Shown here: in pieces, positions 1 through 64,000 of the stretch
How the letters are laid out: the number at the start of each line of letters is the position of its first letter
How positions within the stretch are numbered: the stretch's first letter is position 1
IMG/VR virus record: IMGVR_UViG_3300016480_000208
Source: a virus
Taxonomy: Duplodnaviria; Heunggongvirae; Uroviricota; Caudoviricetes; Demerecviridae
Strand: one strand, 5' to 3'
DNA: 64,000 nt
Notes under the pieces: generated by a model
What the model was told of the DNA's origin: nothing
Databases searched by the model: none
The model's input: only the letters and a program-made list of their open reading frames with translations
Position numbers and translations under genes: made by a program

Positions 1-117
1 CCGACAAGTACTTTTTCGATGTATTACAAGTGTCAAGTACTTATTCGATATAAGTAGAAATTCGACCAGGGTCGCGTAGCAAGTTTTATTTTGTGATATT
101 TGGAGGGATGAGGGGAA

Positions 118-398
118 GGATGGTGAGATTTGGGGAGGCTTAGGGGATTTCGCCGGTAACAATGGCTTCGCCATTGAATTCGGCGGTAGGGTTGAAAAAA
201 TTTACAGGGTAGGCCACCATACCCTACCGCCGAATTCAATGGCGTCTTATAGAAATATGGTGAGATTTGGGGAGGCTTAGGGGATTTCGCCGGTAACAAG
301 GGCTTCGCCCTTGGGGTTGGCGGTAGGGTTGAAAAAATTTACAGGGTAGGCCACCAATCCTCCCGCCGCTACGCGGCGTCTTATAGAAATATGGTGTG
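118..398. repeat. Two tandem ~138-bp direct repeats. Copy 1 contains a perfect 22-bp inverted repeat (171-192 / 221-242, containing gaattc); copy 2 is degenerate.
   Basis: Direct reading: 'atggtgagatttggggaggcttaggggatttcgccggtaaca...' recurs at ~120 and ~258. 'ccattgaattcggcggtagggt' at 171-192 is the reverse complement of 221-242. Confidence 0.85.
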
Positions 399-403
399 AG
401 CTG

Positions 404-527
404 GGAAGTAGAAATTCGATATGATGAAGTAGAAAAATGACTGGGATTTTAAGGAGGGAAGTAGAAAAACGAGGTAGGAAGTTAGAATAGTAAAAGGGTA
501 TGATAAAGTAGTAAAACGATGTAGAGA
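404..527 (+). repeat. Array of five or more short AAGTAGAAAA-like direct repeats (iteron-like); a related copy is at 50-66.
   Basis: 'gaagtagaaattcgat', 'gaagtagaaaaatgac', 'ggaagtagaaaaacgagg', 'ggaagttagaatagtaaaa', 'aaagtagtaaaacgatg' all seen in sequence. Confidence 0.7.
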
Positions 528-936
528 TGGAAAAAAGCCCAAAATAGCCTTTTTTATCCATCTTTCTCTATAATTACCCTCTAAATTTTAGATATAACTG
601 TAGCCATTTCCAGTTGTTTGAAATTTCTGGAGTGGCTCACCGACCGTGCATACGAAAATTTTCTAGATGGACGCTGAAGGAGTCGAGACCGCAGGGGGTC
701 TCTCCAGGCTAAAAATTTTCTTGCACTGCCACTCCAGATTCATTTATTTTCTCTGTCCTTACAGTATATCTTAGCATACCTTTATCTAAGAGGGAAGTTT
801 TATTTTACTATACCCAAGTATTTAGGGGGTAGCAGAAACCGCCCCCTAAACCGCCCTCATGTTACATCGTGAATGCTGAGGTCGTTGGTAGAGTTGTCTT
901 GGTATGTGACTTCAACCACTTTCTTCCTCTCTCCAG

Positions 937-2112
937 CTATGCATCGGTTGAGGAAGGATGGCCAGCACACTCAAAATACAGTTCGGCGAGTTCGGGGGAA
1001 TTCTTCCTGTCACCTAACCAAGTGTAGTATCTTGAAGCGTGGATGGTGTTCATCAGAGATACCAGTTCTTTTCTTGATGGTAGGTTTTTGATATTTGGGT
1101 GTGGGGTCTTTTTGGCTGTTTCCCATAGATAAGCTGATAGTAGGGTTATTTCTGGTATGTTGAAGGGAACTGTACCCTTCCCAGTACCGTGTGGGCGGAG
1201 CTTATCTAGCAGGAAAGTTACGAAGTCATCCAAGTCAAAGTCGATGACTGTGTTGCCCTTTTCAGCAGCAACCCGTACTTTTTCCGTTGGAACAGCAGCG
1301 TTAGAAGCTACTTCAAACTCTGGCTCTTTAACCTCTTTAATAACCAACTTAAGTAGGTATGAGTTGATATTAGTGCCAAATACTTTTCGCAGTAGGCCAC
1401 GCTGAACACTCAGTGCGCGGGTTCCAGCTTTGGAAGCTGGGCTCGCGAAGGCTACAATGTTTGCTTGAGTTTTAATCTACTCCAGCAATTCGTCATTAGT
1501 GAACCTATACACTTGCTTGGTTCTCTAGTACCACATCTATGACAAGAATATCTGGAGATTATCAGTGTGCACTCCCATATCACTCAATTTACCAACATCC
1601 TGCAATAGAGTGTCTGGGAAGCTGCCTGAGATAACAGGGTATTGGTCGTTGACTCGGTCAATCAACAAGCCCACGGATTTAGGCTCATCCTACCTCTCAT
1701 TCAAGGTCAACCACGTAAACTAACCTTCTACAGGGTATTCATCGTATGGTAGCATATACTCAAATACGTTGGGCAATCCGGTGACTTGAACCTTTTCCCC
1801 TCGTAGCTCCAACCATTTTACCTAGAATGCTGCTTCTAGGTCAAGCAGGTTCTTATACTTGGTAGCTGCGGCAATGTACAAAGCCTATTTGAAATCCGGT
1901 AACATGTTCTCGAAAGGAAGTACCTGAGTAGCTTCTTCAACATCATAACCCTTAGCAATAAGGTCGTTTAGCTGCTTTAAATCCTTATCATGTTGATATC
2001 TGTATAGTTTCATTTGTTCTCTCCAAAAAGCTGAGACCCATTCCCAGCTACTTTTATTAGTATACACTATTTTTGTCTTTGGGTAAAGTACAAAAACGAA
2101 ACAACCCAGCAC
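937..2112 (-). CDS. Hypothetical protein of ~390 aa. The frame is continuous only if ~8 in-frame TAG codons are translated.
   Basis: Six-frame ORFs 937..1347 and 1885..2112 are in the same frame. The ORF 1885..2112 terminates at + 'cta' (TAG on minus) and the frame continues through further TAGs with no TAA or TGA. Confidence 0.45.
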
Positions 2113-2733
2113 AAGGCTGGGTTATGTTAATTACCAAACAACTTTAATATCTTGATGTTGAGGGATACCGTGTTTTTCCCTGATTTCTTTAACAGTGGGG
2201 CGCTCACCATTATAGGTAAACCAGTTATTGCCCTCTTTATCAGCAAACATCCGAGGTTCAATCATATTGAGACCCATACCCCAGCCATCAAACATAATAA
2301 TCCAGTAACCATTAGCCATATTATTTCTCCACTTGTTGGCAGAAATGCCAATCATACTTTGAGCCTAGCCGACTTTTAAGGTCATATGCGATTTTCTCAC
2401 ATTTTTCTTTAGATGTGATGTTATCCACATTAATAGAGCCACCAGTAGACACATTACCCCAACCAACAGACATGTACAAAACCAACAACCAAACTTGCAT
2501 ACTCTTATCTCCTCCACCCTGCGCCGCACCGCTAAAAAGCGGATACCGCAGGCTGTTATTTACGTGTAAATGCGTAGATTAACAAGAAAATAGGATAGAG
2601 CGGCCACAGCAGTCCGCCTATAATGAAGGGCCACCAAACCTCCCCCTTCTTAATCTTAGTGCCTATATAGCACTTCTCTAAAAAGATGGCCGCAATTACT
2701 GCGACCATTAAGTAGATAATCAATACTTGCATA

Positions 2734-4350
2734 TTACAGCTGACTTACCAACAGAGCACGGATTTCCTTGAGGGAAGTCTCTACCAGAAGCTTACCGTCA
2801 CGGAATACCGGCTGGAGAAGGCCTTCAGCTTCACGGGCTTCAGAAACTTCATCTTCCATGTAGATTTCCCCATTATCGTTACGGCCTACGTAAATTAGGC
2901 CCTTAGCAGACTTCTTCTTACGGTCAGTCTTAGGGTCTTTCGCAATTGCCTGACGCTCACCATTGACTACGATGGAGGTAGCCTTCATAGCACTGCCATG
3001 GGTATCCCGAGTAACATATTGGTAGGTGAAGCTACCAATCCCGAGAACTACAGAAGGTACAAAACCTTTCTTCATCAGTTTGCGGTGAATCTGACGCTGG
3101 CGTTCCAGCGTAATGGAGTCTCCGTAAATAGCCCCAATATGGGAGTCCAGCAGTTTATAGCTTTGTGGACGATAGGTGTAGCATTCATCTACCGGAGCCC
3201 ATTCTACATAGGTGCCTCCAAAGATGTCCCAGAGACTCTCTATCAGACCTTTTACTTCGTACTGAGAGATTTCTTCAAACTTCATAAGACCATGTTCATT
3301 AGCCTTAACTACCTTAATGAACTCATTGGTTTCCTGTACCAAATAAATACCTTCTGCTGTAATTTGCTGAATAGTATCTACATCACTATAGTCCAAGCCA
3401 CACAGGATATCTACAGGGTCACCAGAATCGGGACGGATAACCAGAGTACCTTGACGAGCCATGATTTCATCTTTCAGGGCAGGCAGGTATTCGCCTACGA
3501 GCTTCCAGAAGTCCCAGGTATCAGATACCACAGACAGGATGCCAGTAGGGGTAACATTGGTCATCAGATGTCTCAGGGACTCCAGCTCACCATCCGTACC
3601 ATAAGAACACATCACGCTGTGCTCAGTAGCATCCACAGATGCCATTACCAGCTCTTTCTCTACATCGGCATTGTAGAAGTATTCTGCGAACTCGGCTGCC
3701 GGATAAGTGTCGCTGCCCACGAAACTGCACAGGTGACCAAAGCCACTCATTGCGGCAGCCATGCTGCCGAACATCCCACGGTAAGAGAAGTCATGGCCCA
3801 TAAAGGGAATCATCTCTTTAGCAATCGGGGTTTTCTCGAATGCCTTACGGTATGCAAACGCCGTGGTTGCAGAAGTAGACATTGGCCAGAGTTCCGCAGA
3901 GAGCAGAGTTTCCAGCAGACCAGGAACCCAGTGGAAGCCAGGAATAGTGTTCTTAATAGTAAACGGGGGAACCCCGTAAGGAACAATAGTACCTTCTGGC
4001 AGTGCCTTGATTTCAATAGGCAGATAGCCTACATCCCAAAGCGCTTCAATATGCCCTACTGGCACTTTCTTGCCCAGAACGGAATTAACCATACGGGAAT
4101 ACTTAGCTACAGCCTTTTTCTTATCAACACAGAAGAAGGTAGCATTCCAGCGGTCAATCAGGAACTCCTTAATTACATACTGGAGGCCCAGGTGGACAAC
4201 GCCACCGATTTCCAGAGCTTCTGGGATGTTGCTCAGTTTATTGGAGCGGTTGGTAAAGTTTTCATATGCGTAACTAACACCAGGTTTGTAAGCAAACGGG
4301 TGATAAGTTTTGTAAGCATCAGACATGAGAGGGGCGGTCAATTGAAACAT
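2734..4350 (-). CDS. nadV: Nicotinamide phosphoribosyltransferase (NAMPT / NadV family); possibly the NAMPT-like Namat partner of an NAD-reconstitution pair.
   Basis: 538-aa ORF with NAMPT-like motifs (GYLPIEIKALPEGT..., DSGDPVD). No in-frame TAG; it ends with TAA. Confidence 0.8.
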   Translation of the reverse strand: MFQLTAPLMSDAYKTYHPFAYKPGVSYAYENFTNRSNKLSNIPEALEIGGVVHLGLQYVIKEFLIDRWNATFFCVDKKKAVAKYSRMVNSVLGKKVPVGHIEALWDVGYLPIEIKALPEGTIVPYGVPPFTIKNTIPGFHWVPGLLETLLSAELWPMSTSATTAFAYRKAFEKTPIAKEMIPFMGHDFSYRGMFGSMAAAMSGFGHLCSFVGSDTYPAAEFAEYFYNADVEKELVMASVDATEHSVMCSYGTDGELESLRHLMTNVTPTGILSVVSDTWDFWKLVGEYLPALKDEIMARQGTLVIRPDSGDPVDILCGLDYSDVDTIQQITAEGIYLVQETNEFIKVVKANEHGLMKFEEISQYEVKGLIESLWDIFGGTYVEWAPVDECYTYRPQSYKLLDSHIGAIYGDSITLERQRQIHRKLMKKGFVPSVVLGIGSFTYQYVTRDTHGSAMKATSIVVNGERQAIAKDPKTDRKKKSAKGLIYVGRNDNGEIYMEDEVSEAREAEGLLQPVFRDGKLLVETSLKEIRALLVSQL

Positions 4351-4363
4351 ATATTATTCCTTA

Positions 4364-4597
4364 TTAGTTAAAAGGATTACTGAGGAAATCATGAACACTT
4401 ACAACTTCTTTATAGTCGATACCTTCACGGAGATTGGCCTCGATTACTATACGCCCCTCATCGTCCCTAAGGGATAGCCCTCGACTACACGTTCCCGTGA
4501 TTTCAAAAATATGTCCTACGGTGAAAGTACCACCGGGTACTTTCAATGCCCGCATAAGGGAAATACGTTTCCCCACAACAGTATCAGGTATAAACAT
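4364..4597 (-). CDS. Hypothetical small protein.
   Basis: 77-aa ORF whose start overlaps the prs-like stop (ATGA junction). Confidence 0.35.
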   Translation of the reverse strand: MFIPDTVVGKRISLMRALKVPGGTFTVGHIFEITGTCSRGLSLRDDEGRIVIEANLREGIDYKEVVSVHDFLSNPFN

Positions 4598-5376
4598 TAT
4601 TCAGTCCAGTCATAGGTTGCAGTAACATGGTATCCTGCTTCTTGGAGGCGTTCTTTAGCTCCGTAGCTGAAAATGCCATGAGTGACATGCAAGTAAAGGT
4701 TATTGGCTCCAGCGTCTTTCAGTGCCTTAGCCAACTGCAAGAAAGTACGGCCACCATCACAGATGTCATCCATAACCAGTAAGTCCTTTCCTTGAACATT
4801 GCCAAACACTATTGGGTCACTAAGCTCACCTGTCTTAGTATTCCGCATCTTGCCTGCTTGAATGACTTCTGGGATATTGTAGGCCTTTGCCGCTTTTTGT
4901 ACCTTCTTGGTTGCCCCAAAATCAGGGGCAACCAGAGCGTCAACAACAGGTACAAACTCTGGCATTTCCCAAGGCTCATTAAACACCTTGTCAATCAAGG
5001 CAGAACCTACATCACTGTGGCAGTCGTTAATGACAATAACGTCGACTGGGAGAGTATTCAACAGCTTAGTGAATACTTTAAGAGAGAAGGCTTGACCTGG
5101 CTCTGTAACACGGTCTTGTCGTGCATAGGGTAGATACGGAAGATGCAGAATTAGGTGGACGTTACCCAACAACTCACGAACAGCATCAACAACCAGGGCC
5201 AGTAGCATAATCTCCCCATTACGAATATGGGCCTCGATAGTAACCTCTTCTTCAAAGTCCCACATTTTGGCATCGGCGTAGTCTAGTACAACGTCGTACT
5301 CACCACCGGCGTACTGCTTAACGTTAATTGGCATTTCGGTGCCACGGGCACCGGTAACTTTAAACTTGTTCATCAT
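4597..5376 (-). CDS. prs: Ribose-phosphate pyrophosphokinase-like protein (Prs family; candidate ADP-ribose pyrophosphokinase Adps).
   Basis: PRPP synthetase signatures LPYLPYARQDR and DDICDGGRT. Lies adjacent to the nadV-like gene. Confidence 0.7.
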   Translation of the reverse strand: MMNKFKVTGARGTEMPINVKQYAGGEYDVVLDYADAKMWDFEEEVTIEAHIRNGEIMLLALVVDAVRELLGNVHLILHLPYLPYARQDRVTEPGQAFSLKVFTKLLNTLPVDVIVINDCHSDVGSALIDKVFNEPWEMPEFVPVVDALVAPDFGATKKVQKAAKAYNIPEVIQAGKMRNTKTGELSDPIVFGNVQGKDLLVMDDICDGGRTFLQLAKALKDAGANNLYLHVTHGIFSYGAKERLQEAGYHVTATYDWTE

Positions 5377-5945
5377 AGGTAAGTCTCCAAAATTGCTTTA
5401 ATTGCTTTAAGTTTGGTATCTTCGTCCCAGTCCAGCTTAATTATGTCGGTTATCTTTTTAATAGGGGTTTCTGGCACAATCTCTGTGCGGGCTATGATTC
5501 TACCATTTTTAGCCAACCATGCAGCTACCTTAAGTGTGAGCTCGGAGTTTTCCGGGTTATTACGGCAACTAACACACAAACCGTATTCATCAATCTCAGG
5601 TTTACCACATTTACATAGGTAGGTTTTCAGTTGTGGTACGAAAGGTAGTTTAAACACCCTGTACCTATCATAAGCGCTCTGTAGCCTATCAAACTCCCTA
5701 ACTGCTCGGTATTCTGGGAAGTTACCTATAGTAACCGGTATTTGGTGTAGGCCCCAAAAGTCCCACAACTTGAAGTAATCCTTAAACAGAGCACTGTACC
5801 AAGGCTTTTGTCTGTATACGTTGAAACCTTCTGGAAACTTAATGCTTAACCGTTTCTTGTAGGAAATAACTGGCAGTGCTTTTTGCGGCAAGTTATTGCC
5901 GCTAAGATCGATATAAGACATTGAAGTTCCTCCCGATTTATGCAA
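5373..5945 (-). CDS. Hypothetical Cys-rich protein.
   Basis: 190-aa ORF with CKCG...CVSC motifs. Upstream block with extended -10 (tgatataat, minus strand). Confidence 0.45.
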   Translation of the reverse strand: MHKSGGTSMSYIDLSGNNLPQKALPVISYKKRLSIKFPEGFNVYRQKPWYSALFKDYFKLWDFWGLHQIPVTIGNFPEYRAVREFDRLQSAYDRYRVFKLPFVPQLKTYLCKCGKPEIDEYGLCVSCRNNPENSELTLKVAAWLAKNGRIIARTEIVPETPIKKITDIIKLDWDEDTKLKAIKAILETYL

Positions 5946-6475
5946 TTATTATATCAAATATTCACGTTTCGGGCCAGAAATACAATAAATTACCAGACGC
6001 CTTCCGAGTACAATTCCAGCCCTGACCCACCATTACGCTCAAGATCAAAAGGCTGACCACTTTCTAGGACTACTTGCATAGCCTCTTCCCGATCCATGAA
6101 TACTCGCCATTGATCAAGGAAGCCCTGCTCTTCTTTGGCGATCACAGACCTACCCGATTCTTTAAGGCCAATCCAATCTGCTTGCTCTCGCATAAGCGGA
6201 TCCCAGTGACGAATACCTACTAAGGTAACAACACGACCATCCTTGAAAGTAATACGGTTAGCGGCACAAACAACTTTACGCGGGAATGAGTGCATCAGAT
6301 ACAGTCCTTTTCAAAGTCATCAAGTTTAATTACTGGATAGATATCTTGGGAGTCCCGGAAGGTGCTCCAAAGCTCGTCTGCGTCACTACCAAATTCATGG
6401 CACACAAAAACACCATCAACAAACACAGAACCCATAACACCACCATTGAGTTCATCATTGCAAACATGCTTGAGT

Positions 6476-6754
6476 TCAATTGCCATTTTTCTCTACCTCT
6501 TGCATCAAATTCTCCATACACTTCTTCATAACACTTGCTTTTGGTGGGTTAATCAGCCTTACATTAGTATTGGATATGGCTACCTCAAGTTTTTCTGTTA
6601 ACTCTGCCCCACGAATCTTTTGTTCAGTAGTTAAGTATTTAGAGTCTATAGCGCAAACCTCTAAGTATTTGGTTAATTCCGTACTATCAAACACTTGGGG
6701 GTTAGCTACTAGCAATGGTGACACTAAGGCAAACATCATAATAAACTTTTTCAT
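6476..6754 (-). CDS. Small secreted protein (signal peptide).
   Basis: MKKFIMMFALVSPLLVANPQ N-terminus. Confidence 0.45.
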   Translation of the reverse strand: MKKFIMMFALVSPLLVANPQVFDSTELTKYLEVCAIDSKYLTTEQKIRGAELTEKLEVAISNTNVRLINPPKASVMKKCMENLMQEVEKNGN

Positions 6755-6818
6755 TTGCTATTCTCCTTAATTTATATAGATATTATAGCAAAAAACGGGC
6801 ACGATGGCCCGTCTTATT

Positions 6819-7247
6819 TCACCATTTCCCGCCAGTTAACGGGATATCAAAGATTGTTTCCATCCCAGGGCTTAGGTACAGTTGCTTACAGAATTTCCTA
6901 CCATTATGGTGTTTCTCAAAACACAGGTACGGATTACCCTCTGAGTCTCGCTTAACCACTTCGGTATCATAGCCAAGTTTTCGCATATAGCGGTTTACAG
7001 AGGAGTAGATATGTATAATCTGCTCATGTGAGACATAAAACCTTTTTATTGGGCCTGTATCGCTATCTCGGTAACGACCCATAAAACCTTGCCCCTGGTC
7101 TGGGTTTACAGGGAGTAGGTCGAGTACAATAGCTGCGAATGTTTGTACAGCTTCTTTAGCAATAGCTTCTTCTTTATTAAACATGTTTAATCCTCTTAAT
7201 ATGTAATTTGGTGTCTTCTGTAATGAAGAAGTGGGAAACAAAGCCAT
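6819..7247 (-). CDS. Hypothetical protein.
   Basis: 142-aa ORF, followed by a hairpin terminator at 6790-6815. Confidence 0.45.
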   Translation of the reverse strand: MALFPTSSLQKTPNYILRGLNMFNKEEAIAKEAVQTFAAIVLDLLPVNPDQGQGFMGRYRDSDTGPIKRFYVSHEQIIHIYSSVNRYMRKLGYDTEVVKRDSEGNPYLCFEKHHNGRKFCKQLYLSPGMETIFDIPLTGGKW

Positions 7248-7487
7248 CGATGTTATTAAGGGTGCCTAGGAAGAGGGGTTCATTACCCAACTCTTCGAGC
7301 TCAAAACCCTCGCCGGACATGATACCCCTTATAACCACTTTACGCCTATCTGTATCGCCCTCGTCAACTACACAGTAAAGCATAGCTTGTCCGCTTGGGT
7401 GCAAAGTCAGGCTCAGAACCTGAGCTGATTTGGACAACTAAAGCTCTGTATCCCCTATAAATCTAAGTGGGAAACGGTGAATAGTTT

Positions 7488-7940
7488 TCATTTAGTAAGC
7501 TCCAGAACAATGTTGTTGGCTTGGTCAACCAGCTTACGTTTGCGGTTAGAGTACACCACCCCTTTGTATCCTCCCAGAAGTTCCCCTAGCAGCTTGGGGC
7601 TGCAAGACACACAGTAGCTAAGAATCTCCAGCAATTCAGAGAGTCTGATATAGGCTGCTGGGTTACCTTTACCGGCCAAAGTGTTTGGGACTTTGGTATC
7701 AGGATGTACACCAAAGCTGACCAGAAATACTGTCAGGGACAGTAGCTTTTGGGCATCCTCAAAAGATACAGCTACTTTGGTCTTATAGTTGTAGAAACCT
7801 TTCAGGCCATCAAGCCAATAGATGATACCTTCACTATTGGTTCCACGCATGGTCTCAACCGACTGGAACCCCAACTCTTCCATAAAGAGGTTAATCAGTT
7901 CGATTTTACGATACAGTTTAACGCCTTGTGCTTCGCTCAT
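7488..7940 (-). CDS. Hypothetical protein.
   Basis: 150-aa ORF. Confidence 0.4.
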   Translation of the reverse strand: MSEAQGVKLYRKIELINLFMEELGFQSVETMRGTNSEGIIYWLDGLKGFYNYKTKVAVSFEDAQKLLSLTVFLVSFGVHPDTKVPNTLAGKGNPAAYIRLSELLEILSYCVSCSPKLLGELLGGYKGVVYSNRKRKLVDQANNIVLELTK

Positions 7941-8165
7941 TTTAGCCTCCGTAAAGTTTTAGCCAATTCTCGACATACTTCTATTCGTTGTTTGGTAGTC
8001 AACTTCTTCCACTGTGGGGAAGTTTTAGACTCATAAACCATAGCCTTCTTTATAACCTCTCGCTCCGCAGAAGTTATCAAGGGATACGTTGAACAGTCTT
8101 TTAGTATGGCGTGTGCTGGAGTACCCACCAAAATAAGAAATAGTACTATATACTTAATCACAACG

Positions 8166-8723
8166 TTACCCCACTATGATTTTGTGATGGTCGGCCACCT
8201 CAATCTCTTTAGACTCCAGACGGTCGATCACTTCTTCAAGAAGAAGATACCGACCCCAGGCATCCCAGCCCACATCCATACTACGCCCAAAACCTTCCAA
8301 GTTACCATGGGAGTGGCCGTAAATATGCAGACTGCCGCGGCCCTGGTCTTGCCAAGCACGAATCGAGTAATGGCACATAACAATCTTCTTACCGTCAAAC
8401 TTATGGCAATACAGGTCTCGAACATTAGCTACTCCCACATCTAGTAGCTGCTCTTCTGTTACTTTATCCAGCCACCCATCGTGGTTACCCCGGATAATAA
8501 CCTTGTTACCCGTCATGGACCTCAGTACATCCAGAGTAAATCTTGCCGTACCAAAGCTAAAGTCGCCCAAAATGTACAGAGTATCAGTTTCTCGTACAAG
8601 GTCGTTATGGTATTCGATAAGGGCCTCAGTCATTGCTTCCCGAGAATCCCAAGGACGGTGCTCGGGACACAGATTAAGAATGTTAAGGTGACGGTGATGA
8701 AGGTCACTGGTGAAATAAATCAT
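8166..8723 (-). CDS. Calcineurin-like metallophosphoesterase.
   Basis: GDxxFG, GNHD(GW) and GHSH motifs. Confidence 0.65.
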   Translation of the reverse strand: MIYFTSDLHHRHLNILNLCPEHRPWDSREAMTEALIEYHNDLVRETDTLYILGDFSFGTARFTLDVLRSMTGNKVIIRGNHDGWLDKVTEEQLLDVGVANVRDLYCHKFDGKKIVMCHYSIRAWQDQGRGSLHIYGHSHGNLEGFGRSMDVGWDAWGRYLLLEEVIDRLESKEIEVADHHKIIVG

Positions 8724-8724
8724 T

Positions 8725-9327
8725 TTATACCTCGAATTCTGTTATGCGGCAAGCAGTGTTTATAAAAGTAGTTAGAGTGGTAGTGATTGTACCTGTATCT
8801 TCATGTATATGCCCAAATACGTGGAACTTTGGTGGTACGGTGTCCACGAAATTGGCGATAGCAGTAGAGCCTACATGTTCTCCGCTGAAAACTGAGTCTA
8901 AGGTATAGAAGGGCGGGCTATGGGTTACCAACACATCCACCTTGCCAACCTTCTCAAGTTTATTAGCAATGAACTTTTCATCAGCCATAAACTCGAACGG
9001 CCCATAAATTGGAGACCATGGCATGAAACCAAACTTAACCCCTTCATGTGTATAGGTGCCACCAAAGAACACCATAGCATTTGGGATATTACTGGTAATC
9101 ATCTCAACTACTTCTGGCTGAGTAAGACAAGTATCATGGTTTCCTGGGATTATAAATACTTTGTCAAATGCAGAGCAATAAATATCCCAATCAAATATGA
9201 AACTGGCTATTTCATTTATAGTACCACGGTTAGTTAAGTCCCCGGCGATAATCAGAATATCCCCACCATGGCCATTTACTTTAGGTGGCTTTGCTCCATG
9301 GATATCAGACGTAGCTGTGATTTTCAT
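8725..9327 (-). CDS. Metallophosphoesterase (Icc-like).
   Basis: DIHG, GDLTNRG and GNHD motifs. Confidence 0.65.
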   Translation of the reverse strand: MKITATSDIHGAKPPKVNGHGGDILIIAGDLTNRGTINEIASFIFDWDIYCSAFDKVFIIPGNHDTCLTQPEVVEMITSNIPNAMVFFGGTYTHEGVKFGFMPWSPIYGPFEFMADEKFIANKLEKVGKVDVLVTHSPPFYTLDSVFSGEHVGSTAIANFVDTVPPKFHVFGHIHEDTGTITTTLTTFINTACRITEFEV

Positions 9328-10400
9328 TTTAAATCCTTAATAATCAAAAGAGGCACCACACTTCTCACAAACATCTGTCATGTACTGACCACCGCCACCT
9401 AGACATTTCCAGCTATGATTGCAGGATAATTCATAAGTACACTTGTTTAATAGGTACTCCTCATTTGCAATACTATTTAAAATATTTCTAACTTCGTAGG
9501 CTTTTTTATGTTGCGGCATATATGGATCATTTTGTACTTTACTAAGTACTTTTCTTTTGTGCTCGATATCTGTCTTAATATTTTGCACTTTTACTTCTGT
9601 TTCTTCACGCCAGAAATCTCTTTCCATAGTACTATTCCTTACATAAAGGGGTTAAGTAATACCATCATAGCAAAGAAAGCTAGAGAGGCTAGTTGGGCTG
9701 GAAAGTGCCAGATCCTTTTACCTTCCGGAAACATACGAGTCAGACCAGCATATCCAATAAGCTGGAACACCATCACTATAGATAGACAGGTTCCAAGAAA
9801 CCACATAATACTTAAGAAAGCGTCCATTAGTTCTCCTTAGAAGCAAAGATGGCTATCAGAATAAAGATAGCCACAGAGGACAGGATAATCGCTGCTTGTC
9901 TACTAAGTTCAAACTGAGGAAACTCCAGTAGACGTTCCCACATAAACACCAATGGTGCAGTATCAAACATCAGTAAGCTGGCAAAACTAAAGAATATAAA
10001 AGGCGTTGCCAGCAAAGCAAAAACCGTAATAGCCAATGCTTTAAGCAGTCGTTTAATCATAATTAAAACCTCAAAGTCATTTCTAAGGATACACCCATAT
10101 CATTGGCTCTGCAACCTGCCACAAACGCACTAACAGTGTTAGCAGCAGGCATGCCCTCTAAATCTATGCCTAACTTTATATTAAATACTCTACGATCCCC
10201 GTAGTCAGCTACGTAATCTATTTGTGGCTTGCCCATTAGTCCATCAAAATACAGCTCCATTAAGTCTCTAATCCCAAATCGGCAGGTACGGGGGACAGTG
10301 ATGGTGCCTTCTATATGTGTCCAAACGCTCATGTAATCTCTCCTCTCATTCAATATAAATATTATATCAAATAAGTGGCTTGTTAGCTACAGATATTATA

Positions 10401-10430
10401 TAAAAGAAAAGCCCGTCAAGGGACGGGCTT
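10401..10430 (-). terminator. Rho-independent terminator.
   Basis: agcccgtc aag gacgggct + T-run (minus). Confidence 0.65.
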
Positions 10431-10925
10431 TAGGTATTACGGACGAGGGGCTAGTATGGCACCACCAGTAAACATAGGTAGAACCATGGATGCCAGAATA
10501 GCCACAATAGCCACTACAACAATTAGTTCAATCAGGGTGAATCCATTACTTTTCTTTAGCATTTTTGACAGCCTTATCCACAAGCGGGGTTTCGGGTTGG
10601 GAGTTAATCACGTCTTTTGGTTTAGCCTGCAGGGTTTTATTTTCCAACTCTGTTGGCATTTCTACTTCCTCAGCAACTGGACGCTGTAACCTAGGTGCAA
10701 CCTCATTAATTGGTCGAATAATTGGTGAGGTCAGGGACTTGAACACAATATATACCAGTGTTAGAATGGTCATTACTAGACAGCCATAGCCGAACACGGA
10801 ATACTTGTTATTAAAGTCTTTTACTTTGGGGTGTCTATTAACACCCCAGATAAGAACACCCCACACCAGGATACCCAGTAGCATTGCTACTACTGGAATC
10901 CACATAATAATGCCAGTGTTACCCA

Positions 10926-11786
10926 TTATTTACCTGCCATGTTTTGAACAGCAATGGAGTCCAGCATTTCAGTAGGCACGAATACTTTATTTTCAGAAGC
11001 TGCCAGCTTTTCCAGAACTTCCAGTTGACGAAGTTTCAGGTAGTTCGGACTAAACATCTTATCGGCAACCATTGCTGTAGTAGCTGCTTTCATCATTTCC
11101 AATTCACGCCGCTGGGTTTCTACTTCTTTATCAGTCTGGATTTGCAGCAAGTCAAGGTTACGCTGAGCCAATACTTGGTCTTCGTTTTCCTTACGCTTAG
11201 CGGCATTTTCTTGAGCATCAGTGATAATTTTGGGGTAGTCTACATTGGTAAGGCCAGCAGCCTTAACCAGGAAAGGTGTGCCCTTCAACTGATTTTGAAG
11301 CTCAGAATGCAGGAATTGGTTGACCTTATCCCGGTTAGATGCAATTTCCGCAATAGTAAACTTAGACAGAATTTGTGGCATCAAAGTATTAATCTTAGTA
11401 GATGCTGTACGATTATACACATCACCAAGCCGGATCACCGCCAGTTGATCCTCTACGTTCTGTGCTGGAATGATGCTGAAAATATTGTCGTATTTGCTAG
11501 GGTCAATGGCCAGAGTCATTGATACCCCGTAAGTAAGGTTCAACTTGTCTTTAGGCATGAAAGTCTTAAATTCATTATTGAACACTTGGTCGGAGGCTTC
11601 TAGCAGTACCAGCTTATCACAATATCCCCAGCATTTATCCAGCCGGAACTTTGAGGGTTGGATAATATTTTCCTGGAAACCTTTAGGGGTTTGAATTTTA
11701 CCTACATAAGAGGTAGGTACCTCAGCTGGCTGGCCACATCCGGCCAGAACAAACATAGCGATCAACATCAATAGATATTTCTTCAT
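10926..11786 (-). CDS. Lipoprotein (lipobox LAGC), coiled-coil rich.
   Basis: MKKYLLMLIAMFVLAGCGQP signal and lipobox. Confidence 0.55.
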   Translation of the reverse strand: MKKYLLMLIAMFVLAGCGQPAEVPTSYVGKIQTPKGFQENIIQPSKFRLDKCWGYCDKLVLLEASDQVFNNEFKTFMPKDKLNLTYGVSMTLAIDPSKYDNIFSIIPAQNVEDQLAVIRLGDVYNRTASTKINTLMPQILSKFTIAEIASNRDKVNQFLHSELQNQLKGTPFLVKAAGLTNVDYPKIITDAQENAAKRKENEDQVLAQRNLDLLQIQTDKEVETQRRELEMMKAATTAMVADKMFSPNYLKLRQLEVLEKLAASENKVFVPTEMLDSIAVQNMAGK

Positions 11787-12122
11787 TTATTTCTCCACTT
11801 GGTTTATCAATTTATGTCATTATTATATCAAAGAACGGGGTTTCTAGCAAAAATTACCGCATAAGAGCGAAGGGCCAGGCAATTGCAATATAAATAGCAG
11901 ATACTATAGCAATTACCGTCATTCTAGCTGCGGCATTGGCCCTTGGGAGCATCATAAATTGTATGCGAATTTTTGCAACCTTTTGTCTGTGCCTTTCTGG
12001 AAGTTTTTCAATAGGGATATACCCCATATACATTCTGGTAAGCATCACTGCGGAACCGATACCCAGAAGGGCAGATATGGAGACATATACTACTAAAAAG
12101 TAGTGCAAAAACATATCAGTCA

Positions 12123-13034
12123 TTAAAAAGCCCCCTCATTTACAAAGAAATCTTCTATCACAGCCCTACGACCCTGCTCTTCGAGGTCATCCCATTCTTC
12201 TTTGGAATATAGATCGCGGATAACCTCAATTACCCGGTAAAACTCTTCATCAAAATGCTCTTTGCGGTTTTCACCAAACATCAAATCAGAGGCTTTGGAA
12301 CTACGCATCAAGAACTTCTTGGTGAGGTAGTGGTTAGTCTTTAGCTTGAACAAAAGCTCTCCATTGGTCGAATAGACCATCCAACCTTCATGCTTTGCTG
12401 TTTTTGCAACTTCCAGAGCCCATCCAAGGGTAGTTGGTACTGCCTGGTGGTGCATAAAACCCATATCTTTTGCAAGGGCGTTACGCTCCTCAAAAGAAAA
12501 CACCTTTTCAGGAGTTTTCACCCTCAAAAGGTGCAACCCAAAAGTTTCACTAACAATATGCGGGTCGCTGGGGTCTACTACCTCAAAAGTAAGGGTAGTA
12601 AACTCCGGAAACTTCACCAGCTCCTGTACCTTACTATGTGGGATAGAGTTAAAGAATCTAGTAATACCTAGAGCCACAAAATCAGAGTCTAGCGACCCAG
12701 TAGTAGAGAATAACAGACGATGCATACCCAGCTCTTCTACCACTGTAACATTCAGCATAAATCCATTAACTTTATAGTCAAGAATTACCTCCGTATCAAG
12801 AGGCAGACCTACTCCAGTGTTACGTTCCCCGAAGTTGTATACTTTAACCATTGGCTCTACGACTAATTGTTCACCACGGAACACTGTGCCACGAAACAGT
12901 TCCAACTCTGGGGTCCACAGGTTCTTGTAGAACACTTTGCGAGCATATTTGTAGATGGTGTATTCACCACATTCGGTGGCCTTCACTAAGCCCTCGGTAA
13001 CAAGTCGTTGGGCCATTTCATAAGTAGCTTTCAT
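12123..13034 (-). CDS. rnl: Rnl1-like RNA ligase (tRNA-repair type).
   Basis: From memory it aligns to the T4 Rnl1 N-terminus (YxIYKY..ELFRGTVF..EPM.K.FN) and has a nucleotidyltransferase motif I, KVNG. Confidence 0.6.
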   Translation of the reverse strand: MKATYEMAQRLVTEGLVKATECGEYTIYKYARKVFYKNLWTPELELFRGTVFRGEQLVVEPMVKVYNFGERNTGVGLPLDTEVILDYKVNGFMLNVTVVEELGMHRLLFSTTGSLDSDFVALGITRFFNSIPHSKVQELVKFPEFTTLTFEVVDPSDPHIVSETFGLHLLRVKTPEKVFSFEERNALAKDMGFMHHQAVPTTLGWALEVAKTAKHEGWMVYSTNGELLFKLKTNHYLTKKFLMRSSKASDLMFGENRKEHFDEEFYRVIEVIRDLYSKEEWDDLEEQGRRAVIEDFFVNEGAF

Positions 13035-13042
13035 AACATTCC

Positions 13043-13489
13043 TTAAATAAGTTTGATAGATGCACGAAGTTTGCGTTCTTGGCCTTCACGTACCTCTTGT
13101 GGAACGCCATGGATAGAATCACTACCATGACGGTTCTCTACAATGAGCGAGATAAATCGCGCACCATGTTGTTTGGCGATGTCTTGGTAAATTCCCACAT
13201 CTTTTTCTGTGGTGGCTGTGTTATGCACGACTACGCTTGTCCCATCTTCCAAAATCTGGCGAACAGTTAATTGGCACCAGTGATGGGCTAAGTGGATTTT
13301 ACGGATATCAAAATCGTAATCAGGGCCCCAGTAGTCGTCCGCAGCTACTGTAGTGAAGCTACCAAGGTTTTCAAAGATACCAGCCAAGGTAGATTTGCCG
13401 GCCCCAGAAACACCACGTACAAGAATTAGTGTTTTTTCCATGTTAGAACCCCAAAAGTTTAAGAATACCTGAAATAGCCATAAGAGCAA
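13043..13489 (-). CDS. pnk: P-loop polynucleotide-kinase-like protein (Pnk kinase domain only).
   Basis: Walker A GVSGAGKST. Lies adjacent to the RNA ligase. Confidence 0.5.
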   Translation of the reverse strand: MLLWLFQVFLNFWGSNMEKTLILVRGVSGAGKSTLAGIFENLGSFTTVAADDYWGPDYDFDIRKIHLAHHWCQLTVRQILEDGTSVVVHNTATTEKDVGIYQDIAKQHGARFISLIVENRHGSDSIHGVPQEVREGQERKLRASIKLI

Positions 13490-13680
13490 AGCCCAAGTAG
13501 ACCATAGGATCGATTATTTTCCAGTACTTGTAGTATTTTGGTTTAGCGTGGTAGGCACTACTAATAAAGCCGATGATATAACCAAAAATAAATAGGCTCA
13601 GGATTGGAAACTCGCGAATAAACTCAATCATTTGTTTCTCCATTCAATTTATACGAATATTATAGCAAAAAAGGTGGTTA

Positions 13681-13962
13681 TTAGCCACCTTTATCTTGCA
13701 ATAAGCAACCACTCAGGGCTGCTTCCAATTGGTCAATATAAGCTTTCTACTTTAGTCTATCGACTAGCAAACCTCTGGCTCTCTCTACCCTAGAATCTGG
13801 TACTTTGTCTAAGATAAACACGGGTTTTTCTGGCATTTTGCTGGCGCAAGGGACAAAAACCTCTTTGTTTACGTAGATTATCTCAGTTTTAACTATGGGT
13901 TTTTGCTAACAGCCTGTTAGCATCAATCCAAGGAGTCCAGCAAACCAAATACTTGCTCGCAT
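13681..13962 (-). CDS. Outer-membrane lipoprotein spanin (Rz1-like). It starts inside the 3' end of the Rz-like gene in the +1 frame and contains in-frame TAG codons.
   Basis: Manual translation gives MRASIWFAGLLGLMLTGC(TAG)QKP... with a lipobox Cys. The ORF track shows nothing here because of the TAGs. Confidence 0.5.
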
Positions 13963-14309
13963 ACTGTGCCCTCCTGATTTTTGGCCATAAGGGCCTTAAT
14001 TTTTTCTTCATAGGTTTTAGCCTGTGCGTCTGCCTGAGCTTGCTAAAGCTTACCCTGCGCCTTCAGGCTTTCCTAAGCCTAGGCCGCAAGTTGTACACGC
14101 TGGTTATTGTCTTCGATGACCTGTTCTAGTGAGGTATTATTCTATTCTAAAGTAGACACTTGTAATTGGTATTCCTATACCAGCTTATTCAAGTTAGCTA
14201 CCTCTACCTCTAAGCCCCTATTTTCAAACTTAGTAGCAGCCAGGGCTAGCTATAACACCTATATAATAGCTATTCCTATTAGGTTGTCCTTCAAAAATTT
14301 TTCTATCAT
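13923..14309 (-). CDS. Inner-membrane spanin (Rz-like) with an N-terminal TM segment, a coiled coil and 5 or more in-frame TAG codons.
   Basis: Manual translation: MIEKFLKDNLIGIAII*VL*LALAATKF...QLAA*A*ESLKAQGKL*QAQADAQAKTYEEKIKALMAKNQEG... The TAGs sit in hydrophobic and coiled-coil positions. Confidence 0.55.
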
Positions 14310-14346
14310 CTTATACTCCAAAAGCGGGCACAAGGCCCGCTTAATG

Positions 14347-14907
14347 TTATTTAATGCTAATTGTTTCAGCCAGTCCGGTATCGAATGCTCGGTTGGTTTG
14401 AACATCGCTAATAACTTGGCACATCTTATTCAGGTCAATTTTCGGGTAACCCGCCAGATTCATCCAGAAACCAGACCAAACGTACTCAAGATTGCTTTTG
14501 TAAGTAGCACACGCTTCCAGTTTACGGTCTTGTGAGAGCTGGAACTCCTTACGACCACCTTGCATGGCGGCTTGGATATTCAGATAAACTTTCTGGTCAA
14601 CAACCTGACCCTTCTCCTGAATCCACTGCATCATAGCCTTGGAGCCACCCTCTCCATAACGAGAACTCATTTCAGCCTCCACATACTTAGTCAGGTCGTT
14701 GATAAGCATGTCTGGAATCTGGGCCATGTCCTTAACGGTCATGGTCAATGCGCTCAAGGTATTGCGTGAGTTTTCATTATACTTGTTAATTGTCTGTTCT
14801 TGTCGTACAGCTTCGTTTTTATATGTGATGTAAGTCGTGAAACCAACACCAGCAGAAACGAAAACCAGAGCAAGTACAATAGCCAGAGCAATAAGTGCTG
14901 CCTTCAT
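14347..14907 (-). CDS. LemA-family membrane protein.
   Basis: N-terminal TM (MKAALIALAIVLALVFV) followed by a LemA-like helical region. Its start overlaps the upstream stop (TAATG). Confidence 0.45.
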   Translation of the reverse strand: MKAALIALAIVLALVFVSAGVGFTTYITYKNEAVRQEQTINKYNENSRNTLSALTMTVKDMAQIPDMLINDLTKYVEAEMSSRYGEGGSKAMMQWIQEKGQVVDQKVYLNIQAAMQGGRKEFQLSQDRKLEACATYKSNLEYVWSGFWMNLAGYPKIDLNKMCQVISDVQTNRAFDTGLAETISIK

Positions 14908-15962
14908 TAAAACATCTCCTCTTGATGAAATTTGCGGCCGATAAAGGCCATGCCTACAATTTGTAATACAACCAGAACAAAGATAACCCAAGGGTTCGCC
15001 TTCACAGAACTATCGAACAAGTCTTTAAACTCTTTATTGCTTACCCTTACGAAGTGTTTCTCAACCAAAGCCATCTGGTTTTTCAGCATGTCTAGGTTAA
15101 GTACATCACCCAAAGCTGCTTGACGAAGCTGAGTAATGAGTACTGCGTTATTCATGCCCATTGCGAAAGTGTGTGCCCTGAACCAGTTGACCTTGCCCCC
15201 AGCATCTACACCATAAATCATAATGAGCGCGTTTTTGTCTCCACCCTTTACCTGATACAACACGCTATCTGCATATGCCTCAGTTGGGTAGTCTGTTACA
15301 ATCACCCAAGGTGCTACTTGCTTTTTAGCACCATTTTCCTTCAACCACTCTCTTAGGTACTCGTTGAATCCTTGTACTGAAACCTTGCTGTTATTATCTA
15401 CCAAACGCACTCTGTAGTAGTCAAACGTGGAGGGCTCTTTTACACTGGAAATAATCTCACTTTTAGGGGGAAGGAGAACTGTATCCTCCATAGCCTTCAA
15501 GAAGTTATTAGTTGTGGTGGTGAGCGTTGCAGGCTCACCAATTACAACTTTAGACCAGCGGGGTGGCTCGTGGCTGCCACGACGGTCGATACGGTCGATG
15601 GTAAAGTTTCCTACGCTAGACCTAACTACCCAATCCCAGTCGTTAGTATGTTCATCACAGTAGATAGGAGTACACGTCCTATTGCCTTTACTATCGCTGG
15701 AGCATGACTCTCCGCATTTGTACTGGTGCTCACAAGAGGTATACTGTTTTTCTTTGCCAGTGATCTTACCGTGAAGCAGATTTGTTTCAAGAGTGCCAGA
15801 CCACATAGACAGTACAGTAATCATGGTTCCCAGTAGCGCTGCTACGACTCCAGCACCGAAATGTGCCAACACTTCTTTGGGGTTGATGCTTTTACCGTAG
15901 TACAACCTACTTCCAATGACCACAAAAACTGTAGCCATAAAGAACCATGCGAAGTAAATCAT
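14907..15962 (-). CDS. Cys-rich integral membrane protein.
   Basis: 351 aa with multiple TM segments and many Cys residues in the central loop. Confidence 0.45.
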   Translation of the reverse strand: MIYFAWFFMATVFVVIGSRLYYGKSINPKEVLAHFGAGVVAALLGTMITVLSMWSGTLETNLLHGKITGKEKQYTSCEHQYKCGESCSSDSKGNRTCTPIYCDEHTNDWDWVVRSSVGNFTIDRIDRRGSHEPPRWSKVVIGEPATLTTTTNNFLKAMEDTVLLPPKSEIISSVKEPSTFDYYRVRLVDNNSKVSVQGFNEYLREWLKENGAKKQVAPWVIVTDYPTEAYADSVLYQVKGGDKNALIMIYGVDAGGKVNWFRAHTFAMGMNNAVLITQLRQAALGDVLNLDMLKNQMALVEKHFVRVSNKEFKDLFDSSVKANPWVIFVLVVLQIVGMAFIGRKFHQEEMF

Positions 15963-17012
15963 TTACTCAGTTCCTTCTCATATTTAGAGATAGCAGCCTC
16001 TACCAAGTTCAGTGAATTAGCTGCGATACGTTTAGCTTGTTCGTTCTCGTAAACAGTAGTTGCAAAGGTCTGAATACCATAAGCCCCTAACATCGTGTAC
16101 GCTGTTTTTTGGGTTGGCAGTGCGCTATTCCACAGCAGCCCAAGTATACACGCAATAATTATCTTGCCGAGAGGGGCATTAAGCAAAAACTTACCCAATG
16201 CCGCGTTATCTCTATCCTTAGAGTCTTCTAACCCTACTTTACGCAAAACCCAACCAATAAAACTGAATACCAGCAATAATACAAACAAAAGAATCCATGG
16301 GCTGCCTGTTTCATCTCTGCAAATAGTTTCAGCCAAATAAATAAAGAGTGCGAGTTCCATTAACGTTTTCCCCTAAAAGAAGTCTTATTATCAAAGCCGT
16401 GCTTTTCCAGTTTGTCTTTGTCGCTCAGTTGAACCATCTCAGGCTCGCTGGCGTGACGACCAAACCAAGCATTAATTTCTGTATATAGAAATTGTGGGTC
16501 TACATTTTTAAATACTGCTACTTCTGGGTGGAAGCGAGATGCTTGACCACCAACGTTCAGCTGAGGGTTGGTAAAAATCCCGCCAACGTTATACCCCTTT
16601 TCATCAACATACTCCCCAACCAGTACAATTGGGGCTTTATACTTATCAGTATATGTTTTTAGTTCCTCTAAATACTCATTCACTCTCTCCAAAGCCCAGT
16701 CTTTCCATTTAGGCTTAAAACTTTGCAGGAGCTGACCCTTACTATCTACATAATAAACAATAACGCTCTGGTTCACCACCAGAATCTGGGCCTTGAATTC
16801 AGTATTATCAGTAAATCTGCCGTTCAAGCAGCGATGCTTAGACGGCAGTGCTTTAGCAACTCTAGAGGTCTTACGATCCCAAACAATTTTGGGGTCTTGA
16901 CCATACATAAAGAAGATATGGTCATATACGTCCTTAAACCGTTGAATAATCTTCATAAGCTCTCCTCATTCAATATAAATATTATATCAAATAACATCCT
17001 TGTTAGCTACGA

Positions 17013-17759
17013 TTATTCCGCTATGATGAAAGTCTCACCTTTAGTGAAAACTCGGTCTGCATACCGGTCTCTAAAGTGTGCTATCAAGTTACCTTCTGGA
17101 GTAATTTCTATGAGACACAACAAACGCTTGAACACATAGCCCAGGTCAAGGTATACCCTGTTATTTATAATAGTAGGCCTATCAACTACGGTGTGTCCAT
17201 GGAATACGTACTTCACATCCGGCAGAGCCTTACACGGCTGCCCATAGATGATGTCCCTACCCCACATTGCAGCTTTCTCCAAAACACCACTGGTATCCTC
17301 GGCCATTGCGCTGATAAAGTCTTCCCAGGTGTTGAAGCGGGCTGGAACTTCTGCGTGAACGAAGGCGTACCTGTTTCCATGGAAGTCCACACTAAGATGT
17401 ACTGGCAGTTTTAATACATCTTCTGCATACGTCTTTAGTACATGACGCTCCTCATTAAGAGCCCACACTCCGCCGTTAAAGTAGACCCAGTTGCCTGATG
17501 GCTCAGATTTGTGAGCAAAATCCGCCAAAAACTGGTCATGGTTACCCCTTACTGTGAGGTAGGCACCAGTTTTGTCATAGAGGAAAAACTTCAAAGTATC
17601 TGCGGAATCTGGGCCTCTATCTACCAAATCACCACAGTTAACTAGCAGGTCTTGTGTTACATCAAACCCTACTTTATTTAGCATTTTGTGTAAAGTATGA
17701 ATGTTTCCATGCAGATCGGTGCATACAAACAATCTACCAGAATTTTTTACTACCTGCAT
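17013..17759 (-). CDS. Ser/Thr protein phosphatase (lambda-PPase-like metallophosphatase).
   Basis: DLHG, GDLVDRG and GNHD motifs. Confidence 0.7.
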   Translation of the reverse strand: MQVVKNSGRLFVCTDLHGNIHTLHKMLNKVGFDVTQDLLVNCGDLVDRGPDSADTLKFFLYDKTGAYLTVRGNHDQFLADFAHKSEPSGNWVYFNGGVWALNEERHVLKTYAEDVLKLPVHLSVDFHGNRYAFVHAEVPARFNTWEDFISAMAEDTSGVLEKAAMWGRDIIYGQPCKALPDVKYVFHGHTVVDRPTIINNRVYLDLGYVFKRLLCLIEITPEGNLIAHFRDRYADRVFTKGETFIIAE

Positions 17760-17772
17760 AGAAGCTCCTTAT

Positions 17773-17797
17773 GCGAAAAAAGCTGGCCGAAGCCAGC
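17773..17797 (-). terminator. Rho-independent terminator after the TAG-dense membrane gene.
   Basis: agctggc cgaa gccagct with a T-run on the minus strand. Confidence 0.7.
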
Positions 17798-18370
17798 TCA
17801 TAGATTACGGTTCCAGTTTAGAAAACCATAGGCACATATCGCAAGTATCGGTAGAAACTACCAACTATGCAACACCCCTATAATACACACCCCAAGCCAC
17901 TATACCCAGCTACTGCTTAACCCATTAGCCATAAGTACAGAAGCCACCGATATACCTCCCAAATATTGAAGCTCTACCGCGGTATAAGGTACGTCATGCT
18001 ATGACATGAACATACCTAAACTTAGGAGTCCAAGGGTTAGGTAGCAAATGTACCCTGCTAAGTAGATCCAGCCGTACCCTTGTAAGTTTCTAGGAACGTA
18101 ATCCCTGGTTGCCTATATCTAGCAGCAGGAACCAAATACTATGTTCTATATGGACTACGTAAGAGACGCGGAGTACTACTACTAAACCACACCCTAAACC
18201 TACCCAATGAAGAAACCCAGCTTATTAAGCCTCTAAATGAGAAACATTATAGCTGCGAAAGGTAGCAAGGTTATATACTGGTGGCCTTCCTATAGTACCT
18301 AGGTAGTGATAAGCTAAACTACTAAGAACTAAAGTTCTTTCATAGTTATTTGTTGCAGAAAGGCAGTCAT
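17797..18370 (-). CDS. TAG-dense multi-pass membrane protein (holin-like), ~191 codons with ~19 in-frame TAG.
   Basis: Manual translation from RBS gggagga + ATG (cat at 18368-70) to TGA at 17797-99 has no TAA or TGA. The TAGs fall inside hydrophobic helices. Confidence 0.5.
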
Positions 18371-18471
18371 ACGTCCTCCCTGATTAGCACGCTGATTTCT
18401 CAGCCAAATTTGTAAACCCCATGTTTACAGCACTATTATAGCTCTTATTACGGCATAAGTCAAGCTATTTT

Positions 18472-18972
18472 TTATTTCGCCCCATCAAGGAGTGCGATCT
18501 CTAGTGTTGCTAATGCATCTGTTAGGGGGTTATGCCAACTATTCAGTCTTTTTCTACCTAGAAGCATGTACATGCTTTCTAGCTTAGTTGGTTTCTCAAA
18601 CATCCTTTGACTATCGACTAGCTTATCTACCATTCTTTTGCATCTAATATCGTGTTCCATACCAGCATGGAAAATTAAGGATGCTAGTAGTTTGGCCTCT
18701 TTACCCCAGGAGTAAATGGTATCACAATCCTTGGTAGCTTCCAAAAGGGCTATCACTGCATCTTTACAAGTGTGCTTACCCTGCCACAACTCTTCTTGTA
18801 CTACTACGTGATTTTTTACATAGTGGTTTATCTTTTTTCCTTTCTGGGAAATAGTAAATAGCAGGGAATCTGTTACTACCAGGTTATCCCCATCCTGGTA
18901 GCCTTTTGCCAGGGCTACTGCTAGAGGGAATGTTCCGTTCATTTCTAGGTCTAGCGCACAAAACTGCTTCAT
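18472..18972 (-). CDS. DEDD-family 3'-5' exonuclease.
   Basis: ALDLEMNG exo motif; ends with TAA. Confidence 0.5.
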   Translation of the reverse strand: MKQFCALDLEMNGTFPLAVALAKGYQDGDNLVVTDSLLFTISQKGKKINHYVKNHVVVQEELWQGKHTCKDAVIALLEATKDCDTIYSWGKEAKLLASLIFHAGMEHDIRCKRMVDKLVDSQRMFEKPTKLESMYMLLGRKRLNSWHNPLTDALATLEIALLDGAK

Positions 18973-19250
18973 TTGATATCCTATAGGTTACAAGGGCTTT
19001 CCCCTCCCCAATAGGTACTATATCTAGTACCTTAAAGGGAATATCTTCGTAAAACTTTTGGTAGTTAGACACTATGAACTCTCGGACTAGATTACCATCA
19101 AGGTCTGGAATAAGTATATCAGTTAAAAGTCTGCGATACTCTTTAACCATTTCGTGTACAAAAGTATCTTCCTAGCTATAGGAGCCATCCCAGATCCTGG
19201 GCTATACCTCGGTTTCATAGTAGACTAACAGATTTACCAACGTACCAAGA

Positions 19251-19874
19251 TTAGTTAACGGCTATAAAATAGAACTCATGCCACTGGACTAGGGCATCGT
19301 ACTCTGCGTCATGCAAGGCTCCTTCTGGTTTTAGTCTAGAAGCTGCTTCTTCGGCATACTCTCTCGCAGCATCCAGCAATTCTTTAGGGCGTGACATTTT
19401 AAAAGACCTAAAGTCTCTTCGGCAGTTGTACCCAAAAAGGCTCTCAAAGAAGCCCAAACCACCATTAGAGGTGCCAATAAGTTCAAAATCACAGTTGTAT
19501 TCCAGCAAGTACTCCAGCTTAGGTATGTCATGAGTAATGCCTTTTGACATGAGTATCACTTGGTCCACTTTTAGCTGTTTAGCCCTTCCTGTTAAGGAGG
19601 AGACCTCGTTTACCAAATCCCGAGCAACCCAGGCAACTGGGTCTGTGTTAGTCATATACTTTGCAAGTTGCTTAGGATTATGTTCGGCCCAGAATTTCAA
19701 AGTATTGGGTTGAACTACCCCACCCTCTTGCCAGCTAGGTTTGTAGCTGATTCGTCTTAAATTTTCCGGAGAAGTGCCATAGCAGATACCAATATCCAGT
19801 AACTGGCCATTGGGCTCATCTGTGCTGAGATACTCCAAATCAATCATTACCAGAAGAATGTCTAACTCTTTCAT
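19251..19874 (-). CDS. DEDD-family 3'-5' exonuclease (DnaQ-like).
   Basis: IDLEYLSTDE... motif. Confidence 0.5.
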   Translation of the reverse strand: MKELDILLVMIDLEYLSTDEPNGQLLDIGICYGTSPENLRRISYKPSWQEGGVVQPNTLKFWAEHNPKQLAKYMTNTDPVAWVARDLVNEVSSLTGRAKQLKVDQVILMSKGITHDIPKLEYLLEYNCDFELIGTSNGGLGFFESLFGYNCRRDFRSFKMSRPKELLDAAREYAEEAASRLKPEGALHDAEYDALVQWHEFYFIAVN

Positions 19875-19914
19875 AAATGCTCCTAAAAGAAAGGGGGCTT
19901 ACTGCCCCCGTTAT

Positions 19915-20841
19915 TTACTTGGAAATCTTGACCAGCTTTTCAGACAGGTCTTGAATTACCCGTTGAATCGGGAAGGCTTCCACGGCCTTAAAGGTGGCGT
20001 AACGAAGAGCGTTATCTGCTACTTCCATCACGGAATCATTAACAGTCAGACGACCGTTACTAGATTTCAGAATAGTATGAACTACAGTAACGATACCCAA
20101 AGTAACGAACGGGTTATCTTTGACCCAGGAGTTGGCACCCATCAGTCGTCCAACAAAGCCAACTTTAACCGGCATGATAGAGAACGCGATTTGCTTAATA
20201 ACTTCCACAGCAGCCATACCAGTGGCCACGTCAATAGCGTCGTTTACCACGGTCTTGGAGGTCTTAGCGAGGTTTTGGGTAGCGGCTTGTACAAAAGTTT
20301 GTTCGGACATTTCTTTTTCCTTAGCGTAGGCGATATTTACGGATTCATCAAGGGTTTTATAGGTGTAGGCTGGATCACCACTATACTTAGTACTAGTGTC
20401 AGAGCATTTCTGCTCGTCTCTACCTACGGAGTAGGTTTCTTCAATAACAAACGCGGTATCAGGGCCGGCAATCTCCACCGACATGATACGTCTTTTGTCT
20501 CTCATGGCTTCTACAAACTGCACCATGTCTTCGATAACACGAGTTTGGACTGGAGCTGTACTTTCCAGATCTTCAAAGGTTTCAGTGAAGTAGACCAGTG
20601 TGACGCACATCTTGTTACTACGACACACTCTTAATACGTTTAAGGGGACGGCTCGCGCTGTCATCATATCAGCGAGTGTGCAGTACGACATTCCACGACC
20701 TTTATTACCCTGATACTCTTTGGCGCAAATACCCGGAGCATTTACCATAAAATGGTTCGCGCAGTCTGCGTTCCGGTTTACTAGGGTTTCAAAGACTTTA
20801 AGGCCAGTATATTCAGGCTTAAATCGCAGCTTTACCATCAT
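19915..20841 (-). CDS. Hypothetical protein.
   Basis: 308-aa ORF with a hairpin terminator at 19886-19910. Confidence 0.45.
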   Translation of the reverse strand: MMVKLRFKPEYTGLKVFETLVNRNADCANHFMVNAPGICAKEYQGNKGRGMSYCTLADMMTARAVPLNVLRVCRSNKMCVTLVYFTETFEDLESTAPVQTRVIEDMVQFVEAMRDKRRIMSVEIAGPDTAFVIEETYSVGRDEQKCSDTSTKYSGDPAYTYKTLDESVNIAYAKEKEMSEQTFVQAATQNLAKTSKTVVNDAIDVATGMAAVEVIKQIAFSIMPVKVGFVGRLMGANSWVKDNPFVTLGIVTVVHTILKSSNGRLTVNDSVMEVADNALRYATFKAVEAFPIQRVIQDLSEKLVKISK

Positions 20842-21402
20842 TTACTTCCTTAATTTTGGTCATAGTTCGGGAAAGCACCACTTCTGCTTCTGCGGCAGTC
20901 ATACCTTCTTGAGCCGCCTTTTGCAGGTCTTGAATATTAAAAGATAGCAAATCCAACAGCATCTTATTTTGAACAGCCATTTCATATACACGAGCTTTCA
21001 GTTGTCGTTCAGTTTTGTACTTAGGTTGCATATTTCTCTCCTCACTTTCTAATAAATATTATATCAACAAATCGGGTTGGAAACAACCTTTATTGTAATT
21101 CGTTGTCAGTCTTTACTGATACGATGTATCCTTTTACCAGAGTTTCTAGGTTTAGAATTTTTAGCATCGTGTATGTTTGGTAATCTGGGTACTCGGTCTG
21201 GAGTTTTTGGAGATACTTCTACGGGTTAACCGTACTATGCTCAATTACCTCACCCGAGCTTAAGGTTATAACTAGATGAGAGCGTTTCACACTATTCCCT
21301 CCAACTCAACTTACCTTTTCCTGCTTGGATTAGAATCTACCACTCTCTTCTGGAGATAGAGAACCCTAATTTACGAAGAAAAAGCCTATTGGGCTCAGTA
21401 AA

Positions 21403-21438
21403 CAAAAAAGAGTCCCATAGGGCCCTAGCTTGGGACTC
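21403..21438 (-). terminator. Rho-independent terminator (hairpin gagtccca...tgggactc with a palindromic loop).
   Basis: Followed by tttttt on the minus strand. Confidence 0.6.
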
Positions 21439-21466
21439 ATTAATATGTAGTTTTTTCATAGCTCGA

Positions 21467-21899
21467 AATTGCTAGGGTCTGCCTGACGTTTCTCCTGCGC
21501 CTCAGGGGTGTTTGACACCTACTCCTAAAGGTACGGAAATCCACTAGGTAAAATTTCAAGATTTATATCAGAAGAACCTGAGATAATTGGCATCAGATTT
21601 AACCCAACAAGTGGGCTAAAACCTTCAATGGTCATCTTGTCAACTAAACCCTTTGTGTTTTTGTGCTCCAGCAATAAATTCTATTGTCTAGCCTACTCAC
21701 AAATAAGGTCGGGGGATACGCAAATATTATCTTCCCGCTACCTCAAGTATGTGAAGTATGGGTTAAATACGGATTGAATAGTGAAGTTGGGAAGTTTAGA
21801 AAGCCCCTACAACCTAACTACTATAGTGGTATCAGTAGGTTTGGCGTATGTTCTCACTACTTCAATCTAGGCACGAAAAGCCTTGTAGTCACTAGACAT
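21467..21899 (-). CDS. Hypothetical protein with ~8 in-frame TAG codons (start uncertain).
   Basis: Manual minus-strand translation is free of TAA and TGA from the ATG (cat at 21897-99) to TGA at 21467-69. Confidence 0.35.
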
Positions 21900-22702
21900 G
21901 AACACAGCTTTTTTGTCTGGAAAAACTGGAGCCGCCAGACAGAGCTTGAAGTCTTTAATAACGTCCCAGCTGTATGGGTCATAACCAAGCTACGCCAATA
22001 GTAGCTAAGTTCTGCTATGAAACTATGGTGCCCCAAATACTTCACGTGTAACTTCGTACCTATCCACATTATCCCAGATAGGGCCGGAGAACAGAATCTA
22101 ACCAGAACCGTCATACTACTCAAAAGGATAGCCTAACTAGGATACCGCCTCTAGTTGCTAAAAGATGTTCCCTACTTGGGGGATTTCTGCCCCAAGTAGG
22201 GTATTACTTTTAAGTAGTGTGCTTAAAGAGACAAGCAACTACTCACTCATTAAACCTCCCGATTGGTCAGCACATCTGCTCTAAGGGCATTAAGGGCGCT
22301 ACTAAAGTCAGGGCCAGCACTGGTATGAATTGTTCCGTACAACTCTAGTACTACTGTGCTGGTGCCAATACAGTAGTATCCAACGTCCCCATCGCCTGCA
22401 TCTGGCAGAGGTACAACTGGGTATTGTGTGCTACCAATTTTGAAAAACTCTGGTGCATCAAGGCGCACACTGTAGTCACGATCACTCATTTGCAGGCTCC
22501 TCTGCTTGCTCTGGTTCATTGATGGTGATGGGCTGCAGGCTAGTCAGAGGCTGGACAATCTGTGTGATAATAGCCTGGGCTCCACGTAGAGAGATACCTT
22601 CAGCTTTCACTACAGCGTCCAGGTTGTCGATAATGTGGTTAATTTGAGTATTGGAAATGGCGAATACCTGGTCTTTTACTTGTTCTGTCATGTTTTGCTA
22701 CC

Positions 22703-23551
22703 TTATACAGCCATTTTAGCTGTTAAACTTTCTTGGGGGAAATAGTTTGTCATTTCGAAATCATCTAGGCCAATCATATGGAAGGCCTCTACACCAAACA
22801 TTTTGAATAGCTCTTTAGCTTTTTTGCTCAGCACCAATTCTGGTCTGTTTTCGGCAGGGGTTCTAGTAAGTTGAGTCTTAACTTGGTCTACTTGGTTTGA
22901 GTAAATGTGAGAGTTCACGGAGATATGAGAGTAGGTACCTGGGGTTAACCCCAGAATCTCACAGAAACATAACAGCAGGGCTCCATAGAATACGTAATTA
23001 AACGGTGCTCCCAGGAACAGGTCATTAGACCTCATAACTACTGTTAAGTTAAGCATCCTCTCAATTCCAATATCCTTAATGTTGAACACTGAGGAGTAGT
23101 GACACGGGGGTAGTGCCATTTGGTCTAGCTCTGCTGGGTTCCACATGCTGATAACAGCCCTACGAGAATACGGGTCTGCTTTTAGCAGCTCTTCTACGTA
23201 TTTTAGCTGGTTAACTCCATTGAAGTCAACTAACTGCTTCCCGTATACAGGCCCCAGCTCGCCATCCGTGTAGCCTAACGCTACAGCTTGGGCGTCATAG
23301 TTAGGAGTCCAGAAGTTGGGTTTGTCAGGGTCTCCATACAAAATCTGGGAAAGCTCCCTGACATTGGTACTACCTCGACACATCCAAATAAGCTCAGCTA
23401 TTGCCCCTTTCCAAAATACCTTCTTGGTAGTAAGACAAGAGAAGCCCCACCACATATCCCAGTTAATTTGGTAGGGTACTACTAGTTGATAAGACCCTAC
23501 ACCTGTCCTATCTTCTACTTGCTCACCATACCGCATAACTTCTTGGAGCAT
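22703..23551 (-). CDS. thyA: Thymidylate synthase.
   Basis: Classic ThyA sequence (SNDLFLGAPFNYVFYGALLL, CHYSSVFN). Confidence 0.85.
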   Translation of the reverse strand: MLQEVMRYGEQVEDRTGVGSYQLVVPYQINWDMWWGFSCLTTKKVFWKGAIAELIWMCRGSTNVRELSQILYGDPDKPNFWTPNYDAQAVALGYTDGELGPVYGKQLVDFNGVNQLKYVEELLKADPYSRRAVISMWNPAELDQMALPPCHYSSVFNIKDIGIERMLNLTVVMRSNDLFLGAPFNYVFYGALLLCFCEILGLTPGTYSHISVNSHIYSNQVDQVKTQLTRTPAENRPELVLSKKAKELFKMFGVEAFHMIGLDDFEMTNYFPQESLTAKMAV

Positions 23552-25843
23552 CGTCAGATACCCTTCCTCACCATGCAGCTACATCAATAAAATTCTCCAC
23601 TTTGAAACTTCGCCAAGCTAATGCCTCTAAATCAAAATACCTGATAACGTCATCTGCTTCTTCGTAGCCACCGCCCTTGGGTTGCCAGAATTCTGAGATT
23701 ATTGCATGGTCAAGAGTAGCATATGCTTCTCGGACTGTGCCATCTTTTTTATAGAAGAAAAATCGAAACTCCCCGTGCTTGGGGAGCTTCTCAAGAATTT
23801 CCTGCTTCATTATTAATAAACCTCACGAAGTCTCTTAGCCCTTGAATTGTGAAGAGCTTGAGTAAGCTGGGCTCGGTAAAGGAGCTACTATCGGCAATAG
23901 CGTCCATATAGGGCTGCTTCTTATTAGCAATAGGCAAAACCCCTGGAGCTGCTGTAACCACAAATTTTTCAGATTTTAGCCACTCTACCACTTCCAGTAG
24001 GTTAGCAAGGTTAGTAGTGTTAGCAAAAGTCTTAGGGCCAATAAACGGGAGTACTTTCTTGATTTCGTCCACTACTGCTGCTTTAGTAGGTTTATTCTTG
24101 AAAGTACCCAACTTGAAGTCAGATACAGAAAGACCTTGCTGCATATAGAATCTGTCACCCATCTTACTCTCCTGCTTCGATGATCTTTTTTAGCTTCTCT
24201 TTACGTTCACGTATAAGTTTTAGCTCTCGCAGAAGCTCCAGCTCTTCATCGCCGATTACGTCTAAGACTTTTTTAGCTTTATCCACACTACCAGTGAAGT
24301 TGCCGTTAATATCCCAGAGACTCATCCCGTACCTCCTTAATGCTTGATTTCAGATGCGGATTCCATCGTTGCAATGCCAACTTCGATATAGTTGTCAACT
24401 GCACGTACCAACCATTCCATCGTGTCTGCCAGGGCATAGGTATGGCATGACCGGTTGATATCTGGTTCCTTGGTATCGTAACCAGCTTCTTCCATCTGGT
24501 TTTTGCGCTCATTTTTGGCGCTCATGTACACTTCGTCAATAGAAGAACGTAGTGCTATCAGAGTATCCAGCTCTGCCTTATCACGGATCAACTTGAAAGT
24601 AATTTCGTCCATACTCTACCTTATCTGGTCGCATTTTTGATACCCAGTCAAACAATGTTGCTCGACTTAGGCGCTTACCCATAGCAGCAGCAGTTAGAAT
24701 GTAAGAACGTACTGGGGTACCGAACTCGTACATTTCTAAAAACTCTTCCTTGGTAAGAGCTTCTGCCTCTTCGGTTAAGCTAGGTTGTGGCCAAGAGCTA
24801 TAGCCGGCTTCTTGTACCTACTCTTGAAACATAGTTTTCGACTTAGCAGGCCATATCAGATGAAGAGCACTGACGCTAATACTACCATCGTTGTTTTTAA
24901 AGAACTGGTCCTGTGCCCAGAACTCCAAACTATTGGGATTTCTGCTAAGTTTCATATTAATTATCCTTCATCATGCGACGCAGGGCATTGGTTGCTCGCT
25001 TTAACTTACGGTTGAGTACAGCGATTTCAGCTTCTTGCTCGATAATACGAGTGCGCTGTTCAGCTTCTTTGGTAGCAAGTTCATTGGTTCGCATACCGTT
25101 CTGGATGTTGCCGTAGTACAGGCGCTCAAGGAATGCTACGGAGCATTTACCAAATTCGGAAGTACCAGCCTTAAACGAGTACATAATTTCCAGAGCCCAT
25201 ACCAGTTCGTCTTTATTGAATACTTTAGTGGTATCAGTCATTAGTTTGCTCCTTTTTAAATACCAAGAGATCTTTGTACTTTTCTTTGAGGGTTTTCAAT
25301 TGCGCTTCCGTTACTCCGGTAAGCACCCGCAAGGGATTTAGGGGCTTGCTTGGTGGAATCATAACTACATAGTTAGCTTCCATTGCCTGCTTCCGATTAC
25401 AGAATACGTCCATTAATCTTCTCCGTTCTCTTCTTCACAGTCTGTACAGGTTTGTTCTGCGCTATTGTTGCTGCGCTCGTCGCTCCAACACCACCAACCA
25501 CAGGTTTCGCACTGAAAGTACTCTAAACGGATAGTTTCGTCAACAACTGCCTGCTCAAATCGCTCATAGAGCGCATCCATACGATTGTCGAACTTAGGTT
25601 GGTTAACACTACCCTCACAAAGGTATTTAGAACATAGTTCCGTTAGCTGTTCTTGGAACACACCACGAAGCTCAAACAAGGCATTACAAGAACCGATTAA
25701 GTATTCAGCCCCTTCGCTAACCAGCTTTTTAAACTCAGTCTCGTAGGCTGTAAGTTCTTTGCTTTGACACATATCAGGTTCTCCTCTCAATTTATGCAAT
25801 AATTATATCAAAAATTTGAGTAGTCGGCTAGCAATATTTTGGA

Positions 25844-25876
25844 ATGAAAAAAGCCTTACCCGCTAAGGTAAGGCTT
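25844..25876 (-). terminator. Rho-independent terminator.
   Basis: agccttacc cgcta ggtaaggct + T-run (minus). Confidence 0.65.
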
Positions 25877-25880
25877 AAAC

Positions 25881-26087
25881 TTATGCTTTCTTGATGAACT
25901 GAACAATCTCTGCTGGGGTACGTAAGACGGTGCCGTCTTCCCTGATAAGAGCAGGAGCACTGCGAATGCCGTACCGCCTAGCAACCTCAATATCAGTTTC
26001 AATATTGAAATCAATATTCTTGCTGACTAGCTCGTTATAAAGTGCTACGCAGGCTTTGCAATTTTCAGTCTTAAACAATGTGATCAT
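25881..26087 (-). CDS. Glutaredoxin / NrdH-like redoxin.
   Basis: 68 aa with a CKAC active-site motif. Confidence 0.55.
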   Translation of the reverse strand: MITLFKTENCKACVALYNELVSKNIDFNIETDIEVARRYGIRSAPALIREDGTVLRTPAEIVQFIKKA

Positions 26088-26089
26088 TT

Positions 26090-26738
26090 CTACCTCTCAA
26101 GTGACCTTCTGGACTACTAAATACGTGAATTAAAATGCTAAACTAACTCTGAACCTTTTAACTGCTGAGTTATTTTTGGGGCCTGTTGCCATAAAACAAG
26201 AATCACCCCAGAATAAACCCCACTTAGGTCATATAGTGGTGCCTAGTAAAAGTATGCCTAGCCAGCAGCTTCAAAGTACTGAGTAGGTACTGGTAGGGGC
26301 TGCTAACTTAGGTCATCAACTACTGAGAAGGCCCCCTATAGGGATTTATCCTGCAAGTGGTTTATATATGCTACAGAGCTTTTGTCGACACTGTAGTTGT
26401 TTAGTTGGTCTATTTTTACTGGCAACACCCCTTCTGAGGCTCTAATAGATATAAAGTTATTAAGGAATTGTGGCTCATATTCCCAAATTATAACCTGGTT
26501 CTAGTTTAGCTAGGTTAGCACACTAATGGCCTCCTAGCGCTACTAGGCAGGGAACTACTTCTCCCTTAGCTGCTCCTGCTTCTACATAACGGTTTCCGTA
26601 CTTAGATTTTTAAATCCTTCCAGAATCTCCGTCTGGTAGGCTACTACCCAGTAACTAAGTACACCAAGCAGAATAGTACCGGCACGAAGAGCTAGAGTTT
26701 TAGGGTCTTTTATATCCTGTAAAAGAAGCTCTATCATA
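26090..26738 (-). CDS. Hypothetical protein, ~216 codons with ~17 in-frame TAG codons. Its TGA stop overlaps the ATG of the downstream redoxin gene.
   Basis: Manual translation; no TAA or TGA in frame for ~650 nt. Confidence 0.45.
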
Positions 26739-26851
26739 GCTAGGATAGAGCTTTTTGGTGGCTGCTACGACACGGTAGTTTTCTCCGTAGGACGAACTCT
26801 CTCAATACTTAGTATATGATATAGCGCCACCAAAGTAAATAAGTTTTTAGG

Positions 26852-26882
26852 ATAAAGACGAAAGCCTCGCAATGCGAGGCTC
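26852..26882 (-). terminator. Rho-independent terminator.
   Basis: agcctcgc aat gcgaggct + T-run (minus). Confidence 0.65.
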
Positions 26883-26887
26883 TTTAT

Positions 26888-27714
26888 TACTCTAGGGATT
26901 GCAGATAATCTAGGGGATTATCATACTCGCCAAACAGGCCATGCCTGGCCATGACGGCATAAATATATTCTGCCTCTTCATCCTCCAGGTCTACAGATAG
27001 AACCATTTCCTTAACGGTATCAATATGCACCAGCTCACAATTTTCATATACCCCAGCTTGTACAAACTGGGTCCACACACCATAAGCCTCTTCCTTAAGA
27101 GCCCCTATAACTGCACGAGCCCACATAGTGGTAAAGATACGATTATTAATATCCTGCTCTTCTGGCAGCCAAATGGTAGCGTTGGTGCTAAAGATTTGAG
27201 AAATTTCTTCCTTGCTCAGGAAAGGCAGTTGATATTCCTCAAACAGCGCATAACACCAATCCAGTGAAGCCTGAACATGCTTTATGGGCTCCTCACCAGA
27301 ACCTACGGAACCCATGGACATGTTATGGGACATGATAATTGTGTTCCGTACTGGGAGAATGACATCACCACACAACATAGTCAGTGTGTGAGCCGAACTG
27401 GCTCGACCATACGCTTCTGTAATTACAACAGCCTGACTGCGCGCAATAGCCGAAGATAGGTGGGATGCTGTGGTTACGTAGCCACCATCACCATTTAATA
27501 CAATAGAGACTGTATCTTGGCTACCAGCAGCGTACAGAGTATCTAGAAGCGGTACCAAAGGTTGATAATCTTCCAGAGCAGAGGGCATGTATGCTCGGTA
27601 GTTAGTGACACCCACACGTTGTGGGTCTTGACTAGCTGTGATAATTACTGACGGAATAGTCTCAGGGCTTACCATGGCATATTGCTGCTGGTCGTTGTTC
27701 AGTTTCTTCATCAC
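26888..27714 (-). CDS. Hypothetical protein (possible serine-peptidase-like fold).
   Basis: 275-aa ORF followed by a hairpin terminator at 26852-26882. Confidence 0.4.
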
Positions 27715-28378
27715 AGGTTATTCTCCACGAAATTAATAATGTTCTCTTTACCAAGAGATTTATCATTTATAAAGGTAAGGTCAAAACTAACCCCGTTTAG
27801 GGAGTTTTCAGAGATATGACTGTCTTTTATGCTTTCTTCCGGGTTTATGATATTTAGCATAACAAAATCCATAGATTTTAGCAGCCTAAACTCGTCTGGG
27901 AACCTAGTGTCATCTACCACAATAGTACACCCCGCATTTTCTATAATAGACTATTGCATCAAATCTACCCAGAAGGTATCTCTGATTCTATGGCGGAAGA
28001 ACTCTGTGCCCACTTTTTGCAGTAGCTCCCTGCCACTTATCGAGTCTACTATAAGTCCTGATTCTTGAGCCCAGCATATAAACTTATTTGTAGTCTAATC
28101 GACTTTAAGAGCTCCAAGTAGTCCCATAAGGGCATACTCTACGCTTTGCCTAGAGATGCCTTTGGTCTTGACGTAGGTGTTATCCTTGTCCCCGTAAAGA
28201 GCTTTGTGCACTACTTCTGGTTCGTTTACCTGTGATAGAATCTCAGTCAGAAAGATTTTCAGAGGCTAAGCAAAGCTTAAAATAACGGGGTCAGTGTTGG
28301 GGTATTTATGCAGGAACTACTTTGCTACGGCACTTTTACCACAACCTTTACTACCAGATAGGCTAATCTTATTTGCCA
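27711..28378 (-). CDS. Deoxynucleoside monophosphate kinase (T4 gp1-like) with 5 in-frame TAG codons.
   Basis: Manual translation MANKISLSGSKGCGKSAVAK*FLHKY... The P-loop aligns to the T4 dNMP kinase N-terminus. The listed ORF 27711..27920 is only the C-terminal part. Confidence 0.55.
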
Positions 28379-28800
28379 TAATAATGGGCTCCAGTCCTTA
28401 AAGTTACTTGCTTCATGTACTTCATCCTATGTTTCCCAAAATAGACCTACCCGTTAGTGGGGTCGTCTACTTCGTCATTTAACACCAAAGAAGCTATACG
28501 CAGTGACTCTTGCCACGCTGCCTTATTCTTTGGTGTTAGATTACTGTAGGAATCTCTTGTCCATGTAAACTAATGTCTTTTATATACAACCTTGGTTAGG
28601 TTATTTGAGAAATCTGGATGGTCGACTCTATTTAATGCTACAAACGCAGTAGCAATCTTGTCTATTTTTGTTGCACCTCTTGCTTCGTAGTATACAACGC
28701 AAGATAGGGCTTTGAGTTCGGAACGTGCATACTTACACGACCCTGCCTAGTTACCTCCAAAGCTGAGCATAAGCCCAAGCACTAAGATTAAATGTTTCAT
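28367..28800 (-). CDS. Secreted cell-wall hydrolase (SleB / Hydrolase_2-like); candidate endolysin with 3 in-frame TAG codons.
   Basis: Manual translation MKHLILVLGLMLSFGGN*AGSC...VVYYEARGATKIDKIA...NRV... Its stop overlaps the dNMP kinase start. Confidence 0.45.
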
Positions 28801-29001
28801 ATTGGATTACCTCCGGTAAAGGTCTACCCTTACTGGAGGCTCATCATCAATATCCCAGCCTAGATGTTTAGTTTTACGAGAATATTTAGTTCTATCTGAA
28901 AACACTGCACATCGGTTATACTTATGGGCATGCTTTGCTACGAAATTTTTCATCAGTTGACTCCTTAAAGGAAAGGCGGGACTAAGCCCGCCTTATTTAA
29001 A

Positions 29002-29472
29002 TTACTTTTGGACACGAGGCTTACGCTGTTTGCGGGACTGGGCCAGGTATTCAACCCATGCTTCTACTGCCAGCGGGTTCAGTGCCAGGCCGGGGCGACC
29101 ATTCTTACCTACAGTTTCTACCAGAATCGGCTCGCGGGAGCCAAAGGTCAGAACGGTGCCTTCCTTAAACTTGGCACTTACAAAGCCAGAACCGTTCTTG
29201 GTGATCGGCTTACCAGTCTTGCGATCCTTTTTACCGGTATCACGAGGCAGGCATTCTACAATGCGAACCACTGCTTTAGGGAAGGAGCCCTTGTTTTTGG
29301 GGGTTTTACGCGCAGGCTTTTCTTTGCCCACAGCTGCTTTAGCCACCGCATCATTCGGATGCTTTTTCAGGTGGCGAGCCAGACGTGCTTCCCGATTCTT
29401 GATGGTTTTTTCACGCTTCGGGTCAGCTTTAGTTACGGTTTGTGCTACTTGGGCAGGTTTCTTCTTAGCCAT
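29002..29472 (-). CDS. Highly basic, Lys/Ala-rich protein (DNA-binding / histone-like candidate).
   Basis: 156-aa ORF with an N-terminal KKKPAQ... region. The long antisense ORFs on the plus strand are artefacts of this gene. Confidence 0.5.
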   Translation of the reverse strand: MAKKKPAQVAQTVTKADPKREKTIKNREARLARHLKKHPNDAVAKAAVGKEKPARKTPKNKGSFPKAVVRIVECLPRDTGKKDRKTGKPITKNGSGFVSAKFKEGTVLTFGSREPILVETVGKNGRPGLALNPLAVEAWVEYLAQSRKQRKPRVQK

Positions 29473-29535
29473 TACATTTTCCTCTTTTTTAGTTTATTTG
29501 ATAATTATACAGAAAGTTAAGGTGAAGATCAACGA

Positions 29536-30009
29536 TTATTTCATTTCATTCAAGGACTTATTGCAAAGTTCATCTGCTCGCTCATTGCCAACATTACCTG
29601 AGTGCCCCGCTACTTTAGCCAGTTGAAGATTGCCAACTTCTTGTCCGACTGAGTGCCACAGTGCCCAGATATTCTTGATAATCTCAAGATTCTTGATGGG
29701 GCCAGGGGTTTTCTTCTGCCAGCCACGAGACTGCCATCCATCCATCCATTGAGTTACCACACTGACACAGAAGGCAGAGTCAGTAAAGATAGTGACGCCA
29801 CCATTCATACGATAACGCTGGGCGTTTTTCTGTACGTGGGCTAAGGCTTCTTTAATAGCTTGAAGCTCCATAGCGTTGTTGGTGTCATTACCGTGGGCTT
29901 TGGTCTTAAAGCCCAGTTCTACTCCATCCTGATATACCACAAAAGCCCAAGAAGCGGGGCCAGGATTACCACGACTAGCTCCATCGGTGTAAATCTCGTA
30001 CATCATCAT
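29536..30009 (-). CDS. rnhA: Ribonuclease H.
   Basis: YTDGASRGNPGPASWAFVV RNase HI motif. Confidence 0.8.
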   Translation of the reverse strand: MMMYEIYTDGASRGNPGPASWAFVVYQDGVELGFKTKAHGNDTNNAMELQAIKEALAHVQKNAQRYRMNGGVTIFTDSAFCVSVVTQWMDGWQSRGWQKKTPGPIKNLEIIKNIWALWHSVGQEVGNLQLAKVAGHSGNVGNERADELCNKSLNEMK

Positions 30010-30345
30010 TCCTCACATTCGCAACATACTTGATAGGTTTCATCCCAACTGGCCATAGTAACACCACAGCATGCACAAGGGGTCACATCCCCCTGAAGAC
30101 GCTTGATAAGCTCTACCAGAGATTCATCAGTATCGTCTGACACAAGGTGGCCGTACCCATCAAATACTTCACCTTTGTAGAATACAGAACCGGTACAACC
30201 CTTCTCCCAGTAAACAATACAGTTAGCAAGACTTTTTGGCAGAGTATCTACATCGCGGTTAAAAATATGAAGTTCCATAATTTCTTCCCTTTCTCAATTT
30301 ATATAAATATTATAGCAAATAATCGGGTTATTAGCTAGTTTTATT

Positions 30346-30861
30346 TTAATCTTTGCTAAGTACGTAGGCCTGACGGAGGTATGGAACTCCCTTAACCACT
30401 TCGTAGCCACCAATATTAAAGTAGAAGCAAGTGGATTTTTGCTCAAAGTCTGATAACTTAGCTACTGTCTCATCCCGCAAGTAGATAAAACTATCCTTAT
30501 GCTCTACATTGCCAATCTCCGAAATCATAATATGGTCTGCGGCTGGAATACAGGAGTCAATCAGCTTGCGGCCACCCAAAACCACTACTTCGGTAAGATC
30601 CATATCTGCTGCTTCCAACATTTCAGCCAGGCGGTTATAATCCTCCACAACAACCAAAGGTTTGAGGCGCTTACGTGCGGCTTCCGGCAAGGTTACGTAG
30701 GTAGAGCGTGAACATGCAAAGATACGACCACTGGCGACTTCGGTCATGTCCATGAAGTGCTTCATATCTTCCTTAATATGCCCCCACGGTAGTTTACCTG
30801 AAGTATCTCCAAAAAGCAGTTTGTTACCAATCTTTGCAGTGGCCATAATAATTGTCAGCAT
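30346..30861 (-). CDS. folA: Dihydrofolate reductase.
   Basis: IG..G.LPW-type DHFR N-terminus. The listed ORF start at 30876 is a TTG; the ATG with RBS gaggag is at 30859-61. Confidence 0.7.
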   Translation of the reverse strand: MLTIIMATAKIGNKLLFGDTSGKLPWGHIKEDMKHFMDMTEVASGRIFACSRSTYVTLPEAARKRLKPLVVVEDYNRLAEMLEAADMDLTEVVVLGGRKLIDSCIPAADHIMISEIGNVEHKDSFIYLRDETVAKLSDFEQKSTCFYFNIGGYEVVKGVPYLRQAYVLSKD

Positions 30862-30870
30862 AAGAAATCT

Positions 30871-30916
30871 CCTCAATTTATGTAAATATTATAGCAAACT
30901 ACTGGGTCTTGGGCAA
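30871..30916 (-). promoter_or_regulatory. One of at least 16 copies of a conserved minus-strand early-promoter / 5'UTR block (TTGCCC-17-TATAAT atttaca taaaTTGAGGAG ATG) directly upstream of genes.
   Basis: Minus strand: -35 ttgccc (30911-16), -10 tataat (30888-93), RBS gaggag. Other copies at ~5944-68, 6757-90, 10345-78, 11795-832, 13633-72, 16950-92, 21028-62, 25770-812, 29480-515, 30280-322, 36165-205, 41435-65, 44465-500, 46585-625 and 47840-80. Confidence 0.6.
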
Positions 30917-30949
30917 GAAAAACCGCCCAACAAAGTGGGCGGTTTAGGG

Positions 30950-32071
30950 TTAAAGCCATTTATTTACGGCGTCTGCCATTTCTTCTTCCGAATCCATTCC
31001 AGCGGAAGCTACTCTATAAGTAAGAATCTGGGTTTCTTGCGGGGCAACTTGCAACTTACTAAGGTCTATGAACTTCTCTACCCAGGGAATTGGGTTAGAC
31101 TTAGGTGTGTTAGCCAATGCTTCTAGCTGAATTCCCAGAGGGGCTAAAGCGTTCTTGGTGACGTAAGAGCTATAGCGTTTTAGGATGTCTGCGCTTAGCC
31201 CAACCAATGTAGTGCCTTCTGGCAATACATAATCAGCCCAGTCATTTTCTATTTCCTTAATCTGAGTAAACAACTCAATTACGTACCCAGAATCTACTAC
31301 TTCAGCGTACTCCTCGGGCCACTCTTCCTTCAGAATTGCTAGAATCGCCAAGTCTGCCTGTGCATGTAAGAACTCGTCTTTGATAATGAGAGTAAGTATA
31401 TTGGCGATACCCGGAAGAATATCTTGGTTTGCCAGCCCAAAGTTACATGCAAAAGAGGTATAGAATAGAACCTACTCAAGAGCGTATAGCGCGAAATATG
31501 CTTTTACAAGCAAGATTCGCAGGCAGTACTCTACTTCTTTTAGCTTCGGAAGGCTGTATGTTTCCTTGTTCTGTAGGTAGCTCAATCCGAGCCCATACAG
31601 TTCATCAAACACCGAGGAAACCTAGCTAACCCTACGAGCCACAAAGGGGTTATTGCGAATCTCGTTCTTGATAGCCTAATCAGCGTCTGGCATTACTGAC
31701 TTGATAATATGAGTGTATGAGCGAGAGTGCAAGCTTTCAAAGTATCCAATCTGGATTAGCAGACCCTCTAGTTCTTCATTAGAGCACAAGGCTAGCAGCA
31801 CCATCCCAGGAATTCGACCAGCAAGGGAATCACCCAATACTTGGAACGCCAAATTCTTAATACACAGCTGCTTGTTCTACTCTGAAAGGGTAGGCCACTG
31901 AGCAATATCCTTGTGAAGGGGTATCTCGGTTTCCAACCAAAACTGGGAACGCTGCTTTAGGGCAAAGTCTTCAAGACTTTTATACTTTACTGTGGTATAG
32001 TCTTGGAGTCCCAACTGCTCCCCAAGGAATAGAAAATCTTTTCCGTCTTTTTCTAGGTTTAGTAGATTCAT
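30950..32071 (-). CDS. nrdB: Ribonucleotide reductase small subunit (class Ia NrdB) with 4 or more in-frame TAG codons.
   Basis: C-terminus SNPIPWV...QVAPQE and the iron-site helix YALE*VLFYTSFACNF align to E. coli NrdB (NALEAIRFYVSFACSF). The ORF track splits it into 30950..31351, 31877..32071 and more. Confidence 0.8.
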
Positions 32072-32267
32072 TTAGTTCTCCAAGTAATTATTTGTAAACG
32101 CCAGAGAAGAAAGGGTACTGAACCATGTCAGCACCCCATTTCTCAAACTGCTCTTTATGTCGTTGATCAATCTCTACGATGTACCCATACTTCCATACAC
32201 CAATCACTTTGGCAATCCAAGAGTACCCAAATACTACCTAGTGAACTTGTCTGCCAATCATGTCTGT

Positions 32268-34519
32268 CATAGGGTACAGCCTCCACCAGAACAAGATTCT
32301 TCTTTCATAGAAGAAGAAACAGAGCCAGTGTCAGTGTTGCAGTAGTACATGGTCTTCAAGCCATAATGACGTGCCATCTACCAAATACCCAGAAGAACCT
32401 TCATAGGAATCTTTTCGTCTGGGTAGTCAGAGTACCTGTGATACTCGTTGGTACTGATTGCTTGAGTCATCCAACGCTGGACTACCGCCATAGCCTTAAT
32501 ATACTCAAATTGATCAATATCATAGGCTACCTGATAGCTGGAAAGTGAGGTAAACTCTGTAGCTTTAGGGGCTACGGTCACGATAACGTTTCCACCAGAA
32601 CGTTTGGTAGTTACGATAGAGCGGATAGGTTCAACACCATTGGTTGCCCCCAGCAGTACTGAGGAGGACTCTCCAGGCATACAGGCTGTGAAAGTAGAGT
32701 TACGAACACCGTAGAGCTTCATCTCCCTTCGCAGAGCTTCCCAATCTAACTTAGTAGGGGTAGTTACTAGGGAATCTGAGTTTTTGTTAATCAAGTCAAC
32801 TGGTAGTATGCCGTCACTCATTTTAGTACGTTGATACAGGTCACAAGCCCCACGCTCTTTAGCCAGTCGGATAGAAGCCTTAACAATACTATAAAGCATT
32901 TGTTCGCCCTACTCATTGATAAGATCACGAGCTTCCTGCCCTTCATATGACAGACCGTTTTCTGCCAAATATCCCGCTAGGTTAATAAAGCCAATAGCTA
33001 TATTCCTACGCTGCTTAGCCAGCTACTTGATGGCAGGGAAGGGGATGTCCTGCAAATCAATAATAGTGTCAATGAATTTCACTAGGAGGTACATAGATTT
33101 ATCCCAGTCAGTGATTCTGCCGAGCACCGCGCCACCAAGGTTACACAGACTTACTTCCCCGTTTTTCGGGTCTGGATTAGCCTCATACAAGCCTAGAGGG
33201 CTGTTGAAGGGTTTGGTAGGCTGCACTATTTCCATACAGAGATTAGACTGACATACAGGGTCTTTGAAGAGTGACTAGGCATTAGTATTGTAAACATCCT
33301 GCCAATACATTCTACCACTCTCTAGACGACGTTGCATGTAGGTATGTACCAGTTCCGTTGCTGGGATATAGCCAGACTATTTAGCCTCACTGTAAAGTTT
33401 GCGGAATAGCTCCAAATTGTCACTATAGAAAGCTGCGTACATATCCTCATGTCCATACAAGGATACTAGTTTTACGTTTTCACCCTTAGCGTAAAGTTCG
33501 TGTAGGATTCTGTTGTCCTGTAGTGCGTAGTCTAGGAACTCAATACGCTTGTCTTCTGATACCCTTTGAGACTTTAGGTTCAACAAGTCAGCAATTTCTG
33601 GGTCAAAGAAGGGATAAAATACAGTAGCGGAGCCGCCCCGGGCTTGTTGAGTAAGGGACTTAGTAAGCCTATCTACAGCTCTGTAGAAGGGTAACTTTCC
33701 TGTGTGCTAGAAGCTACCATCACGAACAGGGTCTCCAACACTCCTAGTAGTACCAATCCAACCAATACCCGCTCTGGCAGCAGTCATCTTAAAGATAACA
33801 GAGTTTGCCACATCCAGACTGTCGATAGAGTCTCCGGCCTGAATTAGGCAGCAAGATGCGAATCCTCGGTCATGGGTTCTCAAGCCCAGCAGAGGAGGGG
33901 TAGGCACGTTTACTTTTTGTAGTGAAAACTCATCGTACAAGTCTAATAGCTCTTGGATGGTCCAGTCATTACGTCTGCCCGTAGCATCTACCCCAGTAGC
34001 CATACACATACCCATATACATGAATTGTGGGGTTTCTAGGATAGATTGGGTGTTAATGTCCTTTAGCAGATACTTGTCTGCACACTGCTTTAGTCCACCA
34101 TAAGTGAACAACTCGTCCCTTGAATGGTCAATATGGGCTGCAAAGGCGCACATCTCGTCTAGCGAATACATGGTTGAGAAGCGCTGCCATTTGTTAGTAT
34201 TCTCCATATGTTTCACGAAAGCTAACAAATTGGGCGGAGCATATCTACCGTGTACGGCCTTACGCAGCTGAGCTAAGTAGAGCTTTTTAGCAGGTACATC
34301 ATAAGAGTATTCTTCGCTGATTAGGGACTCTGCCGCGTTTATCAGGCTTTTTTGCAGTTGTTCTGAAGTACACTCTTCTGGCAAATTACCAATTGCGATC
34401 CCAGCAATTGCTGCCCAAGAGGCCTCTTCGCCCTAACAGGCCCACTCAGCCCATTGGTTTAACTTGATAGGGTCAAAGGCTTCTTTTGTTCCGTCTCTTT
34501 TTACGATTGTCTTGATCAT
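32268..34519 (-). CDS. nrdA: Ribonucleotide reductase large subunit (class Ia NrdA) with 6 or more in-frame TAG codons.
   Basis: ATP-cone start MIKTIVKRDG, active-site SNLCMEI and the C-terminal tail ...GLKTMYY...CSGGGC. Fragments 32378..32899, 33023..33235, 33377..33586 and 33707..34384 are all co-linear when TAG is translated. Confidence 0.8.
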
Positions 34520-35115
34520 TTAAGTATCCAACTGATTTGGGGTTGGTAAGGATATCCCACTTCCCAAACAAAAATAGCATAATTAACAGCCGAGGAAGCA
34601 CCGTCATCAATGTCGTCTTTAAGACACTTAATTCGATAGGAGAATATATCAACGTGCTTTAGCTGGCCTACAGTAGAGAAGAATTTGCCCCTGGCTTGGG
34701 AGGTTAAAAAGTCTAGGCGCAGTAGCATGATAACTTTTCCACCTTTGGTGTCCCTAAGCAAATGCAGTGCATGCTCTACGTATTTTTGTGCCTGCTTATA
34801 TGGAGGGTTTGTTATAATGGTTGTTACTGGCTCACCGTAGTACATAAAGGGTAGTTTTTCTGTATTAAAGAAGTCTACCACTTCTGTAGGGAAGCCTTTG
34901 CTGTTTATGTAGCCATAGTCGTAGATGTCCGAGGAGTAAACTGAGAAACCCTACTCTTCTAGTGGGATAGAAACTTTTCCTGTACCAACTGAAGGCTCCC
35001 AGAGTATCTCTCCAAGGTTTAGGTACTTTAAAGCATGTTGTACGAAATCTGGTGGAGAAGTGTAGAAGTCTAGTGCCTACACATCACTTCTACGGATAGT
35101 ATTAGCACTGGCCAT
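34516..35115 (-). CDS. N6-adenine DNA methyltransferase (Dam-like) with 2 in-frame TAG codons.
   Basis: Motif I EPSVGTGK and motif IV NPPY. Confidence 0.55.
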
Positions 35116-35302
35116 GGGTGCCTGCCTTGCGAATTTCAAATCCGTGTTTTACTAGCTCACTAGTGACTGCTTCTAGGGGTAGATGATACGCCACTGGGCC
35201 TATGTACTCTTCTGCTATTTCTCGGATTTCCTTAGCAGACACAAATTCTCCGTTTAGTGTATAATGAATCATGACTCTGGATCCTCTCAAATTTTAAGTA
35301 AA

Positions 35303-35335
35303 TAAAATCCCCCAACTGACGCTGGGGGATTTTTG
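35303..35335. terminator. Bidirectional-looking terminator hairpin (aaaatccccca...tgggggatttt).
   Basis: Perfect 11-bp inverted repeat flanked by A/T runs on both sides. Confidence 0.6.
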
Positions 35336-35337
35336 TA

Positions 35338-36135
35338 TTAATCCCAGAAATCAACAAAGAACTCTGCGGTCTCTGAGCGCACGGACTTAAGCAGTTCTAT
35401 TACAGCTACTGGCTTACGTTCGTATGTTTCAAGCTTTTCAAGCAGCTCTACTAGAGGAGAGTCACCAGGAAGGTCACACTGCTTCTAGTCGCCAGTAAGC
35501 ACTAGTTTACCAGAAGAACCTAGACGCTGAGTTAGACACTTTAGTGCCTCTCTAGACAGGTTCTGTGCTTCATCCGCTAAAACAACGGTAGGGATATGGC
35601 CACCAAGAGTTCTACCTCGCATGTGCTCTACAGCCAGAACTTCAATAGCCTCTGTTTCTACTAGTTCCTTTAGTTTGTTAGGATTTACGTAATAACTAAA
35701 ACCATCAAAGTATGGTGCTATCCAGGGTTTCATCTTCTCGTAAAGAGAGCCTGGCAGAGACCCAAGACTAGGGCCAAGTGGTACGTTAGGACGAATTAAG
35801 ATGATTTTTCCGATCTTACCTTCTAGGAGCTGTTGGATGTAGTACGCAGATGGGAGGAAAGTTTTCCCTGTACCCGCTGGGCCAATACCTACAACCACTG
35901 AAAAGTTTTTCAGGGTATTTAAATACTTACGTTGCTCGTCATTCTTGGGAGTAAGTTCGCGGGGCGCTCTTACGTCCTGCTTCTTGCTACCATAGCTGGC
36001 AGGGAAAGAAGTGACGTTGTTATGGCTGCTATGGGCTGGGCCTGCCTACTCGTCTGTATTCAGAGCTCCTTGGCGTGCAAGACGACGAAGCTCTTTACGA
36101 GAAAGACGTTGTGGTTCCGCAGCTGGTTTTGTCAT
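35338..36135 (-). CDS. phoH: PhoH-like ATPase with 2 in-frame TAG codons.
   Basis: Walker A GPAGTGKTF and PhoH-like VLADEAQN. The listed fragment 35485..35898 plus TAG-separated flanks are co-linear. Confidence 0.55.
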
Positions 36136-36229
36136 ACGATGTATCTCCGAGGCAAAGGTGGATTAGAAGTTAGTTTTCTCTCTCACCTATATAGTATAGC
36201 AAAAATGAAGGTATGCTGCAACTATTATT

Positions 36230-37400
36230 TTAAATCCGGTAGGGCATCTACTAGTTGCTCTATGGAATCAAAATACTTCATAGGGAATCTCTTATCCCTA
36301 TACACTTTAGCTCTAGTTTCCTAGTGCCGGTATCCAGTTCCACCAGATAAAGCTAGGTCTATAGCAATAGGTGTGCGCTTACCGCTCATAAGTCTTTGTA
36401 TGCGTCCAATTAGCTGGGCTATTAATGACTAGTTATCACTACTAGAAGTGAGTATTAGACAAGACAGTATACTTAGTGATAGACCTTCCGAGAATATAGA
36501 AGTAGTGGATACTACGCCCTAGTACTTACCTTCTTGTACTTGTTCCAATATGGTAGCCCTGTTTTTCTCCTCGGATATAATCAATGCCCACTTCTTTCCA
36601 GTTACCTCTTCTAGCACACTGGCAAGTGTTCTGGAGAAATCCACACGGTCTGAGGTGATAAGTGGTATGTGGCCACTAAAATGGGCCTAAGCCTACAGGC
36701 AAACTATCTCCTTTAGATAAACATCCTGGCTATATAGGTCTGTAACCTAGTTGGCCCAACCACCCGGCTGTGCTGTTAGGTTAAACTTCTACTTGGAGTA
36801 GGTTCTGAGAACTATAGGAATCATCACGTTCTCTTCCTTCGGAATTACAACGTTCTTGCTGAACCACCCGGGGAATAAAACGTGCTTACCGTCTTTACGG
36901 ATTAAGGTACCACTAAGGCCTAACTTAATACCGGCAAAACTATGCACTAGTACTTTTTCAAAGGTAGATGCTGGGCAATGGTGCACTTCATCCATAATTA
37001 GTAACCCAAATTCCCTACATAAGGATTGGGCATGCTTTTGTACGGTTTGTATGTTACCAATTACTATAGGAGTGGAGATATCTACCTGGCCACCGCCGAT
37101 TATAGCTGGTGTAAAGCCAAAATGTTTTCTAACCTCTTGCACCCACATGTCTCGAATATCAGTAGTCGTGGTGACTACCAGCGTCTTTAATTGCAATTTG
37201 TGGGCTATAGCTAGCTAAGTAATAGTTTTACCAAACCCAGGTATTGCGTTAATAATCCCGTTTAGCTAAAATCCACCTATCTTAGGGTAACTAAGGAACT
37301 ACCCCATAGCCATACTCTGAGACTCCCTCAATACAAATAGGGGGTCTGGGATTTTCTACGAAACCTTAGAAGTTCTATCTACAAACTCAAACTGACAACC
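36230..37400 (-). CDS. SF2 helicase (DExH) with in-frame TAG codons; boundaries approximate and it may extend toward 37915.
   Basis: Walker A IPGFGKT just upstream of fragment 36789..37196, which carries DEVHH and SGT motifs. Several TAG-only interruptions. Confidence 0.4.
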
Positions 37401-38146
37401 CTAACCTGTTACTCGTTTGCACATGCCAATTATGGTATCTATGTGCCCAGAAGGGAAGGAGTATGCCTGTTTTGAGGTAGAGATAGTCTTAATCTGTAGC
37501 TAGATTGGCTGAAACTTCTGATTAGGGCTCTGCTTGGGCAGTATAAACGTAAGAAGCTCTACCTACTGCTGATGCTCTTCAGGCGTAAGCCGCATATATA
37601 CTTGGTCTGATATAACCACCTTTCGTGGCTAACTTAAAGCTTCTTTCTACGTGAACAATTCTACGTGTCTCCAAAATCTAAAGGCATATAACACATTGCC
37701 CCTAGCTTAACTAGGTAAACATATAAGTAGCCCCTAGAAGCAACTACACGCTCCAGGCCTCCTTCTGGGAGTTTGTACCACATTTCTACCTTACTATCCT
37801 CTAGCTGGTTTGCCTTTATAATTTTAGCCGGCACTACGTCATAGTAGGTACTTTTTACCCACTTAAATACTCTGCCTTGGTTATTTATAAAGTTTAGTGT
37901 TCCACTATTCGCCAACTCCTACAAAGTATTGCATATCTTGTGCAATGGGTACAGCCTATATGATGTCTTGTTGTTTACCTACAACCAGAGACGCCTTTCG
38001 GTATAGGTCTAACCGGGGGCGTTCTAGTCGTCTAGTAAGTATTTCTCCATAGCTGAGGTTATGTACGTTTTTGGCCCATCCTTTTCTATGCTTACATACT
38101 ACCTTAAAGGAAATAGGGGCAAATTTGCCCCTATAAAGTTCTTCAA

Positions 38147-40587
38147 GCTCATAGTGCAGCTACGGTTGGGTACTGTTTCTGCAACTTACCACAAGAGTAG
38201 TCGAAGGAACCACCGTCCTCGGAGTCAGAATCAACGCCCATAGGCGCCCCTGGGATCATTAGTCCACGGTCTTTCTGTATATTACGTACAACAAGCTCCA
38301 AGTATTCTTCTACGCAGGACTCATGAACTTCTGCTACTACTGAGTCATGTACCATACAAAGGATTTGAGCATCCAGCTTACGGGCAGTAATCTCTGCTTC
38401 TGCGTCAATAGCCCCCAGCAGCAGGATATCAGAAGATGCCCCTTGGATGATAGCGTTAAACCCAGAACGCAGCTCTTCGCCGATAACACCACGGTCACTA
38501 GAGGTGATGTTACGCAGACGGCGCTTACGACCAAAGTGGCTATAAATGAAGCCGTGGTTCAGAATCTGGTTGTGGCATTCGGTGATCCACTGCTTCAAAC
38601 GAGGGAATCGCTTGAAGTACACAGCGATGTATTCTTCTGCCTTTTCCTTGGTGCAAGGAACGTATGGCTCACCTGTTTTTAGGCTCTGCTCAAGTAGCGC
38701 TTCGTTAACCGCTTGAGCTACTTTTGCTGGGCCAGAACCATACAAGATACCAAAGGTAATCGCTTTAGCTGCTTGACGCAAGGCTGGGAATAGCTTTTTA
38801 ACCTCTTGAGGCTCGCAAGACAGCCCGAATACCATGTGTGCAATGTTACTGTGGAAGTCAGGATACTTAGCAGGGTCTCTAGTCATATTGATAAAGACTT
38901 GTTGCAGGCCTTTATCACCAGACAGGGCTGCTGCTACCCAAACTTCCGCAGTGGTCATATCCACCGCCACAATCCTGTAACCCTTTCTGGCTTTGATACA
39001 CCCTTTTACTAGTGCATCATCACGAGGAAGCTGTTGCAGGTTTAGGGTACCACTGGAGGACAGACGACCAGAGGTTGTGGTGTGCAAGTGGAAGCCAGTA
39101 CGTAGACGACCATCGAGGTCTACGTGATCCAGTGCTTTCTCGATGTAGGTGTTTAGCAGCTTAGAGAACTTACGGTACTCTAGGATTGCTTTAGCAATAC
39201 TGGAATCTTGGTCTGATGCCAGTTTTTCTAGAGCTTCCGCGTTGGTAGAATCCTGCTTGGTATCAGTCATGATACCTGTAGGTGTCAACCCTTCGTAATC
39301 AAACAGCAGTGTGCGCAGTTGAACAGGAGAGGCTGGGTTAAACGCGGAACCTTTATCAAGTTCGTACCTGTTTACGCTGTCGAACTGGTAGATTCGTTCT
39401 TGTGCTTCACGAATTTTTTCTGATACTACGGCACTTGCTTCTTTAAGCCGAGAAACGCTGAAAGGTACACCACGAGACTCGATACGCTGCAAGAAGCGGT
39501 TGCCCGGAATCAAGATGTTGGTGTAAAGAGAGTTCAGTTGTGGATTTTTACGAATAAGCGGCAAAAACTTATTGTGCAGACGCAGGGTAGCGTCAGGGTC
39601 TTTTGCTGCGTATACCTTAAGGATGTCCCAAGGGATAAGGTCGTAAGTGAAATCCTCTTTCTTGACATTATGCAGGGTGCAGTATGACTTCTTAAATTCT
39701 TCCAGCTCTAAGTCGTAGTCACCCAAGTCAGTGTAGTCGATGGCCAAAGACTTCAAACCATGCGTACCTGTACGTTCATCAAGTGTATAATGCTGTAACA
39801 TGGTATCGTGCATACGGTTTTCATCATATGCCTTGTTAAAGTCGATACCAAAATGGTACTCAAACCAATGTTGGTCAAACTTCAAGTTATGGAATACAAT
39901 GTCCGCCGGAGAATCAAAGATTTGTTGCACCATACCAATCAGTTTAGTATCAAACAAATCAGCGTGGATATACCTCCCATAACCAGGGGTGTCACAGAAG
40001 CACAAACCTAGTGGGTAGCCTTTACGGGCGTACAAAGCTGTGGTTTCCGAGTCCATACCAACCGCAGAACTTTTACCAGATAGGACGTTTTGCACAACTT
40101 GACTAAGGTAGCTTTCCGCTTCTTTGTAGTCCGTGATACCTTCCCAGCTGCCTTCTGCTTTTGCTTGCCCAGAAACCAACAACTGACGAATCTTGGAAAT
40201 TGTTTTTTCCATTACCGGCTTGTTCTCTGGCCGGAAAGAGAGCACAGCCGGAGAAATAGACGCAATAAACCTTGCATTAGCCCAGGCATCTTTGGGAGGG
40301 GCCATAAGCCCAGTGTAATCTGTTACTGAGGTAACTCTACTATACTCTTTCAAAGCCTCAGAACCTACTAGAATAGTGAAATCGTACTCCATAGGGTTAA
40401 ACTGAATGTCGATGTTCTTCTTGGTCGGCTTCTTGATAGAAGGGTCAGAACATAGATGGTAAACATCTACTGGGATAGTCCCATTGAAGTAAATGTTAGA
40501 ATAGTTCTGTCGGTTAGGGCTTTTATCTACTACGGCAATTTTAGGTACTTTGGTCATATACTCAGGTCTCCTTAAACCTCTGTCCAA
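38147..40587 (-). CDS. pol: Family A DNA polymerase with 3'-5' exonuclease domain (T5-type).
   Basis: 812-aa ORF with a PolA palm (RRxxKxxNFGxxYG-like RQAAKAITFGILYG) and an N-terminal exonuclease. No in-frame TAG; ends TGA. Confidence 0.85.
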
Positions 40588-40589
40588 TC

Positions 40590-41435
40590 AATCTCATCAA
40601 TAAACTTCTTCAAGTAGTCTACCTCGGGCTTACTAAGTCCTCCAGGGTCTCCACCTTGTGGTAGTATATGGTTCTATACATATACTCTGAAGTGCTTAGA
40701 TAGCACTTTTGACAAGTTCTGAGCAGCAGCATTACCTGCGTCGTCATTATCCATCAATATCACTACTTTTTTCGTATCTGCGGCCACTAAGGGTAGGCAC
40801 TTTTGGTCAACTGTTCTGTGGGTAACAGTTGAGGCACCAAATACCTAAGTCACGTTAGATACCCCTTTGTCCCTAAGGTTGGCAACATCAAATATGCCCT
40901 CCACTAGAATAGTTACCCCATTACTCTGCACAGCAGGATAGAAGGGTATTTTTGCACCATCTGGATAGGCCAAATACTTTGGCTTTAAGTCGCTATACAT
41001 AGAACGCTAGATCACCGCACATAGGTTCCCCGTTACTAAGTCTGTAATCGGGAAACACAGTCGCCCCTCCCAGTTAGAATGAGTGAACGCCTCTAGTTTC
41101 TTGTAGGTATCCTACGATATGTCTCTGTAGGTCTACGCAAAAGGCTCAATAGACGGCGGCAAGGTTATGCCCACTGAGAAAATGTTAAGCTCCTGTAATT
41201 TTCTCTTGAATTGTCGTATCTTTGGGGAAACTTTTGGTAGTTCCACACCCAAGTACTCATGAATCGACTTACCTTTGAAGCCACACGCATAGCAGTGATA
41301 TACCCCTAGTTCTTTGTCAATGTACATTGATGGTGAAGAGTCTTCGTGTTCTGGATTTAAGCACAGCACCAGATAGTCCTTACCTTTTTCCTTAAAAGGG
41401 ATGCCGCGCTATTCTAATAGCTCTTTTACAATCAT
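40590..41435 (-). CDS. DnaG-like primase (zinc-binding plus TOPRIM) with in-frame TAG codons.
   Basis: MIVKELLE*RGIPF...CYACGFKG zinc ribbon. The listed ORF 41133..41369 ends on TAG and the frame continues. Confidence 0.5.
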
Positions 41436-41507
41436 ATTACCTCACTTTCCAATATTATACACCTAAAAAGACCAGCGATCAAGATTTATAACAAAAAAGG
41501 AGATGAT

Positions 41508-42867
41508 TTTACTCATCTCCTTGTTCTTCTTGTGGCACTTTGACTATGCTTTGTGGGATAATTTTCATGTAGTCCCACGACATATGGGTCACGAAGTTGA
41601 TACCTGCTGGGAGGTTACGCAACTTAGCTACTGTAAGTGTCAGAACTGAGCCAGATTTATTAATGGTGAACTACATATCCACCTAATCTAACAAACCTTT
41701 CTACATACGAGTGGCCCCGTTTTCATCTACTTGATACGGTGAAATAACTAGAACTTTTTGCTTCCTGGCTATTGTGTTCTTAAGCATAGTTGCTAACTGT
41801 GTTTGAACCTTCCAATCCAGCCTATCAAGAGTTTTTACGCCCTCAAGTATAAGCTGGTTTACATAGTCAACAATTACCGTGGTTACTAGCCCCGGGTATT
41901 TTGCCTTTAATGTCGTTAGTACTAGATCAATGGTGGAGATTTTTAGATTCCTATCATCAATTACTACTATCGGTAAAATCTGTTTTAGGTGTTGCTTGAA
42001 ATACGTTTCGTGGCTTTGGAATAGGTCCCTCGTAGGAGGCTCTTCTAGTGCTTTTAGTTGATCCATTAAGTAATCAAAACCACCTTCGTACTGTGCGGCT
42101 TGAGAAAGCTACAACTGTACTTGTTCAAAGTGATTCATAGTACCATTACGTAACGCGGAGAATCTAACACCACTAGCTGTCTACCAAAATCTCTGGTATG
42201 TTTCCTCGGCGGTCATTTCGATAGTGCAGTACGGGGCTATTTTACCAACCATCCAGTGGTGGGCACAGATGTTAATACAAAGTGCTGATTTACCAACTCC
42301 TCGGTATCCACCTAGAAGAATAAGCTCTTCTTCTTTTCCTCCCAGAAACTCCATATCCCAGCGCTCGGATAACCCAAGGGTTGAGAACTAGGTTTGGGTT
42401 TCTTCCTCCGCACGAAACATTGAAATTTCGTTACCGTAGAATACTTTGTCAGAACTGTCTATCTCCTCTTCCACTAGCATCTAGATGGCCTAGAGTTCCT
42501 CTACTATCTCCTGTGGCCCTAACAAGGGTAAGTTGTCTGCAAACTTGTCTAACTTCTCGATAGCGATATGCTGGATGTGCTCGGCTTCTAGTTGCTCCAA
42601 CTATAGGGAGATTGGTACGTCCGGTAGCTCCACCTTTTCAAGTGCTAGTACCTAATGTAGGACGGAAGAGTTTCTGGAATTAAACAACTTTAACTCTTCA
42701 AAAGAGGGGACTCTGGCATGTGCTTCGTAGAAGTTATTTACTGATCGATATACGCTGGAGAATAGGCCCGAGAAGTACTACGATTTCAGCTTTTCCATCT
42801 AAGCTAGCTTTTGCTCCTGACTATCAGACTATAGCAAAAGCCCTAGAGTTGTGCTTTGTAGTGACAT
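41508..42867 (-). CDS. DnaB-family replicative helicase with ~11 in-frame TAG codons.
   Basis: Walker A GGYRGVGKSAL. The listed 41701..42066 fragment ends on TAG, and reading through reaches TAA at 41508. Confidence 0.5.
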
Positions 42868-42886
42868 CTAAGCTCCTTGAGTAATA

Positions 42887-42920
42887 AAACAAAACAAAAA
42901 AGGAGGCACTTAGGCCTCCT
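42887..42920 (-). terminator. Rho-independent terminator after gene 42947..43722.
   Basis: aggaggc actta gcctcct plus a T-run (minus strand). Confidence 0.7.
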
Positions 42921-42946
42921 TCTTTATAGCTCTGAAGCCAGAACTT

Positions 42947-43722
42947 TATTACTCAGCAGCTTCTTTAGCCTTCTTGGCGTCAGCAGCAGCCTTTTTAGCT
43001 GCTCCATCATAGTCAACAGCGCTCAGGCCACGACGGGTCAACATGGACTTGACAGAACGCTCGCCCTTGCCGGTTGCTTCGACCAGCTGTGCAACGGTCA
43101 TTTCAGCAACGTCCAGACCTTCGAACTAATCGGCAGAGGCCTTACGTGCGCTGGCTTCTTGCTTCGGAATAGCAGCGATGCGGCCTTCGCGATGCAGGGA
43201 CAGAGCCTTACCACGAATCTGCGGCAGGGTACGACCCAGGGCAGCAGCAACTGCGTCGATAGAAGCGCCTTCATTGGCCATCTCTACGAACACTGCTTCT
43301 TCTTCTTCGGTATAAGTACGAACTACTTCCTTCTTCGGGGTAGCCTTAACCAGAGAGGTTAGTTCCTCAGACAGAACCTTACCTTGTACGGTACGAGCAT
43401 TAACTTCGAAGGACAGTTGACCAGCCAGTTCAGCATAGGTAAACACACCAGGATTTGCGTTCAGAACGCTATGCAGTTCAGCAGTCTGCTCTGGAGACCA
43501 AGCGGTCTTTTGGGCTGACAGAGACTCTACAGTATAACCAGCCTTACGCAGCTTAGCTGCTACAGAGCGAGAAGTAGTGTCCAGCTTTTCGGCCAGGTCA
43601 ACAACAACTTCTTTGCTTACGCTTGCCATACCGTCAACAGTGCTGAACAGGGTATTGGTCATTTCTTCGTTCCACTTCTTAGCCATTTGTATTTCTCTCC
43701 ACAAGCTCTTTAATAGAGCCAA
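42947..43722 (-). CDS. Hypothetical Ala/Lys-rich protein; the annotated ORF end at 43126 is a TAG and the frame continues to TAA at 42947.
   Basis: 'cta' at 43126-28 followed by 59 more sense codons (...KKAAADAKKAKEAAE) and then a hairpin terminator. Confidence 0.45.
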
Positions 43723-44458
43723 TAGTTATTCCTAGTCCTACAGCTTTCTTATAGGAGCTGGATGTTGTTTTCGATTCATCTTCGCATACGAGGAAGTTAG
43801 TTGCCTTAGTTACTGTGTCTTTTACAGTGTAACCTAAAGAGGTTAAATAGGTTTTCGCTTCGTCGCGGTTTTTAAAGTCATTCAAAGAACCAGTAATTAC
43901 TATGACTAAGCCGTTAGTAAGAGGTGTTACATTGGTTGGGGCTTTAGTACTAGGAACTACTCGGTCTTCTAGGTCAAACACCCAAGGGTTTTCAATAGAG
44001 AACTCTTGAAGTAAACCGGTCAACCTAGGGGTTACTACGTCCTTCATTGTGAAGGCTTGTTCCAAAGAACTGGCTTGTGCTGCTAAAGTTTTTGAAGCAG
44101 TAGCACCAAAGCCAGTAATGGCTAAGCCTTCTAGGAACTTGTCCATTGGAATCTTGGTCGTCTTGTCTACCAACTCTTTGTGTAGCTTATTAGCCATGAG
44201 GTCTGAAAAACCCGCATTTATAAAGTCTTCGACAGTTAGACCAAGAAATTCAGGTATCGTTAATACCGAAATTTTTTCCAATGTTGCTGGGCCAAATCCT
44301 TTTATTGATAGGGCTTTGCAAAACTTTTCTAGTCGCTTGCCGGTCTGGGCAGCACAACCAGATTTATTCGGGCATTTCAGCGTAACCGCAATTGGTGACA
44401 CTACCCGTTCCAACAGTGTTCCACAGCTTGGACACTGTGTTGGTGGAATAATCTTCAT
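43679..44458 (-). CDS. ligB: NAD-dependent DNA ligase, C-terminal part (Zn finger, HhH, BRCT); ligB-like.
   Basis: CPSCGTLLER zinc finger and BRCT-like C-terminus. Confidence 0.6.
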   Translation of the reverse strand: MKIIPPTQCPSCGTLLERVVSPIAVTLKCPNKSGCAAQTGKRLEKFCKALSIKGFGPATLEKISVLTIPEFLGLTVEDFINAGFSDLMANKLHKELVDKTTKIPMDKFLEGLAITGFGATASKTLAAQASSLEQAFTMKDVVTPRLTGLLQEFSIENPWVFDLEDRVVPSTKAPTNVTPLTNGLVIVITGSLNDFKNRDEAKTYLTSLGYTVKDTVTKATNFLVCEDESKTTSSSYKKAVGLGITIGSIKELVERNTNG

Positions 44459-44636
44459 TGAAGCTCCTTCACACTTTGTACATACAGTATATCAAGTTTT
44501 GGGGAAGTGAGCAATAACTATTTCATATTAAGGAGAACCCAATCCTCTAGGGCGGTGCTCTCCAAAGCAGATAAACAGTATAGCCCTAAAGAACATCCAC
44601 GTCAACCGCAGTTTAAAATGCTAACGGCAGTATTGG

Positions 44637-45602
44637 TTAATCCGCTCTCCCAACAATAGTTGGTATAATGTCCCCCGCCCGGATAACCGCCACCTTACAC
44701 CCAATTTCCAGACCCAAGGTCTCGATATACGTGATGTTGTTCAAAGTAGCTCGGCTAATTGAGGTTCCCTTAATATCTACTGGTTCCAAAATGGCCACTG
44801 GCGTGACTCTGCCAGAGGAGCCTACTTGCCATACTACATCCAGTAGGGTTGTTTCTACCGGAGGTTCGTCCTCTTTTACAGCATAAGCTCCCCGCGGGAA
44901 TTTGGACGTGTAGCCTAGCTCTGCAAACACAGTGTTATCGTCCACTCGGTAAACGATACCATCCTGTGGCGCAGTATCAACATATGGGTGATGAAGTGCT
45001 ACATCAAATCCTTGGGAGTCTAGGATTTGCATATCAGCGCTGTAGCTGTTTGTCATTGCTGGACTTAGTCCGTAGGCAATGAAAACCACGCCATATTCGT
45101 CAAATACCTTACGGGCTTCGTTAAGGTCTTTTTCCGTAACTAGCTTACCAGAAACAATATTTCTGGAGTTAGCCGAGGCTCTAGTGGCCACCACTTCGCC
45201 AGTTACTTGTACTAGGCCTTTTACACCAAAAAAGGTGTGGGGGATTTGAAGCAGCTTGATTTTCTCGGTTACGTCTTGACCCTTCTCTCCATCACCGCGA
45301 GTAGTGGCACGCACCAACCGTCCATCAAGATAAACCAGTTCAACAGCGTTGCCGTCGTACTTCGGAGATTCCACCATAGACTTGCCTGCACAGGAGGTGG
45401 GAATCTTATCTCCACGTTTCGGATACACTTTTTGCAGAGAGTACATTGGGTATGCAAGAGGGATGTCTCCAGTAGGCCCAATACTTTTTTCTGCATTGTA
45501 GTACATAACCAAAGCATCATACTGCTCGTCGGACAATTCCGGAGTGCCTTTAGCATATAGTTCTTGGTGATGCTTAAGTAGCTTTTCGATTTCTAAATTC
45601 AT
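44637..45602 (-). CDS. ligA: NAD-dependent DNA ligase, N-terminal adenylation part; ligA-like.
   Basis: KYDG adenylation motif and NAD-ligase Ia/adenylation-domain similarity. It ends with a genuine TAA, followed by a 178-nt gap with a promoter-like block. Confidence 0.65.
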   Translation of the reverse strand: MNLEIEKLLKHHQELYAKGTPELSDEQYDALVMYYNAEKSIGPTGDIPLAYPMYSLQKVYPKRGDKIPTSCAGKSMVESPKYDGNAVELVYLDGRLVRATTRGDGEKGQDVTEKIKLLQIPHTFFGVKGLVQVTGEVVATRASANSRNIVSGKLVTEKDLNEARKVFDEYGVVFIAYGLSPAMTNSYSADMQILDSQGFDVALHHPYVDTAPQDGIVYRVDDNTVFAELGYTSKFPRGAYAVKEDEPPVETTLLDVVWQVGSSGRVTPVAILEPVDIKGTSISRATLNNITYIETLGLEIGCKVAVIRAGDIIPTIVGRAD

Positions 45603-46168
45603 AAAGTAGCTTCAACTCCTCATTAGATAGGATGTTGGCAAAAGCTGCCAATAACCCATCTATGGTCTCGTCTGTATAAGGTAAGGTAATGCCATCTTTA
45701 GTGGGGAAGTATTCCTCATCCCAAGTTGACCAGAACCACCTTCGGATACTGAGGTATAGTTTTCCATTGAACTCAGATACTACCATTCTTATGGTATCTT
45801 GTGTATCCTTGTATTGGCAGATATCAATGGAAAAACATTCAGTAGAATCGGGGCCAAGTTCTGGCCCCGCCTAGGGAAGAGACATTAGAACGCTGAATTG
45901 AGCGGCTGGATGCTATTCACGAAACGTGGTTGCACAGCAAAAATACGCTCATTAGTGCGGTCATAGATAACCAGATGGGGTTTACCGCCCAGAGCTTCTG
46001 CCAGCTGAGTACGGTGTCTATCAGTGATTTGGGGTTCCCACTTACCAGGAGTTACAGTAGCTTGAATGAATTGGCGCTTACCACCAACGTACATTTCAAG
46101 GAAAAATTCATCCAGCTCTACGGCTTTAGCTTTCAGTACGGAAAATTGCATGTAGTCTCTCCTAGTTA

Positions 46169-46567
46169 TTACTTATTGAAGTTGCCGTTTTGAATGGCAG
46201 TGGCAAGGTATTGAGCTGCTTTGCCGGTCAGCTTACCAACGATTTCTTGGTCTACATCTTCTACACCGATAGCTTCCAGAGCTGCGGTCAGGGCTTTATG
46301 GGCGCTATCTTTGTTTACACGACCACCACCGGCTCCAGCACTAGCGGATGCGGCTTTAGGCTCTACCTTTTTAAGGACGTAGACTCCTGCATTAGTCAGG
46401 ATAACACGGGCACTATTCGGGGTGAGGCCGAACTCGGTAGCAATGCTATTCACAATTTCCATTGTGACTTTGGGACGTTCTTCCTCGGGATACGCACTGA
46501 TATCCTCTTTGTAGGTCTCGATTACTTGCTGTTTCAGTTCATCGGTGATAGGTACTGGCTTAGACAT
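46169..46567 (-). CDS. Hypothetical protein.
   Basis: 132-aa ORF with a promoter block upstream. Confidence 0.4.
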   Translation of the reverse strand: MSKPVPITDELKQQVIETYKEDISAYPEEERPKVTMEIVNSIATEFGLTPNSARVILTNAGVYVLKKVEPKAASASAGAGGGRVNKDSAHKALTAALEAIGVEDVDQEIVGKLTGKAAQYLATAIQNGNFNK

Positions 46568-46653
46568 TTACTTTCCTCATTTTGTTGTTAAAGAGTTTTT
46601 CTTAATTCATGCAGATATTATATCGTGAATTGGTGTTTTCAGCAATTTTTATT

Positions 46654-47004
46654 TTACAATGGAGTTTGGTATAGAACAACTTCGTGTAGATTCCCTATAC
46701 GGGCATTGGCTAAATTTCCATCCCTAGGTGCCAGAGCTTTCTGTGGGTGTAGGATACGACCGTGCAGTACCCAGACAATCAAAGCTATAGACACTCGTTG
46801 TCCGTAAATAAACAGGAAGGGATTGCCGAACTTATCATGAGTCCCAGCAACCCCAGTTGCTCCGTACTCATTACCATCCCTCCAGCGCAGACAGGTACTG
46901 GAAGTTTCGTCGTATATAAAGAGTTCGTCTAACTCCTTTTTGGTAAGTTTCATCAATGTCTCACCCACAAAAATTAATGGGGCGTCTTTGCCCGCAGGTT
47001 GCAC
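46654..47004 (-). CDS. HNH-family homing-endonuclease-like protein.
   Basis: ...YGQRVSIALIVWVLHG...DGNLANARIGNL resembles HNH_3-type endonucleases. Confidence 0.45.
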   Translation of the reverse strand: MQPAGKDAPLIFVGETLMKLTKKELDELFIYDETSSTCLRWRDGNEYGATGVAGTHDKFGNPFLFIYGQRVSIALIVWVLHGRILHPQKALAPRDGNLANARIGNLHEVVLYQTPL

Positions 47005-47142
47005 CTTCTCTACAGGCGGTACAGCAGTAACCTACCAGCCTCGTAGTACCCCACTTATCCGTGTGTCGTATCGGACTACCTTCATACGCTGCTATTAACC
47101 TATTACAGTAGTAGCAGCGTGCAAACACGCTGCCGTACATAG

Positions 47143-47847
47143 TTAGTCTCTCCGATTGGCGGACATGCGAGCTTTTCGCATAGTCTCATAAAGGATTTCC
47201 TTGATCTCGTCAGAGGACATGCTAGTAGTAAGCGACTTGAGACTTACCCCCAAGGCTTCCAGATGCTTCAAGGAACCCAGGTCCCACCAGTGATAGTTAA
47301 CGTTGCGATGTCTTTCGCTGTCGAGAAGGTATACGCGGTACTGACCGTCTCCGTGGTGCTTACGAACTTCACCAATACAACCGTAGCCAGAAACCCACAC
47401 AAGCTCCCCTACATCAAAGGTATCTTCTGGGCCTTGCTTGTAGCACTGGTCAGGCATTTGAGCAGGCCACAAAGGATTCGGAGTTTCCGTTGTGCGAAGC
47501 AGTGCACCACTACGCCATAGAGCCATGCGAAGTGCTTCTGTCGGGCGGCACAGGCGTTTGGACAAGTCTGCCAGCGACACACCATTTAGGTAGCCTTCAA
47601 TCAGGCTTTCTAGCTCAACGCCTTCAATGGGGGTGCCCCGCTTTAGCTTACGTCGAGCAGTATCGCGCTCCTTATCTTCGTTGTACTTCTCGATAATATC
47701 GGCCAATCGCTTGGTGTTGTAGGCAATGCCTAGAGTTTCACACGCCAGCTTTTTAGTTGCCCCATCCTGCAACATTTTGATTACTTGCGGGATTAGGGCT
47801 TCATTGTAGTCTTGCTTAGGGGCACGGGCCATATTAGCTTCCTCCAT
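47143..47847 (-). CDS. Hypothetical protein.
   Basis: 234-aa ORF with a promoter block upstream. Confidence 0.45.
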   Translation of the reverse strand: MEEANMARAPKQDYNEALIPQVIKMLQDGATKKLACETLGIAYNTKRLADIIEKYNEDKERDTARRKLKRGTPIEGVELESLIEGYLNGVSLADLSKRLCRPTEALRMALWRSGALLRTTETPNPLWPAQMPDQCYKQGPEDTFDVGELVWVSGYGCIGEVRKHHGDGQYRVYLLDSERHRNVNYHWWDLGSLKHLEALGVSLKSLTTSMSSDEIKEILYETMRKARMSANRRD

Positions 47848-48229
47848 TCAATTTATACAATAATTATAGCAATTATTCAGGTCGTGGGCAATAGATATTT
47901 TAAATCGGGATAACGCCTGATTAGTTGCTCCAGATTTTTACGTAAGTTTGGCTCATAGGGCTCCAACAACGCTGGAGCCGCAAAGAAAGCCACACTGAAA
48001 GGGTACACTTTACATATCATCCGTTAGTTACCTCGGCCAGAACCTATTTTTAGACCGTTCCAGCTCCACCAGTTTTCGATAGGTCTTTTTAAACATACCT
48101 TTGTTATTTTTCTGTTTCTTAGAGTACATCCACGGGTTTAAATCGTTATATACACTGAGGTACTGGGACAGGTATATTTCATGGAGTTCTGATAAATAAG
48201 TAGCACGTCTTGACATTTTCCATCCTTAA

Positions 48230-51157
48230 TTATAACTCGAGCATTTCCGAGTAATCTACAGGAGATTCTTCCTTAAGTGCAGAAGGAAGCGGTAGACTAT
48301 TAAATGAGCAGTACTTCTCTACGTTAAGTAGGGCGTTTGCAGGTTCCCATACCCAATGTTTAGCATCCAAAGGAATACCTAACATGCTGAACAGTAGGGT
48401 AGGAATTTTGTTGTTATAGTGTACACCAGCCCTAAACAGCTTTGGCAGGTTTACAAGACACAAGTCAATAAACTTGGCCTTCTTCCAGCCAGCCTCTAAT
48501 TGGGCATCCATGATTTGACATAATTCGTCCCATAGCCCTGGAATCATCATGAATCGGTATGCCTTTTCAGCCTTCTTCAAGGTGTTATCCTCTAGGAAGT
48601 CAATAATCATATCTACAGTGATGTCTTCCACCCCTGAGAAGTGTTGGACAGCTTTGTAGATCATTTGAGCGTTATTAATCCTTCGTGTATTTGGGATATT
48701 TTTACTCATATAGATTTTGGTGGCGTATAAATTCAAGTGCTCTTCTGAGTACATTGCCAATGCTTTGTACTCCAGCAAGTTCTCCTCACACGGAGGGAGA
48801 ATAGTAACCTTGCTAGTTTTCTTGAGCATGTTGTAGCGGACGTAGAACTGGTACTTATTATGCTCACGCATCTTCCTTAAAAAGAAGATGGTTTGCAAAT
48901 CACCAACCATACCCTTATCAAAAGACGACAAGCACTTAGCGGGAGTAGACACGCCACCGTTGGCATCACCAGAAGTCCAGTAATGGACGTAAATCGGGTG
49001 ACGCTCTCTGCAGATAGCCTGAATACGAATTGCTGGACTGTTTAAGCCAGATGATGTAATACAGTACACATGGGTAAAGTACTTCTGGAAGTCAACACCA
49101 GAGGTCATACTTGGGCTTGTAATACAGATATCCACACATAGCTCTTTTAGGGCTTTGGTGGGTACAGCAGCATCCATGATCATCCGCACGTCTTCATCAT
49201 CCCTACTCTCAGCATGAATCTCCACAATAGTTGGGACCCTAACACCATTAGCAATACAGTGTTGCTGGATACCGTAAGAAAGTTCGTCAATCTGTTTAGG
49301 GCCGTAGTCCGTTACTACTAAGATACGCATTGGTAGACCCGAGCTAGCGTTTGTTAACATATGGCCAACAATATCAGGCTCAGTCTTGTGCTCATACACT
49401 TTAGCGTCTAGGTGAGTAGGAACCTCCGACTGGTAGGTTATAGTGGGTTTTGTATGCCCCACCAAGGCTGAGTAGGCTTCCACAGTCTCGCTAGAGGTGT
49501 CCCCGTCTGCCAAGATCACGTAATCACACTGAATCATCAACAGATACAGCGCGTTAAGGATACGGTCTCGGCGCTCAGTGTCAATGATAGCACTGTCAAG
49601 TAGTTCTTGGATGGTACTGTCGGACTCGTCAATAAACAAGGTTTTGGTGCCAGGAATACCAGTAAATCTCTCCGCAACTTTATGCAAGCTGTGGATAGTG
49701 GTAGCGATACCATTCTTGTTTATTTCAAAGCCTAGCTTGGTGTATACATCCAAATCCATTGCAGAAGCGATTGATTCTACCAGAGTAACACGGTTGGTGA
49801 CAGCTAGAATAGAGCCCAGCTTGCCACGCTTCTGTAGTTCGCGAACAGAGTAGGTTTTGCCCATGCCCAGCGATGCTTTCAGAAAACTGAGCTTACCACG
49901 TTCAGGGAACGTGTCAGGTAGCACAAGCTTGCCCATAGGAGAAGGCTCACAATCGTGAATTTGGTGCTTCCACTTATTCTCCTTAGGAAAGGAGACACTA
50001 CGAGCAACGTCGGCAATAGACCTAGCCATAGCAAAGCGGAAACCGTTATGTAGGTAATCTTTGACCTTTTTCGTACTGCCATGACGCTTAGAATAGCTCC
50101 GTAGAATTGGTGTAAGAATATTTCGCTCAAAGTCTTTGATATCCAGACCTTCTTGCAATGCGTCAAAATAAAGGGTGTGTACAATTTTGATGTACATGTT
50201 GTCACTTACTTTACCTGTCATGATATCATTACACTTTCTCTGCAAGTTTGCAGGCAGCTGCGCTACAGCTTTATCAACCTCTGGATTAGCCAAAACAGGA
50301 ATACCGTCTAGTTTAGCCATGATTTCCAGGTGGTGCTTATTCAGCTCCTCGTACTCCGTTGCCTCAATAGCCGATTCCAGAGCTTTTGGGATAGTAGCAC
50401 TACAGCCAAAAGTATAGTACAGTCTATCTGTACTATGGAAGGGGTCAGCTAGCCCCTCAAGGGTTGGTGGGGCCGTAATCAGAATACGCGCTGGAGAGTA
50501 GGTAGTATTGTCGAGGAATCCTTGCAGTTTTTGGTTAATTTGGTCGATCAAAAAACGAATCTGACCACCAGTAAGTTCATGCTCATTCACAAAGTAGAAG
50601 TGCGCACGAATACCGGAACTGATACCTGCCGAAGAGGATGCCAGAACAATGTGACCCATAGTCTCAGGGAAAAATTCTGGGAACTCTTGATGCAGTAGAC
50701 CTACGATGTATTTGCCAACCTCTGGCAAATCAATTGGGTTGGGCGCAGACATATCAACCCAAGAGTCAATGTCAAATGCTATTAGTTTAAAGGGGGCATT
50801 GTGACTATCGAATGCTACCTTAGTACGTGGAACAAGTGTATCTTGCCCCACCTTCTTTTTACCCACCACCATTAACAGGTTTGGGTTATTTTGAGATTTG
50901 CGTAGAAATTTTACAGCACTCTTGATACTGTCAGGATTTGCTTCCTGTACTACCTCGTAGTAGAATTTCTTCCTTAGATCGCCTGATTCTGCTTTTAGCA
51001 GAAACGGCACAGGCATACTATCTTCCAGCTTGAAGGTAGACGTTATGCTTTTTGTAAAGCTAGGGGTGTGAGTCAAAGGTACATACTCTTCCCTCATGCT
51101 ATTATCTGAGGTTCGGATGTACCTACGCACCAATCTTGGAGCTAGGATAGAGAACAT
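48230..51157 (-). CDS. Large P-loop NTPase (Walker A LGMGKTY, Walker B FIDESD); putative replication helicase or primase-helicase.
   Basis: 975-aa ORF with no in-frame TAG. Confidence 0.55.
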   Translation of the reverse strand: MFSILAPRLVRRYIRTSDNSMREEYVPLTHTPSFTKSITSTFKLEDSMPVPFLLKAESGDLRKKFYYEVVQEANPDSIKSAVKFLRKSQNNPNLLMVVGKKKVGQDTLVPRTKVAFDSHNAPFKLIAFDIDSWVDMSAPNPIDLPEVGKYIVGLLHQEFPEFFPETMGHIVLASSSAGISSGIRAHFYFVNEHELTGGQIRFLIDQINQKLQGFLDNTTYSPARILITAPPTLEGLADPFHSTDRLYYTFGCSATIPKALESAIEATEYEELNKHHLEIMAKLDGIPVLANPEVDKAVAQLPANLQRKCNDIMTGKVSDNMYIKIVHTLYFDALQEGLDIKDFERNILTPILRSYSKRHGSTKKVKDYLHNGFRFAMARSIADVARSVSFPKENKWKHQIHDCEPSPMGKLVLPDTFPERGKLSFLKASLGMGKTYSVRELQKRGKLGSILAVTNRVTLVESIASAMDLDVYTKLGFEINKNGIATTIHSLHKVAERFTGIPGTKTLFIDESDSTIQELLDSAIIDTERRDRILNALYLLMIQCDYVILADGDTSSETVEAYSALVGHTKPTITYQSEVPTHLDAKVYEHKTEPDIVGHMLTNASSGLPMRILVVTDYGPKQIDELSYGIQQHCIANGVRVPTIVEIHAESRDDEDVRMIMDAAVPTKALKELCVDICITSPSMTSGVDFQKYFTHVYCITSSGLNSPAIRIQAICRERHPIYVHYWTSGDANGGVSTPAKCLSSFDKGMVGDLQTIFFLRKMREHNKYQFYVRYNMLKKTSKVTILPPCEENLLEYKALAMYSEEHLNLYATKIYMSKNIPNTRRINNAQMIYKAVQHFSGVEDITVDMIIDFLEDNTLKKAEKAYRFMMIPGLWDELCQIMDAQLEAGWKKAKFIDLCLVNLPKLFRAGVHYNNKIPTLLFSMLGIPLDAKHWVWEPANALLNVEKYCSFNSLPLPSALKEESPVDYSEMLEL

Positions 51158-52586
51158 TAATTGACAACCTCTTAATTATAACTTAGGCTCACATAAAATC
51201 CGTCCAAAGTACGTATTTCAGTGGCACTTTTTTAAGGGTGTGAAAAAGCCTAGCCCTTCGAGCGTCGATATGGACGTGGACTAGGCAGTTTCAGAAATAA
51301 ACCCCAATATACAATACTCAGCAGGAGCTCTAAAGAGCTTTTGTACTAAAGACCAAACCCTTCTTTCGAAGGTAAACAAAGACTATACTAAAACCTATTC
51401 GACCGTACACTGGTGTGGTTAAGTCTTCCAGCATTACTAGGTGTTCCCCAACACCTAGTAACACTTTCTCTCTATATAATACCAGATTACTTGATAGAGT
51501 CCCACCTCACACAATACATCTGAACCACTCTTATCACGCCGTAACTTTATTGTTTGGAACAATGGGTTCCAGGAGGCTATATGGTGCTAGCGGTTCTCAC
51601 TAGCTGCCACCTCCCACTCAAGTTATGTAACGGAAGCGCTTTGGCATAGGTCAGTTAGCATACTGCCTATTATTACCTGTAATTTAATACAAGAGACCAA
51701 CTATTGTCGAATACTTTTCAGTATTTGTTACCACCCTACTACAAGGAAGTAACAAATACTGCTTCGGGGGAAGCAGTACTCGGGTTTACTCAGACTCTCC
51801 AGTGATCCTGTGGCGTCCACTGGCATCTATTCAGTTTTCCATCTGTTACGTTTTCACTTCTGCGACCACATCCATAGACACACGTAAAACATGTCCAGCC
51901 TTGCCAGCTTTTGGGATGTACCATTTTGCTTTGTTTTCGGTCTTTAGTAGGGAAATTGTCGCCAACCTACTGAGTATGTATATTATACTGCTTTAACCGT
52001 AAGCAGTACCCAATCTGTTTCAAGCAACCCCTTTCGAGGTGGGCTTCTCCCGCTAAAGAGATTCCCGTCTAAGGAGGAAAACCGCGCTGGCTTCCTCGAA
52101 TTCCCTAAAGTATGTGAGCTTCTGGCCTTTGAGCGACCATTGGCGTTACGTCGGAGCTGGGTGTGATCCCACAACTGAATCTACCTCCATAGACCAGTCT
52201 CACAGCTTTACCTCTACTACTACAAAGATTCTCCACCTGTCTTTTCACAGGCTTTCACCTGCGGCAAGGCTGTCAGAGAATAGGAGGCTGCTTCATAATC
52301 TCGGTACCAAATAGGCCGCTAAACCTAAAAGGATACTGACCGGCAGCAGAGGACTCGTAACCCGCATCCATTACTGGATATTCCTCACCAACGCTTTCAG
52401 GAGGTAGACAATGTCACGTACTAACATTGCCTAGTACTTACGGCGCTGACCACGAACGTGGCTAGCTAGGGAAACCCCTAGTAATACCGACTTTTCGGGA
52501 AAGCCTTGTTCACAGACCTGAGAGGGTTTATTTCTCAGTTCATGCATATAGTATATCAAGTTCTAGCGTAGAAATCAACAGATATT

Positions 52587-53294
52587 TTAAAATGAATTTA
52601 AGTACTGTATAAGTTCGTATAGTTGTTGATCGGTTAATTTGAAAAATTCAGTACCCCCATTGTTAACTGTGGGATTGAACTCGTTATACGCCTAGTACTT
52701 TTTATGCAGCTATTTTTCTAGGTTCCTGGGACTATCAACAGTTATGTGGTGTACATACTGTAAGCTCCCACCAATATTTGCTATCCTATTCTTTATATTA
52801 TTGGTAATACCTATTTTTATAAGGCCTGTATTTTCACACCTAAAAACGTAAAGAATGTTTTGATTTTGCACGGAACACTTTGGACACCCATGTCCTTTTA
52901 AGTGGTGGTTGGGTGTCTGGGAGAATACACCATGCTCTGGACATATGATTAATACCTCAGTACGTCTGTTTACATATACTACAGCAGAATACTGGTAAGT
53001 ATTACCGTGAACCTATCTGAAATCCTGTATACATTGTTTGGTAGTTTTAAGTACATTACCCTAACATTTTGGACACCCAGTACCTTTTAAATGATCATGT
53101 GGTGTCGGGTAGAAATCACCATGAACTCTACAGGTTACGACTACACGGTCTCTAGATTTAACATACTGCGTCTTAGTGTAATCGTAGGTATCACCGTGCT
53201 TTTCCTTGAACTTATTAATATACCACAGATTCTTCACCTACTGGGGCTATTTACTTGATAGCTTTCCAGTTTTTGTTAAATACTGTTCAAACAT
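52587..53294 (-). CDS. T5orf172-domain protein with two GCPKC zinc-ribbon repeats (GIY-YIG-related), 6 in-frame TAG codons.
   Basis: Manual translation MFEQYLTKTGK...HLKGTGCPKC*...HLKGHGCPKC...LIKIGITNNIKNR...; RBS caaggagaaaaagcATG. Confidence 0.45.
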
Positions 53295-53427
53295 GCTTTT
53301 TCTCCTTGATTGCTTTATTATATAATACATTCGGTAGTTTGTCAACCCTCAAAATATTTTACCCCGCGCCTCCAGGGTCATTTCGGAATACGTCAACGGG
53401 TTACGTGTAAACATGTTAATCTAAGTC

Positions 53428-53456
53428 TTGACATTTTGGCTTGTTTTTGATATACT
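53428..53456 (+). promoter_or_regulatory. Consensus sigma70-type promoter for nrdD (TTGACA, 17-bp spacer, extended tgaTATACT).
   Basis: ttgaca 53428-33 and tatact 53451-56, seen in sequence. Confidence 0.7.
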
Positions 53457-53483
53457 GTGTAAATTAAATGACGGAGGTAAAAT

Positions 53484-55511
53484 ATGTTGAAATAGGGTTC
53501 ACTTCAAAAGAGTAATGGCCGCCTTGAGCAGTGGGATGATTTTAAGCTGATTAAGGCAGTTAATAAAGCTGCGGCAAGGGCTGGGGAGACTATTGACTTC
53601 GATAAGCTAATTCCGCTAGTAAATAATAGCACTTCTGTTAGTGAGTTATATCATAAACTAATGATTGCTTTGCAACTATTGGGATACGAAAAAACCGCAG
53701 AAAGCTACTCACAATACCGCTCCTATAAAAAGGAGTTCGGTGGCTTGCTAATGGAAGTCTGGGAAAAGACGCAGAAGGCATTGGCGTATGGTGATAAGAG
53801 TAATGCTAATGTCGATTCGCTAATTATCAGTTCTAAACAATCTTTGGTGCGTGGCTATGTAAGTAAGGAATTGTATAAGCACAACTTCCTGACAGTAGAT
53901 GAGCAAGAAGCTATCCAAGATGGGTATATCTATATCCATGACCTAGACCAGTTGCTTTATCCGCAAATCAACTGCTGCTTGTTTGACGTAGGTGCTGTAA
54001 TGCGTGGTGGCTTTGAAATGGCCAATACTAGGTACACTGAACCTCAGTCACTACGTACTGCCCTACAGCTTATCTCGGATATTGTTCTATGCGCTAGCTC
54101 ACAACAGTTTGGAGGCTTCACAGTACCAGAACTTGACAAAATTCTGGTTCCGTACTACGAGAGGTCACTAAGTAAACATTTAGATGATGCCTATAAATGG
54201 CACATAGAAGAAGCCTATGCCTATGCTGTAGAAAAAACAGAGGACGAACTAAAGCAGGGGTTACAGGCTTTTAGCCTGAAGACTAACACAATTCCGTCTT
54301 CCAGGGGCGACTTTGCTTTTACTACTGTAACCTTCGGGCTATTGGATAACGAAGATACCTATGATGTGCAAAAGAGAATCGCAACAGCTATTCTACGGGA
54401 TAGAATGTCCTACAGCACTCCTCCTGTTTTCCCTAAGCTAGTATATCTATATAATGAGGGGACTAACGACGAGGAACTATTTGATCTAGCTATTGAGTGT
54501 TCGTGCAGGTGTCTATACCCTGACTTCCTGAGTTTGAGCGGGGAAGGTTATGTGGCCGACATGTACCGTAAACATGGCAAAGCAGTCAGTCCAATGGGCT
54601 GTCGTGCATTCCTGTCAGAAGGTTGTGGGTCATTTGTGGGTCGTGCCAACATAGGGGCTGTATCCTTAAATCTCCCGCTAATCTATAAAATGGAAGGAGA
54701 TTTTTACGAGAACCTACTGACGTACTTGAAGATGGTTAGAACTCTACTAGCCAAACGCTACGAGTATGTTGCTAAAGCTCCGTGCTCTACTAACCCACTG
54801 GCCTTTACTCAAGGTGGGCTTATGGGAGGTACTAAGAGCCCCAGTGAACCAATAGGTGATATAGTAAAACAATTCACAGCAAGTTTTGGTATCACTGCAC
54901 TTAATGAGCTGAACATGTTGCATGAGGGGAAACCTCTTCATGAATCAGATCAAACCTTTGTCACAGAAGTAGTAGACTTTATTAATAAGTTTATTATGTC
55001 GGCGAGAGAGGAAGATGGGTATCTATATGCTCTATATGCCACCCCAGCTGAGAGCCTGTGCGGGACACAAGTACAGCAATTCAGGGCAAAGCACGGGGTC
55101 ATCCCAGGAGTCTCTGATAGGGAGTATTTCACAAACAGCTTCCACATGCATGTATCCGCCGAGATCAACCCATTTACCAAGCAGGACTTAGAGTTTAATC
55201 TATTCCACATGGTTAATGGGGGTCATATTCAGTACACGAGGTTAGACACTGATAAACCCAATGTTGTGAAGGGTGTAATTCTACGTGGGATGATGATGGG
55301 GTTCTATTCTGGAGTTAATGCCAATAAGTGTTTCTGCCAGGATTGTGGACACTCAGCAAATAGAGAGTTAATTGAATGTGATAAGTGCGGCAGTACAAAT
55401 ATTGCTGAAATAAACCGTGTATGTGGGTATTTGGGGTATAGCAAAATATCTGGGGACACACGGATGAACTCTTCTAAGATGTAGGAAATTAGGGATAGGA
55501 GAAGTATGTAA
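53484..55511 (+). CDS. nrdD: Anaerobic ribonucleotide reductase NrdD. The true start is ATG at 53484 and codon 4 is TAG. The terminal TAG at 55482 is read through for 9 more codons to TAA.
   Basis: Upstream of the listed M there is an in-frame ATP-cone (MLK*GSLQKSNGRLEQWDDFKLIKAVNKAAARAGE). The C-terminus has a Zn ribbon and the glycyl-radical RVCGY motif. A consensus promoter lies at 53428-56 and an RBS ggaggt. Confidence 0.85.
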
Positions 55512-55836
55512 TGTTGCTATAGAAACAGCCAATCGGATATTTTGAGGATGGTATGATTACCATCCTATTATTTGCGGGAGAAGGTAAGCCCCCCAGGTCT
55601 TATGCCCCTTTATCTAGGGAGGAAGTCTAGAGACTGCTTGACTTCCCTAAAACTACGTCATTGCATTTGTACAACGTAACAGAGACAAACATAGAGGAGG
55701 TGATAGCCTTGCTTCGTTTTATAAAATCTCTTTACAACACACCCATTTTTTGTTATCATGATTATGAACTATCAGAGGGCTCTAGATTGACGTTGGATGC
55801 CCTAGCCAATAAGTTAATTATGACAGGAGCAATAAA

Positions 55837-56316
55837 ATGAAATCAATTGTACTTCTTTTAGGACTAATCTCAGCTTCAGCTCTTGCTAGCCCAGTAGGTT
55901 TAGTTTATTACCCACAACAGCAAGGTGTACAAGCAATCTATGACAACTTCTACGTCGGGTATGCTGGCAAGGGCCGTGATGACACCACAGTAATCGTAAA
56001 AGAAAACTATGGCGTCACACAAGACCAAACCTATATCTCTACTGAACGTGAGTGGTTTGACTACAATGTTCAAGTAGGTATGGTTGGGTATACAGATTAT
56101 AAGGTGTACCCATTCGCAGGTCTTACCTACAGCAATGACCGTAGTAATGAGGTAATCACCATTGACTCCCAGCACTACGCAACCTATGACCATAGTGACC
56201 ACACTGTTGGGTTTGAAGCAGGTTTGCTTTACGAGTTCTACCCACACGCATTGGCGGGTTTGAAATTCTCCACCCAGTATGAGACGGTGCATTTCGGACT
56301 TGGGGTTAAGTTTTAA
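55837..56316 (+). CDS. Secreted 8-strand beta-barrel outer-membrane-protein-like protein (Lom / Ail / OmpX-like).
   Basis: Signal peptide MKSIVLLLGLISASALA, alternating aromatic beta-strands and a C-terminal ...GVKF. A strong hairpin terminator follows. Confidence 0.5.
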   Translation: MKSIVLLLGLISASALASPVGLVYYPQQQGVQAIYDNFYVGYAGKGRDDTTVIVKENYGVTQDQTYISTEREWFDYNVQVGMVGYTDYKVYPFAGLTYSNDRSNEVITIDSQHYATYDHSDHTVGFEAGLLYEFYPHALAGLKFSTQYETVHFGLGVKF

Positions 56317-56319
56317 TCA

Positions 56320-56348
56320 AGGGAGCCTCAGGGCTCCCTTTGTTTTTG
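56320..56348 (+). terminator. Rho-independent terminator after the OMP-like gene.
   Basis: agggagcc tcag ggctccct followed by tttgttttt. Confidence 0.8.
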
Positions 56349-56358
56349 GAGAGAATAT

Positions 56359-58527
56359 ATGCCTATTTATGTTGGCAACACTGGGGCCTAGAAAATATTA
56401 GGTCTAACAAAAACCTCCCAGGATTAGTGGAACGTAAAGCCAGATACTATATTCCACTCCTCCCTGCCGTATGTAGAAGTAATCGAGCATTATATGCCTG
56501 TTGCGTATAAACACTAGGCTGCACCTTACGACTATCTAGTAAAAGATTATAACCCAGACTACTGGGGGACAGTAACAGTCTACGACTGGTTTAATTACTA
56601 CAACTACGCACCAATAAATGGTAATAAGTATCACAACATTCACTACTATGAGTAGGTATTAACTGATTAGGTGAAATCCTTCTTAAGATACACCAACAAT
56701 TAGTACATACTAATATACCACTTGAGCAATGGCGCCCAAGTAATGATGCCTTAGCATAATTCAGACATAAAGACCACGCACAAAGGGGATTTGCAACATC
56801 TGGACTAGACCGAAGGCAACATATAGACACCAAACTAGGGTTATAGAGCTAGAATGGATCAACTCAAGGCTATTGATAGCCCTTGGGACTTAACGGGGTA
56901 TCAGGACGTATACTGGTTCCAGTACGCTTTTGTGCAGCCTTCCGCAAATGGTGTAGTAACAACACCTAATGGAATAGTGAGTACCCTTGATATTACTGTT
57001 ACTGGTATTACTATTCTTCAGTTAGTGGGGTTAAACCTTGTATAGGCAACCCCAGGAGCAAACCCGCTATCTACCTAGCCCTTGAACCCTTAGCAGCAAG
57101 GGGCTGTTCTTATTTCTAGGGATTCCTTGAATATATAGGGAGTAGAATATAAAAACAAAAAATTCCTACAGGTGCTAACTAACCCGATTACCACAACAGG
57201 CAGTTAGGCGGTAAACGTATCTACTTAGAACTTATAGGTTACAAATCTGTACGCCTCTTCTCCCAGCTTCCAATGGGGGACTAGACTAGACTATCTAGCG
57301 AAATATCGTGACGGGGGCTTCATGAACGTAGGTATAACCTAGGGTTCTTCACAGTACACCTTAATAAATTATCCTCTGGGGCAGGAGTGGTACTCTAATG
57401 TCCCTGCTGTAGGTGCTTGGGGCGTCCTGCCAGGCAATAACATGACAACATATAGTGGGGCTGTACCAGGGTACTGGCCTTATAGTTTTTATGGTGGTGC
57501 GTCAGTTGGGGTTAATTCTTGGAAAGGTAGTATTAGGAAACCCAAAGAGCTTATTTAGCAGTCTTGGTAGCACACCTTTACTAGACTTAGCTAGACCGAT
57601 ACCTGGACTCTAGGTCAGTACTTTAACCAAGGGCTAGCAAATCGCCTTGGTTCTGAGGTTCAATACTTCTAGGGCGTGTAGATTACCTCTCTAAGTAAGT
57701 AGTAGGGTATTGCGTTCGATAGTTCACACCCTAGCATCAATTAGGGTGCCCAATATAAGATGTTCTCGCCAGATTCGCAAATGGTTGCAAGAATTGGTAA
57801 AACATACGCAGCAGCTATCCCACAAGATACCTTTAGCGGGTCACCCTACTATTCTGGGACACGGAATTTCCCATAGTACGAAGATGATATTCTTGTATCA
57901 ATAATTGATTTGGGATAGGAAGAGCAGTAGACCAACAACTTCTTCCTAACATCCTACATTCAAGACCAGGATTTAATTAACCTGTCCTATGCTAATACCT
58001 TGAGGTTTATTGTATCTGGGGGCGTTATCTCATACCAAGAGAATAACTTTAACCCAAGCTACAACATACCTAAGTAGTGCTTATTCTATAGATAGCCGTA
58101 TGATGGGGTTGGTGGGCAATGGTACAAGTCTGTGCAAGCCAATAATGGTTCCCCTGTATGGTTTGGTTATCCAGATTGGTACTACAGCAACTACGACTTA
58201 CCTACAGATATGATAGGATTCCCTTTCCAATCAAACCATATACGTAATAGGTAGGTTTCTGTGGTAAGCTTGCCAGTAGGTGCACAATATATCTTGAAAG
58301 AAGAGCTAAACCCACAGTCAAGCTACGCGTGGAACGGGCCAGACCAAGTTAGGGGGGTACGAAGCTCCATCTAGTATCTTCGTAGAATCTCTTAGTCCAG
58401 AATTGAGGTGCGCCTCAACGTACATAAGACACAGTAGCACAGTGTTTTCTCTAATGGTGGGTATCTTGGTTTCGGTACTTTTGGGTCTAGCGTAGTTCAA
58501 AACTTCTAGATATGCCCTATACTGTAA
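56359..58527 (+). CDS. Long TAG-rich gene: 723 codons with 36 in-frame TAG and no TAA or TGA until the terminal TAA. The Y/N/G/W/T-rich protein may be structural or receptor-binding.
   Basis: Codon-by-codon check against coordinates. The listed ORF 56854..57045 is an in-frame fragment. ATG at 56359. Confidence 0.6.
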
Positions 58528-58542
58528 TTTTAAAACATTTTA

Positions 58543-58812
58543 TTGATTTCCTCCGAACCGTTTATTTGCTATAATTGTTTTATAAATTGGAACGGAGGAA
58601 TAAAAATGTTAGTTGGACTTGATAGTATTGTAGATATTACTGAGCTGCATGTGGTTCTTAGAGACTCACATCCGGCCTATATGGAGTTGACCTATATATA
58701 CAAAATCACCCACTACGGTGAAATGGATCAAAATTTCAACACAGATCTGTGTGCAGCTATTACTAATCGCCTGCAAGCGGTCTTGCAGGAAGGCGTTGAA
58801 GGTGAGGACTAA
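58543..58812 (+). CDS. Hypothetical protein.
   Basis: 89-aa ORF with an upstream tataat block. Confidence 0.4.
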   Translation: MISSEPFICYNCFINWNGGIKMLVGLDSIVDITELHVVLRDSHPAYMELTYIYKITHYGEMDQNFNTDLCAAITNRLQAVLQEGVEGED

Positions 58813-58814
58813 AT

Positions 58815-59081
58815 ATGGAACAAGATATTGAGCAACTGAGTGTACCGGTACCTGTAGGCAAGAACAGTGTTGTTGTCATTTCTCCCAACTTTGAGCGTTT
58901 AGAGGACGAGGGCATTATTGGCCTTGACTGTACTTGCTACCTAAACGTGCTGGGAAATGACGAGCACGATGAAGATTCCGAACAGGGAACTGAGTCCCTT
59001 TTGGAAGAAGCCTCTGCCTTCTTCGGAAAAGTACTCGAAGATTACGCAGCATACGTTATTGCTACACAGAAACCTGAGTAA
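58815..59081 (+). CDS. Hypothetical acidic protein.
   Basis: 88-aa ORF. Confidence 0.4.
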   Translation: MEQDIEQLSVPVPVGKNSVVVISPNFERLEDEGIIGLDCTCYLNVLGNDEHDEDSEQGTESLLEEASAFFGKVLEDYAAYVIATQKPE

Positions 59082-59086
59082 GTGAT

Positions 59087-59518
59087 ATGACGCGAGTAAA
59101 CACTATAGACCCTAAGCTATTGCTGGATCAACACCTAACAAGGGAGTACCAAGAAATAACTCGCGTCAGCTCCCTAGCGAGAGCATACACAGCAAAAGAC
59201 AAGGTACCAAAAGAATATGTTTTAGGTACAGGTCATGTTCTGTTCTTTTACGATAAGGGTGAATTTTTACGCAAAAGATGTGAACTCTTATACGCAGAGT
59301 GCAAACGTAGAGGTTTTAACGTAGAGTACAAAGAGTATAGGCCACACCCAGAAGGTCTTAATAATGACTGGAATCCTAGTCTGACAGACCATCTTGTAAA
59401 CCTCTCGCGGTTGCAAGAGAAACTAGATATGAAACCAGACTGGTATAAGTATCTTAGAGACGACCTAAATGACCCATATCACTATCAAAATCTACCTTGC
59501 CTAGTAAATCTGCAATAA
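59087..59518 (+). CDS. denV: Pyrimidine-dimer DNA glycosylase (T4 endonuclease V, DenV family).
   Basis: MTRVNTIDPKLLLDQHLTREYQEITRV...GTGHVLFFYDKGEFLRKR...WYKY aligns closely to T4 endonuclease V. Confidence 0.8.
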   Translation: MTRVNTIDPKLLLDQHLTREYQEITRVSSLARAYTAKDKVPKEYVLGTGHVLFFYDKGEFLRKRCELLYAECKRRGFNVEYKEYRPHPEGLNNDWNPSLTDHLVNLSRLQEKLDMKPDWYKYLRDDLNDPYHYQNLPCLVNLQ

Positions 59519-59526
59519 AATAAAGA

Positions 59527-59555
59527 TTGCACAACAGCCAATTATTTGAGATAAT
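59527..59555 (+). promoter_or_regulatory. Promoter of the same family (TTGCAC-17-GATAAT). It is followed by the same 'ataataatcaYatgaaatcgRga' leader seen before the suppressor tRNA.
   Basis: Seen in sequence. Confidence 0.55.
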
Positions 59556-59942
59556 AATCACATGAAATCGGGAACGTTAAGTTGCTTATTTCATGAAGTG
59601 GCGTAACGCAGAGCGGTGCACCGACTCATACGTGTGACATAGCTTCCTTTAATTAGTGAAGCCCCACGAGGGCAGACCAAGCTCCTCAGAAAACAATCTT
59701 GGAGATTCTAGTTAAGTCCACAGCGGAGTAGACAGTAACTAATATCTGCTAGAGGGTGCCGATCTTGTGTGTTGAAGGCTACTAGGGCTACCACACAATA
59801 CTTACGCAATGCCAGCTTAATAAGCGATTAGCTGTAAGTCCCTGACACTGAAAAACTATCGGAAAACTTCTGGGTTAGATACCAGACTGGAAGTGAGTTA
59901 CATAGCCCGAGTGCTTCAGACTTCCACACTTTAAAATAAAAG

Positions 59943-59971
59943 TTGCTATTCACTCTGATTCTTGTTACAAT
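59943..59971 (+). promoter_or_regulatory. Promoter (TTGCTA-17-TACAAT).
   Basis: Seen in sequence. Confidence 0.5.
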
Positions 59972-60034
59972 ATTAGAATCAAAGAACGAAAAGAAACTTG
60001 GTTGGTGAGCAGTGAAAGCGTTGTAAAATACTTC

Positions 60035-60063
60035 TTGCCCAATACTGAAAAGTTTGTTATAAT
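60035..60063 (+). promoter_or_regulatory. Promoter (TTGCCC-17-TATAAT).
   Basis: Seen in sequence. Confidence 0.5.
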
Positions 60064-60276
60064 AATCGTACAAAATCAAAAAGGCGTTGGCTTCTCCTCG
60101 ACGGGTGCCAAAAAATTACCGCCCACTAATTAGTCGCCAAGAGTGTGACTATAGCTGGGAAGAAGCTGGAATCGTCAACCAGCACTCTGTTGGCGCAGAG
60201 TTAGTATATTGTAGGCCGGGGCCGCGCTGAAATGCAACTTAAGGCCCTAGGAGCTAACGACCTTTTTGATTTTATT

Positions 60277-60363
60277 GGTGAATATGAGCAATGTGGTTAG
60301 CTTCAGCGGTCTGTAAAACCGTGCTCTCTGGGCCTGTTGGTTCGATTCCAACATTCACCACCA
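60277..60363 (+). tRNA. tRNA-Tyr (GUA), type II long variable arm.
   Basis: Acceptor ggtgaat/attcacc+a+cca, T-arm gttgg-ttcgatt-ccaac, anticodon loop ctGTAaa. Confidence 0.6.
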
Positions 60364-60369
60364 ATTTCT

Positions 60370-60455
60370 GGAGGTTTTGAGCAGTATGGCGAGCTCAGGT
60401 GGCTGTAACCCACTAACTTCTATGTTTATAGGTTCGAATCCTATAACCTCCACCA
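60370..60455 (+). tRNA. tRNA-Tyr (GUA) second copy, type II.
   Basis: Acceptor ggaggtt/aacctcc, D-stem gagc/gctc, anticodon loop ctGTAac, T-arm atagg-ttcgaat-cctat. Confidence 0.6.
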
Positions 60456-60461
60456 ATTTCT

Positions 60462-60577
60462 GGACTTGTAGCGACAACGGTTCGATAGGTGTACCCTGTG
60501 TGCGGAGTAATCTGTAATCACTATCAGGTAAAATCCCTATGGAGCGGTGACTGGTTGGAATCCAGTAAAGTCCACCA
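60462..60577 (+). ncRNA. Oversized tRNA-like element (116 nt) with a canonical acceptor and T-arm but an unresolved core.
   Basis: 5' ggacttg pairs with 3' aaagtcc+a+cca; T-arm actgg-ttggaat-ccagt; no standard D or anticodon arms could be placed. Confidence 0.3.
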
Positions 60578-60584
60578 ATTTAAT

Positions 60585-60659
60585 ATTGGCGTGTTCTAAC
60601 GGTAAGATGCAGGTCTCCAAAACCTTGCGATGAGGGTTCGAATCCTTCCGCCTTTGCCA
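60585..60659 (+). tRNA. tRNA-Trp (CCA)-like with A1-U72, G73 and two U:U acceptor mismatches (possibly degenerate).
   Basis: Anticodon stem-loop caggt-ctCCAaa-acctt, T-arm gaggg-ttcgaat-ccttc, 3' cgcctttgcca. Confidence 0.4.
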
Positions 60660-60665
60660 GTTAAT

Positions 60666-60741
60666 AGACCACTAACTTAATGGTTAGAGTATCCGCCTCT
60701 TAAGCGGAAGGTTCTGAGTTCGAGTCTCAGGTGGTCTACCA
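60666..60741 (+). tRNA. tRNA-Lys (CUU).
   Basis: Acceptor agaccac/gtggtct, D actt/gagt, anticodon tccgc-ctCTTaa-gcgga, T-loop ttcgagt. Confidence 0.8.
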
Positions 60742-60923
60742 GTTTTGCAAGTATAATGTATGAGAAGAATGAGGTAAGCGTGGGGTAACGTTCTCAAGGG
60801 TACACGGTTAGAAAGACACTCGTAATATTAGTCGTCCAGCCCTTATGCCGTGTGAAGTCTAGCCTTTAGGGCAGACCAGATTCCTGATAAAGCCTACAGA
60901 TTATACTTGCAAATTTATTTAAT

Positions 60924-60997
60924 GCTCGGTTATTTTAACGGGAGAATACTTCCCTTACAAGGAAGAGGAGTTGGTTCGATTCCAACACTGAGTACCA
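60924..60997 (+). tRNA. tRNA-Val (UAC).
   Basis: Acceptor gctcggt/actgagt, anticodon cttcc-ctTACaa-ggaag, T-arm gttgg-ttcgatt-ccaac. Confidence 0.7.
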
Positions 60998-61003
60998 AAC
61001 AGT

Positions 61004-61079
61004 TGAGACGTTGTGTAATTGGTTAGCACATGTGACTTTGACTCACATAGTTAGGGTTCGAGCCCCTACGTCTCTGCCA
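61004..61079 (+). tRNA. tRNA-Gln (UUG).
   Basis: Anticodon tgtga-ctTTGac-tcaca, T-arm taggg-ttcgagc-cccta, 3' ...cgtctctgcca. Confidence 0.65.
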
Positions 61080-61173
61080 AACACTCTAAACCTGAATTAA
61101 CAGGGGAAGGGGGCCGTGAGTGTACTATGTAATCCTCCAGGTTATAGAGTAAATATACGGCTCTGCCAATTTT

Positions 61174-61250
61174 GGGTTAGAAGCACATAAGGTATGTGCG
61201 GTCGCCTGTTAAGCGAATGGTAGAAGGTTCGAATCCTTCCTGGCCCGCCA
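61174..61250 (+). tRNA. tRNA-Asn (GUU).
   Basis: Acceptor gggttag/ctggccc, anticodon gtcgc-ctGTTaa-gcgaa, T-arm gaagg-ttcgaat-ccttc. Confidence 0.7.
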
Positions 61251-61264
61251 AATTAAAACAAAGA

Positions 61265-61293
61265 TTGCTATCAAGCTGACAACTTGATATAAT
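61265..61293 (+). promoter_or_regulatory. Promoter of the same family (TTGCTA-17-tgaTATAAT) inside the tRNA island.
   Basis: Near-identical to the 62389 module. Confidence 0.65.
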
Positions 61294-61315
61294 ATCTTCA
61301 GAAATTAAGAATAAT

Positions 61316-61393
61316 GCGTCACTAATTCAATTGGTTTAGAATATCCGGCTTTTAACCGGAAGGTTGTAGGTTCGAGTCCTACGTGGCGTACCA
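61316..61393 (+). tRNA. tRNA-Lys (UUU).
   Basis: Acceptor gcgtcac/gtggcgt, D attc/gaat, anticodon tccgg-ctTTTaa-ccgga, T-arm gtagg-ttcgagt-cctac. Confidence 0.8.
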
Positions 61394-61400
61394 TTTTAAT

Positions 61401-61475
61401 GCTCCTATCGACTAGCGGTTAGGTCACTACCCTTTCAAGGTAGTAACATGGGTTCGAATCCCATTAGGAGTACCA
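61401..61475 (+). tRNA. tRNA-Glu (UUC).
   Basis: Acceptor gctccta/taggagt, anticodon ctacc-ctTTCaa-ggtag, T-arm atggg-ttcgaat-cccat. Confidence 0.8.
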
Positions 61476-61490
61476 TTTAAGAGAGTTAAA

Positions 61491-61814
61491 ATGTATAATA
61501 ACGGAAAAGTAGCAGAAATAACTGCAATGCTGCACTATGCAGAAGCGGGTTATGAGATATTTCTCCCACAAGGTTCATAGTCCTGTGACTTTATTGCTCT
61601 TTCCTCAGAAAGACTTATAAGGGTAGAGGTTAAGTCCACGGGTTAGGTTAACGGGGAAATAGACCTAAGAAAAAGAACCCATACTACTACCACAAAAACT
61701 CAGCATTTTAACTCTAATAAGAGTGATGAAACTTTCTTGTATAATCTACTTACAAAGTAGTTTAAGATAGTGTAGTCAAACACTTTAGAAGGTAGACGTT
61801 CTATACGCGTCTAA
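61491..61814 (+). CDS. Small PD-(D/E)XK nuclease (Hjc-like resolvase / homing-endonuclease-like) inside the tRNA island, 4 in-frame TAG codons; its 3' extent is uncertain.
   Basis: GKVAEITAMLHYAEAGYEIFLPQGS*SCDFIALSSERLIRVEVKSTG matches the Hjc-type E...D...EVK motif. RBS gagag. Confidence 0.4.
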
Positions 61815-61906
61815 TACCAGAACTTCCTTTGCTGTCCACGGACGCTATGGGTTGCTGGAGCAAGCAAGGCTCTGCCCAGCGTGAAGTCGCCTTGCAACAT
61901 TTTAAT

Positions 61907-61981
61907 GCTCTGTTAGTTTAATGGAGAGAACACTTCGCTACGGACGAAGAGGTCTGGGTTCGACTCCTAGACGGAGTACCA
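61907..61981 (+). tRNA. tRNA-Arg (ACG).
   Basis: Acceptor gctctgt/acggagt, anticodon cttcg-ctACGga-cgaag, T-arm ctggg-ttcgact-cctag. Confidence 0.8.
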
Positions 61982-62290
61982 CTTTTGCCTTGGCCGGCAA
62001 GAAGTCTAGCTAGTAGACTATAACAGCAAGCACGGTTATGGGCCGGATAGCTCATACGTCCAGCCACCCGACGTAAAATAGGGGTTCGTTATGGCAGCTT
62101 ATCGAAGTAAAGCTGGTCGGATATAGCCTAACCGTGAGAAAGGCTGGCCTGTTCCCTCTAACAAAGTCAGGTGGAAGTATCTCTTAGATGTCCAGAGCGG
62201 ATCCCGTTGGGTTGATGCGTGTGTCGGTCTAATTCATACAAGCCATCAGGATTAGCCATCCATAGAGGGGTTTTTAAAGCGTTTTCTGGC

Positions 62291-62367
62291 GTGGGCATAG
62301 GTTATGTCTGGTTAAACTCCACGTTGTGACCGTGGGAAAATGGGTTCAAATCCCATTGCTCACCCCA
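62291..62367 (+). tRNA. tRNA-His (GUG).
   Basis: Acceptor gtgggca/tgctcac + C73, anticodon ccacg-ttGTGac-cgtgg, T-arm atggg-ttcaaat-cccat. Confidence 0.7.
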
Positions 62368-62388
62368 GAGAACGTTTTAAAATAATAA

Positions 62389-62417
62389 TTGCTATCAAGG
62401 TATTAACTTGATATAAT
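62389..62417 (+). promoter_or_regulatory. Strong promoter upstream of the suppressor tRNA (TTGCTA, 17-bp spacer, extended tgaTATAAT).
   Basis: ttgcta 62389-94 and tataat 62412-17. The same module is at 61265-93 (before tRNA-Lys UUU) and 59527-55. Confidence 0.7.
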
Positions 62418-62446
62418 AATCATATGAAATCGAGAGTGGTTTTGAT

Positions 62447-62521
62447 GGGGCATTAGCTCAATGGGAGAGCGGCGGACTCTAAATTCGCTGGTTAACGGTT
62501 CGAGTCCGTTATGCTCCACCA
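62447..62521 (+). tRNA. Amber-suppressor tRNA, anticodon CUA, on a tRNA-Ala-like body (G3:U70, A73). Predicted to decode TAG as alanine.
   Basis: Full cloverleaf: acceptor ggggcat/atgctcc+A+cca with the G3:U70 wobble; D-arm tagctcaatgggagagc (E. coli tRNA-Ala-like); anticodon arm gcgga-ctCTAaa-ttcgc; variable tggtt; T-arm aacgg-ttcgagt-ccgtt. A promoter lies 30 nt upstream. Confidence 0.85.
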
Positions 62522-62533
62522 AAACTACTTTTC

Positions 62534-62609
62534 GGGGCTATAGTTTACATGGGTAAAACCGCTGCCTTGCAAGCAGCAGAATTCGGTTCAATTCCGAATA
62601 GCTCCACCA
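62534..62609 (+). tRNA. tRNA-Ala (UGC).
   Basis: Acceptor ggggcta/tagctcc (G3:U70), A73; anticodon gctgc-ctTGCaa-gcagc; T-arm ttcgg-ttcaatt-ccgaa. Confidence 0.8.
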
Positions 62610-62615
62610 AATAAT

Positions 62616-62714
62616 ACAGGTAAAGTCCAGTGGTTGCTGGTACGAATCAATAAGAAATCTATTTGGGTAGTCCAGTTAGGTTCCGCGGAGGTTCGACTCC
62701 TCATACCTGTTCCA
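62616..62714 (+). ncRNA. Oversized tRNA-like element (99 nt) with a perfect 7-bp acceptor and a T-arm but an unresolved core.
   Basis: 5' acaggta pairs with 3' tacctgt+t+cca; T-arm ggagg-ttcgact-cctc; no convincing anticodon arm found. Confidence 0.3.
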
Positions 62715-62720
62715 AATAAT

Positions 62721-62798
62721 CCGTGTGTAGGCTAGTCAGGTTAGGTCGTCTGGTTTGGGACCAGAAAGTCGAAGGTTCGAATCCTTCCACACGGACCA
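62721..62798 (+). tRNA. tRNA-Pro (UGG).
   Basis: Acceptor ccgtgtg/cacacgg, anticodon tctgg-ttTGGga-ccaga, T-arm gaagg-ttcgaat-ccttc. Confidence 0.8.
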
Positions 62799-62822
62799 AT
62801 TTTCTTAGTAAGGATCTCTGTA

Positions 62823-63022
62823 TGAGAAATAAAACTCGTATGTTTATTGTAGAGCATAAAGGTGAACAGTATATTCAGAAAACTGGAACCTTAAATTTTA
62901 TTTCTCTAAAAGATGGAAGTACGATTCCGGGGGACATAGCCGAAGAATTGGATAGACTGAATAAGTTTAAACATGATTTCGGGTCAAAAACTGGGTGGAA
63001 ATCCGTCTTTACTATAGTTTAA
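62823..63022 (+). CDS. Small hypothetical protein between tRNA-Pro and the tRNA-Met-like gene.
   Basis: ATG with RBS aagga. The longer listed ORF 62723..63022 starts inside tRNA-Pro. Confidence 0.35.
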
Positions 63023-63027
63023 TTGAC

Positions 63028-63101
63028 GCGCTTGGGAGGTAAGGCATCTCACTGGTCTCATAAGCCAGTAGAAGTGGGTTCGATTCCCACTTGCGCAACC
63101 A
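63028..63101 (+). tRNA. tRNA-Met (CAU)-like elongator with an imperfect acceptor stem.
   Basis: Anticodon ctggt-ctCATaa-gccag, T-arm gtggg-ttcgatt-cccac, 3' ttgcgcaacca; the 5' acceptor has two mismatches. Confidence 0.45.
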
Positions 63102-63119
63102 AATAACCAAGGATACTTA

Positions 63120-63809
63120 ATGAAAGTACTAATTGCCTGTGAAAGATTTGGGGTAATTCGAGATACGTTTATCAGAGCAGGCCATGATGCTTGGTCTTGT
63201 GATCTAGTGCCTACGGAAGTACCAGGCCCCCATATTCAGGGAAGTGCTCTTGACATTCTAGACCAAGGCTGGGATTTGATGATTGCTCATCCTGATTGCA
63301 CATATTTAACTGTTGCAGCAGCTTGGGCATTAAAAGACCCTAACTTTGAGAAGTACCCCGGTGTTGGCTATCACATGAAAGTGAAAGAAGGCACACTAAC
63401 TGGAGAAGCTCGTAGAAAAGCCCAGCAAGATGCTCTGTGGTTTGTAGAGCAGTTAGCTAAAGCCCCTATTCCTAGGATTGCTATCGAGAACCCAGCAGTA
63501 GGTGCTATCAACAAGAATGTGAATTTGAAACAGTATGGATTTGCTAGTAACTTCCCAACCCAGATTATTCATCCGTACCAGTTTGGGCATGATGCTAGTA
63601 AGGCTACTGGGTTAGCTTTGAAGAATCTTCCTAAGTTAGAACATACACTCTTTATTGAGCCTCGTATTGTAGCTGGCAAAGAGCGATGGGCTAATCAAAC
63701 AGATTCTGGGCAAAATAGATTGTCGCCCTCGACTAGTAGGGCTATGGAGCGTGCTAAGACCTATCAAGGTTGGGCAGATGCTATGGTCTCTCAATGGGGT
63801 TCATTATAA
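63120..63809 (+). CDS. DNA C5-cytosine methyltransferase-like protein (weak motif evidence).
   Basis: PDC-containing motif IV-like IAHPDCTYL and ENx-like IAIENPAVG; RBS aaggatactta ATG. Confidence 0.35.
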   Translation: MKVLIACERFGVIRDTFIRAGHDAWSCDLVPTEVPGPHIQGSALDILDQGWDLMIAHPDCTYLTVAAAWALKDPNFEKYPGVGYHMKVKEGTLTGEARRKAQQDALWFVEQLAKAPIPRIAIENPAVGAINKNVNLKQYGFASNFPTQIIHPYQFGHDASKATGLALKNLPKLEHTLFIEPRIVAGKERWANQTDSGQNRLSPSTSRAMERAKTYQGWADAMVSQWGSL

Positions 63810-63956
63810 TATTGAATGCCTTGTACTTTTCCTGCTTGGCATTGGTAGGTGGTTCACCGGCCTCAAAGGGTGAATATTGGTAGTAGAAATGTGTGAGACC
63901 GTCAGAGGGCACTACCCTTCCTCTGTCCCAGTATTAAGGTAAGCTGGACTAATTTA

Positions 63957-64000
63957 ATGCTCTCGTGATGGAATTGGTATACATACTACGCTTAGAACGT
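63957..64000 (+). tRNA. 5' part of another tRNA truncated by the window end.
   Basis: The leader 'aatttaatgctc' matches the ...ttTAATGCTC leaders of tRNA-Val, Glu and Arg. The sequence begins gctctcg tg atgg aattggta... Confidence 0.3.

What the first reader, a model, noticed from the sequence alone, without database searches (positions are those of the whole stretch)
38147..51157. Bimodal TAG usage: large replication enzymes are TAG-free while neighbouring genes are TAG-dense
The 812-aa DNA polymerase, the 975-aa Walker-A/B ATPase, NadV, Prs, ThyA and RNase H contain zero in-frame TAG. Adjacent genes (DnaB-like helicase ~11, primase, NrdA 6 or more, NrdB 4 or more) and the far denser genes at 56.4 kb and 17.8 kb are full of them. 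Most genes are on the same strand, so this is not a simple early-versus-late strand split. It may reflect genes that must be translated before the suppressor accumulates, or different evolutionary origins (recent acquisitions not yet recoded).
Basis: inference. Interest (0 to 1): 0.7.

Follow-up and report, generated by a model that had tools for sequence, protein, structure and literature searches.

The report
Gene-selective TAG-to-alanine recoding in phage
This T5-like Aeromonas phage reads the stop codon TAG as alanine using its own tRNA, and it keeps TAG strictly out of one conserved set of genes (DNA polymerase, origin-binding ATPase, ligase and others) while tolerating it freely in others (helicases, primase, lysis and most virion genes). 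Because phage and host are cultured, this gives a system in which the reasons phages recode stop codons can be tested.

Summary
Across 73 window genes, in-frame TAG is strongly overdispersed (G=413, 72 df; 45 zero-TAG genes against 14.7 expected). Pol (812 aa) and the 975-aa ATPase have none, although they sit next to primase (6), a DnaB-like helicase (13-14) and D10 helicase (14-16).

The window is a Shenzhenvirus (T5-like Aeromonas phage). TAG is a sense codon, and it most likely encodes alanine rather than glutamine: the phage tRNA(CUA) carries G3:U70 and A73, and homolog alignments favour Ala by a wide margin.

The TAG-free/TAG-rich split is conserved in a relative whose synonymous sites are near saturation (r=0.92). 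It applies only to the reading frame, and it tracks use of other codons served by the phage's own tRNAs (rho about 0.7). Pre-early genes and the major capsid protein also lack TAG.

Best reading: TAG is a codon that depends on a phage tRNA. Selection excludes it from genes translated before, or faster than, the phage tRNA supply allows, and tolerates it elsewhere at roughly the frequency base composition predicts. "Recent, not-yet-recoded acquisitions" is not supported. Gene-class-biased recoding is known; the alanine assignment, and this split inside a T5-type replication module, appear unreported.

The parts
62447..62521 (+). tRNA with anticodon CUA; an alanine-type amber suppressor
   Evidence: ARAGORN. 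Acceptor stem GGGGCAU/AUGCUCC gives G3:U70, with discriminator A73. These are conserved in TS3 alongside compensatory changes at acceptor pairs 5-7. Its nearest relatives by sequence are the tRNA-Ala(UGC) genes.
62534..62609 (+). tRNA-Ala(UGC), immediately downstream of the suppressor
   Evidence: Shares the acceptor-stem top GGGGC/GCUCC, G3:U70 and A73 with the suppressor.
60277..63101 (+). First part of the phage tRNA array (15 tRNAs inside the window)
   Evidence: In relatives the array continues with Leu(UAG), Leu(UAA), Arg(UCU), Arg(CCU) and extra Met/Ile(CAU) tRNAs.
38149..40587 (-). DNA polymerase (T5 pol homolog, 58% identity); 0 TAG
   Evidence: It has 62 GCN codons and 126 one-step TAG-precursor codons. 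It is also TAG-free in TS3, Akh-2, AhSzw-1 and AhP_Mru1.
48230..51157 (-). 975-aa T5.108-like protein, annotated 'replication origin binding' in relatives; 0 TAG
   Evidence: It has 65 GCN and 157 precursor codons. No Pfam family matched. The TS3 ortholog is also 0 TAG.
44637..45602 (-). NAD-dependent DNA ligase subunit A (adenylation + OB domains); 0 TAG
43679..44458 (-). DNA ligase subunit B (BRCT domain); 0 TAG
42949..43722 (-). D5 DNA-binding protein homolog; 1 TAG against 42 GCN
47143..47847 (-). D2 helicase homolog; 0 TAG
46169..46567 (-). D3 DNA-binding protein homolog; 0 TAG
41509..42909 (-). D6 DnaB-like replicative helicase; 14 TAG (13 from the ATG at 42867)
   Evidence: The TS3 ortholog has 16-17 TAG. 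Relatives annotate it as fragments under the standard code.
40572..41435 (-). DNA primase; 6 TAG
   Evidence: The TS3 ortholog has 11 TAG.
37634..38152 (-). T5.123 homolog (172 aa); 6 TAG
36225..37694 (-). D10 helicase homolog; 16 TAG (14 from the ATG at 37595)
   Evidence: The TAG at position 160, just after the Walker-A GKT, aligns to Ala in 55 of 56 homologs.
32267..34519 (-). NrdA; 7 TAG here but 0 in TS3 and Akh-2
30950..32071 (-). NrdB; 4 TAG here but 0 in TS3 and Akh-2
26084..26872 (-). T5 holin (T5.041) homolog; 16 TAG
   Evidence: The TS3 ortholog has 19 TAG.
17798..18370 (-). 190-aa hydrophobic protein with no family match; 17 TAG (61% of Ala-like codons)
   Evidence: The TS3 ortholog also has 17 TAG.
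21456..22250 (-). 264-aa protein of unknown function; 15 TAG
56359..58527 (+). 722-aa protein of unknown function; 36 TAG
   Evidence: Only 25% identical to its TS3 counterpart, which has 35 TAG.
52587..53345 (-). Homing-type endonuclease (phrog_681/559); 6 TAG against 3 GCN
   Evidence: The TS3 homolog has 15-16 TAG.
2734..4350 (-). NadV (nicotinamide phosphoribosyltransferase); 0 TAG, rare-codon index 0.03
4597..5376 (-). Prs (ribose-phosphate pyrophosphokinase); 0 TAG
22703..23551 (-). Thymidylate synthase counted from M41; 0 TAG
29536..30009 (-). RNase H; 0 TAG
42894..42927 (-). Terminator-like hairpin (14 pairs plus T-run) between D5 and D6
   Evidence: a consensus scan only.
41454..41522 (-). 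Terminator-like hairpin after D6 (41497-41522), followed by a promoter-like site (41454-41482) upstream of primase
   Evidence: a consensus scan only.
38113..38134 (-). Terminator-like hairpin just downstream of pol
   Evidence: a consensus scan only.

Best explanation
The window comes from a T5-like Aeromonas phage (genus Shenzhenvirus) in which TAG is a sense codon. It is read by the phage's own tRNA(CUA), which carries alanine identity elements, so TAG most likely means alanine.

TAG is then the most extreme of the codons that depend on the phage's tRNA array. The host has no tRNA for it, so any TAG translated while the suppressor is absent or limiting ends in termination by release factor 1.

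Selection therefore removes every in-frame TAG from three groups of genes:
- pre-early genes, whose homologs in T5 are expressed before the tRNA genes have entered the cell;
- a conserved first-line set of early genes: pol, the T5.108-like ATPase, LigA/B, D2, D3, SSB, RNase H and the nucleotide/NAD salvage enzymes;
- the highest-output late genes: major capsid and tail tube.

In all other genes nonsense mutations at alanine-tolerant sites are harmless, and TAG drifts up to roughly the frequency that base composition predicts. These genes are the DnaB-like helicase, primase, D10, SbcCD, dNMP kinase, holin/spanin/endolysin-like genes, homing endonucleases and most virion genes.

Shown here: the heterogeneity, its conservation, its frame-specificity, its co-variation with other phage-tRNA codons, the absence of any transfer signature, and the Ala assignment from tRNA identity elements and alignments.

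Inferred: that limiting suppressor supply (timing and/or output demand) is the selective agent, that RF1 competes at TAG, and that two-step DNA entry works as it does in T5.
For: 1. TAG is a sense codon. Full-length T5 homology runs across TAGs in D6, primase, D10, NrdA/B and the holin. Coding density is 93% with TAA/TGA-only stops. Relatives annotated in the standard code show these genes shredded into fragments.

2. TAG = Ala.
- The tRNA has G3:U70 and A73, conserved in TS3 with compensatory stem changes; its nearest relatives are tRNA-Ala(UGC) genes.
- Likelihood at 276 TAG sites against T5: lnL Ala -737, Ser -799, Gln -849. TS3 against T5 (305 sites): Ala -843, Ser -885, Gln -923.
- At sites at least 70% conserved in about 40-56 standard-code homologs, TAG aligns to Ala at 5 of 8 and to Gln at none. 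Control Gln codons align to conserved Gln at 10 of 14.
- Ala content of TAG-rich proteins falls in the range of their T5 orthologs only if TAG is counted as Ala.

3. The heterogeneity is real: G=413, p about 1e-49.

4. It is frame-specific. TAG-free genes carry 0 in-frame TAG but 8.4 and 4.6 per kb out of frame. TAG-rich genes carry 10.7 per kb in frame against 10.7 and 5.6 out of frame, so TAG there is tolerated rather than enriched.

5. It is conserved. Window against TS3, per-gene TAG fraction r=0.92; zero/non-zero table 29/2/5/21, p=7e-9. Akh-2 shows the same pattern.

6. It co-varies with ATA/CTA/TTA/AGA/AGG use: rho 0.71 in the window and 0.70 among TS3 early genes. Class medians in TS3 are pre-early 0.02, early TAG-free 0.24, early TAG-rich 0.57, late 0.54. 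The phage array encodes tRNAs for these codons.

7. The major capsid protein has 0-2 TAG and a rare-codon index of 0.03-0.07.

8. TAG-free and TAG-rich genes are interleaved in the order primase 6, pol 0, T5.123-like 6, D10 14, with no terminator-like site between primase and pol.
Against: - No expression, proteomic or tRNA-charging data exist for these phages, so neither the alanine assignment nor the timing/output argument has been measured.
- Shine-Dalgarno strength is not weaker in TAG-rich genes (median -7.9 vs -6.4 kcal/mol), which does not fit a simple 'TAG-rich means weakly expressed' picture.
- There is no obvious reason why a replicative helicase and primase should be needed later, or in smaller amounts, than the polymerase.
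- Some TAG-free genes use many other rare codons: 18472-18972 has an index of 0.57 and LigB 0.43.
- NrdA/NrdB carry TAG in one clade and none in the other without any matching shift in rare-codon use, so some of the pattern is historical contingency.
- A tRNA with a CUA anticodon could be partly mischarged with Gln by GlnRS (known for some amber suppressors; from memory).
- Among close relatives the likelihood separates Ala and Ser poorly; in one direction Ser scores slightly better.
Confidence: 0.6

Rival explanations
1. A dedicated translational timer or dosage switch. TAG is positively selected in particular genes (lysis genes, nucleases, helicases) to delay or cap their expression until the suppressor tRNA has accumulated, as proposed for lysis genes of TAG-to-Gln recoded gut phages.
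For: - The holin homolog (16 TAG), a spanin-like gene (7) and an endolysin-like gene (3) lie in the early region and carry TAG.
- SbcCD and D10 are TAG-rich in both clades.
- Per-gene TAG density is highly conserved.
- Of TAG sites that remain Ala-coded in both lineages, 75 of 92 remain TAG.
- Borges et al. proposed this model.
Against: - In-frame TAG frequency in TAG-rich genes (10.7 per kb) equals the out-of-frame frequency, so nothing shows enrichment above what base composition predicts.
- TAG positions show only a mild decline along genes, with no strong 5' clustering.
- TAG is nearly ubiquitous across late genes of every function.
- High TAG-TAG retention is expected anyway, because moving between TAG and GCN takes 2-3 substitutions through non-Ala intermediates.
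Confidence: 0.2
2. Relaxed constraint only. TAG simply accumulates in fast-evolving, weakly constrained genes and is missing from slowly evolving ones, with no link to tRNA supply or timing.
For: - TAG fraction correlates weakly and negatively with protein identity to TS3 (rho -0.27, p=0.046).
- The densest genes are poorly conserved: the 722-aa ORF is 25% identical and the 190-aa ORF 46%.
- NrdA/NrdB TAGs sit at variable positions.
Against: - Many poorly conserved genes are TAG-free: 18472-18972 at 41%, 19251-19874 at 46%, 10546-10926 at 46%.
- Identity does not differ significantly between the classes (p=0.21).
- The holin (71%), D6 (73%) and primase (73%) are as conserved as LigA/B (72-73%) yet TAG-rich.
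- The much stronger correlate is phage-tRNA codon use (rho 0.7).
Confidence: 0.1
3. Different evolutionary origins. The TAG-free genes are recent acquisitions from standard-code phages, or from the host, and have not yet been recoded.
For: - TAG-free early genes have a somewhat different codon usage from TAG-rich ones (RSCU r=0.61).
- Some have a higher GC content (pol 0.46 vs D6 0.42).
Against: - The same genes are TAG-free in TS3 and Akh-2.
- 4-fold-site identity to TS3 is near saturation and equal between the classes (0.40 vs 0.35, p=0.53; pol 0.39, T5.108-like 0.42).
- Gene order matches T5.
- Pol's best match outside the genus is 58%, and IMG/VR holds no intermediate relatives.
- GC3 is equal between the classes (0.445 vs 0.443).
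Confidence: 0.03
4. A DNA-level or annotation artefact. Either TAG/CTAG is avoided as a DNA motif in some regions (for example restriction avoidance), or the 'TAG-rich genes' are pseudogenes or non-coding and TAG is still a stop.
For: GenBank records of all relatives are annotated in the standard code, with these genes in fragments.
Against: - Out-of-frame TAG is normal in TAG-free genes.
- Homology to T5 proteins continues across TAGs over full length, including essential replication and virion genes.
- 75 TAG positions are conserved with TS3 despite near-saturated synonymous sites.
- A cognate tRNA(CUA) is conserved.
- These are viable cultured phages.
Confidence: 0.02

Closest known systems
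Stop-codon-recoded phages using 'code 15' (TAG to Gln): crAss-like, Lak and other gut phages (Ivanova 2014; Yutin 2021; Borges et al., bioRxiv 10.1101/2021.08.26.457843; Peters et al. 2022, PMC9523058)
   Same: - The host uses the standard code.
- The phage encodes a tRNA(CUA).
- In-frame TAG is concentrated in late/structural and lysis genes and absent from a set of genes presumed to be expressed first.
- Standard-code annotation gives low coding density and shredded genes.
   Different: - The amino acid here is alanine by tRNA identity and alignments. Borges et al. report only TAG to Gln and TGA to Trp in phages whose code differs from the host's.
- The lineage is a cultured T5-like siphovirus of a gammaproteobacterium.
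- The TAG-free/TAG-rich boundary runs through the replication module, gene by gene, rather than between genome blocks.
- TAG density co-varies with a whole set of phage-tRNA-dependent sense codons.
Cook et al. 2024 (PMC11210395): prediction of translation table 15 for AhSzq-1, AhSzw-1 and Akh-2
   Same: The same genus is flagged as reassigning TAG. Coding capacity rises from about 56-59% to 83-84% when TAG is read through.
   Different: It is only a table entry from an automated gene caller that offers Gln as the sole TAG option. There is no analysis of which amino acid is used, of the tRNA, or of the per-gene distribution. Re-annotating with table 15 would place Gln where Ala is indicated.
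Alanine amber-suppressor tRNAs and the G3:U70 identity rule for AlaRS (Hou & Schimmel 1988; McClain & Foss 1988; recalled from memory)
   Same: AlaRS recognises the G3:U70 acceptor-stem pair independently of the anticodon, so a tRNA-Ala with a CUA anticodon inserts Ala at UAG. The T5 record itself notes that its tRNA-Ala becomes an effective amber suppressor when given that anticodon.
   Different: Those were laboratory constructs. Here the suppressor is a natural, conserved phage gene serving hundreds of in-frame TAGs per genome.
Phage tRNA genes matched to late-gene codon usage (e.g. T4; Kunisawa 1992; Bailly-Bechet 2007; Yang 2021; recalled from memory)
   Same: Codons read by phage-encoded tRNAs are enriched in late and less host-like genes, and are depleted in genes expressed first.
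   Different: Here the same axis includes a reassigned stop codon, which gives an all-or-none signature (zero versus many) instead of a graded bias.
UAG to Ala in some chlorophycean mitochondria (Hayashi-Ishimaru 1996; recalled from memory)
   Same: The same codon is reassigned to the same amino acid.
   Different: That is an organellar genome-wide code, not a virus running a code different from its host's and applying it gene-selectively.

Membership tests
Suppressor-tRNA-mediated TAG reassignment in phages | In-frame TAG inside conserved genes, with homology continuing across it | tested here: met
   T5 and other T5-like homologs align across TAGs in D6, primase, D10, NrdA/B, the holin and the virion genes.
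Suppressor-tRNA-mediated TAG reassignment in phages | Phage-encoded tRNA with anticodon CUA | tested here: met
   Window 62447-62521. Conserved at the same array position in TS3.
Suppressor-tRNA-mediated TAG reassignment in phages | Coding density is restored when TAG is read as sense | tested here: met
   93% of the window is covered by TAA/TGA-bounded ORFs on the coding strands. Cook et al. report 55.8% rising to 82.7% for AhSzw-1.
Suppressor-tRNA-mediated TAG reassignment in phages | Peptides spanning TAG positions detected experimentally | not testable with these tools
   No proteomic data were available.
Genetic code 15 (TAG = Gln) | TAG positions align preferentially with Gln in standard-code homologs | tested here: not met
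   Gln ranks 3rd to 5th. lnL Ala -737 against Gln -849 (n=276); 0 of 8 strongly conserved sites are Gln.
Genetic code 15 (TAG = Gln) | Suppressor tRNA with glutamine identity (weak 1:72 pair, G73; from memory) | tested here: not met
   The suppressor has G1:C72 and A73. The phage's own tRNA-Gln, and T5's, have U1 and G73.
tRNA-Ala (AlaRS substrate) | G3:U70 wobble pair in the acceptor stem | tested here: met
   GGGGCAU/AUGCUCC in the window and GGGGAUG/CAUCUCC in TS3. G3:U70 is kept while pairs 5-7 covary.
tRNA-Ala (AlaRS substrate) | Discriminator base A73 | tested here: met
tRNA-Ala (AlaRS substrate) | Actual aminoacylation with alanine | not testable with these tools
   Requires tRNA charging assays or mass spectrometry.
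Late-gene-restricted recoding (Borges-type model) | Recoded codon enriched in late, structural and lysis genes | tested here: met
   In TS3 and AhP_Mru1 late genes, TAG is mostly 30-75% of Ala-like codons. The holin homolog has 16-19 TAG.
Late-gene-restricted recoding (Borges-type model) | Early and replication genes are free of the recoded codon | tested here: not met
   D6, primase, D10, T5.123-like, SbcCD and dNMP kinase, whose T5 homologs are early genes, carry 4-28 TAGs. Only a subset (pol, T5.108-like, LigA/B, D2, D3, SSB, RNase H) is TAG-free.
Demerecviridae, genus Shenzhenvirus (T5-like) | Nucleotide identity and gene order shared with genus members and T5 | tested here: met
   96% identical to AhP_Mru1 and 92% to AhSzw-1/AhSzq-1 over 13 kb. 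The T5 gene order T5.108 through D10 is retained.

The most novel reading that the evidence does not exclude
Shenzhenvirus phages use a natural TAG-to-alanine code that has not been described for any virus. It is built on a duplicated tRNA-Ala, whose synthetase ignores the anticodon. TAG density would then act as an evolved translational licensing layer that stages the T5-type infection cycle. Polymerase, origin-binding ATPase, ligase and SSB can be made at once. Helicase-primase, D10, SbcCD, the lysis proteins and most virion proteins become translatable only after the phage tRNA array is expressed. The system exists as cultured phage-host pairs, so both the new code and the 'recoding as regulation' hypothesis can be tested directly by genetics and mass spectrometry.
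Probability: 0.3. Interest if true: 0.85.

Novelty: new variant of a known kind. Interest (0 to 1): 0.68.

Why it matters
1. It would correct the assumed code for a genus of cultured aquaculture-relevant phages. All GenBank records are annotated in the standard code and so have shredded genes, and the one published re-annotation assumes Gln. Either way, hundreds of residues per proteome would be wrong.

2. A TAG-to-Ala assignment would extend the known range of phage code changes beyond TAG to Gln and TGA to Trp. It also suggests a simple route to a code change: AlaRS does not read the anticodon, so a single anticodon change in a duplicated tRNA-Ala creates a faithful suppressor.

3. T5 biology offers defined temporal classes and two-step DNA entry, and these phages and their Aeromonas hosts are in culture. 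The open question of why phages recode stops (regulating timing, passive tolerance, or both) can therefore be tested experimentally, which has been difficult for uncultured gut phages.

4. TAG behaves like the other phage-tRNA-dependent codons. That links two subjects usually treated separately: phage tRNA arrays and stop-codon recoding.

Tried and rejected
- **Greedy six-frame ORF calling with TAG open** picked spurious antisense ORFs, because CTA-rich antisense frames stay open. I replaced it with strand-constrained calling.
- **TAG = Gln (code 15)** was my starting assumption. I rejected it after the alignments and the tRNA analysis.
- **Searching for intermediate relatives.** The pol protein alone found only AhSzw-1. 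A pol profile found about 70 T5-like loci, all at 58% identity or less and without TAG use. No closely related standard-code genome is therefore available for comparison.
- **Exact search for the suppressor's anticodon arm in IMG/VR** found only AhSzw-1 and one unrelated phage with a 90-nt tRNA(CUA).
- **MFE folding of the suppressor** did not return the cloverleaf. I drew the cloverleaf by hand, and ARAGORN accepts it as a tRNA.
- **TAG context.** The +4 and -1 bases differ only mildly from those around GCN codons, and there is no strong positional bias within genes, so nothing points to a special readthrough context.
- **Shine-Dalgarno strength** did not separate the classes in the direction an expression-level explanation predicts.
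- **Literature searches** for T5 time-course expression data, and for UAG-to-Ala in phages, found nothing usable in the held library.
- **PHROG/Pfam searches** gave no family for the 722-aa, 190-aa and 264-aa TAG-dense proteins or for the 975-aa ATPase.
- **Not attempted:** structure prediction, searches of the large protein databases, and the metagenome scan. None would bear on the codon-distribution question.
Full report
**What the window is.** The region 38147-51157 is 96% identical to Aeromonas phage AhP_Mru1 and about 92% identical to AhSzw-1 and AhSzq-1. It is about 74% identical to TS3 and Akh-2. All are Demerecviridae, genus Shenzhenvirus. The polymerase is 58% identical to that of T5 and its relatives. 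Gene order follows T5 in inverted orientation: T5.108, D2, D3, LigA, LigB, D5, D6, primase, pol, T5.123, D10. NrdA/B, Thy, RNase H, the holin and other T5 early-region homologs follow on the same strand. A tRNA array starts at 60.3 kb and includes a tRNA with anticodon CUA at 62447-62521. GenBank annotations of the relatives use the standard code: D6, primase, D5, D10 and almost all virion genes appear as small fragments, while pol and the 975-aa protein are intact. Cook et al. 2024 list three of these genomes as predicted 'translation table 15' in a supplementary table, with no further analysis.

**Checking the observation.** I called genes with TAA/TGA as the only stops, on the coding strands (93% coverage).
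- Zero TAG: pol, T5.108-like, NadV, Prs, RNase H and ThyA. For ThyA this applies from M41; the three TAGs in the longer ORF lie upstream of where homology begins.
- TAG-containing: D6 13-14, primase 6, NrdA 7, NrdB 4, the 722-aa ORF 36, the 190-aa ORF 17.

Over 73 genes of at least 80 aa, the heterogeneity G is 413 on 72 df. There are 45 zero-TAG genes against 14.7 expected, and the maximum in 10,000 simulations was 27. NadV, Prs, ThyA and RNase H lie outside the stated interval. Inside it, the TAG-free genes are pol, T5.108-like, LigA, LigB, D2 and D3, plus D5 with 1 TAG. The TAG-free state is frame-specific: TAG-free genes carry 0 in-frame TAG but 8.4 and 4.6 per kb in the other two frames. 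The constraint therefore acts on translation, not on the DNA.

**Which amino acid TAG encodes.** I expected Gln. Instead, at window TAG positions T5 has Ala at 17 of 66 sites (background 7%) and Gln at 4.
- *Likelihood test.* Using substitution frequencies taken from the same alignments, Ala is favoured strongly. One lineage genome against T5 (276 sites) gives lnL Ala -737, Ser -799, Gln -849. TS3 against T5 (305 sites) gives Ala -843, Ser -885, Gln -923.
- *Conserved sites.* At sites at least 70% conserved among 40-56 distinct standard-code homologs of D6, primase and D10, TAG aligns with Ala at 5 of 8 and with Gln at none. Examples are D10 position 160, next to the Walker-A GKT (Ala in 55/56), and D6 position 413 (Ala in 40/40). 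Control Gln codons map to conserved Gln at 10 of 14 sites.
- *The tRNA.* Its acceptor stem GGGGCAU/AUGCUCC gives G3:U70, and its discriminator is A73. The TS3 copy keeps both while pairs 5-7 change in a compensatory way. The nearest tRNAs by sequence are tRNA-Ala(UGC) genes, one of which lies 13 nt downstream. The tRNA-Gln genes have U1 and G73 instead.

G3:U70 is the anticodon-independent identity element for AlaRS (established knowledge, recalled from memory). The T5 record notes that its tRNA-Ala becomes an effective amber suppressor when given that anticodon. Between close relatives, TAG alternates with many residues because new TAGs can only arise by single-step nonsense mutation from codons such as CAG, GAG, AAG or TCG. 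Reaching TAG from GCN takes 2-3 changes. Borges et al. state that only TAG to Gln and TGA to Trp were seen in phages whose code differs from the host's. I found no report of UAG to Ala in a phage in the held library.

**How general and how old the partition is.** In TS3 (a complete genome) and in the rest of AhP_Mru1:
- *Pre-early homologs* (dmp, A1, A2) have 0-1 TAG. A1 in AhP_Mru1 carries a single TAG, and its position relative to the true start was not checked.
- *Late genes* nearly all use TAG for 30-75% of Ala-like codons. The exceptions are the major capsid protein (0 in TS3, 2 in AhP_Mru1) and the tail tube protein (3-5).
- *Early genes* are split. The TAG-free set is pol, T5.108-like, LigA/B, D2, D3, SSB, RNase H, Frd, Dut, NadV, Prs, NMNAT and PnuC. 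The TAG-rich set is D6, primase, D10, SbcC/D, dNMP kinase, holin, homing endonucleases and several proteins of unknown function.

The per-gene TAG fraction in the window correlates with that of the TS3 ortholog at r=0.92. The zero/non-zero table is 29/2/5/21, p=7e-9. Akh-2 shows the same pattern. The clear exception is NrdA/NrdB: 7 and 4 TAGs in the window clade, none in TS3 or Akh-2, all at variable positions. By parsimony this is a recent gain. None of about 70 other T5-like loci in IMG/VR uses in-frame TAG in D6, primase or D10, so the code change is derived within this genus. T5 itself ends only 3 of 74 long ORFs in TAG, so little TAG-stop usage had to be lost.

**What distinguishes the two classes.**
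- *Origin does not.* 4-fold-site identity to TS3 is near saturation and equal between the classes (0.40 vs 0.35, p=0.53; pol 0.39, T5.108-like 0.42, D6 0.36, primase 0.33, D10 0.42). GC3 is also equal.
- *Genome position and transcription unit do not fully explain it.* TAG-free and TAG-rich genes are interleaved in the order primase 6, pol 0, T5.123-like 6, D10 14. No terminator-like site lies between primase and pol, whereas hairpins flank D6 and follow pol.
- *Codon usage does.* TAG-rich early genes resemble late genes (RSCU r=0.87) more than TAG-free early genes (r=0.61). They are enriched in ATA (0.39 vs 0.11 of Ile codons), CTA, TTA, AGA, AGG and TCA. The phage array encodes tRNAs for these codons, and pre-early genes almost never use them (index 0.02; GC3 0.63, towards the 61% GC host mentioned).
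- *Gene by gene,* the rare-codon index correlates with TAG fraction at rho 0.71 in the window and 0.70 among TS3 early genes. Examples are pol 0.17 and T5.108-like 0.25 against primase 0.50, D6 0.47 and D10 0.56.
- *The major capsid gene* avoids both TAG and these codons (index 0.03-0.07) although it is a late gene.
- *In TAG-rich genes* the in-frame TAG frequency (10.7 per kb) equals the out-of-frame frequency, so TAG there looks tolerated rather than selected for.

**Interpretation.** TAG is best seen as the extreme member of the phage-tRNA-dependent codons. For ordinary rare codons, a shortage of the phage tRNA slows decoding. For TAG it means termination. That would explain why exclusion is absolute in some genes while other rare codons are merely reduced. 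On this reading, selection removes TAG from genes translated before the tRNA genes are present or productive (pre-early and a first-line early set) and from the highest-output genes (major capsid, tail tube). Elsewhere TAG accumulates through nonsense mutations at Ala-tolerant sites.

The selective agent is inferred; there are no expression or proteomic data. Several observations do not fit neatly:
- SD strength does not differ in the expected direction.
- A few TAG-free genes use many other rare codons.
- It is unclear why the helicase and primase should tolerate dependence on the suppressor when the polymerase does not.

A dedicated timer role for TAG in lysis and nuclease genes remains possible, but the frequency data do not require it.

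**Comparison and novelty.** Gene-class-biased use of a reassigned stop, enforced by a phage suppressor tRNA, is a known kind of system (Borges et al.; crAss-like phages). TAG reassignment in this genus has already been flagged computationally. Three things appear new:
- the alanine assignment and its tRNA-Ala origin;
- a partition that cuts through a T5-type replication module gene by gene and is conserved despite near-saturated synonymous divergence;
- the quantitative link between TAG use and the rest of the phage tRNA-dependent codon set.

I rate it a new variant of a known kind. Its interest is increased because the phages and hosts are in culture.

Noticed in passing
L009 631-704 (AhP_Mru1 42131-42204), about 0.4 kb beyond the window's right end: The close relative carries a tRNA with anticodon UCA (an opal-suppressor type) in the array, annotated 'suppressor tRNA'. 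TS3's annotation has none at that position. In the window TGA still behaves as a stop: about a quarter of genes end in TGA, and there are ATGA stop/start overlaps. Its role is therefore unclear.
   Followed up: partly
window 30950-34519 (NrdB, NrdA): NrdA and NrdB carry 7 and 4 TAGs in the window/AhSzw-1 clade but none in TS3 or Akh-2. All sit at variable positions (E, S, T, G, I, A, R or P in TS3). This looks like a recent spread of TAG into previously TAG-free genes.
   Followed up: partly
window 52587-53345; TS3 16144-16872; L009 34945-35667: Homing-endonuclease-like genes (phrog_681/559) have the highest TAG share of all, at 67-80% of Ala-like codons. They also have very low GC (0.36) and sit at different genome positions in different phages. 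Mobile selfish genes appear fully adapted to the phage's private code.
   Followed up: partly
window 56359-58527: This 722-aa ORF has 36 TAGs and no PHROG family. It is only 25% identical to the TS3 gene at the same position. It is rich in G, Y, N and S, which resembles a fibre or receptor-binding protein, and it lies in the early region next to NrdD.
   Followed up: partly
L009 44112-47197; TS3 29-4091 (pre-early region, outside the window): Pre-early genes (dmp, A1, A2 homologs) have GC3 0.63 and overall GC 0.56, against 0.44 for the rest of the genome, and almost no ATA/CTA/AGR codons. Their codon usage leans towards that of the 61% GC host and differs sharply from every other gene class.
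   Followed up: partly
window 53317-53456: Divergent near-perfect sigma-70 consensus promoters lie in the intergenic region between the two coding-strand blocks: 12/12 on the '-' strand and 11/12 with an extended -10 TG on the '+' strand.
   Followed up: no
window about 47.9-48.2 kb compared with L001/L002: The window's 38147-51157 interval is 1.2-1.4 kb shorter than the matching stretch in AhSzw-1 (14,254 bp) and AhP_Mru1 (14,433 bp). Those relatives have extra small ORFs between D2 and the T5.108-like gene.
   Followed up: no
window 60277-60455: Two tandem tRNA-Tyr(GUA) genes open the tRNA array. TS3 has one at that position, and in Akh-2 one is annotated as a pseudo-tRNA.
   Followed up: no
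L082 6730-6819 (IMGVR_UViG_3300033072_000678): An unrelated metagenomic phage contig (GC 0.39) carries a 90-nt tRNA(CUA) whose anticodon arm is identical over 17 nt to the Shenzhenvirus suppressor. Its length implies a long-variable-arm tRNA type.
   Followed up: partly
L048-L054, L077 (metagenomic T5-like contigs): A group of near-identical distant T5-like contigs shows a single TAG inside the alignment to D10. It may be a stop at the end of the alignment. I did not examine it.
   Followed up: no
window 34516-35139: A DNA methyltransferase (phrog_799, 2 TAGs) lies between PhoH and NrdA. It has no T5 counterpart in the T5 comparison.
   Followed up: no

What the first reader, a model, noticed from the sequence alone, without database searches (positions are those of the whole stretch)
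53428..55511. nrdD has TAG at codon 4 and a read-through terminal TAG; the true gene is 177 nt longer than the ORF call
A perfect TTGACA-17-tgaTATACT promoter and RBS ggaggt precede ATG 53484. Codon 4 is TAG, and the in-frame ATP-cone (…FKLIKAVNKAAARAGE…) lies upstream of the called start at 53661. At the 3' end the TAG at 55482 is followed by 9 sense codons before TAA. An amber codon at position 4 makes NrdD synthesis strictly suppressor-dependent, a possible translational switch. No NrdG activase is obvious downstream; the next ORF (55509-55841, 2 TAGs) has no CxxxCxxC motif.
Basis: partly seen in the sequence, partly recalled or inferred. Interest (0 to 1): 0.7.

Follow-up and report, generated by a model that had tools for sequence, protein, structure and literature searches.

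The report
Phage reads TAG stop as alanine
The two "stop" codons inside this phage's anaerobic ribonucleotide reductase gene are ordinary sense codons, because the whole phage reads TAG as an amino acid using its own tRNA; that amino acid appears to be alanine, not the glutamine assumed so far for such phages.

Summary
nrdD runs from ATG 53484 to TAA 55511 (675 codons), with TAG at codons 4 and 667, a near-consensus promoter and a GGAGGT ribosome-binding site. The N-terminal extension is an ATP-cone (27.7 bits; Pfam cut-off 25.8).

It is not an nrdD-specific switch. The window is an Aeromonas T5-like phage (genus Shenzhenvirus) that reads TAG as sense genome-wide:
- Treating TAG as sense raises coding density from 70% to 90%.
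- I counted 195 in-frame TAGs, in about 40% of the window's genes.
- TAG is not enriched in codons 2-10.
- A tRNA(CUA) lies at 62447-62521.

Cook et al. 2024 already listed this genus as "code 15" (TAG=Gln). The new point is that TAG here means alanine:
- The tRNA carries the full bacterial alanine identity set (G3:U70, A73, G2-C71, G4-C69, G20), kept through compensatory stem changes.
- In 21 distant standard-code helicase homologues, Ala fills 42% of TAG-aligned cells (background 5%); Gln fills 2.6%.
- Four genome comparisons each favour Ala by 9-22 log-likelihood units over the runner-up.

Public protein databases write Q at these codons. No nrdG was found.

Aminoacylation and the timing role are inferred, not shown.

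The parts
53428..53456 (+). Sigma-70-type promoter of nrdD: TTGACA, 17 nt, TATACT, with TG before the -10 hexamer.
   Evidence: 11 of 12 matches, extended -10; sequence.
53473..53478 (+). Shine-Dalgarno GGAGGT, 5 nt upstream of ATG 53484.
53484..55511 (+). nrdD, class III (anaerobic) ribonucleotide reductase catalytic subunit. 675 codons, with TAG read as sense.
   Evidence: PF13597, 369 bits, residues 107-673; T4 NrdD, 262 bits. Orthologues.
53493..53495 (+). In-frame TAG, codon 4 of nrdD, read as a sense codon (inferred Ala).
   Evidence: Conserved in AhP_Mru1, AhSzw-1 and AhSzq-1. Absent in Akh-2 and TS3, which have TAG at codon 35 instead.
53505..53735 (+). ATP-cone domain (residues 8-84). 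Most of it lies upstream of the code-11 start at 53661.
   Evidence: 27.7 bits, profile positions 4-88 of 88.
55482..55484 (+). In-frame TAG, codon 667 of nrdD. Akh-2 and TS3 have alanine at this position.
55485..55511 (+). Last 8 sense codons (EIRDRRSM) and the true TAA stop of nrdD.
   Evidence: The tail is conserved as EIKDRRSM, EINDRVSM and EIKDRVSM in relatives and is covered by the NRDD profile.
55511..55840 (+). Downstream gene of unknown function: 109 codons, TAG at codons 4 and 40, start overlapping the nrdD stop (TAATG). It is not NrdG.
   Evidence: 44% amino-acid identity to the Akh-2 and TS3 homologues, E about 1e-28. No Pfam or PHROG hit.
62389..62417 (+). Promoter-like site TTGCTA, 17 nt, TATAAT (with TG), 30 nt upstream of the tRNA(CUA).
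62447..62521 (+). tRNA with anticodon CUA (reads UAG) carrying the alanine identity set: G3:U70, A73, G2-C71, G4-C69, G20.
62534..62609 (+). Neighbouring ordinary tRNA-Ala (UGC), also with G3:U70.

Best explanation
nrdD (53484-55511) is an intact, ordinary gene in a phage whose genetic code differs from its host's.

What the phage is: a T5-like Aeromonas phage of genus Shenzhenvirus. It carries a tRNA with anticodon CUA in its early tRNA cluster, behind its own sigma-70-type promoter.

How TAG is read: the tRNA has every element that bacterial alanyl-tRNA synthetase recognises, and that enzyme ignores the anticodon. The host AlaRS should therefore load it with alanine, and UAG should be read as Ala in competition with release factor 1. 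Both nrdD TAGs would then be alanines (MLK-A-GSL... and ...SSKM-A-EIRDRRSM). They restore an N-terminal ATP-cone and the conserved C-terminal tail.

What follows for expression: full-length NrdD, like roughly 40% of the window's genes and every structural gene of the relative AhSzw-1, can only be made once the phage tRNA has accumulated. The pre-early genes carry no TAG. Any timing effect is thus a genome-wide property graded by gene class, not a device of the nrdD leader.

Shown: the gene structure, the genome-wide sense use of TAG, the tRNA's identity elements, and the alanine signal in alignments.

Inferred: charging by host AlaRS, competition with RF1, the temporal gating, and activation of NrdD by the host's NrdG.
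For: Identity of the phage:
- nrdD is 95.6% identical to AhP_Mru1 and 82% to AhSzw-1; all are Demerecviridae, genus Shenzhenvirus.

TAG is a sense codon genome-wide:
- Coding density rises from 70% to 90% when TAG is read as sense.
- All 73 gene stops counted are TAA (55) or TGA (18). The base after TAG looks like that after GCN codons (T 23%), not like that after real stops (T 48%).
- Cook et al. 2024 (PMC11210395, Table S1) predicted TAG recoding for MG676224, MG676225 and MK318083.

The tRNA:
- tRNA(CUA) lies at 62447-62521.
- Its alanine determinants are conserved in the window, AhSzw-1 and Akh-2, while base pairs 5-68, 6-67, 7-66 and the T stem change in a compensatory way.
- The identity set follows Giege and Eriani 2023, Table 1.
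- Its best full-length matches outside the genus are tRNA-Ala genes of Vibrio T5-like phages.

Alanine at TAG positions:
- Versus Akh-2: Ala 19-22 of about 75-81 changed sites (the count depends on which ORF pairs were selected), using GCN codons that are 2-3 nt away from TAG. Log-likelihood: Ala -236.5, Ser -258.6, Gln -282.7.
- Versus TS3: Ala -240.2, Ser -258.5, Gln -277.6.
- Versus standard-code phiR2-01: Ala at 7 of 20 sites.
- Versus standard-code VspSw_1: Ala at 8 of 23 sites.
- Deep test on the DnaB-like helicase (13 TAGs, 21 distant homologues): Ala 114 of 273 cells (background 5.2%), Gln 7 of 273. Columns 253, 399 and 389 are 19, 17 and 14 Ala out of 21.
- In NrdB, a TAG aligns with the Ala of E. 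coli R2 ALEAIRFY.
- NrdD codon 667 is Ala in Akh-2 and TS3.

nrdD itself:
- ATP-cone and NRDD domains.
- Promoter.

Gene-class pattern:
- In AhSzw-1, dmp/A1/A2 have 0 TAG and every clearly identified structural ORF has some (tail fibre 84, tape measure 66, terminase 15).
Against: - No experiment shows what is actually inserted at UAG. There are no proteomic or aminoacylation data.
- In the closest comparison (AhSzw-1) the 13 changed TAG sites are one-step neighbours (TGG, CAG, TCG...), and Gln scores marginally best there. This is expected from mutation alone but is not support for Ala.
- Only about a quarter to 40% of TAG-aligned residues are Ala. TAGs often sit at variable sites, including nrdD codon 4, where alignment to Akh-2/TS3 is ambiguous.
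- U35 and A73 are shared with lysine and tyrosine identity sets, so some mischarging cannot be excluded.
- The early/late gating model is weakened by TAGs in early replication genes (helicases, primase, NrdA/B/D), while DNA polymerase and the origin-binding protein have none. No transcription timing data exist for this phage.
Confidence: 0.85

Rival explanations
1. TAG is reassigned genome-wide, but to glutamine (genetic code 15), as in crAss-like phages and as current pipelines assume for this genus. NrdD would then have Gln at positions 4 and 667.
For: - Cook et al. 2024 list the three then-available Shenzhenvirus genomes as translation table 15.
- Public protein databases write Q at these codons.
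- Borges et al. state that only TAG to Gln and TGA to Trp have been seen in phages whose code differs from the host's.
- CAG is among the one-step neighbours seen against AhSzw-1.
Against: - The 'code 15' label comes from gene callers that offer only Gln for TAG. It does not test the amino acid.
- Gln is depleted at TAG-aligned columns of distant homologues (2.6% against a 3.5% background), while Ala is at 42%.
- Gln loses to Ala by 37-51 log-likelihood units in the two in-genus comparisons and about 14 in the VspSw_1 outgroup comparison; it was outside the top six candidates against phiR2-01, and the close AhSzw-1 comparison is uninformative.
- The tRNA has A73, G1-C72 and G3:U70. To my knowledge bacterial GlnRS uses G73, a weak 1-72 pair and G3-C70.
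- The database Q's are exactly the TAG codons.
Confidence: 0.06
2. The TAG at codon 4 is a dedicated regulatory device of nrdD. On this view a leader amber codon was selected to make NrdD synthesis conditional on the suppressor, and the terminal TAG produces two C-terminal isoforms.
For: - Codon-4 and codon-667 TAGs are conserved in four genomes.
- Every sequenced member of the genus has at least two TAGs in nrdD.
- Termination at codon 4 would be a cheap way of aborting synthesis.
Against: - There is no excess of TAG in codons 2-10 across 79 genes (1.27% against 1.18%).
- The positions are not conserved between the two clades of the genus (codon 4 versus codon 35), and the terminal site is GCN in Akh-2 and TS3.
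- nrdD has one of the lowest TAG shares (2 of 46 Ala-equivalent codons) among TAG-containing genes.
- The four genomes that share the sites are close relatives at this locus (79-96% nt identity; the two shared-site AhSz phages have identical NrdD proteins), so shared ancestry may suffice.
Confidence: 0.07
3. The TAGs are real stops. On this view NrdD is the short 607-residue protein from 53661 to 55484 (or the gene is decaying), and the upstream and downstream similarity is a relic.
For: - This is how GenBank records annotate it: AhSzw-1 and AhSzq-1 at 1824 nt, AhP_Mru1 in three pieces.
- The host uses the standard code.
Against: - 53661 has no ribosome-binding site, whereas 53484 has a promoter and GGAGGT.
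- The upstream 59 codons encode most of an ATP-cone and are conserved as protein in Akh-2 and TS3, where nucleotide similarity is too low for megablast.
- AhP_Mru1, Akh-2 and TS3 have TAGs in the middle of the catalytic domain.
- Essential genes such as helicases, primase, NrdA/B and all structural genes would be destroyed.
Confidence: 0.02

Closest known systems
TAG-recoded phages with their own suppressor tRNA (crAss-like phages, Lak, 'Agate' and others; genetic code 15; Ivanova 2014, Borges 2021/2022, Peters 2022)
   Same: - In-frame TAGs run through conserved genes.
- Coding density is about 70% under code 11, rising to about 90% when TAG is sense.
- The phage encodes a tRNA(CUA).
- The host uses the standard code.
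- The earliest genes are kept TAG-free, while structural and lysis genes (including the holin) are TAG-rich.
   Different: - The inserted residue is alanine rather than glutamine. It relies on AlaRS, which does not read the anticodon, instead of on GlnRS tolerance of CUA.
- The host is a culturable gammaproteobacterium, not a gut Bacteroidota or Firmicutes.
- The phage is a T5-like siphovirus.
- TAGs are also common in DNA replication and nucleotide metabolism genes, which Borges et al. found largely spared.
Laboratory amber suppressors built from tRNA-Ala (the E. coli tRNA-Ala(CUA) of the Abelson/Miller collections; from my own knowledge)
   Same: A tRNA-Ala body with anticodon CUA. The G3:U70 pair dictates alanine regardless of the anticodon.
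   Different: This one is natural, phage-encoded, and used for about 1.2% of all codons in a genome, rather than to rescue single nonsense mutations.
T4 NrdD (PDB 1H78 and related entries) and other class III ribonucleotide reductases
   Same: - 262-bit match over residues 95-657.
- NCCL and PMGCR active-site stretches.
- C-terminal four-cysteine zinc site.
- RVCGYLG glycyl-radical motif.
   Different: - It has an N-terminal ATP-cone that T4 NrdD and the T5-like phiR2-01 NrdD lack.
- It is only 29% identical to the phiR2-01 NrdD.
- No phage nrdG partner was found.
Cook et al. 2024 prediction of 'translation table 15' for Shenzhenvirus (PMC11210395)
   Same: The same genus. Both analyses conclude that TAG is not a stop, and both see coding capacity rise, from about 56-59% to 83-86% in their hands.
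   Different: They did not examine the amino acid, the tRNA or individual genes. The table-15 label implies Gln, which the evidence here contradicts.

Membership tests
Class III anaerobic ribonucleotide reductase (NrdD) | NRDD catalytic domain. | tested here: met
   PF13597 at 369 bits, residues 107-673. T4 NrdD at 262 bits.
Class III anaerobic ribonucleotide reductase (NrdD) | C-terminal glycyl-radical motif (RxCGY), a four-Cys zinc site, and active-site cysteines. | tested here: met
   RVCGYLG, CQDC...CDKC, NCCL and PMGCR read and aligned to T4 NrdD.
Class III anaerobic ribonucleotide reductase (NrdD) | N-terminal ATP-cone (present in many but not all NrdD proteins). | tested here: met
   PF03477 at 27.7 bits (cut-off 25.8) on residues 1-156, and 24.1 bits in the whole protein. 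The Akh-2 orthologue scores 23 bits. Nucleotide binding was not tested, and KSNG replaces the usual KRDG.
Class III anaerobic ribonucleotide reductase (NrdD) | A partner radical-SAM activase NrdG encoded alongside. | tested here: not met
   No tblastn hit better than E = 0.45, and no credible CxxxCxxC ORF, in the window or in the complete AhSzw-1 genome. phiR2-01 also lacks an adjacent nrdG. Use of the host NrdG is inferred.
Stop-codon-recoded phage with a suppressor tRNA | Coding density and gene lengths recover when TAG is read as sense. | tested here: met
   70.5% rises to 90.0% for TAG, against 72.5% for TGA and 81% for TAA.
Stop-codon-recoded phage with a suppressor tRNA | In-frame TAGs inside conserved genes align with sense codons in homologues. 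| tested here: met
Stop-codon-recoded phage with a suppressor tRNA | A phage-encoded tRNA with anticodon CUA. | tested here: met
   62447-62521. Present in all six genomes of the genus.
Stop-codon-recoded phage with a suppressor tRNA | The earliest genes are in standard code, and late or lysis genes are recoded. | tested here: inconclusive
   In AhSzw-1, dmp/A1/A2 have 0 TAG and the identifiable structural genes have many. The holin has 16 TAGs. However, early replication genes are mixed, and there are no expression data.
Genetic code 15 (TAG = Gln) | TAG aligns with glutamine in homologues. | tested here: not met
   Gln fills 7 of 273 cells against Ala at 114 of 273. Gln scores 37-51 log-likelihood units worse than Ala in the two in-genus comparisons and about 14 worse against VspSw_1.
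Genetic code 15 (TAG = Gln) | A suppressor tRNA with glutamine identity. | tested here: not met
   The tRNA has A73, G1-C72 and G3:U70. The glutamine identity set is from my own knowledge.
Bacterial tRNA-Ala (by identity elements) | G3:U70 wobble pair, A73, G2-C71, G4-C69 and G20, with no anticodon determinant. | tested here: met
   All are present and conserved in three divergent copies, with compensatory changes around them. The set is taken from PMC9976931, Table 1.
Bacterial tRNA-Ala (by identity elements) | Actually aminoacylated with alanine by AlaRS. | not testable with these tools
   This needs an in vitro charging assay or proteomics.
Gene-specific regulatory read-through or leader amber switch | The stop is placed non-randomly (N-terminal enrichment, conserved site, special context). 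| tested here: not met
   Codons 2-10 carry TAG at 1.27% against 1.18% elsewhere. The site differs between clades. The +4 base context resembles that of sense codons.

The most novel reading that the evidence does not exclude
Shenzhenvirus phages of Aeromonas use a natural UAG-to-alanine genetic code. They achieve it by giving a tRNA-Ala body a CUA anticodon, so that the host's anticodon-blind AlaRS charges it.

This would be the first amber-to-alanine reassignment in a phage or bacterial system. It occurs in a lytic phage that is already in culture on an easily grown host. TAG density is graded from zero in pre-early genes to heavy in structural and lysis genes, so accumulation of the tRNA would act as a translational timer.

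It would also mean that every public translation of these genomes is wrong at about 1% of residues.
Probability: 0.55. Interest if true: 0.8.

Novelty: new variant of a known kind. Interest (0 to 1): 0.68.

Why it matters
- For nrdD itself the result is mostly a correction of annotation. The gene is intact, 204 nt longer than called, and has an ATP-cone.

- The wider point is that the recoding behind it does not follow the stated rule. Borges et al. wrote that phages differing from their host's code only turn TAG into Gln or TGA into Trp, because GlnRS and TrpRS are easy to hijack. Here the hijacked enzyme would be AlaRS, whose indifference to the anticodon makes it an obvious but so far unreported route.

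- Gene callers that offer only "code 15" then give the wrong residue at every TAG. Database proteins from these phages and their metagenomic relatives carry Q where A is meant. That affects structure prediction, phylogeny and mass-spectrometry searches.

- These phages are isolated and grow on Aeromonas hydrophila. The code, its timing role and its competition with RF1 can therefore be tested directly, which is not the case for most recoded gut phages.

- A compact natural Ala-inserting amber suppressor may also be useful as a tool.

Tried and rejected
1. I suspected that the ORF after nrdD (55511-55840) was a degenerate NrdG without its cysteine cluster. It has no Pfam hit (E up to 1) and no PHROG hit, and no tblastn similarity. 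I rejected the idea. The gene is real and conserved, but its function is unknown.

2. I tested whether TAG is enriched near the N-terminus, as a general "cheap abort" device. It is not.

3. The comparison with the closest complete genome, AhSzw-1, was uninformative for the amino acid. There are only 13 changed TAG sites, all one-step mutational neighbours.

4. My first tally mixed coding and non-coding frames and overcounted W and Q. I redid it with best-frame selection.

5. blastn of the tRNA against E. coli genomes gave only insignificant hits (E at least 0.6).

6. Scanning IMG/VR for the tRNA found only AhSzw-1 itself. Scanning with the anticodon arm alone also found an unrelated serine-type tRNA(CUA).

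7. By-eye alignment of the NrdA TAG sites to E. coli NrdA (recalled from memory) gave F, H, R, T and L. These are variable sites and were not used.

8. Ten literature searches and several paper look-ups found no report of TAG to Ala in a phage. The Aeromonas phage papers I checked do not mention recoding. The library lacks most subscription journals, so absence there is not proof of absence.

9. A hairpin followed by T's at 55545-55566 suggested that the downstream ORF might be spurious. Conservation at the protein level argues that the ORF is real.
Full report
**1. The observation**

- ATG at 53484 is preceded by GGAGGT (53473-53478, spacer 5 nt).
- A promoter TTGACA-17-TATACT lies at 53428-53456. 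The scan scores it 11 of 12 with an upstream TG.
- Codon 4 is TAG (53493-53495).
- Read through, the frame stays open to TAA at 55509-55511, with one more TAG at 55482-55484.
- Under code 11 the ORF is 53661-55484 (607 aa). That ATG has no ribosome-binding site. No ATG, GTG or TTG lies between the first TAG and it.

Three small corrections apply.
- Eight sense codons, not nine, follow the terminal TAG.
- The full gene is 204 nt longer than the call (177 + 27).
- The next ORF starts at 55511, not 55509.

**2. What the gene is**

The 675-residue product is a class III ribonucleotide reductase.
- PF13597 scores 369 bits over residues 107-673, which runs across the terminal TAG to profile position 560 of 562.
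- T4 NrdD matches at 262 bits over residues 95-657. The NCCL and PMGCR stretches, the four-cysteine site and the RVCGYLG motif are all in place.
- Residues 8-84 match the ATP-cone. The score is 24.1 bits in the whole protein and 27.7 bits (cut-off 25.8) on the first 156 residues.
- T4 NrdD and the NrdD of the T5-like Yersinia phage phiR2-01 have no such domain.

The extension is conserved as protein in the divergent relatives Akh-2 and TS3 (MIAKRSGKLEHWDDSKFIKAVNKAA...). In those two phages the first TAG is at codon 35, a further TAG lies in the zinc-site region, and the C-terminal TAG position is an alanine. AhP_Mru1 has a third TAG in mid-domain, and its record splits the gene into three CDSs. 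The long form is therefore the gene.

**3. Context: a change of genetic code, not a local feature**

The window is a T5-like Aeromonas phage of genus Shenzhenvirus, family Demerecviridae.
- Reading TAG as sense raises coding density from 70% to 90%. TGA gives 72% and TAA gives 81%.
- In 79 conserved-frame genes I counted 195-197 in-frame TAGs (1.2% of codons), spread over about 40% of the genes.
- All 73 stops counted are TAA (55) or TGA (18).
- The base after TAG resembles that after GCN codons (T 23%). After real stops it is T in 48% of cases.
- TAG-containing genes include NrdA (7), NrdB (4), primase (6), two helicases (13 and 16), the holin (16; phrog_860) and a 722-residue protein with 36.
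- DNA polymerase, the 975-residue origin-binding protein and the ligase have none.
- In the complete genome of AhSzw-1, every clearly identified structural ORF carries TAGs: tail fibre 84, tape measure 66, Pb3 34, terminase 15, portal 6. The pre-early dmp/A1/A2 genes have none.
- A tRNA with anticodon CUA lies in the tRNA cluster at 62447-62521. A TTGCTA-17-TATAAT promoter-like site lies 30 nt upstream.

Cook et al. 2024 already listed MG676224, MG676225 and MK318083 as "translation table 15", and remarked that recoding turns up in Demerecviridae. The fact of recoding in this genus is thus on record, in a supplementary table.

**4. Is codon 4 special?**

No.
- TAG frequency in codons 2-10 is 9/711, against 188/15993 elsewhere.
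- Two other genes in the window also have TAG at codon 4 (ORF 55511 and ORF 22250 on the minus strand). Others have it at codons 2, 3, 5, 8, 9 and 10.
- The nrdD sites are not shared between the two clades of the genus.
- nrdD has one of the lowest TAG shares (2 of 46 alanine-equivalent codons; the window average is 15%).
- Any in-frame TAG makes a gene depend on the tRNA. That holds for nrdD, but equally for dozens of other genes.

**5. Which amino acid?**

This is where the evidence departs from the literature.

*The tRNA.* Its sequence is GGGGCATTAGCTCAATGGGAGAGCGGCGGACTCTAAATTCGCTGGTTAACGGTTCGAGTCCGTTATGCTCCACCA.
- It has G1-C72, G2-C71, a G3:U70 wobble, G4-C69, discriminator A73 and G20.
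- This is exactly the bacterial alanine set in Table 1 of Giege and Eriani 2023, which contains no anticodon determinant.
- The copies in AhSzw-1 and Akh-2 differ at pairs 5-68, 6-67 and 7-66 and in the T stem, always in a compensatory way. The G:U wobble is kept.
- It has a short variable loop, which excludes Ser, Leu and bacterial Tyr.
- Its best full-length matches outside the genus are annotated tRNA-Ala genes of Vibrio T5-like phages.
- It sits next to the phage's ordinary tRNA-Ala(UGC).

*Pairwise genome comparisons* used positions with well-aligned flanks and an empirical substitution matrix drawn from the same alignments.

| Comparison | Ala at changed TAG sites | Log-likelihood |
|---|---|---|
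| Akh-2 (in genus) | 19-22 of about 75-81 | Ala -236.5, Ser -258.6, Gln -282.7 |
| TS3 (in genus) | 17 of 73 | Ala -240.2, Ser -258.5, Gln -277.6 |
| phiR2-01 (standard code) | 7 of 20 | Ala -49.9, Ser -59.1 |
| VspSw_1 (standard code) | 8 of 23 | Ala -55.4, Ser -65.4, Gln -69.1 |

- Against Akh-2, the alanines are GCN codons that lie 2-3 substitutions from TAG.
- The other residues seen are alanine's usual neighbours (S, G, T, V, C) plus the one-step mutational neighbours of TAG (E, K, Q).

*A deep test.* The DnaB-like helicase (13 TAGs) was searched against 5.8 billion proteins.
- In 21 distant standard-code homologues, the 13 TAG columns hold Ala in 114 of 273 cells. Background Ala is 5.2%. 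Ser fills 42 cells.
- Gln fills 7 cells (2.6%; background 3.5%).
- Three columns are almost invariant Ala (19, 17 and 14 of 21).

*Other cases.*
- In NrdB, a TAG aligns with the alanine of E. coli R2 ALEAIRFY.
- In nrdD, codon 667 is Ala in Akh-2 and TS3.

I conclude that TAG means alanine here (confidence about 0.9). The steps "host AlaRS charges the tRNA" and "it competes with RF1" are inferences.

**6. A consequence for databases**

Seven close relatives of the helicase in public collections show Q at the TAG columns, alternating only with A. For one of them (P0007, on a 121,920-bp ENA scaffold), the stored protein differs from its own DNA at exactly its 20 TAG codons, each written Q. Pipelines that detect the recoding therefore apply code 15 and mistranslate every TAG. 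The GenBank records of the isolates use code 11 and fragment the genes.

**7. NrdG and the neighbour gene**

- No NrdG-like sequence (best E = 0.45) and no credible CxxxCxxC ORF exists in the window or in the whole AhSzw-1 genome.
- phiR2-01 likewise has nrdD without an adjacent nrdG.
- The likely explanation is activation by the host's NrdG. Aeromonas is a facultative anaerobe. This is inference.
- The ORF at 55511-55840 overlaps the nrdD stop and is conserved in the genus (44% identity, E about 1e-28). It has a single cysteine and matches nothing in Pfam or PHROGs.

**8. Comparison with what is known, and novelty**

The mechanism class is known: a phage-encoded suppressor tRNA that overrides a host stop codon, with TAG-free earliest genes and TAG-rich late and lysis genes. 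The genus was already flagged as recoded. Three things differ.
- The amino acid is alanine, and so the hijacked synthetase is AlaRS.
- Many replication and nucleotide-metabolism genes are recoded.
- The phage-host pair is cultivable.

Borges et al. wrote that only TAG to Gln and TGA to Trp are observed in phages whose code differs from the host's. Shulgina and Eddy note that all known bacterial reassignments of a stop codon involve UGA. I found no report of TAG to Ala in phages in the held library. That library omits most subscription journals.

I therefore rate the finding a new variant of a known kind.

**9. Verdict**

- Its gene model is right.
- Its "nrdD-specific switch" reading is not supported.
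- The underlying phenomenon is a genome-wide UAG-to-alanine code, which deserves experimental confirmation.

Noticed in passing
window 53317-53345 (- strand) and 52587-53345 (-): A perfect TTGACA-17-TATAAT promoter (12 of 12) points away from nrdD. It drives a 252-codon endonuclease-like gene (phrog_681 / HNH-type hits) that itself contains 6 TAGs. Together with the nrdD promoter it forms a divergent promoter pair within about 110 bp.
   Followed up: partly
window 26084-26872 (-): The holin (phrog_860, E = 8e-34) has 16 TAGs against 14 GCN codons. It is one of the most heavily recoded genes, which fits the published idea that recoding delays lysis.
   Followed up: partly
window 56359-58527 (+): A 722-codon ORF has 36 TAGs (54% of its alanine-equivalent codons), no PHROG hit, and only 26% identity to its best match in Akh-2/TS3. 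It may be a fast-evolving surface or receptor-binding protein placed in the early region.
   Followed up: no
window 55545-55566 (+): A 9-bp hairpin followed by a T-rich tail lies about 35 nt after the nrdD stop, inside the conserved downstream ORF. It could be an attenuator or partial terminator between nrdD and its neighbour.
   Followed up: no
window 59943-59971, 61265-61293, 62389-62417 (+): The same TTGCTA-17-TA(T/C)AAT promoter-like module, with an upstream TG, recurs three times in the tRNA cluster. Sequence read by eye suggests shared flanks (ttgctatcaag...acttgatataat) at the second and third copies. One copy lies directly before the tRNA(CUA).
   Followed up: partly
L015 (ENA ERZ28615351 scaffold_8, 121,920 bp) and proteins P0001-P0007: Uncultured relatives have helicases 69-97% identical and are also TAG-recoded. 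Their database proteins carry Q at every TAG. L015 also has several HNH homing-endonuclease genes inserted among the replication genes.
   Followed up: partly
L014 6730-6819 (-) (IMGVR_UViG_3300033072_000678, 61,947 bp): An unrelated viral contig carries a 90-nt tRNA(CUA) with a long variable arm and G73, which is a serine-type body. This hints that amber suppressors of further amino-acid identities exist in phages labelled 'code 15'.
   Followed up: no
GenBank records MK318083, OP820700, PV190393, MG676225 (loci L006, L008): The same tRNA is annotated as tRNA-TERM/Sup-CTA, tRNA-Pyl, tRNA-OTHER, or is overlaid by a 'hypothetical protein'. ARAGORN calls it tRNA-Pyl. None of the records reflects its alanine identity.
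   Followed up: yes
window 62447-62521 versus AhP_Mru1, AhSzw-1 and Akh-2 copies: The window's tRNA(CUA) is only 85% identical to the copy in AhP_Mru1 over positions 8-75, although nrdD is 95.6% and DNA polymerase 99.5% identical to that phage. In the copies I aligned (AhSzw-1, Akh-2), the acceptor and T stems differ from the window's by compensatory pairs. This suggests the tRNA region has been exchanged or evolves quickly.
   Followed up: partly
window 60277-60455 and L006/L008 tRNA clusters: There are tandem duplicate tRNA-Tyr genes in the window. ARAGORN also calls odd tRNA-like genes with 4-base or 2-base anticodon loops in Akh-2 and AhSzw-1 (L006 15226-15298; L008 11597-11670).
   Followed up: no

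What the first reader, a model, noticed from the sequence alone, without database searches (positions are those of the whole stretch)
56359..58527. A 2.17-kb gene with 36 TAG codons and no TAA or TGA until the end
From ATG 56359 to TAA 58525-27 the frame has 723 codons. About 5% are TAG, and neither of the other two stops occurs once in 2.17 kb. I verified this codon by codon against the printed coordinates. The Tyr/Asn/Gly/Trp-rich product looks like a structural or receptor-binding protein. Its expression would depend absolutely on the suppressor tRNA, so amber recoding could gate synthesis of late or structural genes.
Basis: seen in the sequence. Interest (0 to 1): 0.9.

Follow-up and report, generated by a model that had tools for sequence, protein, structure and literature searches.

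The report
Phage receptor-binding gene using TAG as alanine
This is a real gene for the host-recognition protein of a T5-like Aeromonas phage, and its 36 in-frame TAG "stop" codons are read as alanine by a phage-encoded suppressor tRNA, whereas databases assume glutamine for recoded phages.

Summary
The frame 56359-58527 has 723 codons, 36 TAG, no TGA and one terminal TAA. The chance of no TAA/TGA is about 5e-13.

It is a coding gene under purifying selection. Against Aeromonas phage AhSzw-1 it aligns without gaps, 109 of 123 differences fall at codon position 3, and all 36 TAGs are conserved.

TAG encodes alanine, not glutamine. At TAG columns, standard-code T5-like homologues have Ala in 31% of cases and Gln in 4%. 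Ala is the maximum-likelihood residue by 272 log units, and 10 of 10 control codons were recovered. The tRNA-CUA (62447-62521) carries the alanine identity set (G3:U70, A73), conserved through compensatory changes in three lineages.

TAG is never a terminator here. It is absent from pre-early genes and some early genes, rare in the major capsid and tail-tube genes, and supplies 30-60% of alanine codons in low-copy tail, lysis and some replication genes.

Recoding in this genus was already flagged, but as code 15. The alanine meaning appears to be new.

The parts
56359..58527 (+). Gene for a pb5-like receptor-binding protein of 722 aa. It has 36 in-frame TAG (54% of its alanine codons; 31 GCN) and a TAA stop.
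56348..56353 (+). Shine-Dalgarno-like GGAGAG, 5 nt upstream of ATG 56359.
   Evidence: Read directly from the sequence.
56319..56340 (+). Terminator-like G+C-rich hairpin followed by a T run. It lies between the upstream gene (stop at 56314-56316) and the receptor-binding gene.
   Evidence: 9-pair stem, 6 GC pairs, TGTTTTTGGA tail. This is a consensus match only; function was not shown.
62447..62521 (+). Amber suppressor tRNA, anticodon CUA. ARAGORN labels it 'Pyl', but it carries the alanine identity set: G1-C72, G2-C71, G3:U70, G4-C69, A73.
   Evidence: The copies in AhSzw-1/Akh-2 and in metagenomic contig L012 differ by compensatory changes in the lower acceptor stem and T stem, yet keep G3:U70 and A73.
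62534..62609 (+). tRNA-Ala(UGC), immediately downstream of the suppressor. The order His - CUA - Ala - Pro is the same in L012.
60277..63101 (+). Cluster of 15 tRNA genes that contains the suppressor.
36225..37706 (-). D10-like helicase, 16 TAG (40% of its Ala codons).
41509..42909 (-). DnaB-like (T5 D6) helicase, 14 TAG.
40572..41441 (-). DNA primase, 6 TAG.
32267..34519 (-). NrdA, 7 TAG. All seven are at variable positions, and the Akh-2 orthologue has none.
30950..32071 (-). NrdB, 4 TAG.
26084..26737 (-). Holin (phrog_860), 15 TAG (54% of its Ala codons).
13923..14429 (-). Rz-like spanin, 7 TAG.
28369..28806 (-). Endolysin, 3 TAG.
17798..18424 (-). Hydrophobic protein, apparently a multi-pass membrane protein, with the highest TAG density in the window: 17 TAG, 8.1% of codons, 59% of Ala codons.
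   Evidence: No family match. The membrane assignment rests on the sequence alone.
38149..40587 (-). DNA polymerase, 812 codons, 0 TAG against 62 GCN. It is an example of the TAG-free gene class.

Best explanation
The window comes from a T5-like siphovirus of Aeromonas (Demerecviridae, genus Shenzhenvirus) whose genes use UAG as a 62nd sense codon meaning alanine.

The phage carries, in its tRNA cluster, a tRNA with anticodon CUA. Its acceptor stem has the universal alanyl-tRNA synthetase identity set (G3:U70 wobble pair, A73, G1-G4/C69-C72). That enzyme does not read the anticodon, so the host enzyme is expected to charge this tRNA with alanine. The tRNA then competes with host release factor 1 at UAG.

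Gene 56359-58527 encodes the phage's pb5-type receptor-binding protein, the tail-tip protein that recognises the host surface receptor. In T5 it is present in about one copy per virion (from knowledge). More than half of its alanines (36 of 67) are written as TAG, so full-length protein can be made only once the suppressor tRNA is abundant.

Across the genome, TAG is absent from the pre-early genes. In T5-like phages those genes enter the cell before the rest of the DNA, tRNA genes included. TAG is also absent from a set of genes in the early-type replication and metabolism block, and is rare in the highest-copy structural genes. It is dense in low-copy tail proteins, lysis genes, some replication genes and a homing endonuclease.

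Shown here: the gene is real and constrained; TAG corresponds to Ala in homologues; the tRNA has the Ala identity elements; TAG is never a terminator; the product has a pb5-like fold.

Inferred: charging by host AlaRS, dependence on the suppressor, competition with RF1, and any regulatory or attenuating role of TAG density.
For: Gene reality:
- Gap-free 94.4% alignment to AhSzw-1; 109 of 123 differences at codon position 3; 108 synonymous against 8 non-synonymous codon changes; 36 of 36 TAG conserved.
- Homologues at 28-33% identity from three other sources carry 20, 36 and 39 in-frame TAG and no TAA/TGA.

TAG = Ala:
- Window against Akh-2, 40 orthologue pairs in the true frame: the partner of TAG is TAG 55 times, Ala 31, Glu 12, Ser 11, Lys 11, Gln 10. 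The maximum-likelihood residue is Ala (lnL -378; Ser -408; Gln -428).
- Against the standard-code T5-like phages phiR2-01 and My1, TAG columns of AhSzw-1 have Ala 148 of 475 and Gln 18. Where both references agree, Ala is 45 of 93. Akh-2 gives 130 of 433 and 34 of 80.
- Leave-one-codon-out control: 10 of 10 sense codons were recovered, and TAG gave Ala with a margin of 272 log units. Its partner profile (A 0.31, S 0.10) resembles that of GCA (A 0.38, S 0.11).
- Inside the target family, SLSK-TAG-TAG-G aligns with SLSKAAG. TAG partners there are TAG 26, Ala 20, Gln 4.
- With TAG counted as Ala, total Ala in the replication genes that use TAG is 7-8% (9.3% in the target). TAG-free genes have about 7%. 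With TAG counted as Gln, these genes would have about 8% Gln against 3.5%.

tRNA:
- G3:U70 and A73 are kept in three diverged copies, with compensatory changes at positions 5-7:66-68 and in the T stem.
- The phage's own tRNA-Gln has U1 and G73, which the suppressor lacks.

TAG is not a terminator:
- Every gene whose C-terminus aligns with a T5-like homologue ends in TAA or TGA within a few codons, leaving aside two wrong-strand ORFs that the greedy ORF choice let through.

Function:
- Foldseek's top hit is also pb5 (8a8c_B), though not significant.
- hhalign matches the N-terminal 41 columns to the phiR2-01 receptor-binding protein, E 5e-5.
- A precomputed weak Pfam hit to PF26860 (Phage_T5_RBP5) is recorded on homologue P0002.
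- Divergent alleles with the same N-terminus occupy the same slot in Mru1, AhSzq-1, Akh-2 and TS3.

Distribution of TAG.
Against: - No protein or aminoacylation data. The alanine assignment rests on comparative sequence statistics plus tRNA identity rules.
- TAG columns show Ala in 31% of cases, against 38-46% for GCN codons. TAG therefore sits at somewhat less conserved positions, or decoding is not perfectly uniform.
- U35 of a CUA anticodon is a GlnRS identity element in E. coli (from knowledge), so some mischarging cannot be excluded.
- The structure model has low overall confidence (mean pLDDT 44, pTM 0.54). Foldseek was not significant (E 0.16), and sequence searches of Pfam, PHROGs and PDB found nothing.
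- The gene is not at the canonical pb5 position beside the small terminase subunit.
- How 36 UAGs are read efficiently in a host with RF1 is unexplained. The base after TAG shows only a weak G enrichment.
Confidence: 0.85

Rival explanations
1. TAG is reassigned to glutamine (NCBI translation table 15), as in crAss-like and other gut phages. Automatic pipelines have assumed this for the genus.
For: Cook et al. 2024 (PMC11210395, Supplementary Table S1) list AhSzq-1 and AhSzw-1 as predicted table 15. The database protein P0001 carries Q at every TAG position. CAG is one transition away from TAG, and CAG/TAG exchanges do occur between close relatives.
Against: Gln is the partner of only about 4% of TAG columns against standard-code homologues, whereas true Gln codons show 31-32%. 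Ala beats Gln by 427 log units (lnL -2573 against -3000). The tRNA has G1-C72, G3:U70 and A73 rather than the U1-A72, G3-C70 and G73 of the phage's own tRNA-Gln. Reading TAG as Gln would double the Gln content of TAG-rich genes. The gene caller used in that survey models a reassigned TAG only as table 15 (from knowledge); the paper reports no test of the amino acid.
Confidence: 0.03
2. UAG is only leakily suppressed. Most ribosomes terminate, and full-length receptor-binding protein is a minor product. On this view TAG acts mainly as a translational attenuator or timer rather than as a clean sense codon, possibly with mixed amino-acid insertion.
For: The host is expected to retain RF1 (from knowledge). 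TAG is avoided in the highest-copy proteins: major capsid 2 TAG of 59 Ala codons, tail tube 3 TAG. It is dense in proteins needed in few copies. The share of Ala codons written as TAG is bimodal, either 0 or 30-60%.
Against: With 36 to 84 TAGs per gene, even 90% read-through per codon gives 2% full-length product or less. Essential proteins such as the tape measure (66 TAG) and the tail fibre (84 TAG) in AhSzw-1 therefore require near-complete decoding. No gene uses TAG as its stop. This is a matter of degree and is compatible with the main explanation.
Confidence: 0.1
3. The stretch is a decayed pseudogene or non-coding spacer, and its lack of TAA/TGA is accidental.
For: GenBank annotation of AhSzw-1 places only one 64-aa ORF in this 2.2 kb. 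There is no Pfam, PHROG or PDB sequence match.
Against: The chance of no TAA/TGA is about 5e-13. Synonymous changes outnumber non-synonymous ones 13 to 1. Full-length homologues at 28-33% identity exist, including a metagenomic 122-kb T5-like contig. The predicted core fold matches pb5. A ribosome-binding site is present.
Confidence: 0.01
4. TAG encodes pyrrolysine, as ARAGORN's label for the tRNA suggests.
For: ARAGORN names any CUA tRNA 'tRNA-Pyl'.
Against: TAG columns align with Ala, and Lys-like residues make up only 5-7%. The tRNA has the Ala identity set and aligns with the neighbouring tRNA-Ala. No pyl genes were seen among the annotated or identified genes, but they were not searched for exhaustively.
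Confidence: 0.005

Closest known systems
Amber-recoded phages using translation table 15 (TAG to Gln): crAss-like and other gut phages (Borges et al. preprint 10.1101/2021.08.26.457843; Cook et al. 2024, PMC11210395)
   Same: A phage of a standard-code host carries in-frame TAG in many genes and encodes a tRNA-CUA. A subset of genes is TAG-free, while structural and lysis genes are TAG-rich. Standard annotation fragments the genes.
   Different: The amino acid is Ala, not Gln. The suppressor carries the AlaRS identity set instead of Gln identity. The host is a gammaproteobacterium and the phage is a cultured T5-like virus. TAG is also common in replication genes. Borges et al. state that they saw only TAG to Gln and TGA to Trp in phages whose code differs from the host's.
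Laboratory amber suppressor tRNA-Ala(CUA) of E. coli and the G3:U70 identity rule for AlaRS (from knowledge: Hou and Schimmel 1988; McClain and Foss 1988; Normanly et al.)
   Same: A tRNA with G3:U70 and A73 and a CUA anticodon; alanine insertion at UAG is expected because AlaRS ignores the anticodon.
   Different: Here the tRNA is natural, phage-encoded and conserved across diverged phages, and it serves hundreds of codons genome-wide (637 TAG in the long ORFs of AhSzw-1).
UAG to Ala in some chlorophycean mitochondria (from knowledge: Hayashi-Ishimaru et al. 1996)
   Same: The same codon takes the same new meaning.
   Different: That case is an organellar genome with a complete code change and no competing release factor. 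This is a virus imposing the meaning inside a standard-code cell.
Bacteriophage T5 receptor-binding protein pb5 (PDB 8b14, 8a8c)
   Different: Sequence identity is about 12% outside the N-terminus. The gene lies between nrdD and the tRNA cluster rather than beside the small terminase subunit. The receptor is unknown, since FhuA binding is specific to T5.

Membership tests
Stop-codon-recoded phage (amber reassignment with a phage-encoded suppressor tRNA) | In-frame TAG in conserved genes that are under purifying selection | tested here: met
   NrdA, NrdB, helicases, primase, the receptor-binding gene and, in AhSzw-1, the structural genes.
Stop-codon-recoded phage (amber reassignment with a phage-encoded suppressor tRNA) | The recoded codon is not used as a terminator | tested here: met
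   all genes with a conserved C-terminus end in TAA or TGA; stops of long ORFs are TAA 38 and TGA 12 in the window.
Stop-codon-recoded phage (amber reassignment with a phage-encoded suppressor tRNA) | The phage encodes a tRNA with the matching anticodon (CUA) | tested here: met
Stop-codon-recoded phage (amber reassignment with a phage-encoded suppressor tRNA) | The host uses the standard code with RF1 | not testable with these tools
   The host of the relatives is Aeromonas hydrophila. That Aeromonas uses the standard code is textbook knowledge and was not tested here.
Translation table 15 (TAG = Gln) | TAG columns align with Gln in standard-code homologues | tested here: not met
   Gln is about 4% of partners and Ala 30-31%. 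Ala beats Gln by 427 log units (lnL -2573 against -3000).
Translation table 15 (TAG = Gln) | The suppressor tRNA resembles tRNA-Gln (U1-A72, G73) | tested here: not met
   the suppressor has G1-C72 and A73, while the phage tRNA-Gln has U1 and G73.
tRNA with alanine identity (AlaRS substrate) | G3:U70 wobble pair in the acceptor stem | tested here: met
   present in all three diverged suppressor copies and in the neighbouring tRNA-Ala(UGC).
tRNA with alanine identity (AlaRS substrate) | A73 discriminator and the G1-C72, G2-C71 and G4-C69 pairs | tested here: met
tRNA with alanine identity (AlaRS substrate) | Actual aminoacylation with alanine | not testable with these tools
   Needs a biochemical assay or proteomics.
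T5 pb5 receptor-binding protein family (Pfam PF26860 Phage_T5_RBP5) | pb5 fold | tested here: met
T5 pb5 receptor-binding protein family (Pfam PF26860 Phage_T5_RBP5) | Sequence match to the family profile | tested here: inconclusive
   Only a precomputed weak hit on homologue P0002. The local Pfam copy gives no hit for the target, nor even for the annotated pb5 of phiR2-01. hhalign matches the N-terminal 41 columns only.
T5 pb5 receptor-binding protein family (Pfam PF26860 Phage_T5_RBP5) | Gene located beside the small terminase subunit at the end of the late region | tested here: not met
   In AhSzw-1 the small terminase gene (105922-106452) is followed directly by dmp. The pb5-like gene lies between nrdD and the tRNA cluster.
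T5 pb5 receptor-binding protein family (Pfam PF26860 Phage_T5_RBP5) | Binds the host outer-membrane receptor at the tail tip | not testable with these tools
   Needs adsorption or binding assays, or virion proteomics.
Demerecviridae, genus Shenzhenvirus | High nucleotide identity and synteny with type members | tested here: met
   92-97% nucleotide identity to AhSzw-1 and AhP_Mru1. DNA polymerase is 99.5% identical at the protein level to Mru1. T5-like gene order.

The most novel reading that the evidence does not exclude
This may be the first natural amber-to-alanine genetic code described in a virus. A clade of T5-like phages (cultured Aeromonas phages plus metagenomic relatives) exploits the anticodon-blind host AlaRS through a G3:U70 tRNA-CUA. 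It writes up to 60% of the alanines of selected genes as UAG. Codon density is tuned so that pre-early and high-copy proteins avoid UAG, while low-copy tail, lysis and homing-endonuclease genes depend on it. If so, current pipelines that assume table 15 mistranslate every TAG-containing gene in these phages, inserting Gln for Ala, and there would be a genetically tractable model for phage code switching in a proteobacterial host.
Probability: 0.55. Interest if true: 0.8.

Novelty: new variant of a known kind. Interest (0 to 1): 0.66.

Why it matters
- Stop-codon recoding in phages has been described as TAG to Gln or TGA to Trp. An alanine meaning shows a second and mechanistically simpler route: AlaRS ignores the anticodon, so a change of anticodon alone could in principle turn a tRNA-Ala into a suppressor.
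- It corrects the annotation. Gene callers either fragment these genomes (AhSzw-1, Akh-2, Mru1) or translate TAG as Gln, so every deposited protein with a TAG is wrong at those residues. The receptor-binding protein that decides host range is among them, and these Aeromonas phages are being developed for aquaculture therapy.
- Unlike most recoded phages, which are known only from metagenomes, these phages are cultured on a tractable host. Open questions become directly testable: how a phage overrides RF1, and whether recoding times or limits expression.

Tried and rejected
- Sequence-family searches of the target (TAG translated as Ala) against Pfam, PHROGs and PDB sequences found nothing. A five-sequence profile against PDB sequences gave only chance hits.
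- The first AlphaFold model, from four sequences, was unusable (pLDDT 32). A ten-sequence alignment gave pLDDT 44 and pTM 0.54.
- Regressing amino-acid composition on TAG density was only weakly informative. The Ala slope was -0.24 to -0.42 and the ORF set was noisy.
- My first count of TAG/sense exchanges was polluted by shadow ORFs in non-coding frames, which gave many TAG/TGG and TAG/CAG transitions. I repeated it with a greedy non-overlapping ORF set and a filter requiring an excess of third-position changes.
- The seven NrdA TAG positions compared with PDB NrdA structures were uninformative, because they are variable sites.
- The base following TAG shows only a slight G excess (p 0.02 to 0.003 in two genomes, not significant in the window). 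I did not treat this as evidence for context selection.
- A degenerate suppressor-tRNA pattern found nothing in IMG/VR. The search for related loci in IMG/VR returned only AhSzw-1 itself. A second homologue search with a profile returned the same four proteins.
- I did not search for a phage-encoded release factor or an RF1 antagonist.
- Literature searches for a phage TAG-to-Ala code found none. The library holds open-access papers only.
Full report
**1. Observation**

Translating window 56359-58527 (+) gives 723 codons. A direct count finds 36 TAG, no TGA and one TAA, which is the last codon. The frame is free of TAA/TGA from 56317.

ATG 56359 is preceded by GGAGAG (56348-56353). Upstream of that lies a G+C-rich hairpin with a T run at 56319-56340, just after the stop of the preceding gene.

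From the window's base composition, the chance of 722 codons without TAA or TGA is about 4.7e-13. About 12 TAG would be expected and 36 are seen.

**2. It is a real, constrained gene**

The stretch aligns without a single gap to Aeromonas phage AhSzw-1 at 94.4% identity.
- Of 123 nucleotide differences, 109 are at codon position 3.
- Codon differences are 108 synonymous and 8 non-synonymous.
- All 36 TAGs are conserved, and AhSzw-1 has a 37th where the window has TGG.

GenBank annotates almost nothing in this 2.2 kb of AhSzw-1. That is the signature of a gene caller stopped by TAG.

**3. What the window is**

The window is 92-97% identical to Aeromonas phages AhSzw-1 and AhP_Mru1 and about 66-78% identical to Akh-2 and TS3. 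All are Demerecviridae of the genus Shenzhenvirus, that is, T5-like phages of about 115 kb.

Allowing TAG as sense roughly doubles the length of open frames in the window: 69.9 kb against 36.0 kb of ORFs of at least 150 codons.

TAGs interrupt unmistakable essential genes:
- NrdA, 7 TAG
- NrdB, 4 TAG
- primase, 6 TAG
- DnaB-like helicase, 14 TAG
- D10-like helicase, 16 TAG

In AhSzw-1 the late region is annotated as a scatter of fragments labelled tape measure, portal, terminase and tail protein. Read with TAG as sense, these become full-length genes.

**4. Which amino acid is TAG?**

Four independent lines point to alanine.

(a) Orthologues in Akh-2 (65-85% protein identity). I used 40 gene pairs that pass a third-position-excess filter. 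The partner of a TAG is TAG 55 times, Ala 31, Glu 12, Ser 11, Lys 11, Gln 10 and Thr 9. With the substitution matrix measured on the same alignments, Ala is the most likely residue (lnL -378; Ser -408; Gln -428). GCN is two or three substitutions away from TAG, so this enrichment cannot come from mutational proximity.

(b) Standard-code T5-like phages phiR2-01 and My1 (30-60% identity).

| Genome with TAG | Ala at TAG columns | Ser | Gln | Ala where both references agree |
|---|---|---|---|---|
| AhSzw-1 | 148 of 475 | 51 | 18 | 45 of 93 |
| Akh-2 | 130 of 433 | 36 | 17 | 34 of 80 |
| Window genes alone | 21 of 84 | 7 | 2 | 2 of 13 |

A leave-one-codon-out control recovered the true amino acid for 10 of 10 sense codons. 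TAG gave Ala with a margin of 272 log units, and its partner profile (A 0.31, S 0.10) resembles that of GCA (A 0.38, S 0.11).

(c) Inside the target family. The window's SLSK-TAG-TAG-GIAFD aligns with SLSKAAGLS and SLSKAAGIA, and PSIN-TAG-G aligns with PSIDAG. Overall, TAG partners there are TAG 26, Ala 20 and Gln 4.

(d) Composition. With TAG counted as Ala, the D10-like helicase, DnaB-like helicase and primase have 7.3-8.4% Ala and the target has 9.3%. TAG-free genes have about 7%. With TAG counted as Gln, TAG-rich genes would have about 8% Gln against about 3.5%.

In the target gene, TAG supplies 36 of 67 alanines.

**5. The decoder**

ARAGORN finds 15 tRNA genes at 60277-63101. One has anticodon CUA (62447-62521) and is labelled 'Pyl' by default.

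Its acceptor stem is G1-C72, G2-C71, G3:U70, G4-C69 with A73. This is the classical alanine identity set, and the tRNA-Ala(UGC) that follows 12 nt downstream shares it.

The copy in AhSzw-1 and Akh-2 differs by paired changes at positions 5-7:66-68 and in the T stem. A third, more diverged copy is in a 121.9-kb metagenomic T5-like contig (L012). All three keep G3:U70 and A73 and the same neighbours, His - CUA - Ala - Pro.

The phage's own tRNA-Gln has U1 and G73.

AlaRS does not inspect the anticodon (established knowledge). Charging with Ala by the host enzyme is therefore the expected outcome, but it is inferred and not shown.

**6. TAG is a full sense codon here**

Every gene whose C-terminus aligns with a T5-like homologue stops at TAA or TGA within a few codons. 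None stops at TAG.

**7. What the gene encodes**

Sequence-family searches were negative.

Homologues are very rare. There were four in the 5.8-billion-protein search and nine in the 1.84-billion representative search. All full-length homologues whose DNA I could read are TAG-rich, with 20, 36 and 39 TAG.

One of them, P0002, sits in the same position between nrdD and the tRNA block on a 122-kb T5-like contig. It carries a precomputed weak hit to Pfam PF26860, Phage_T5_RBP5.

Profile comparison matches the N-terminal 41 columns to the annotated receptor-binding protein of phiR2-01 (E 5e-5, 44% identity; motif ..FVG..., DTIFHS..P.V). That protein's best hit among all ORFs of the window, AhSzw-1 and Akh-2 is this gene or its positional counterpart.

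The slot is hypervariable. It holds divergent alleles with the same N-terminus in each relative examined:

| Phage | Coordinates | Codons | TAG |
|---|---|---|---|
| AhP_Mru1 | L016:2561-4189 | 542 | 23 |
| AhSzq-1 | L017:3219-4994 | 591 | 27 |
| Akh-2 | 58883-60763 | 626 | 33 |

TS3 shows the same N-terminal match. AhSzw-1 has no pb5 gene at the canonical place beside the small terminase subunit.

I conclude that the gene is the phage's pb5-type receptor-binding protein, relocated relative to T5. The receptor is unknown.

**8. Where TAG is used**

The window has TAG-free and TAG-using genes side by side.
- No TAG: NAMPT, PRPP synthetase, RNA ligase, ThyA, RNase H, DNA polymerase, both ligase subunits and the 981-aa D2-like helicase.
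- TAG as a share of Ala codons:

| Gene | Share of Ala codons written as TAG |
|---|---|
| NrdA, NrdB | 11-12% |
| Primase | 29% |
| DnaB-like helicase | 36% |
| D10-like helicase | 40% |
| Holin | 54% |
| Target | 54% |
| Hydrophobic protein (17798-18424) | 59% |
| HNH/T5orf172 endonuclease | 67% |

AhSzw-1, 92% identical, shows the pattern for the rest of the genome.
- Pre-early genes dmp and A1: no TAG.
- Major capsid protein: 2 TAG against 57 GCN.
- Tail tube: 3 TAG. Portal: 6 TAG.
- Tail fibre: 84 TAG in 1683 codons. Tape measure: 66 in 1314.
- pb3: 34. pb4: 25. Large terminase subunit: 15.

TAG is therefore not simply a marker of late genes. It is excluded from genes that must be translated before the tRNA gene is even in the cell; T5-type two-step DNA transfer is from knowledge. 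It is avoided in the highest-copy proteins and concentrated in low-copy tail, lysis, endonuclease and some replication genes.

The target's density of 5.0% equals that of the tail fibre and the tape measure. This fits, but does not prove, a role of UAG as a translational gate or attenuator. The lysis-gene enrichment echoes Borges et al..

**9. Comparison with what is known**

Recoding in this genus is not new as such. Cook et al. 2024 list MG676224 and MG676225 (Shenzhenvirus) among 49 INPHARED genomes predicted to use table 15, and remark on sporadic cases in Demerecviridae. That call comes from a gene caller which models a reassigned TAG only as table 15 (from knowledge). The paper reports no test of the amino acid.

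Borges et al. state that they observed only TAG to Gln and TGA to Trp in phages whose code differs from the host's.

The papers that describe these Aeromonas phages do not mention recoding.

I found no report of TAG to Ala in a phage in the searchable library. The library is open-access only, so this is absence of evidence.

The closest precedents are the engineered tRNA-Ala(CUA) suppressors of E. coli and UAG = Ala in some green-algal mitochondria (both from knowledge).

**10. Verdict**

The phenomenon belongs to a known kind, phage stop-codon recoding. The codon meaning (alanine), the decoding route (G3:U70 tRNA and anticodon-blind AlaRS) and the setting (a cultured T5-like phage of a proteobacterium) make it a new variant.

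The main gaps are the lack of protein-level proof and the unexplained handling of RF1.

Noticed in passing
window 55813-56316 (+): The TAG-free gene just upstream of the receptor-binding gene encodes a 159-aa protein with an N-terminal signal peptide (MKSIVLLLGLISASALA) and a C-terminal ...GLGVKF ending in Phe. It reads like a small outer-membrane beta-barrel. AhSzw-1 annotates it as 'YtxH domain-containing', and there is no Pfam or PHROG match. By its position it could be a receptor-masking or superinfection-exclusion partner of the receptor-binding protein, analogous to T5 Llp. This is speculation.
   Followed up: partly
L016:2561-4189 (AhP_Mru1), L017:3219-4994 (AhSzq-1), Akh-2 58883-60763: The slot between nrdD and the endonuclease V gene and tRNA cluster holds a different, strongly diverged pb5-like allele in each otherwise closely related phage. 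All share the N-terminal motif and all are TAG-rich (23, 27 and 33 TAG). This is a host-range cassette.
   Followed up: partly
window 17798-18424 (-): A 190-208-aa hydrophobic protein of unknown family, apparently a multi-pass membrane protein, has the highest TAG density in the window: 17 TAG, 8.1% of codons, 59% of its alanine codons. The density is conserved in AhSzw-1 (18 TAG) and Akh-2 (17 TAG).
   Followed up: partly
window 26084-26737, 13923-14429, 28369-28806 (-): The lysis genes are TAG-containing: holin phrog_860 with 15 TAG, Rz-like spanin with 7, endolysin with 3. This parallels the preferential recoding of lysis cassettes reported for gut phages.
   Followed up: partly
window 38149-40587, 48230-51175, 43679-45611, 2734-4353 (-): TAG use is bimodal. 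DNA polymerase, the D2-like helicase, both ligase subunits, NAMPT and others have zero TAG in 270-980 codons, while neighbouring genes write 30-60% of their alanines as TAG. This suggests two expression classes within the block that corresponds to T5's early region.
   Followed up: partly
window 32267-34519 and 30950-32071 (-) against Akh-2 35308-37557 and 33998-35137: NrdA and NrdB carry 7 and 4 TAG in the window and AhSzw-1, but none in the NrdA of Akh-2 and only one, upstream of the aligned N-terminus, in the NrdB frame. At those sites Akh-2 has E, S, T, G, I, T, A and E, K, P, A. TAG codons are therefore gained and lost at substitution-tolerant sites. TAG has no single-step synonymous neighbour among the Ala codons.
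   Followed up: yes
protein P0001 (database cluster, 93% identical to the target): Public protein collections already hold this gene translated with table 15, with Gln at all TAG positions. The same applies to P0002-P0004. If TAG is Ala, these deposited sequences are wrong at 20-39 residues each.
   Followed up: yes
L012 (ENA ERZ28615351 scaffold_8, 121,920 bp); L013 and L014 (Logan SRR21883084, SRR18474632): Uncultured T5-like relatives share the system: a TAG-rich pb5-like gene and, in L012, a G3:U70 tRNA-CUA in the same order His - CUA - Ala - Pro. The amber-to-Ala clade is therefore wider than the cultured Aeromonas phages. The hosts are unknown.
   Followed up: partly
window 52587-53348 (-): An HNH/T5orf172-type homing endonuclease (phrog_681 and phrog_559) writes 6 of its 9 alanines as TAG. 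It has a 57%-identical paralogue at AhSzw-1 115058-115738.
   Followed up: no
window 2-2121 and 2734-4353: The window runs across the ends of the AhSzw-1 GenBank record. Window 2-2121 matches AhSzw-1 112446-115085, and 2734-4353 matches 200-1846. The deposited record is therefore linearised at an arbitrary point or has collapsed terminal repeats.
   Followed up: no
window 60277-60455 (+): Two adjacent tRNA-Tyr(GUA) genes with clearly different sequences open the tRNA cluster.
   Followed up: no
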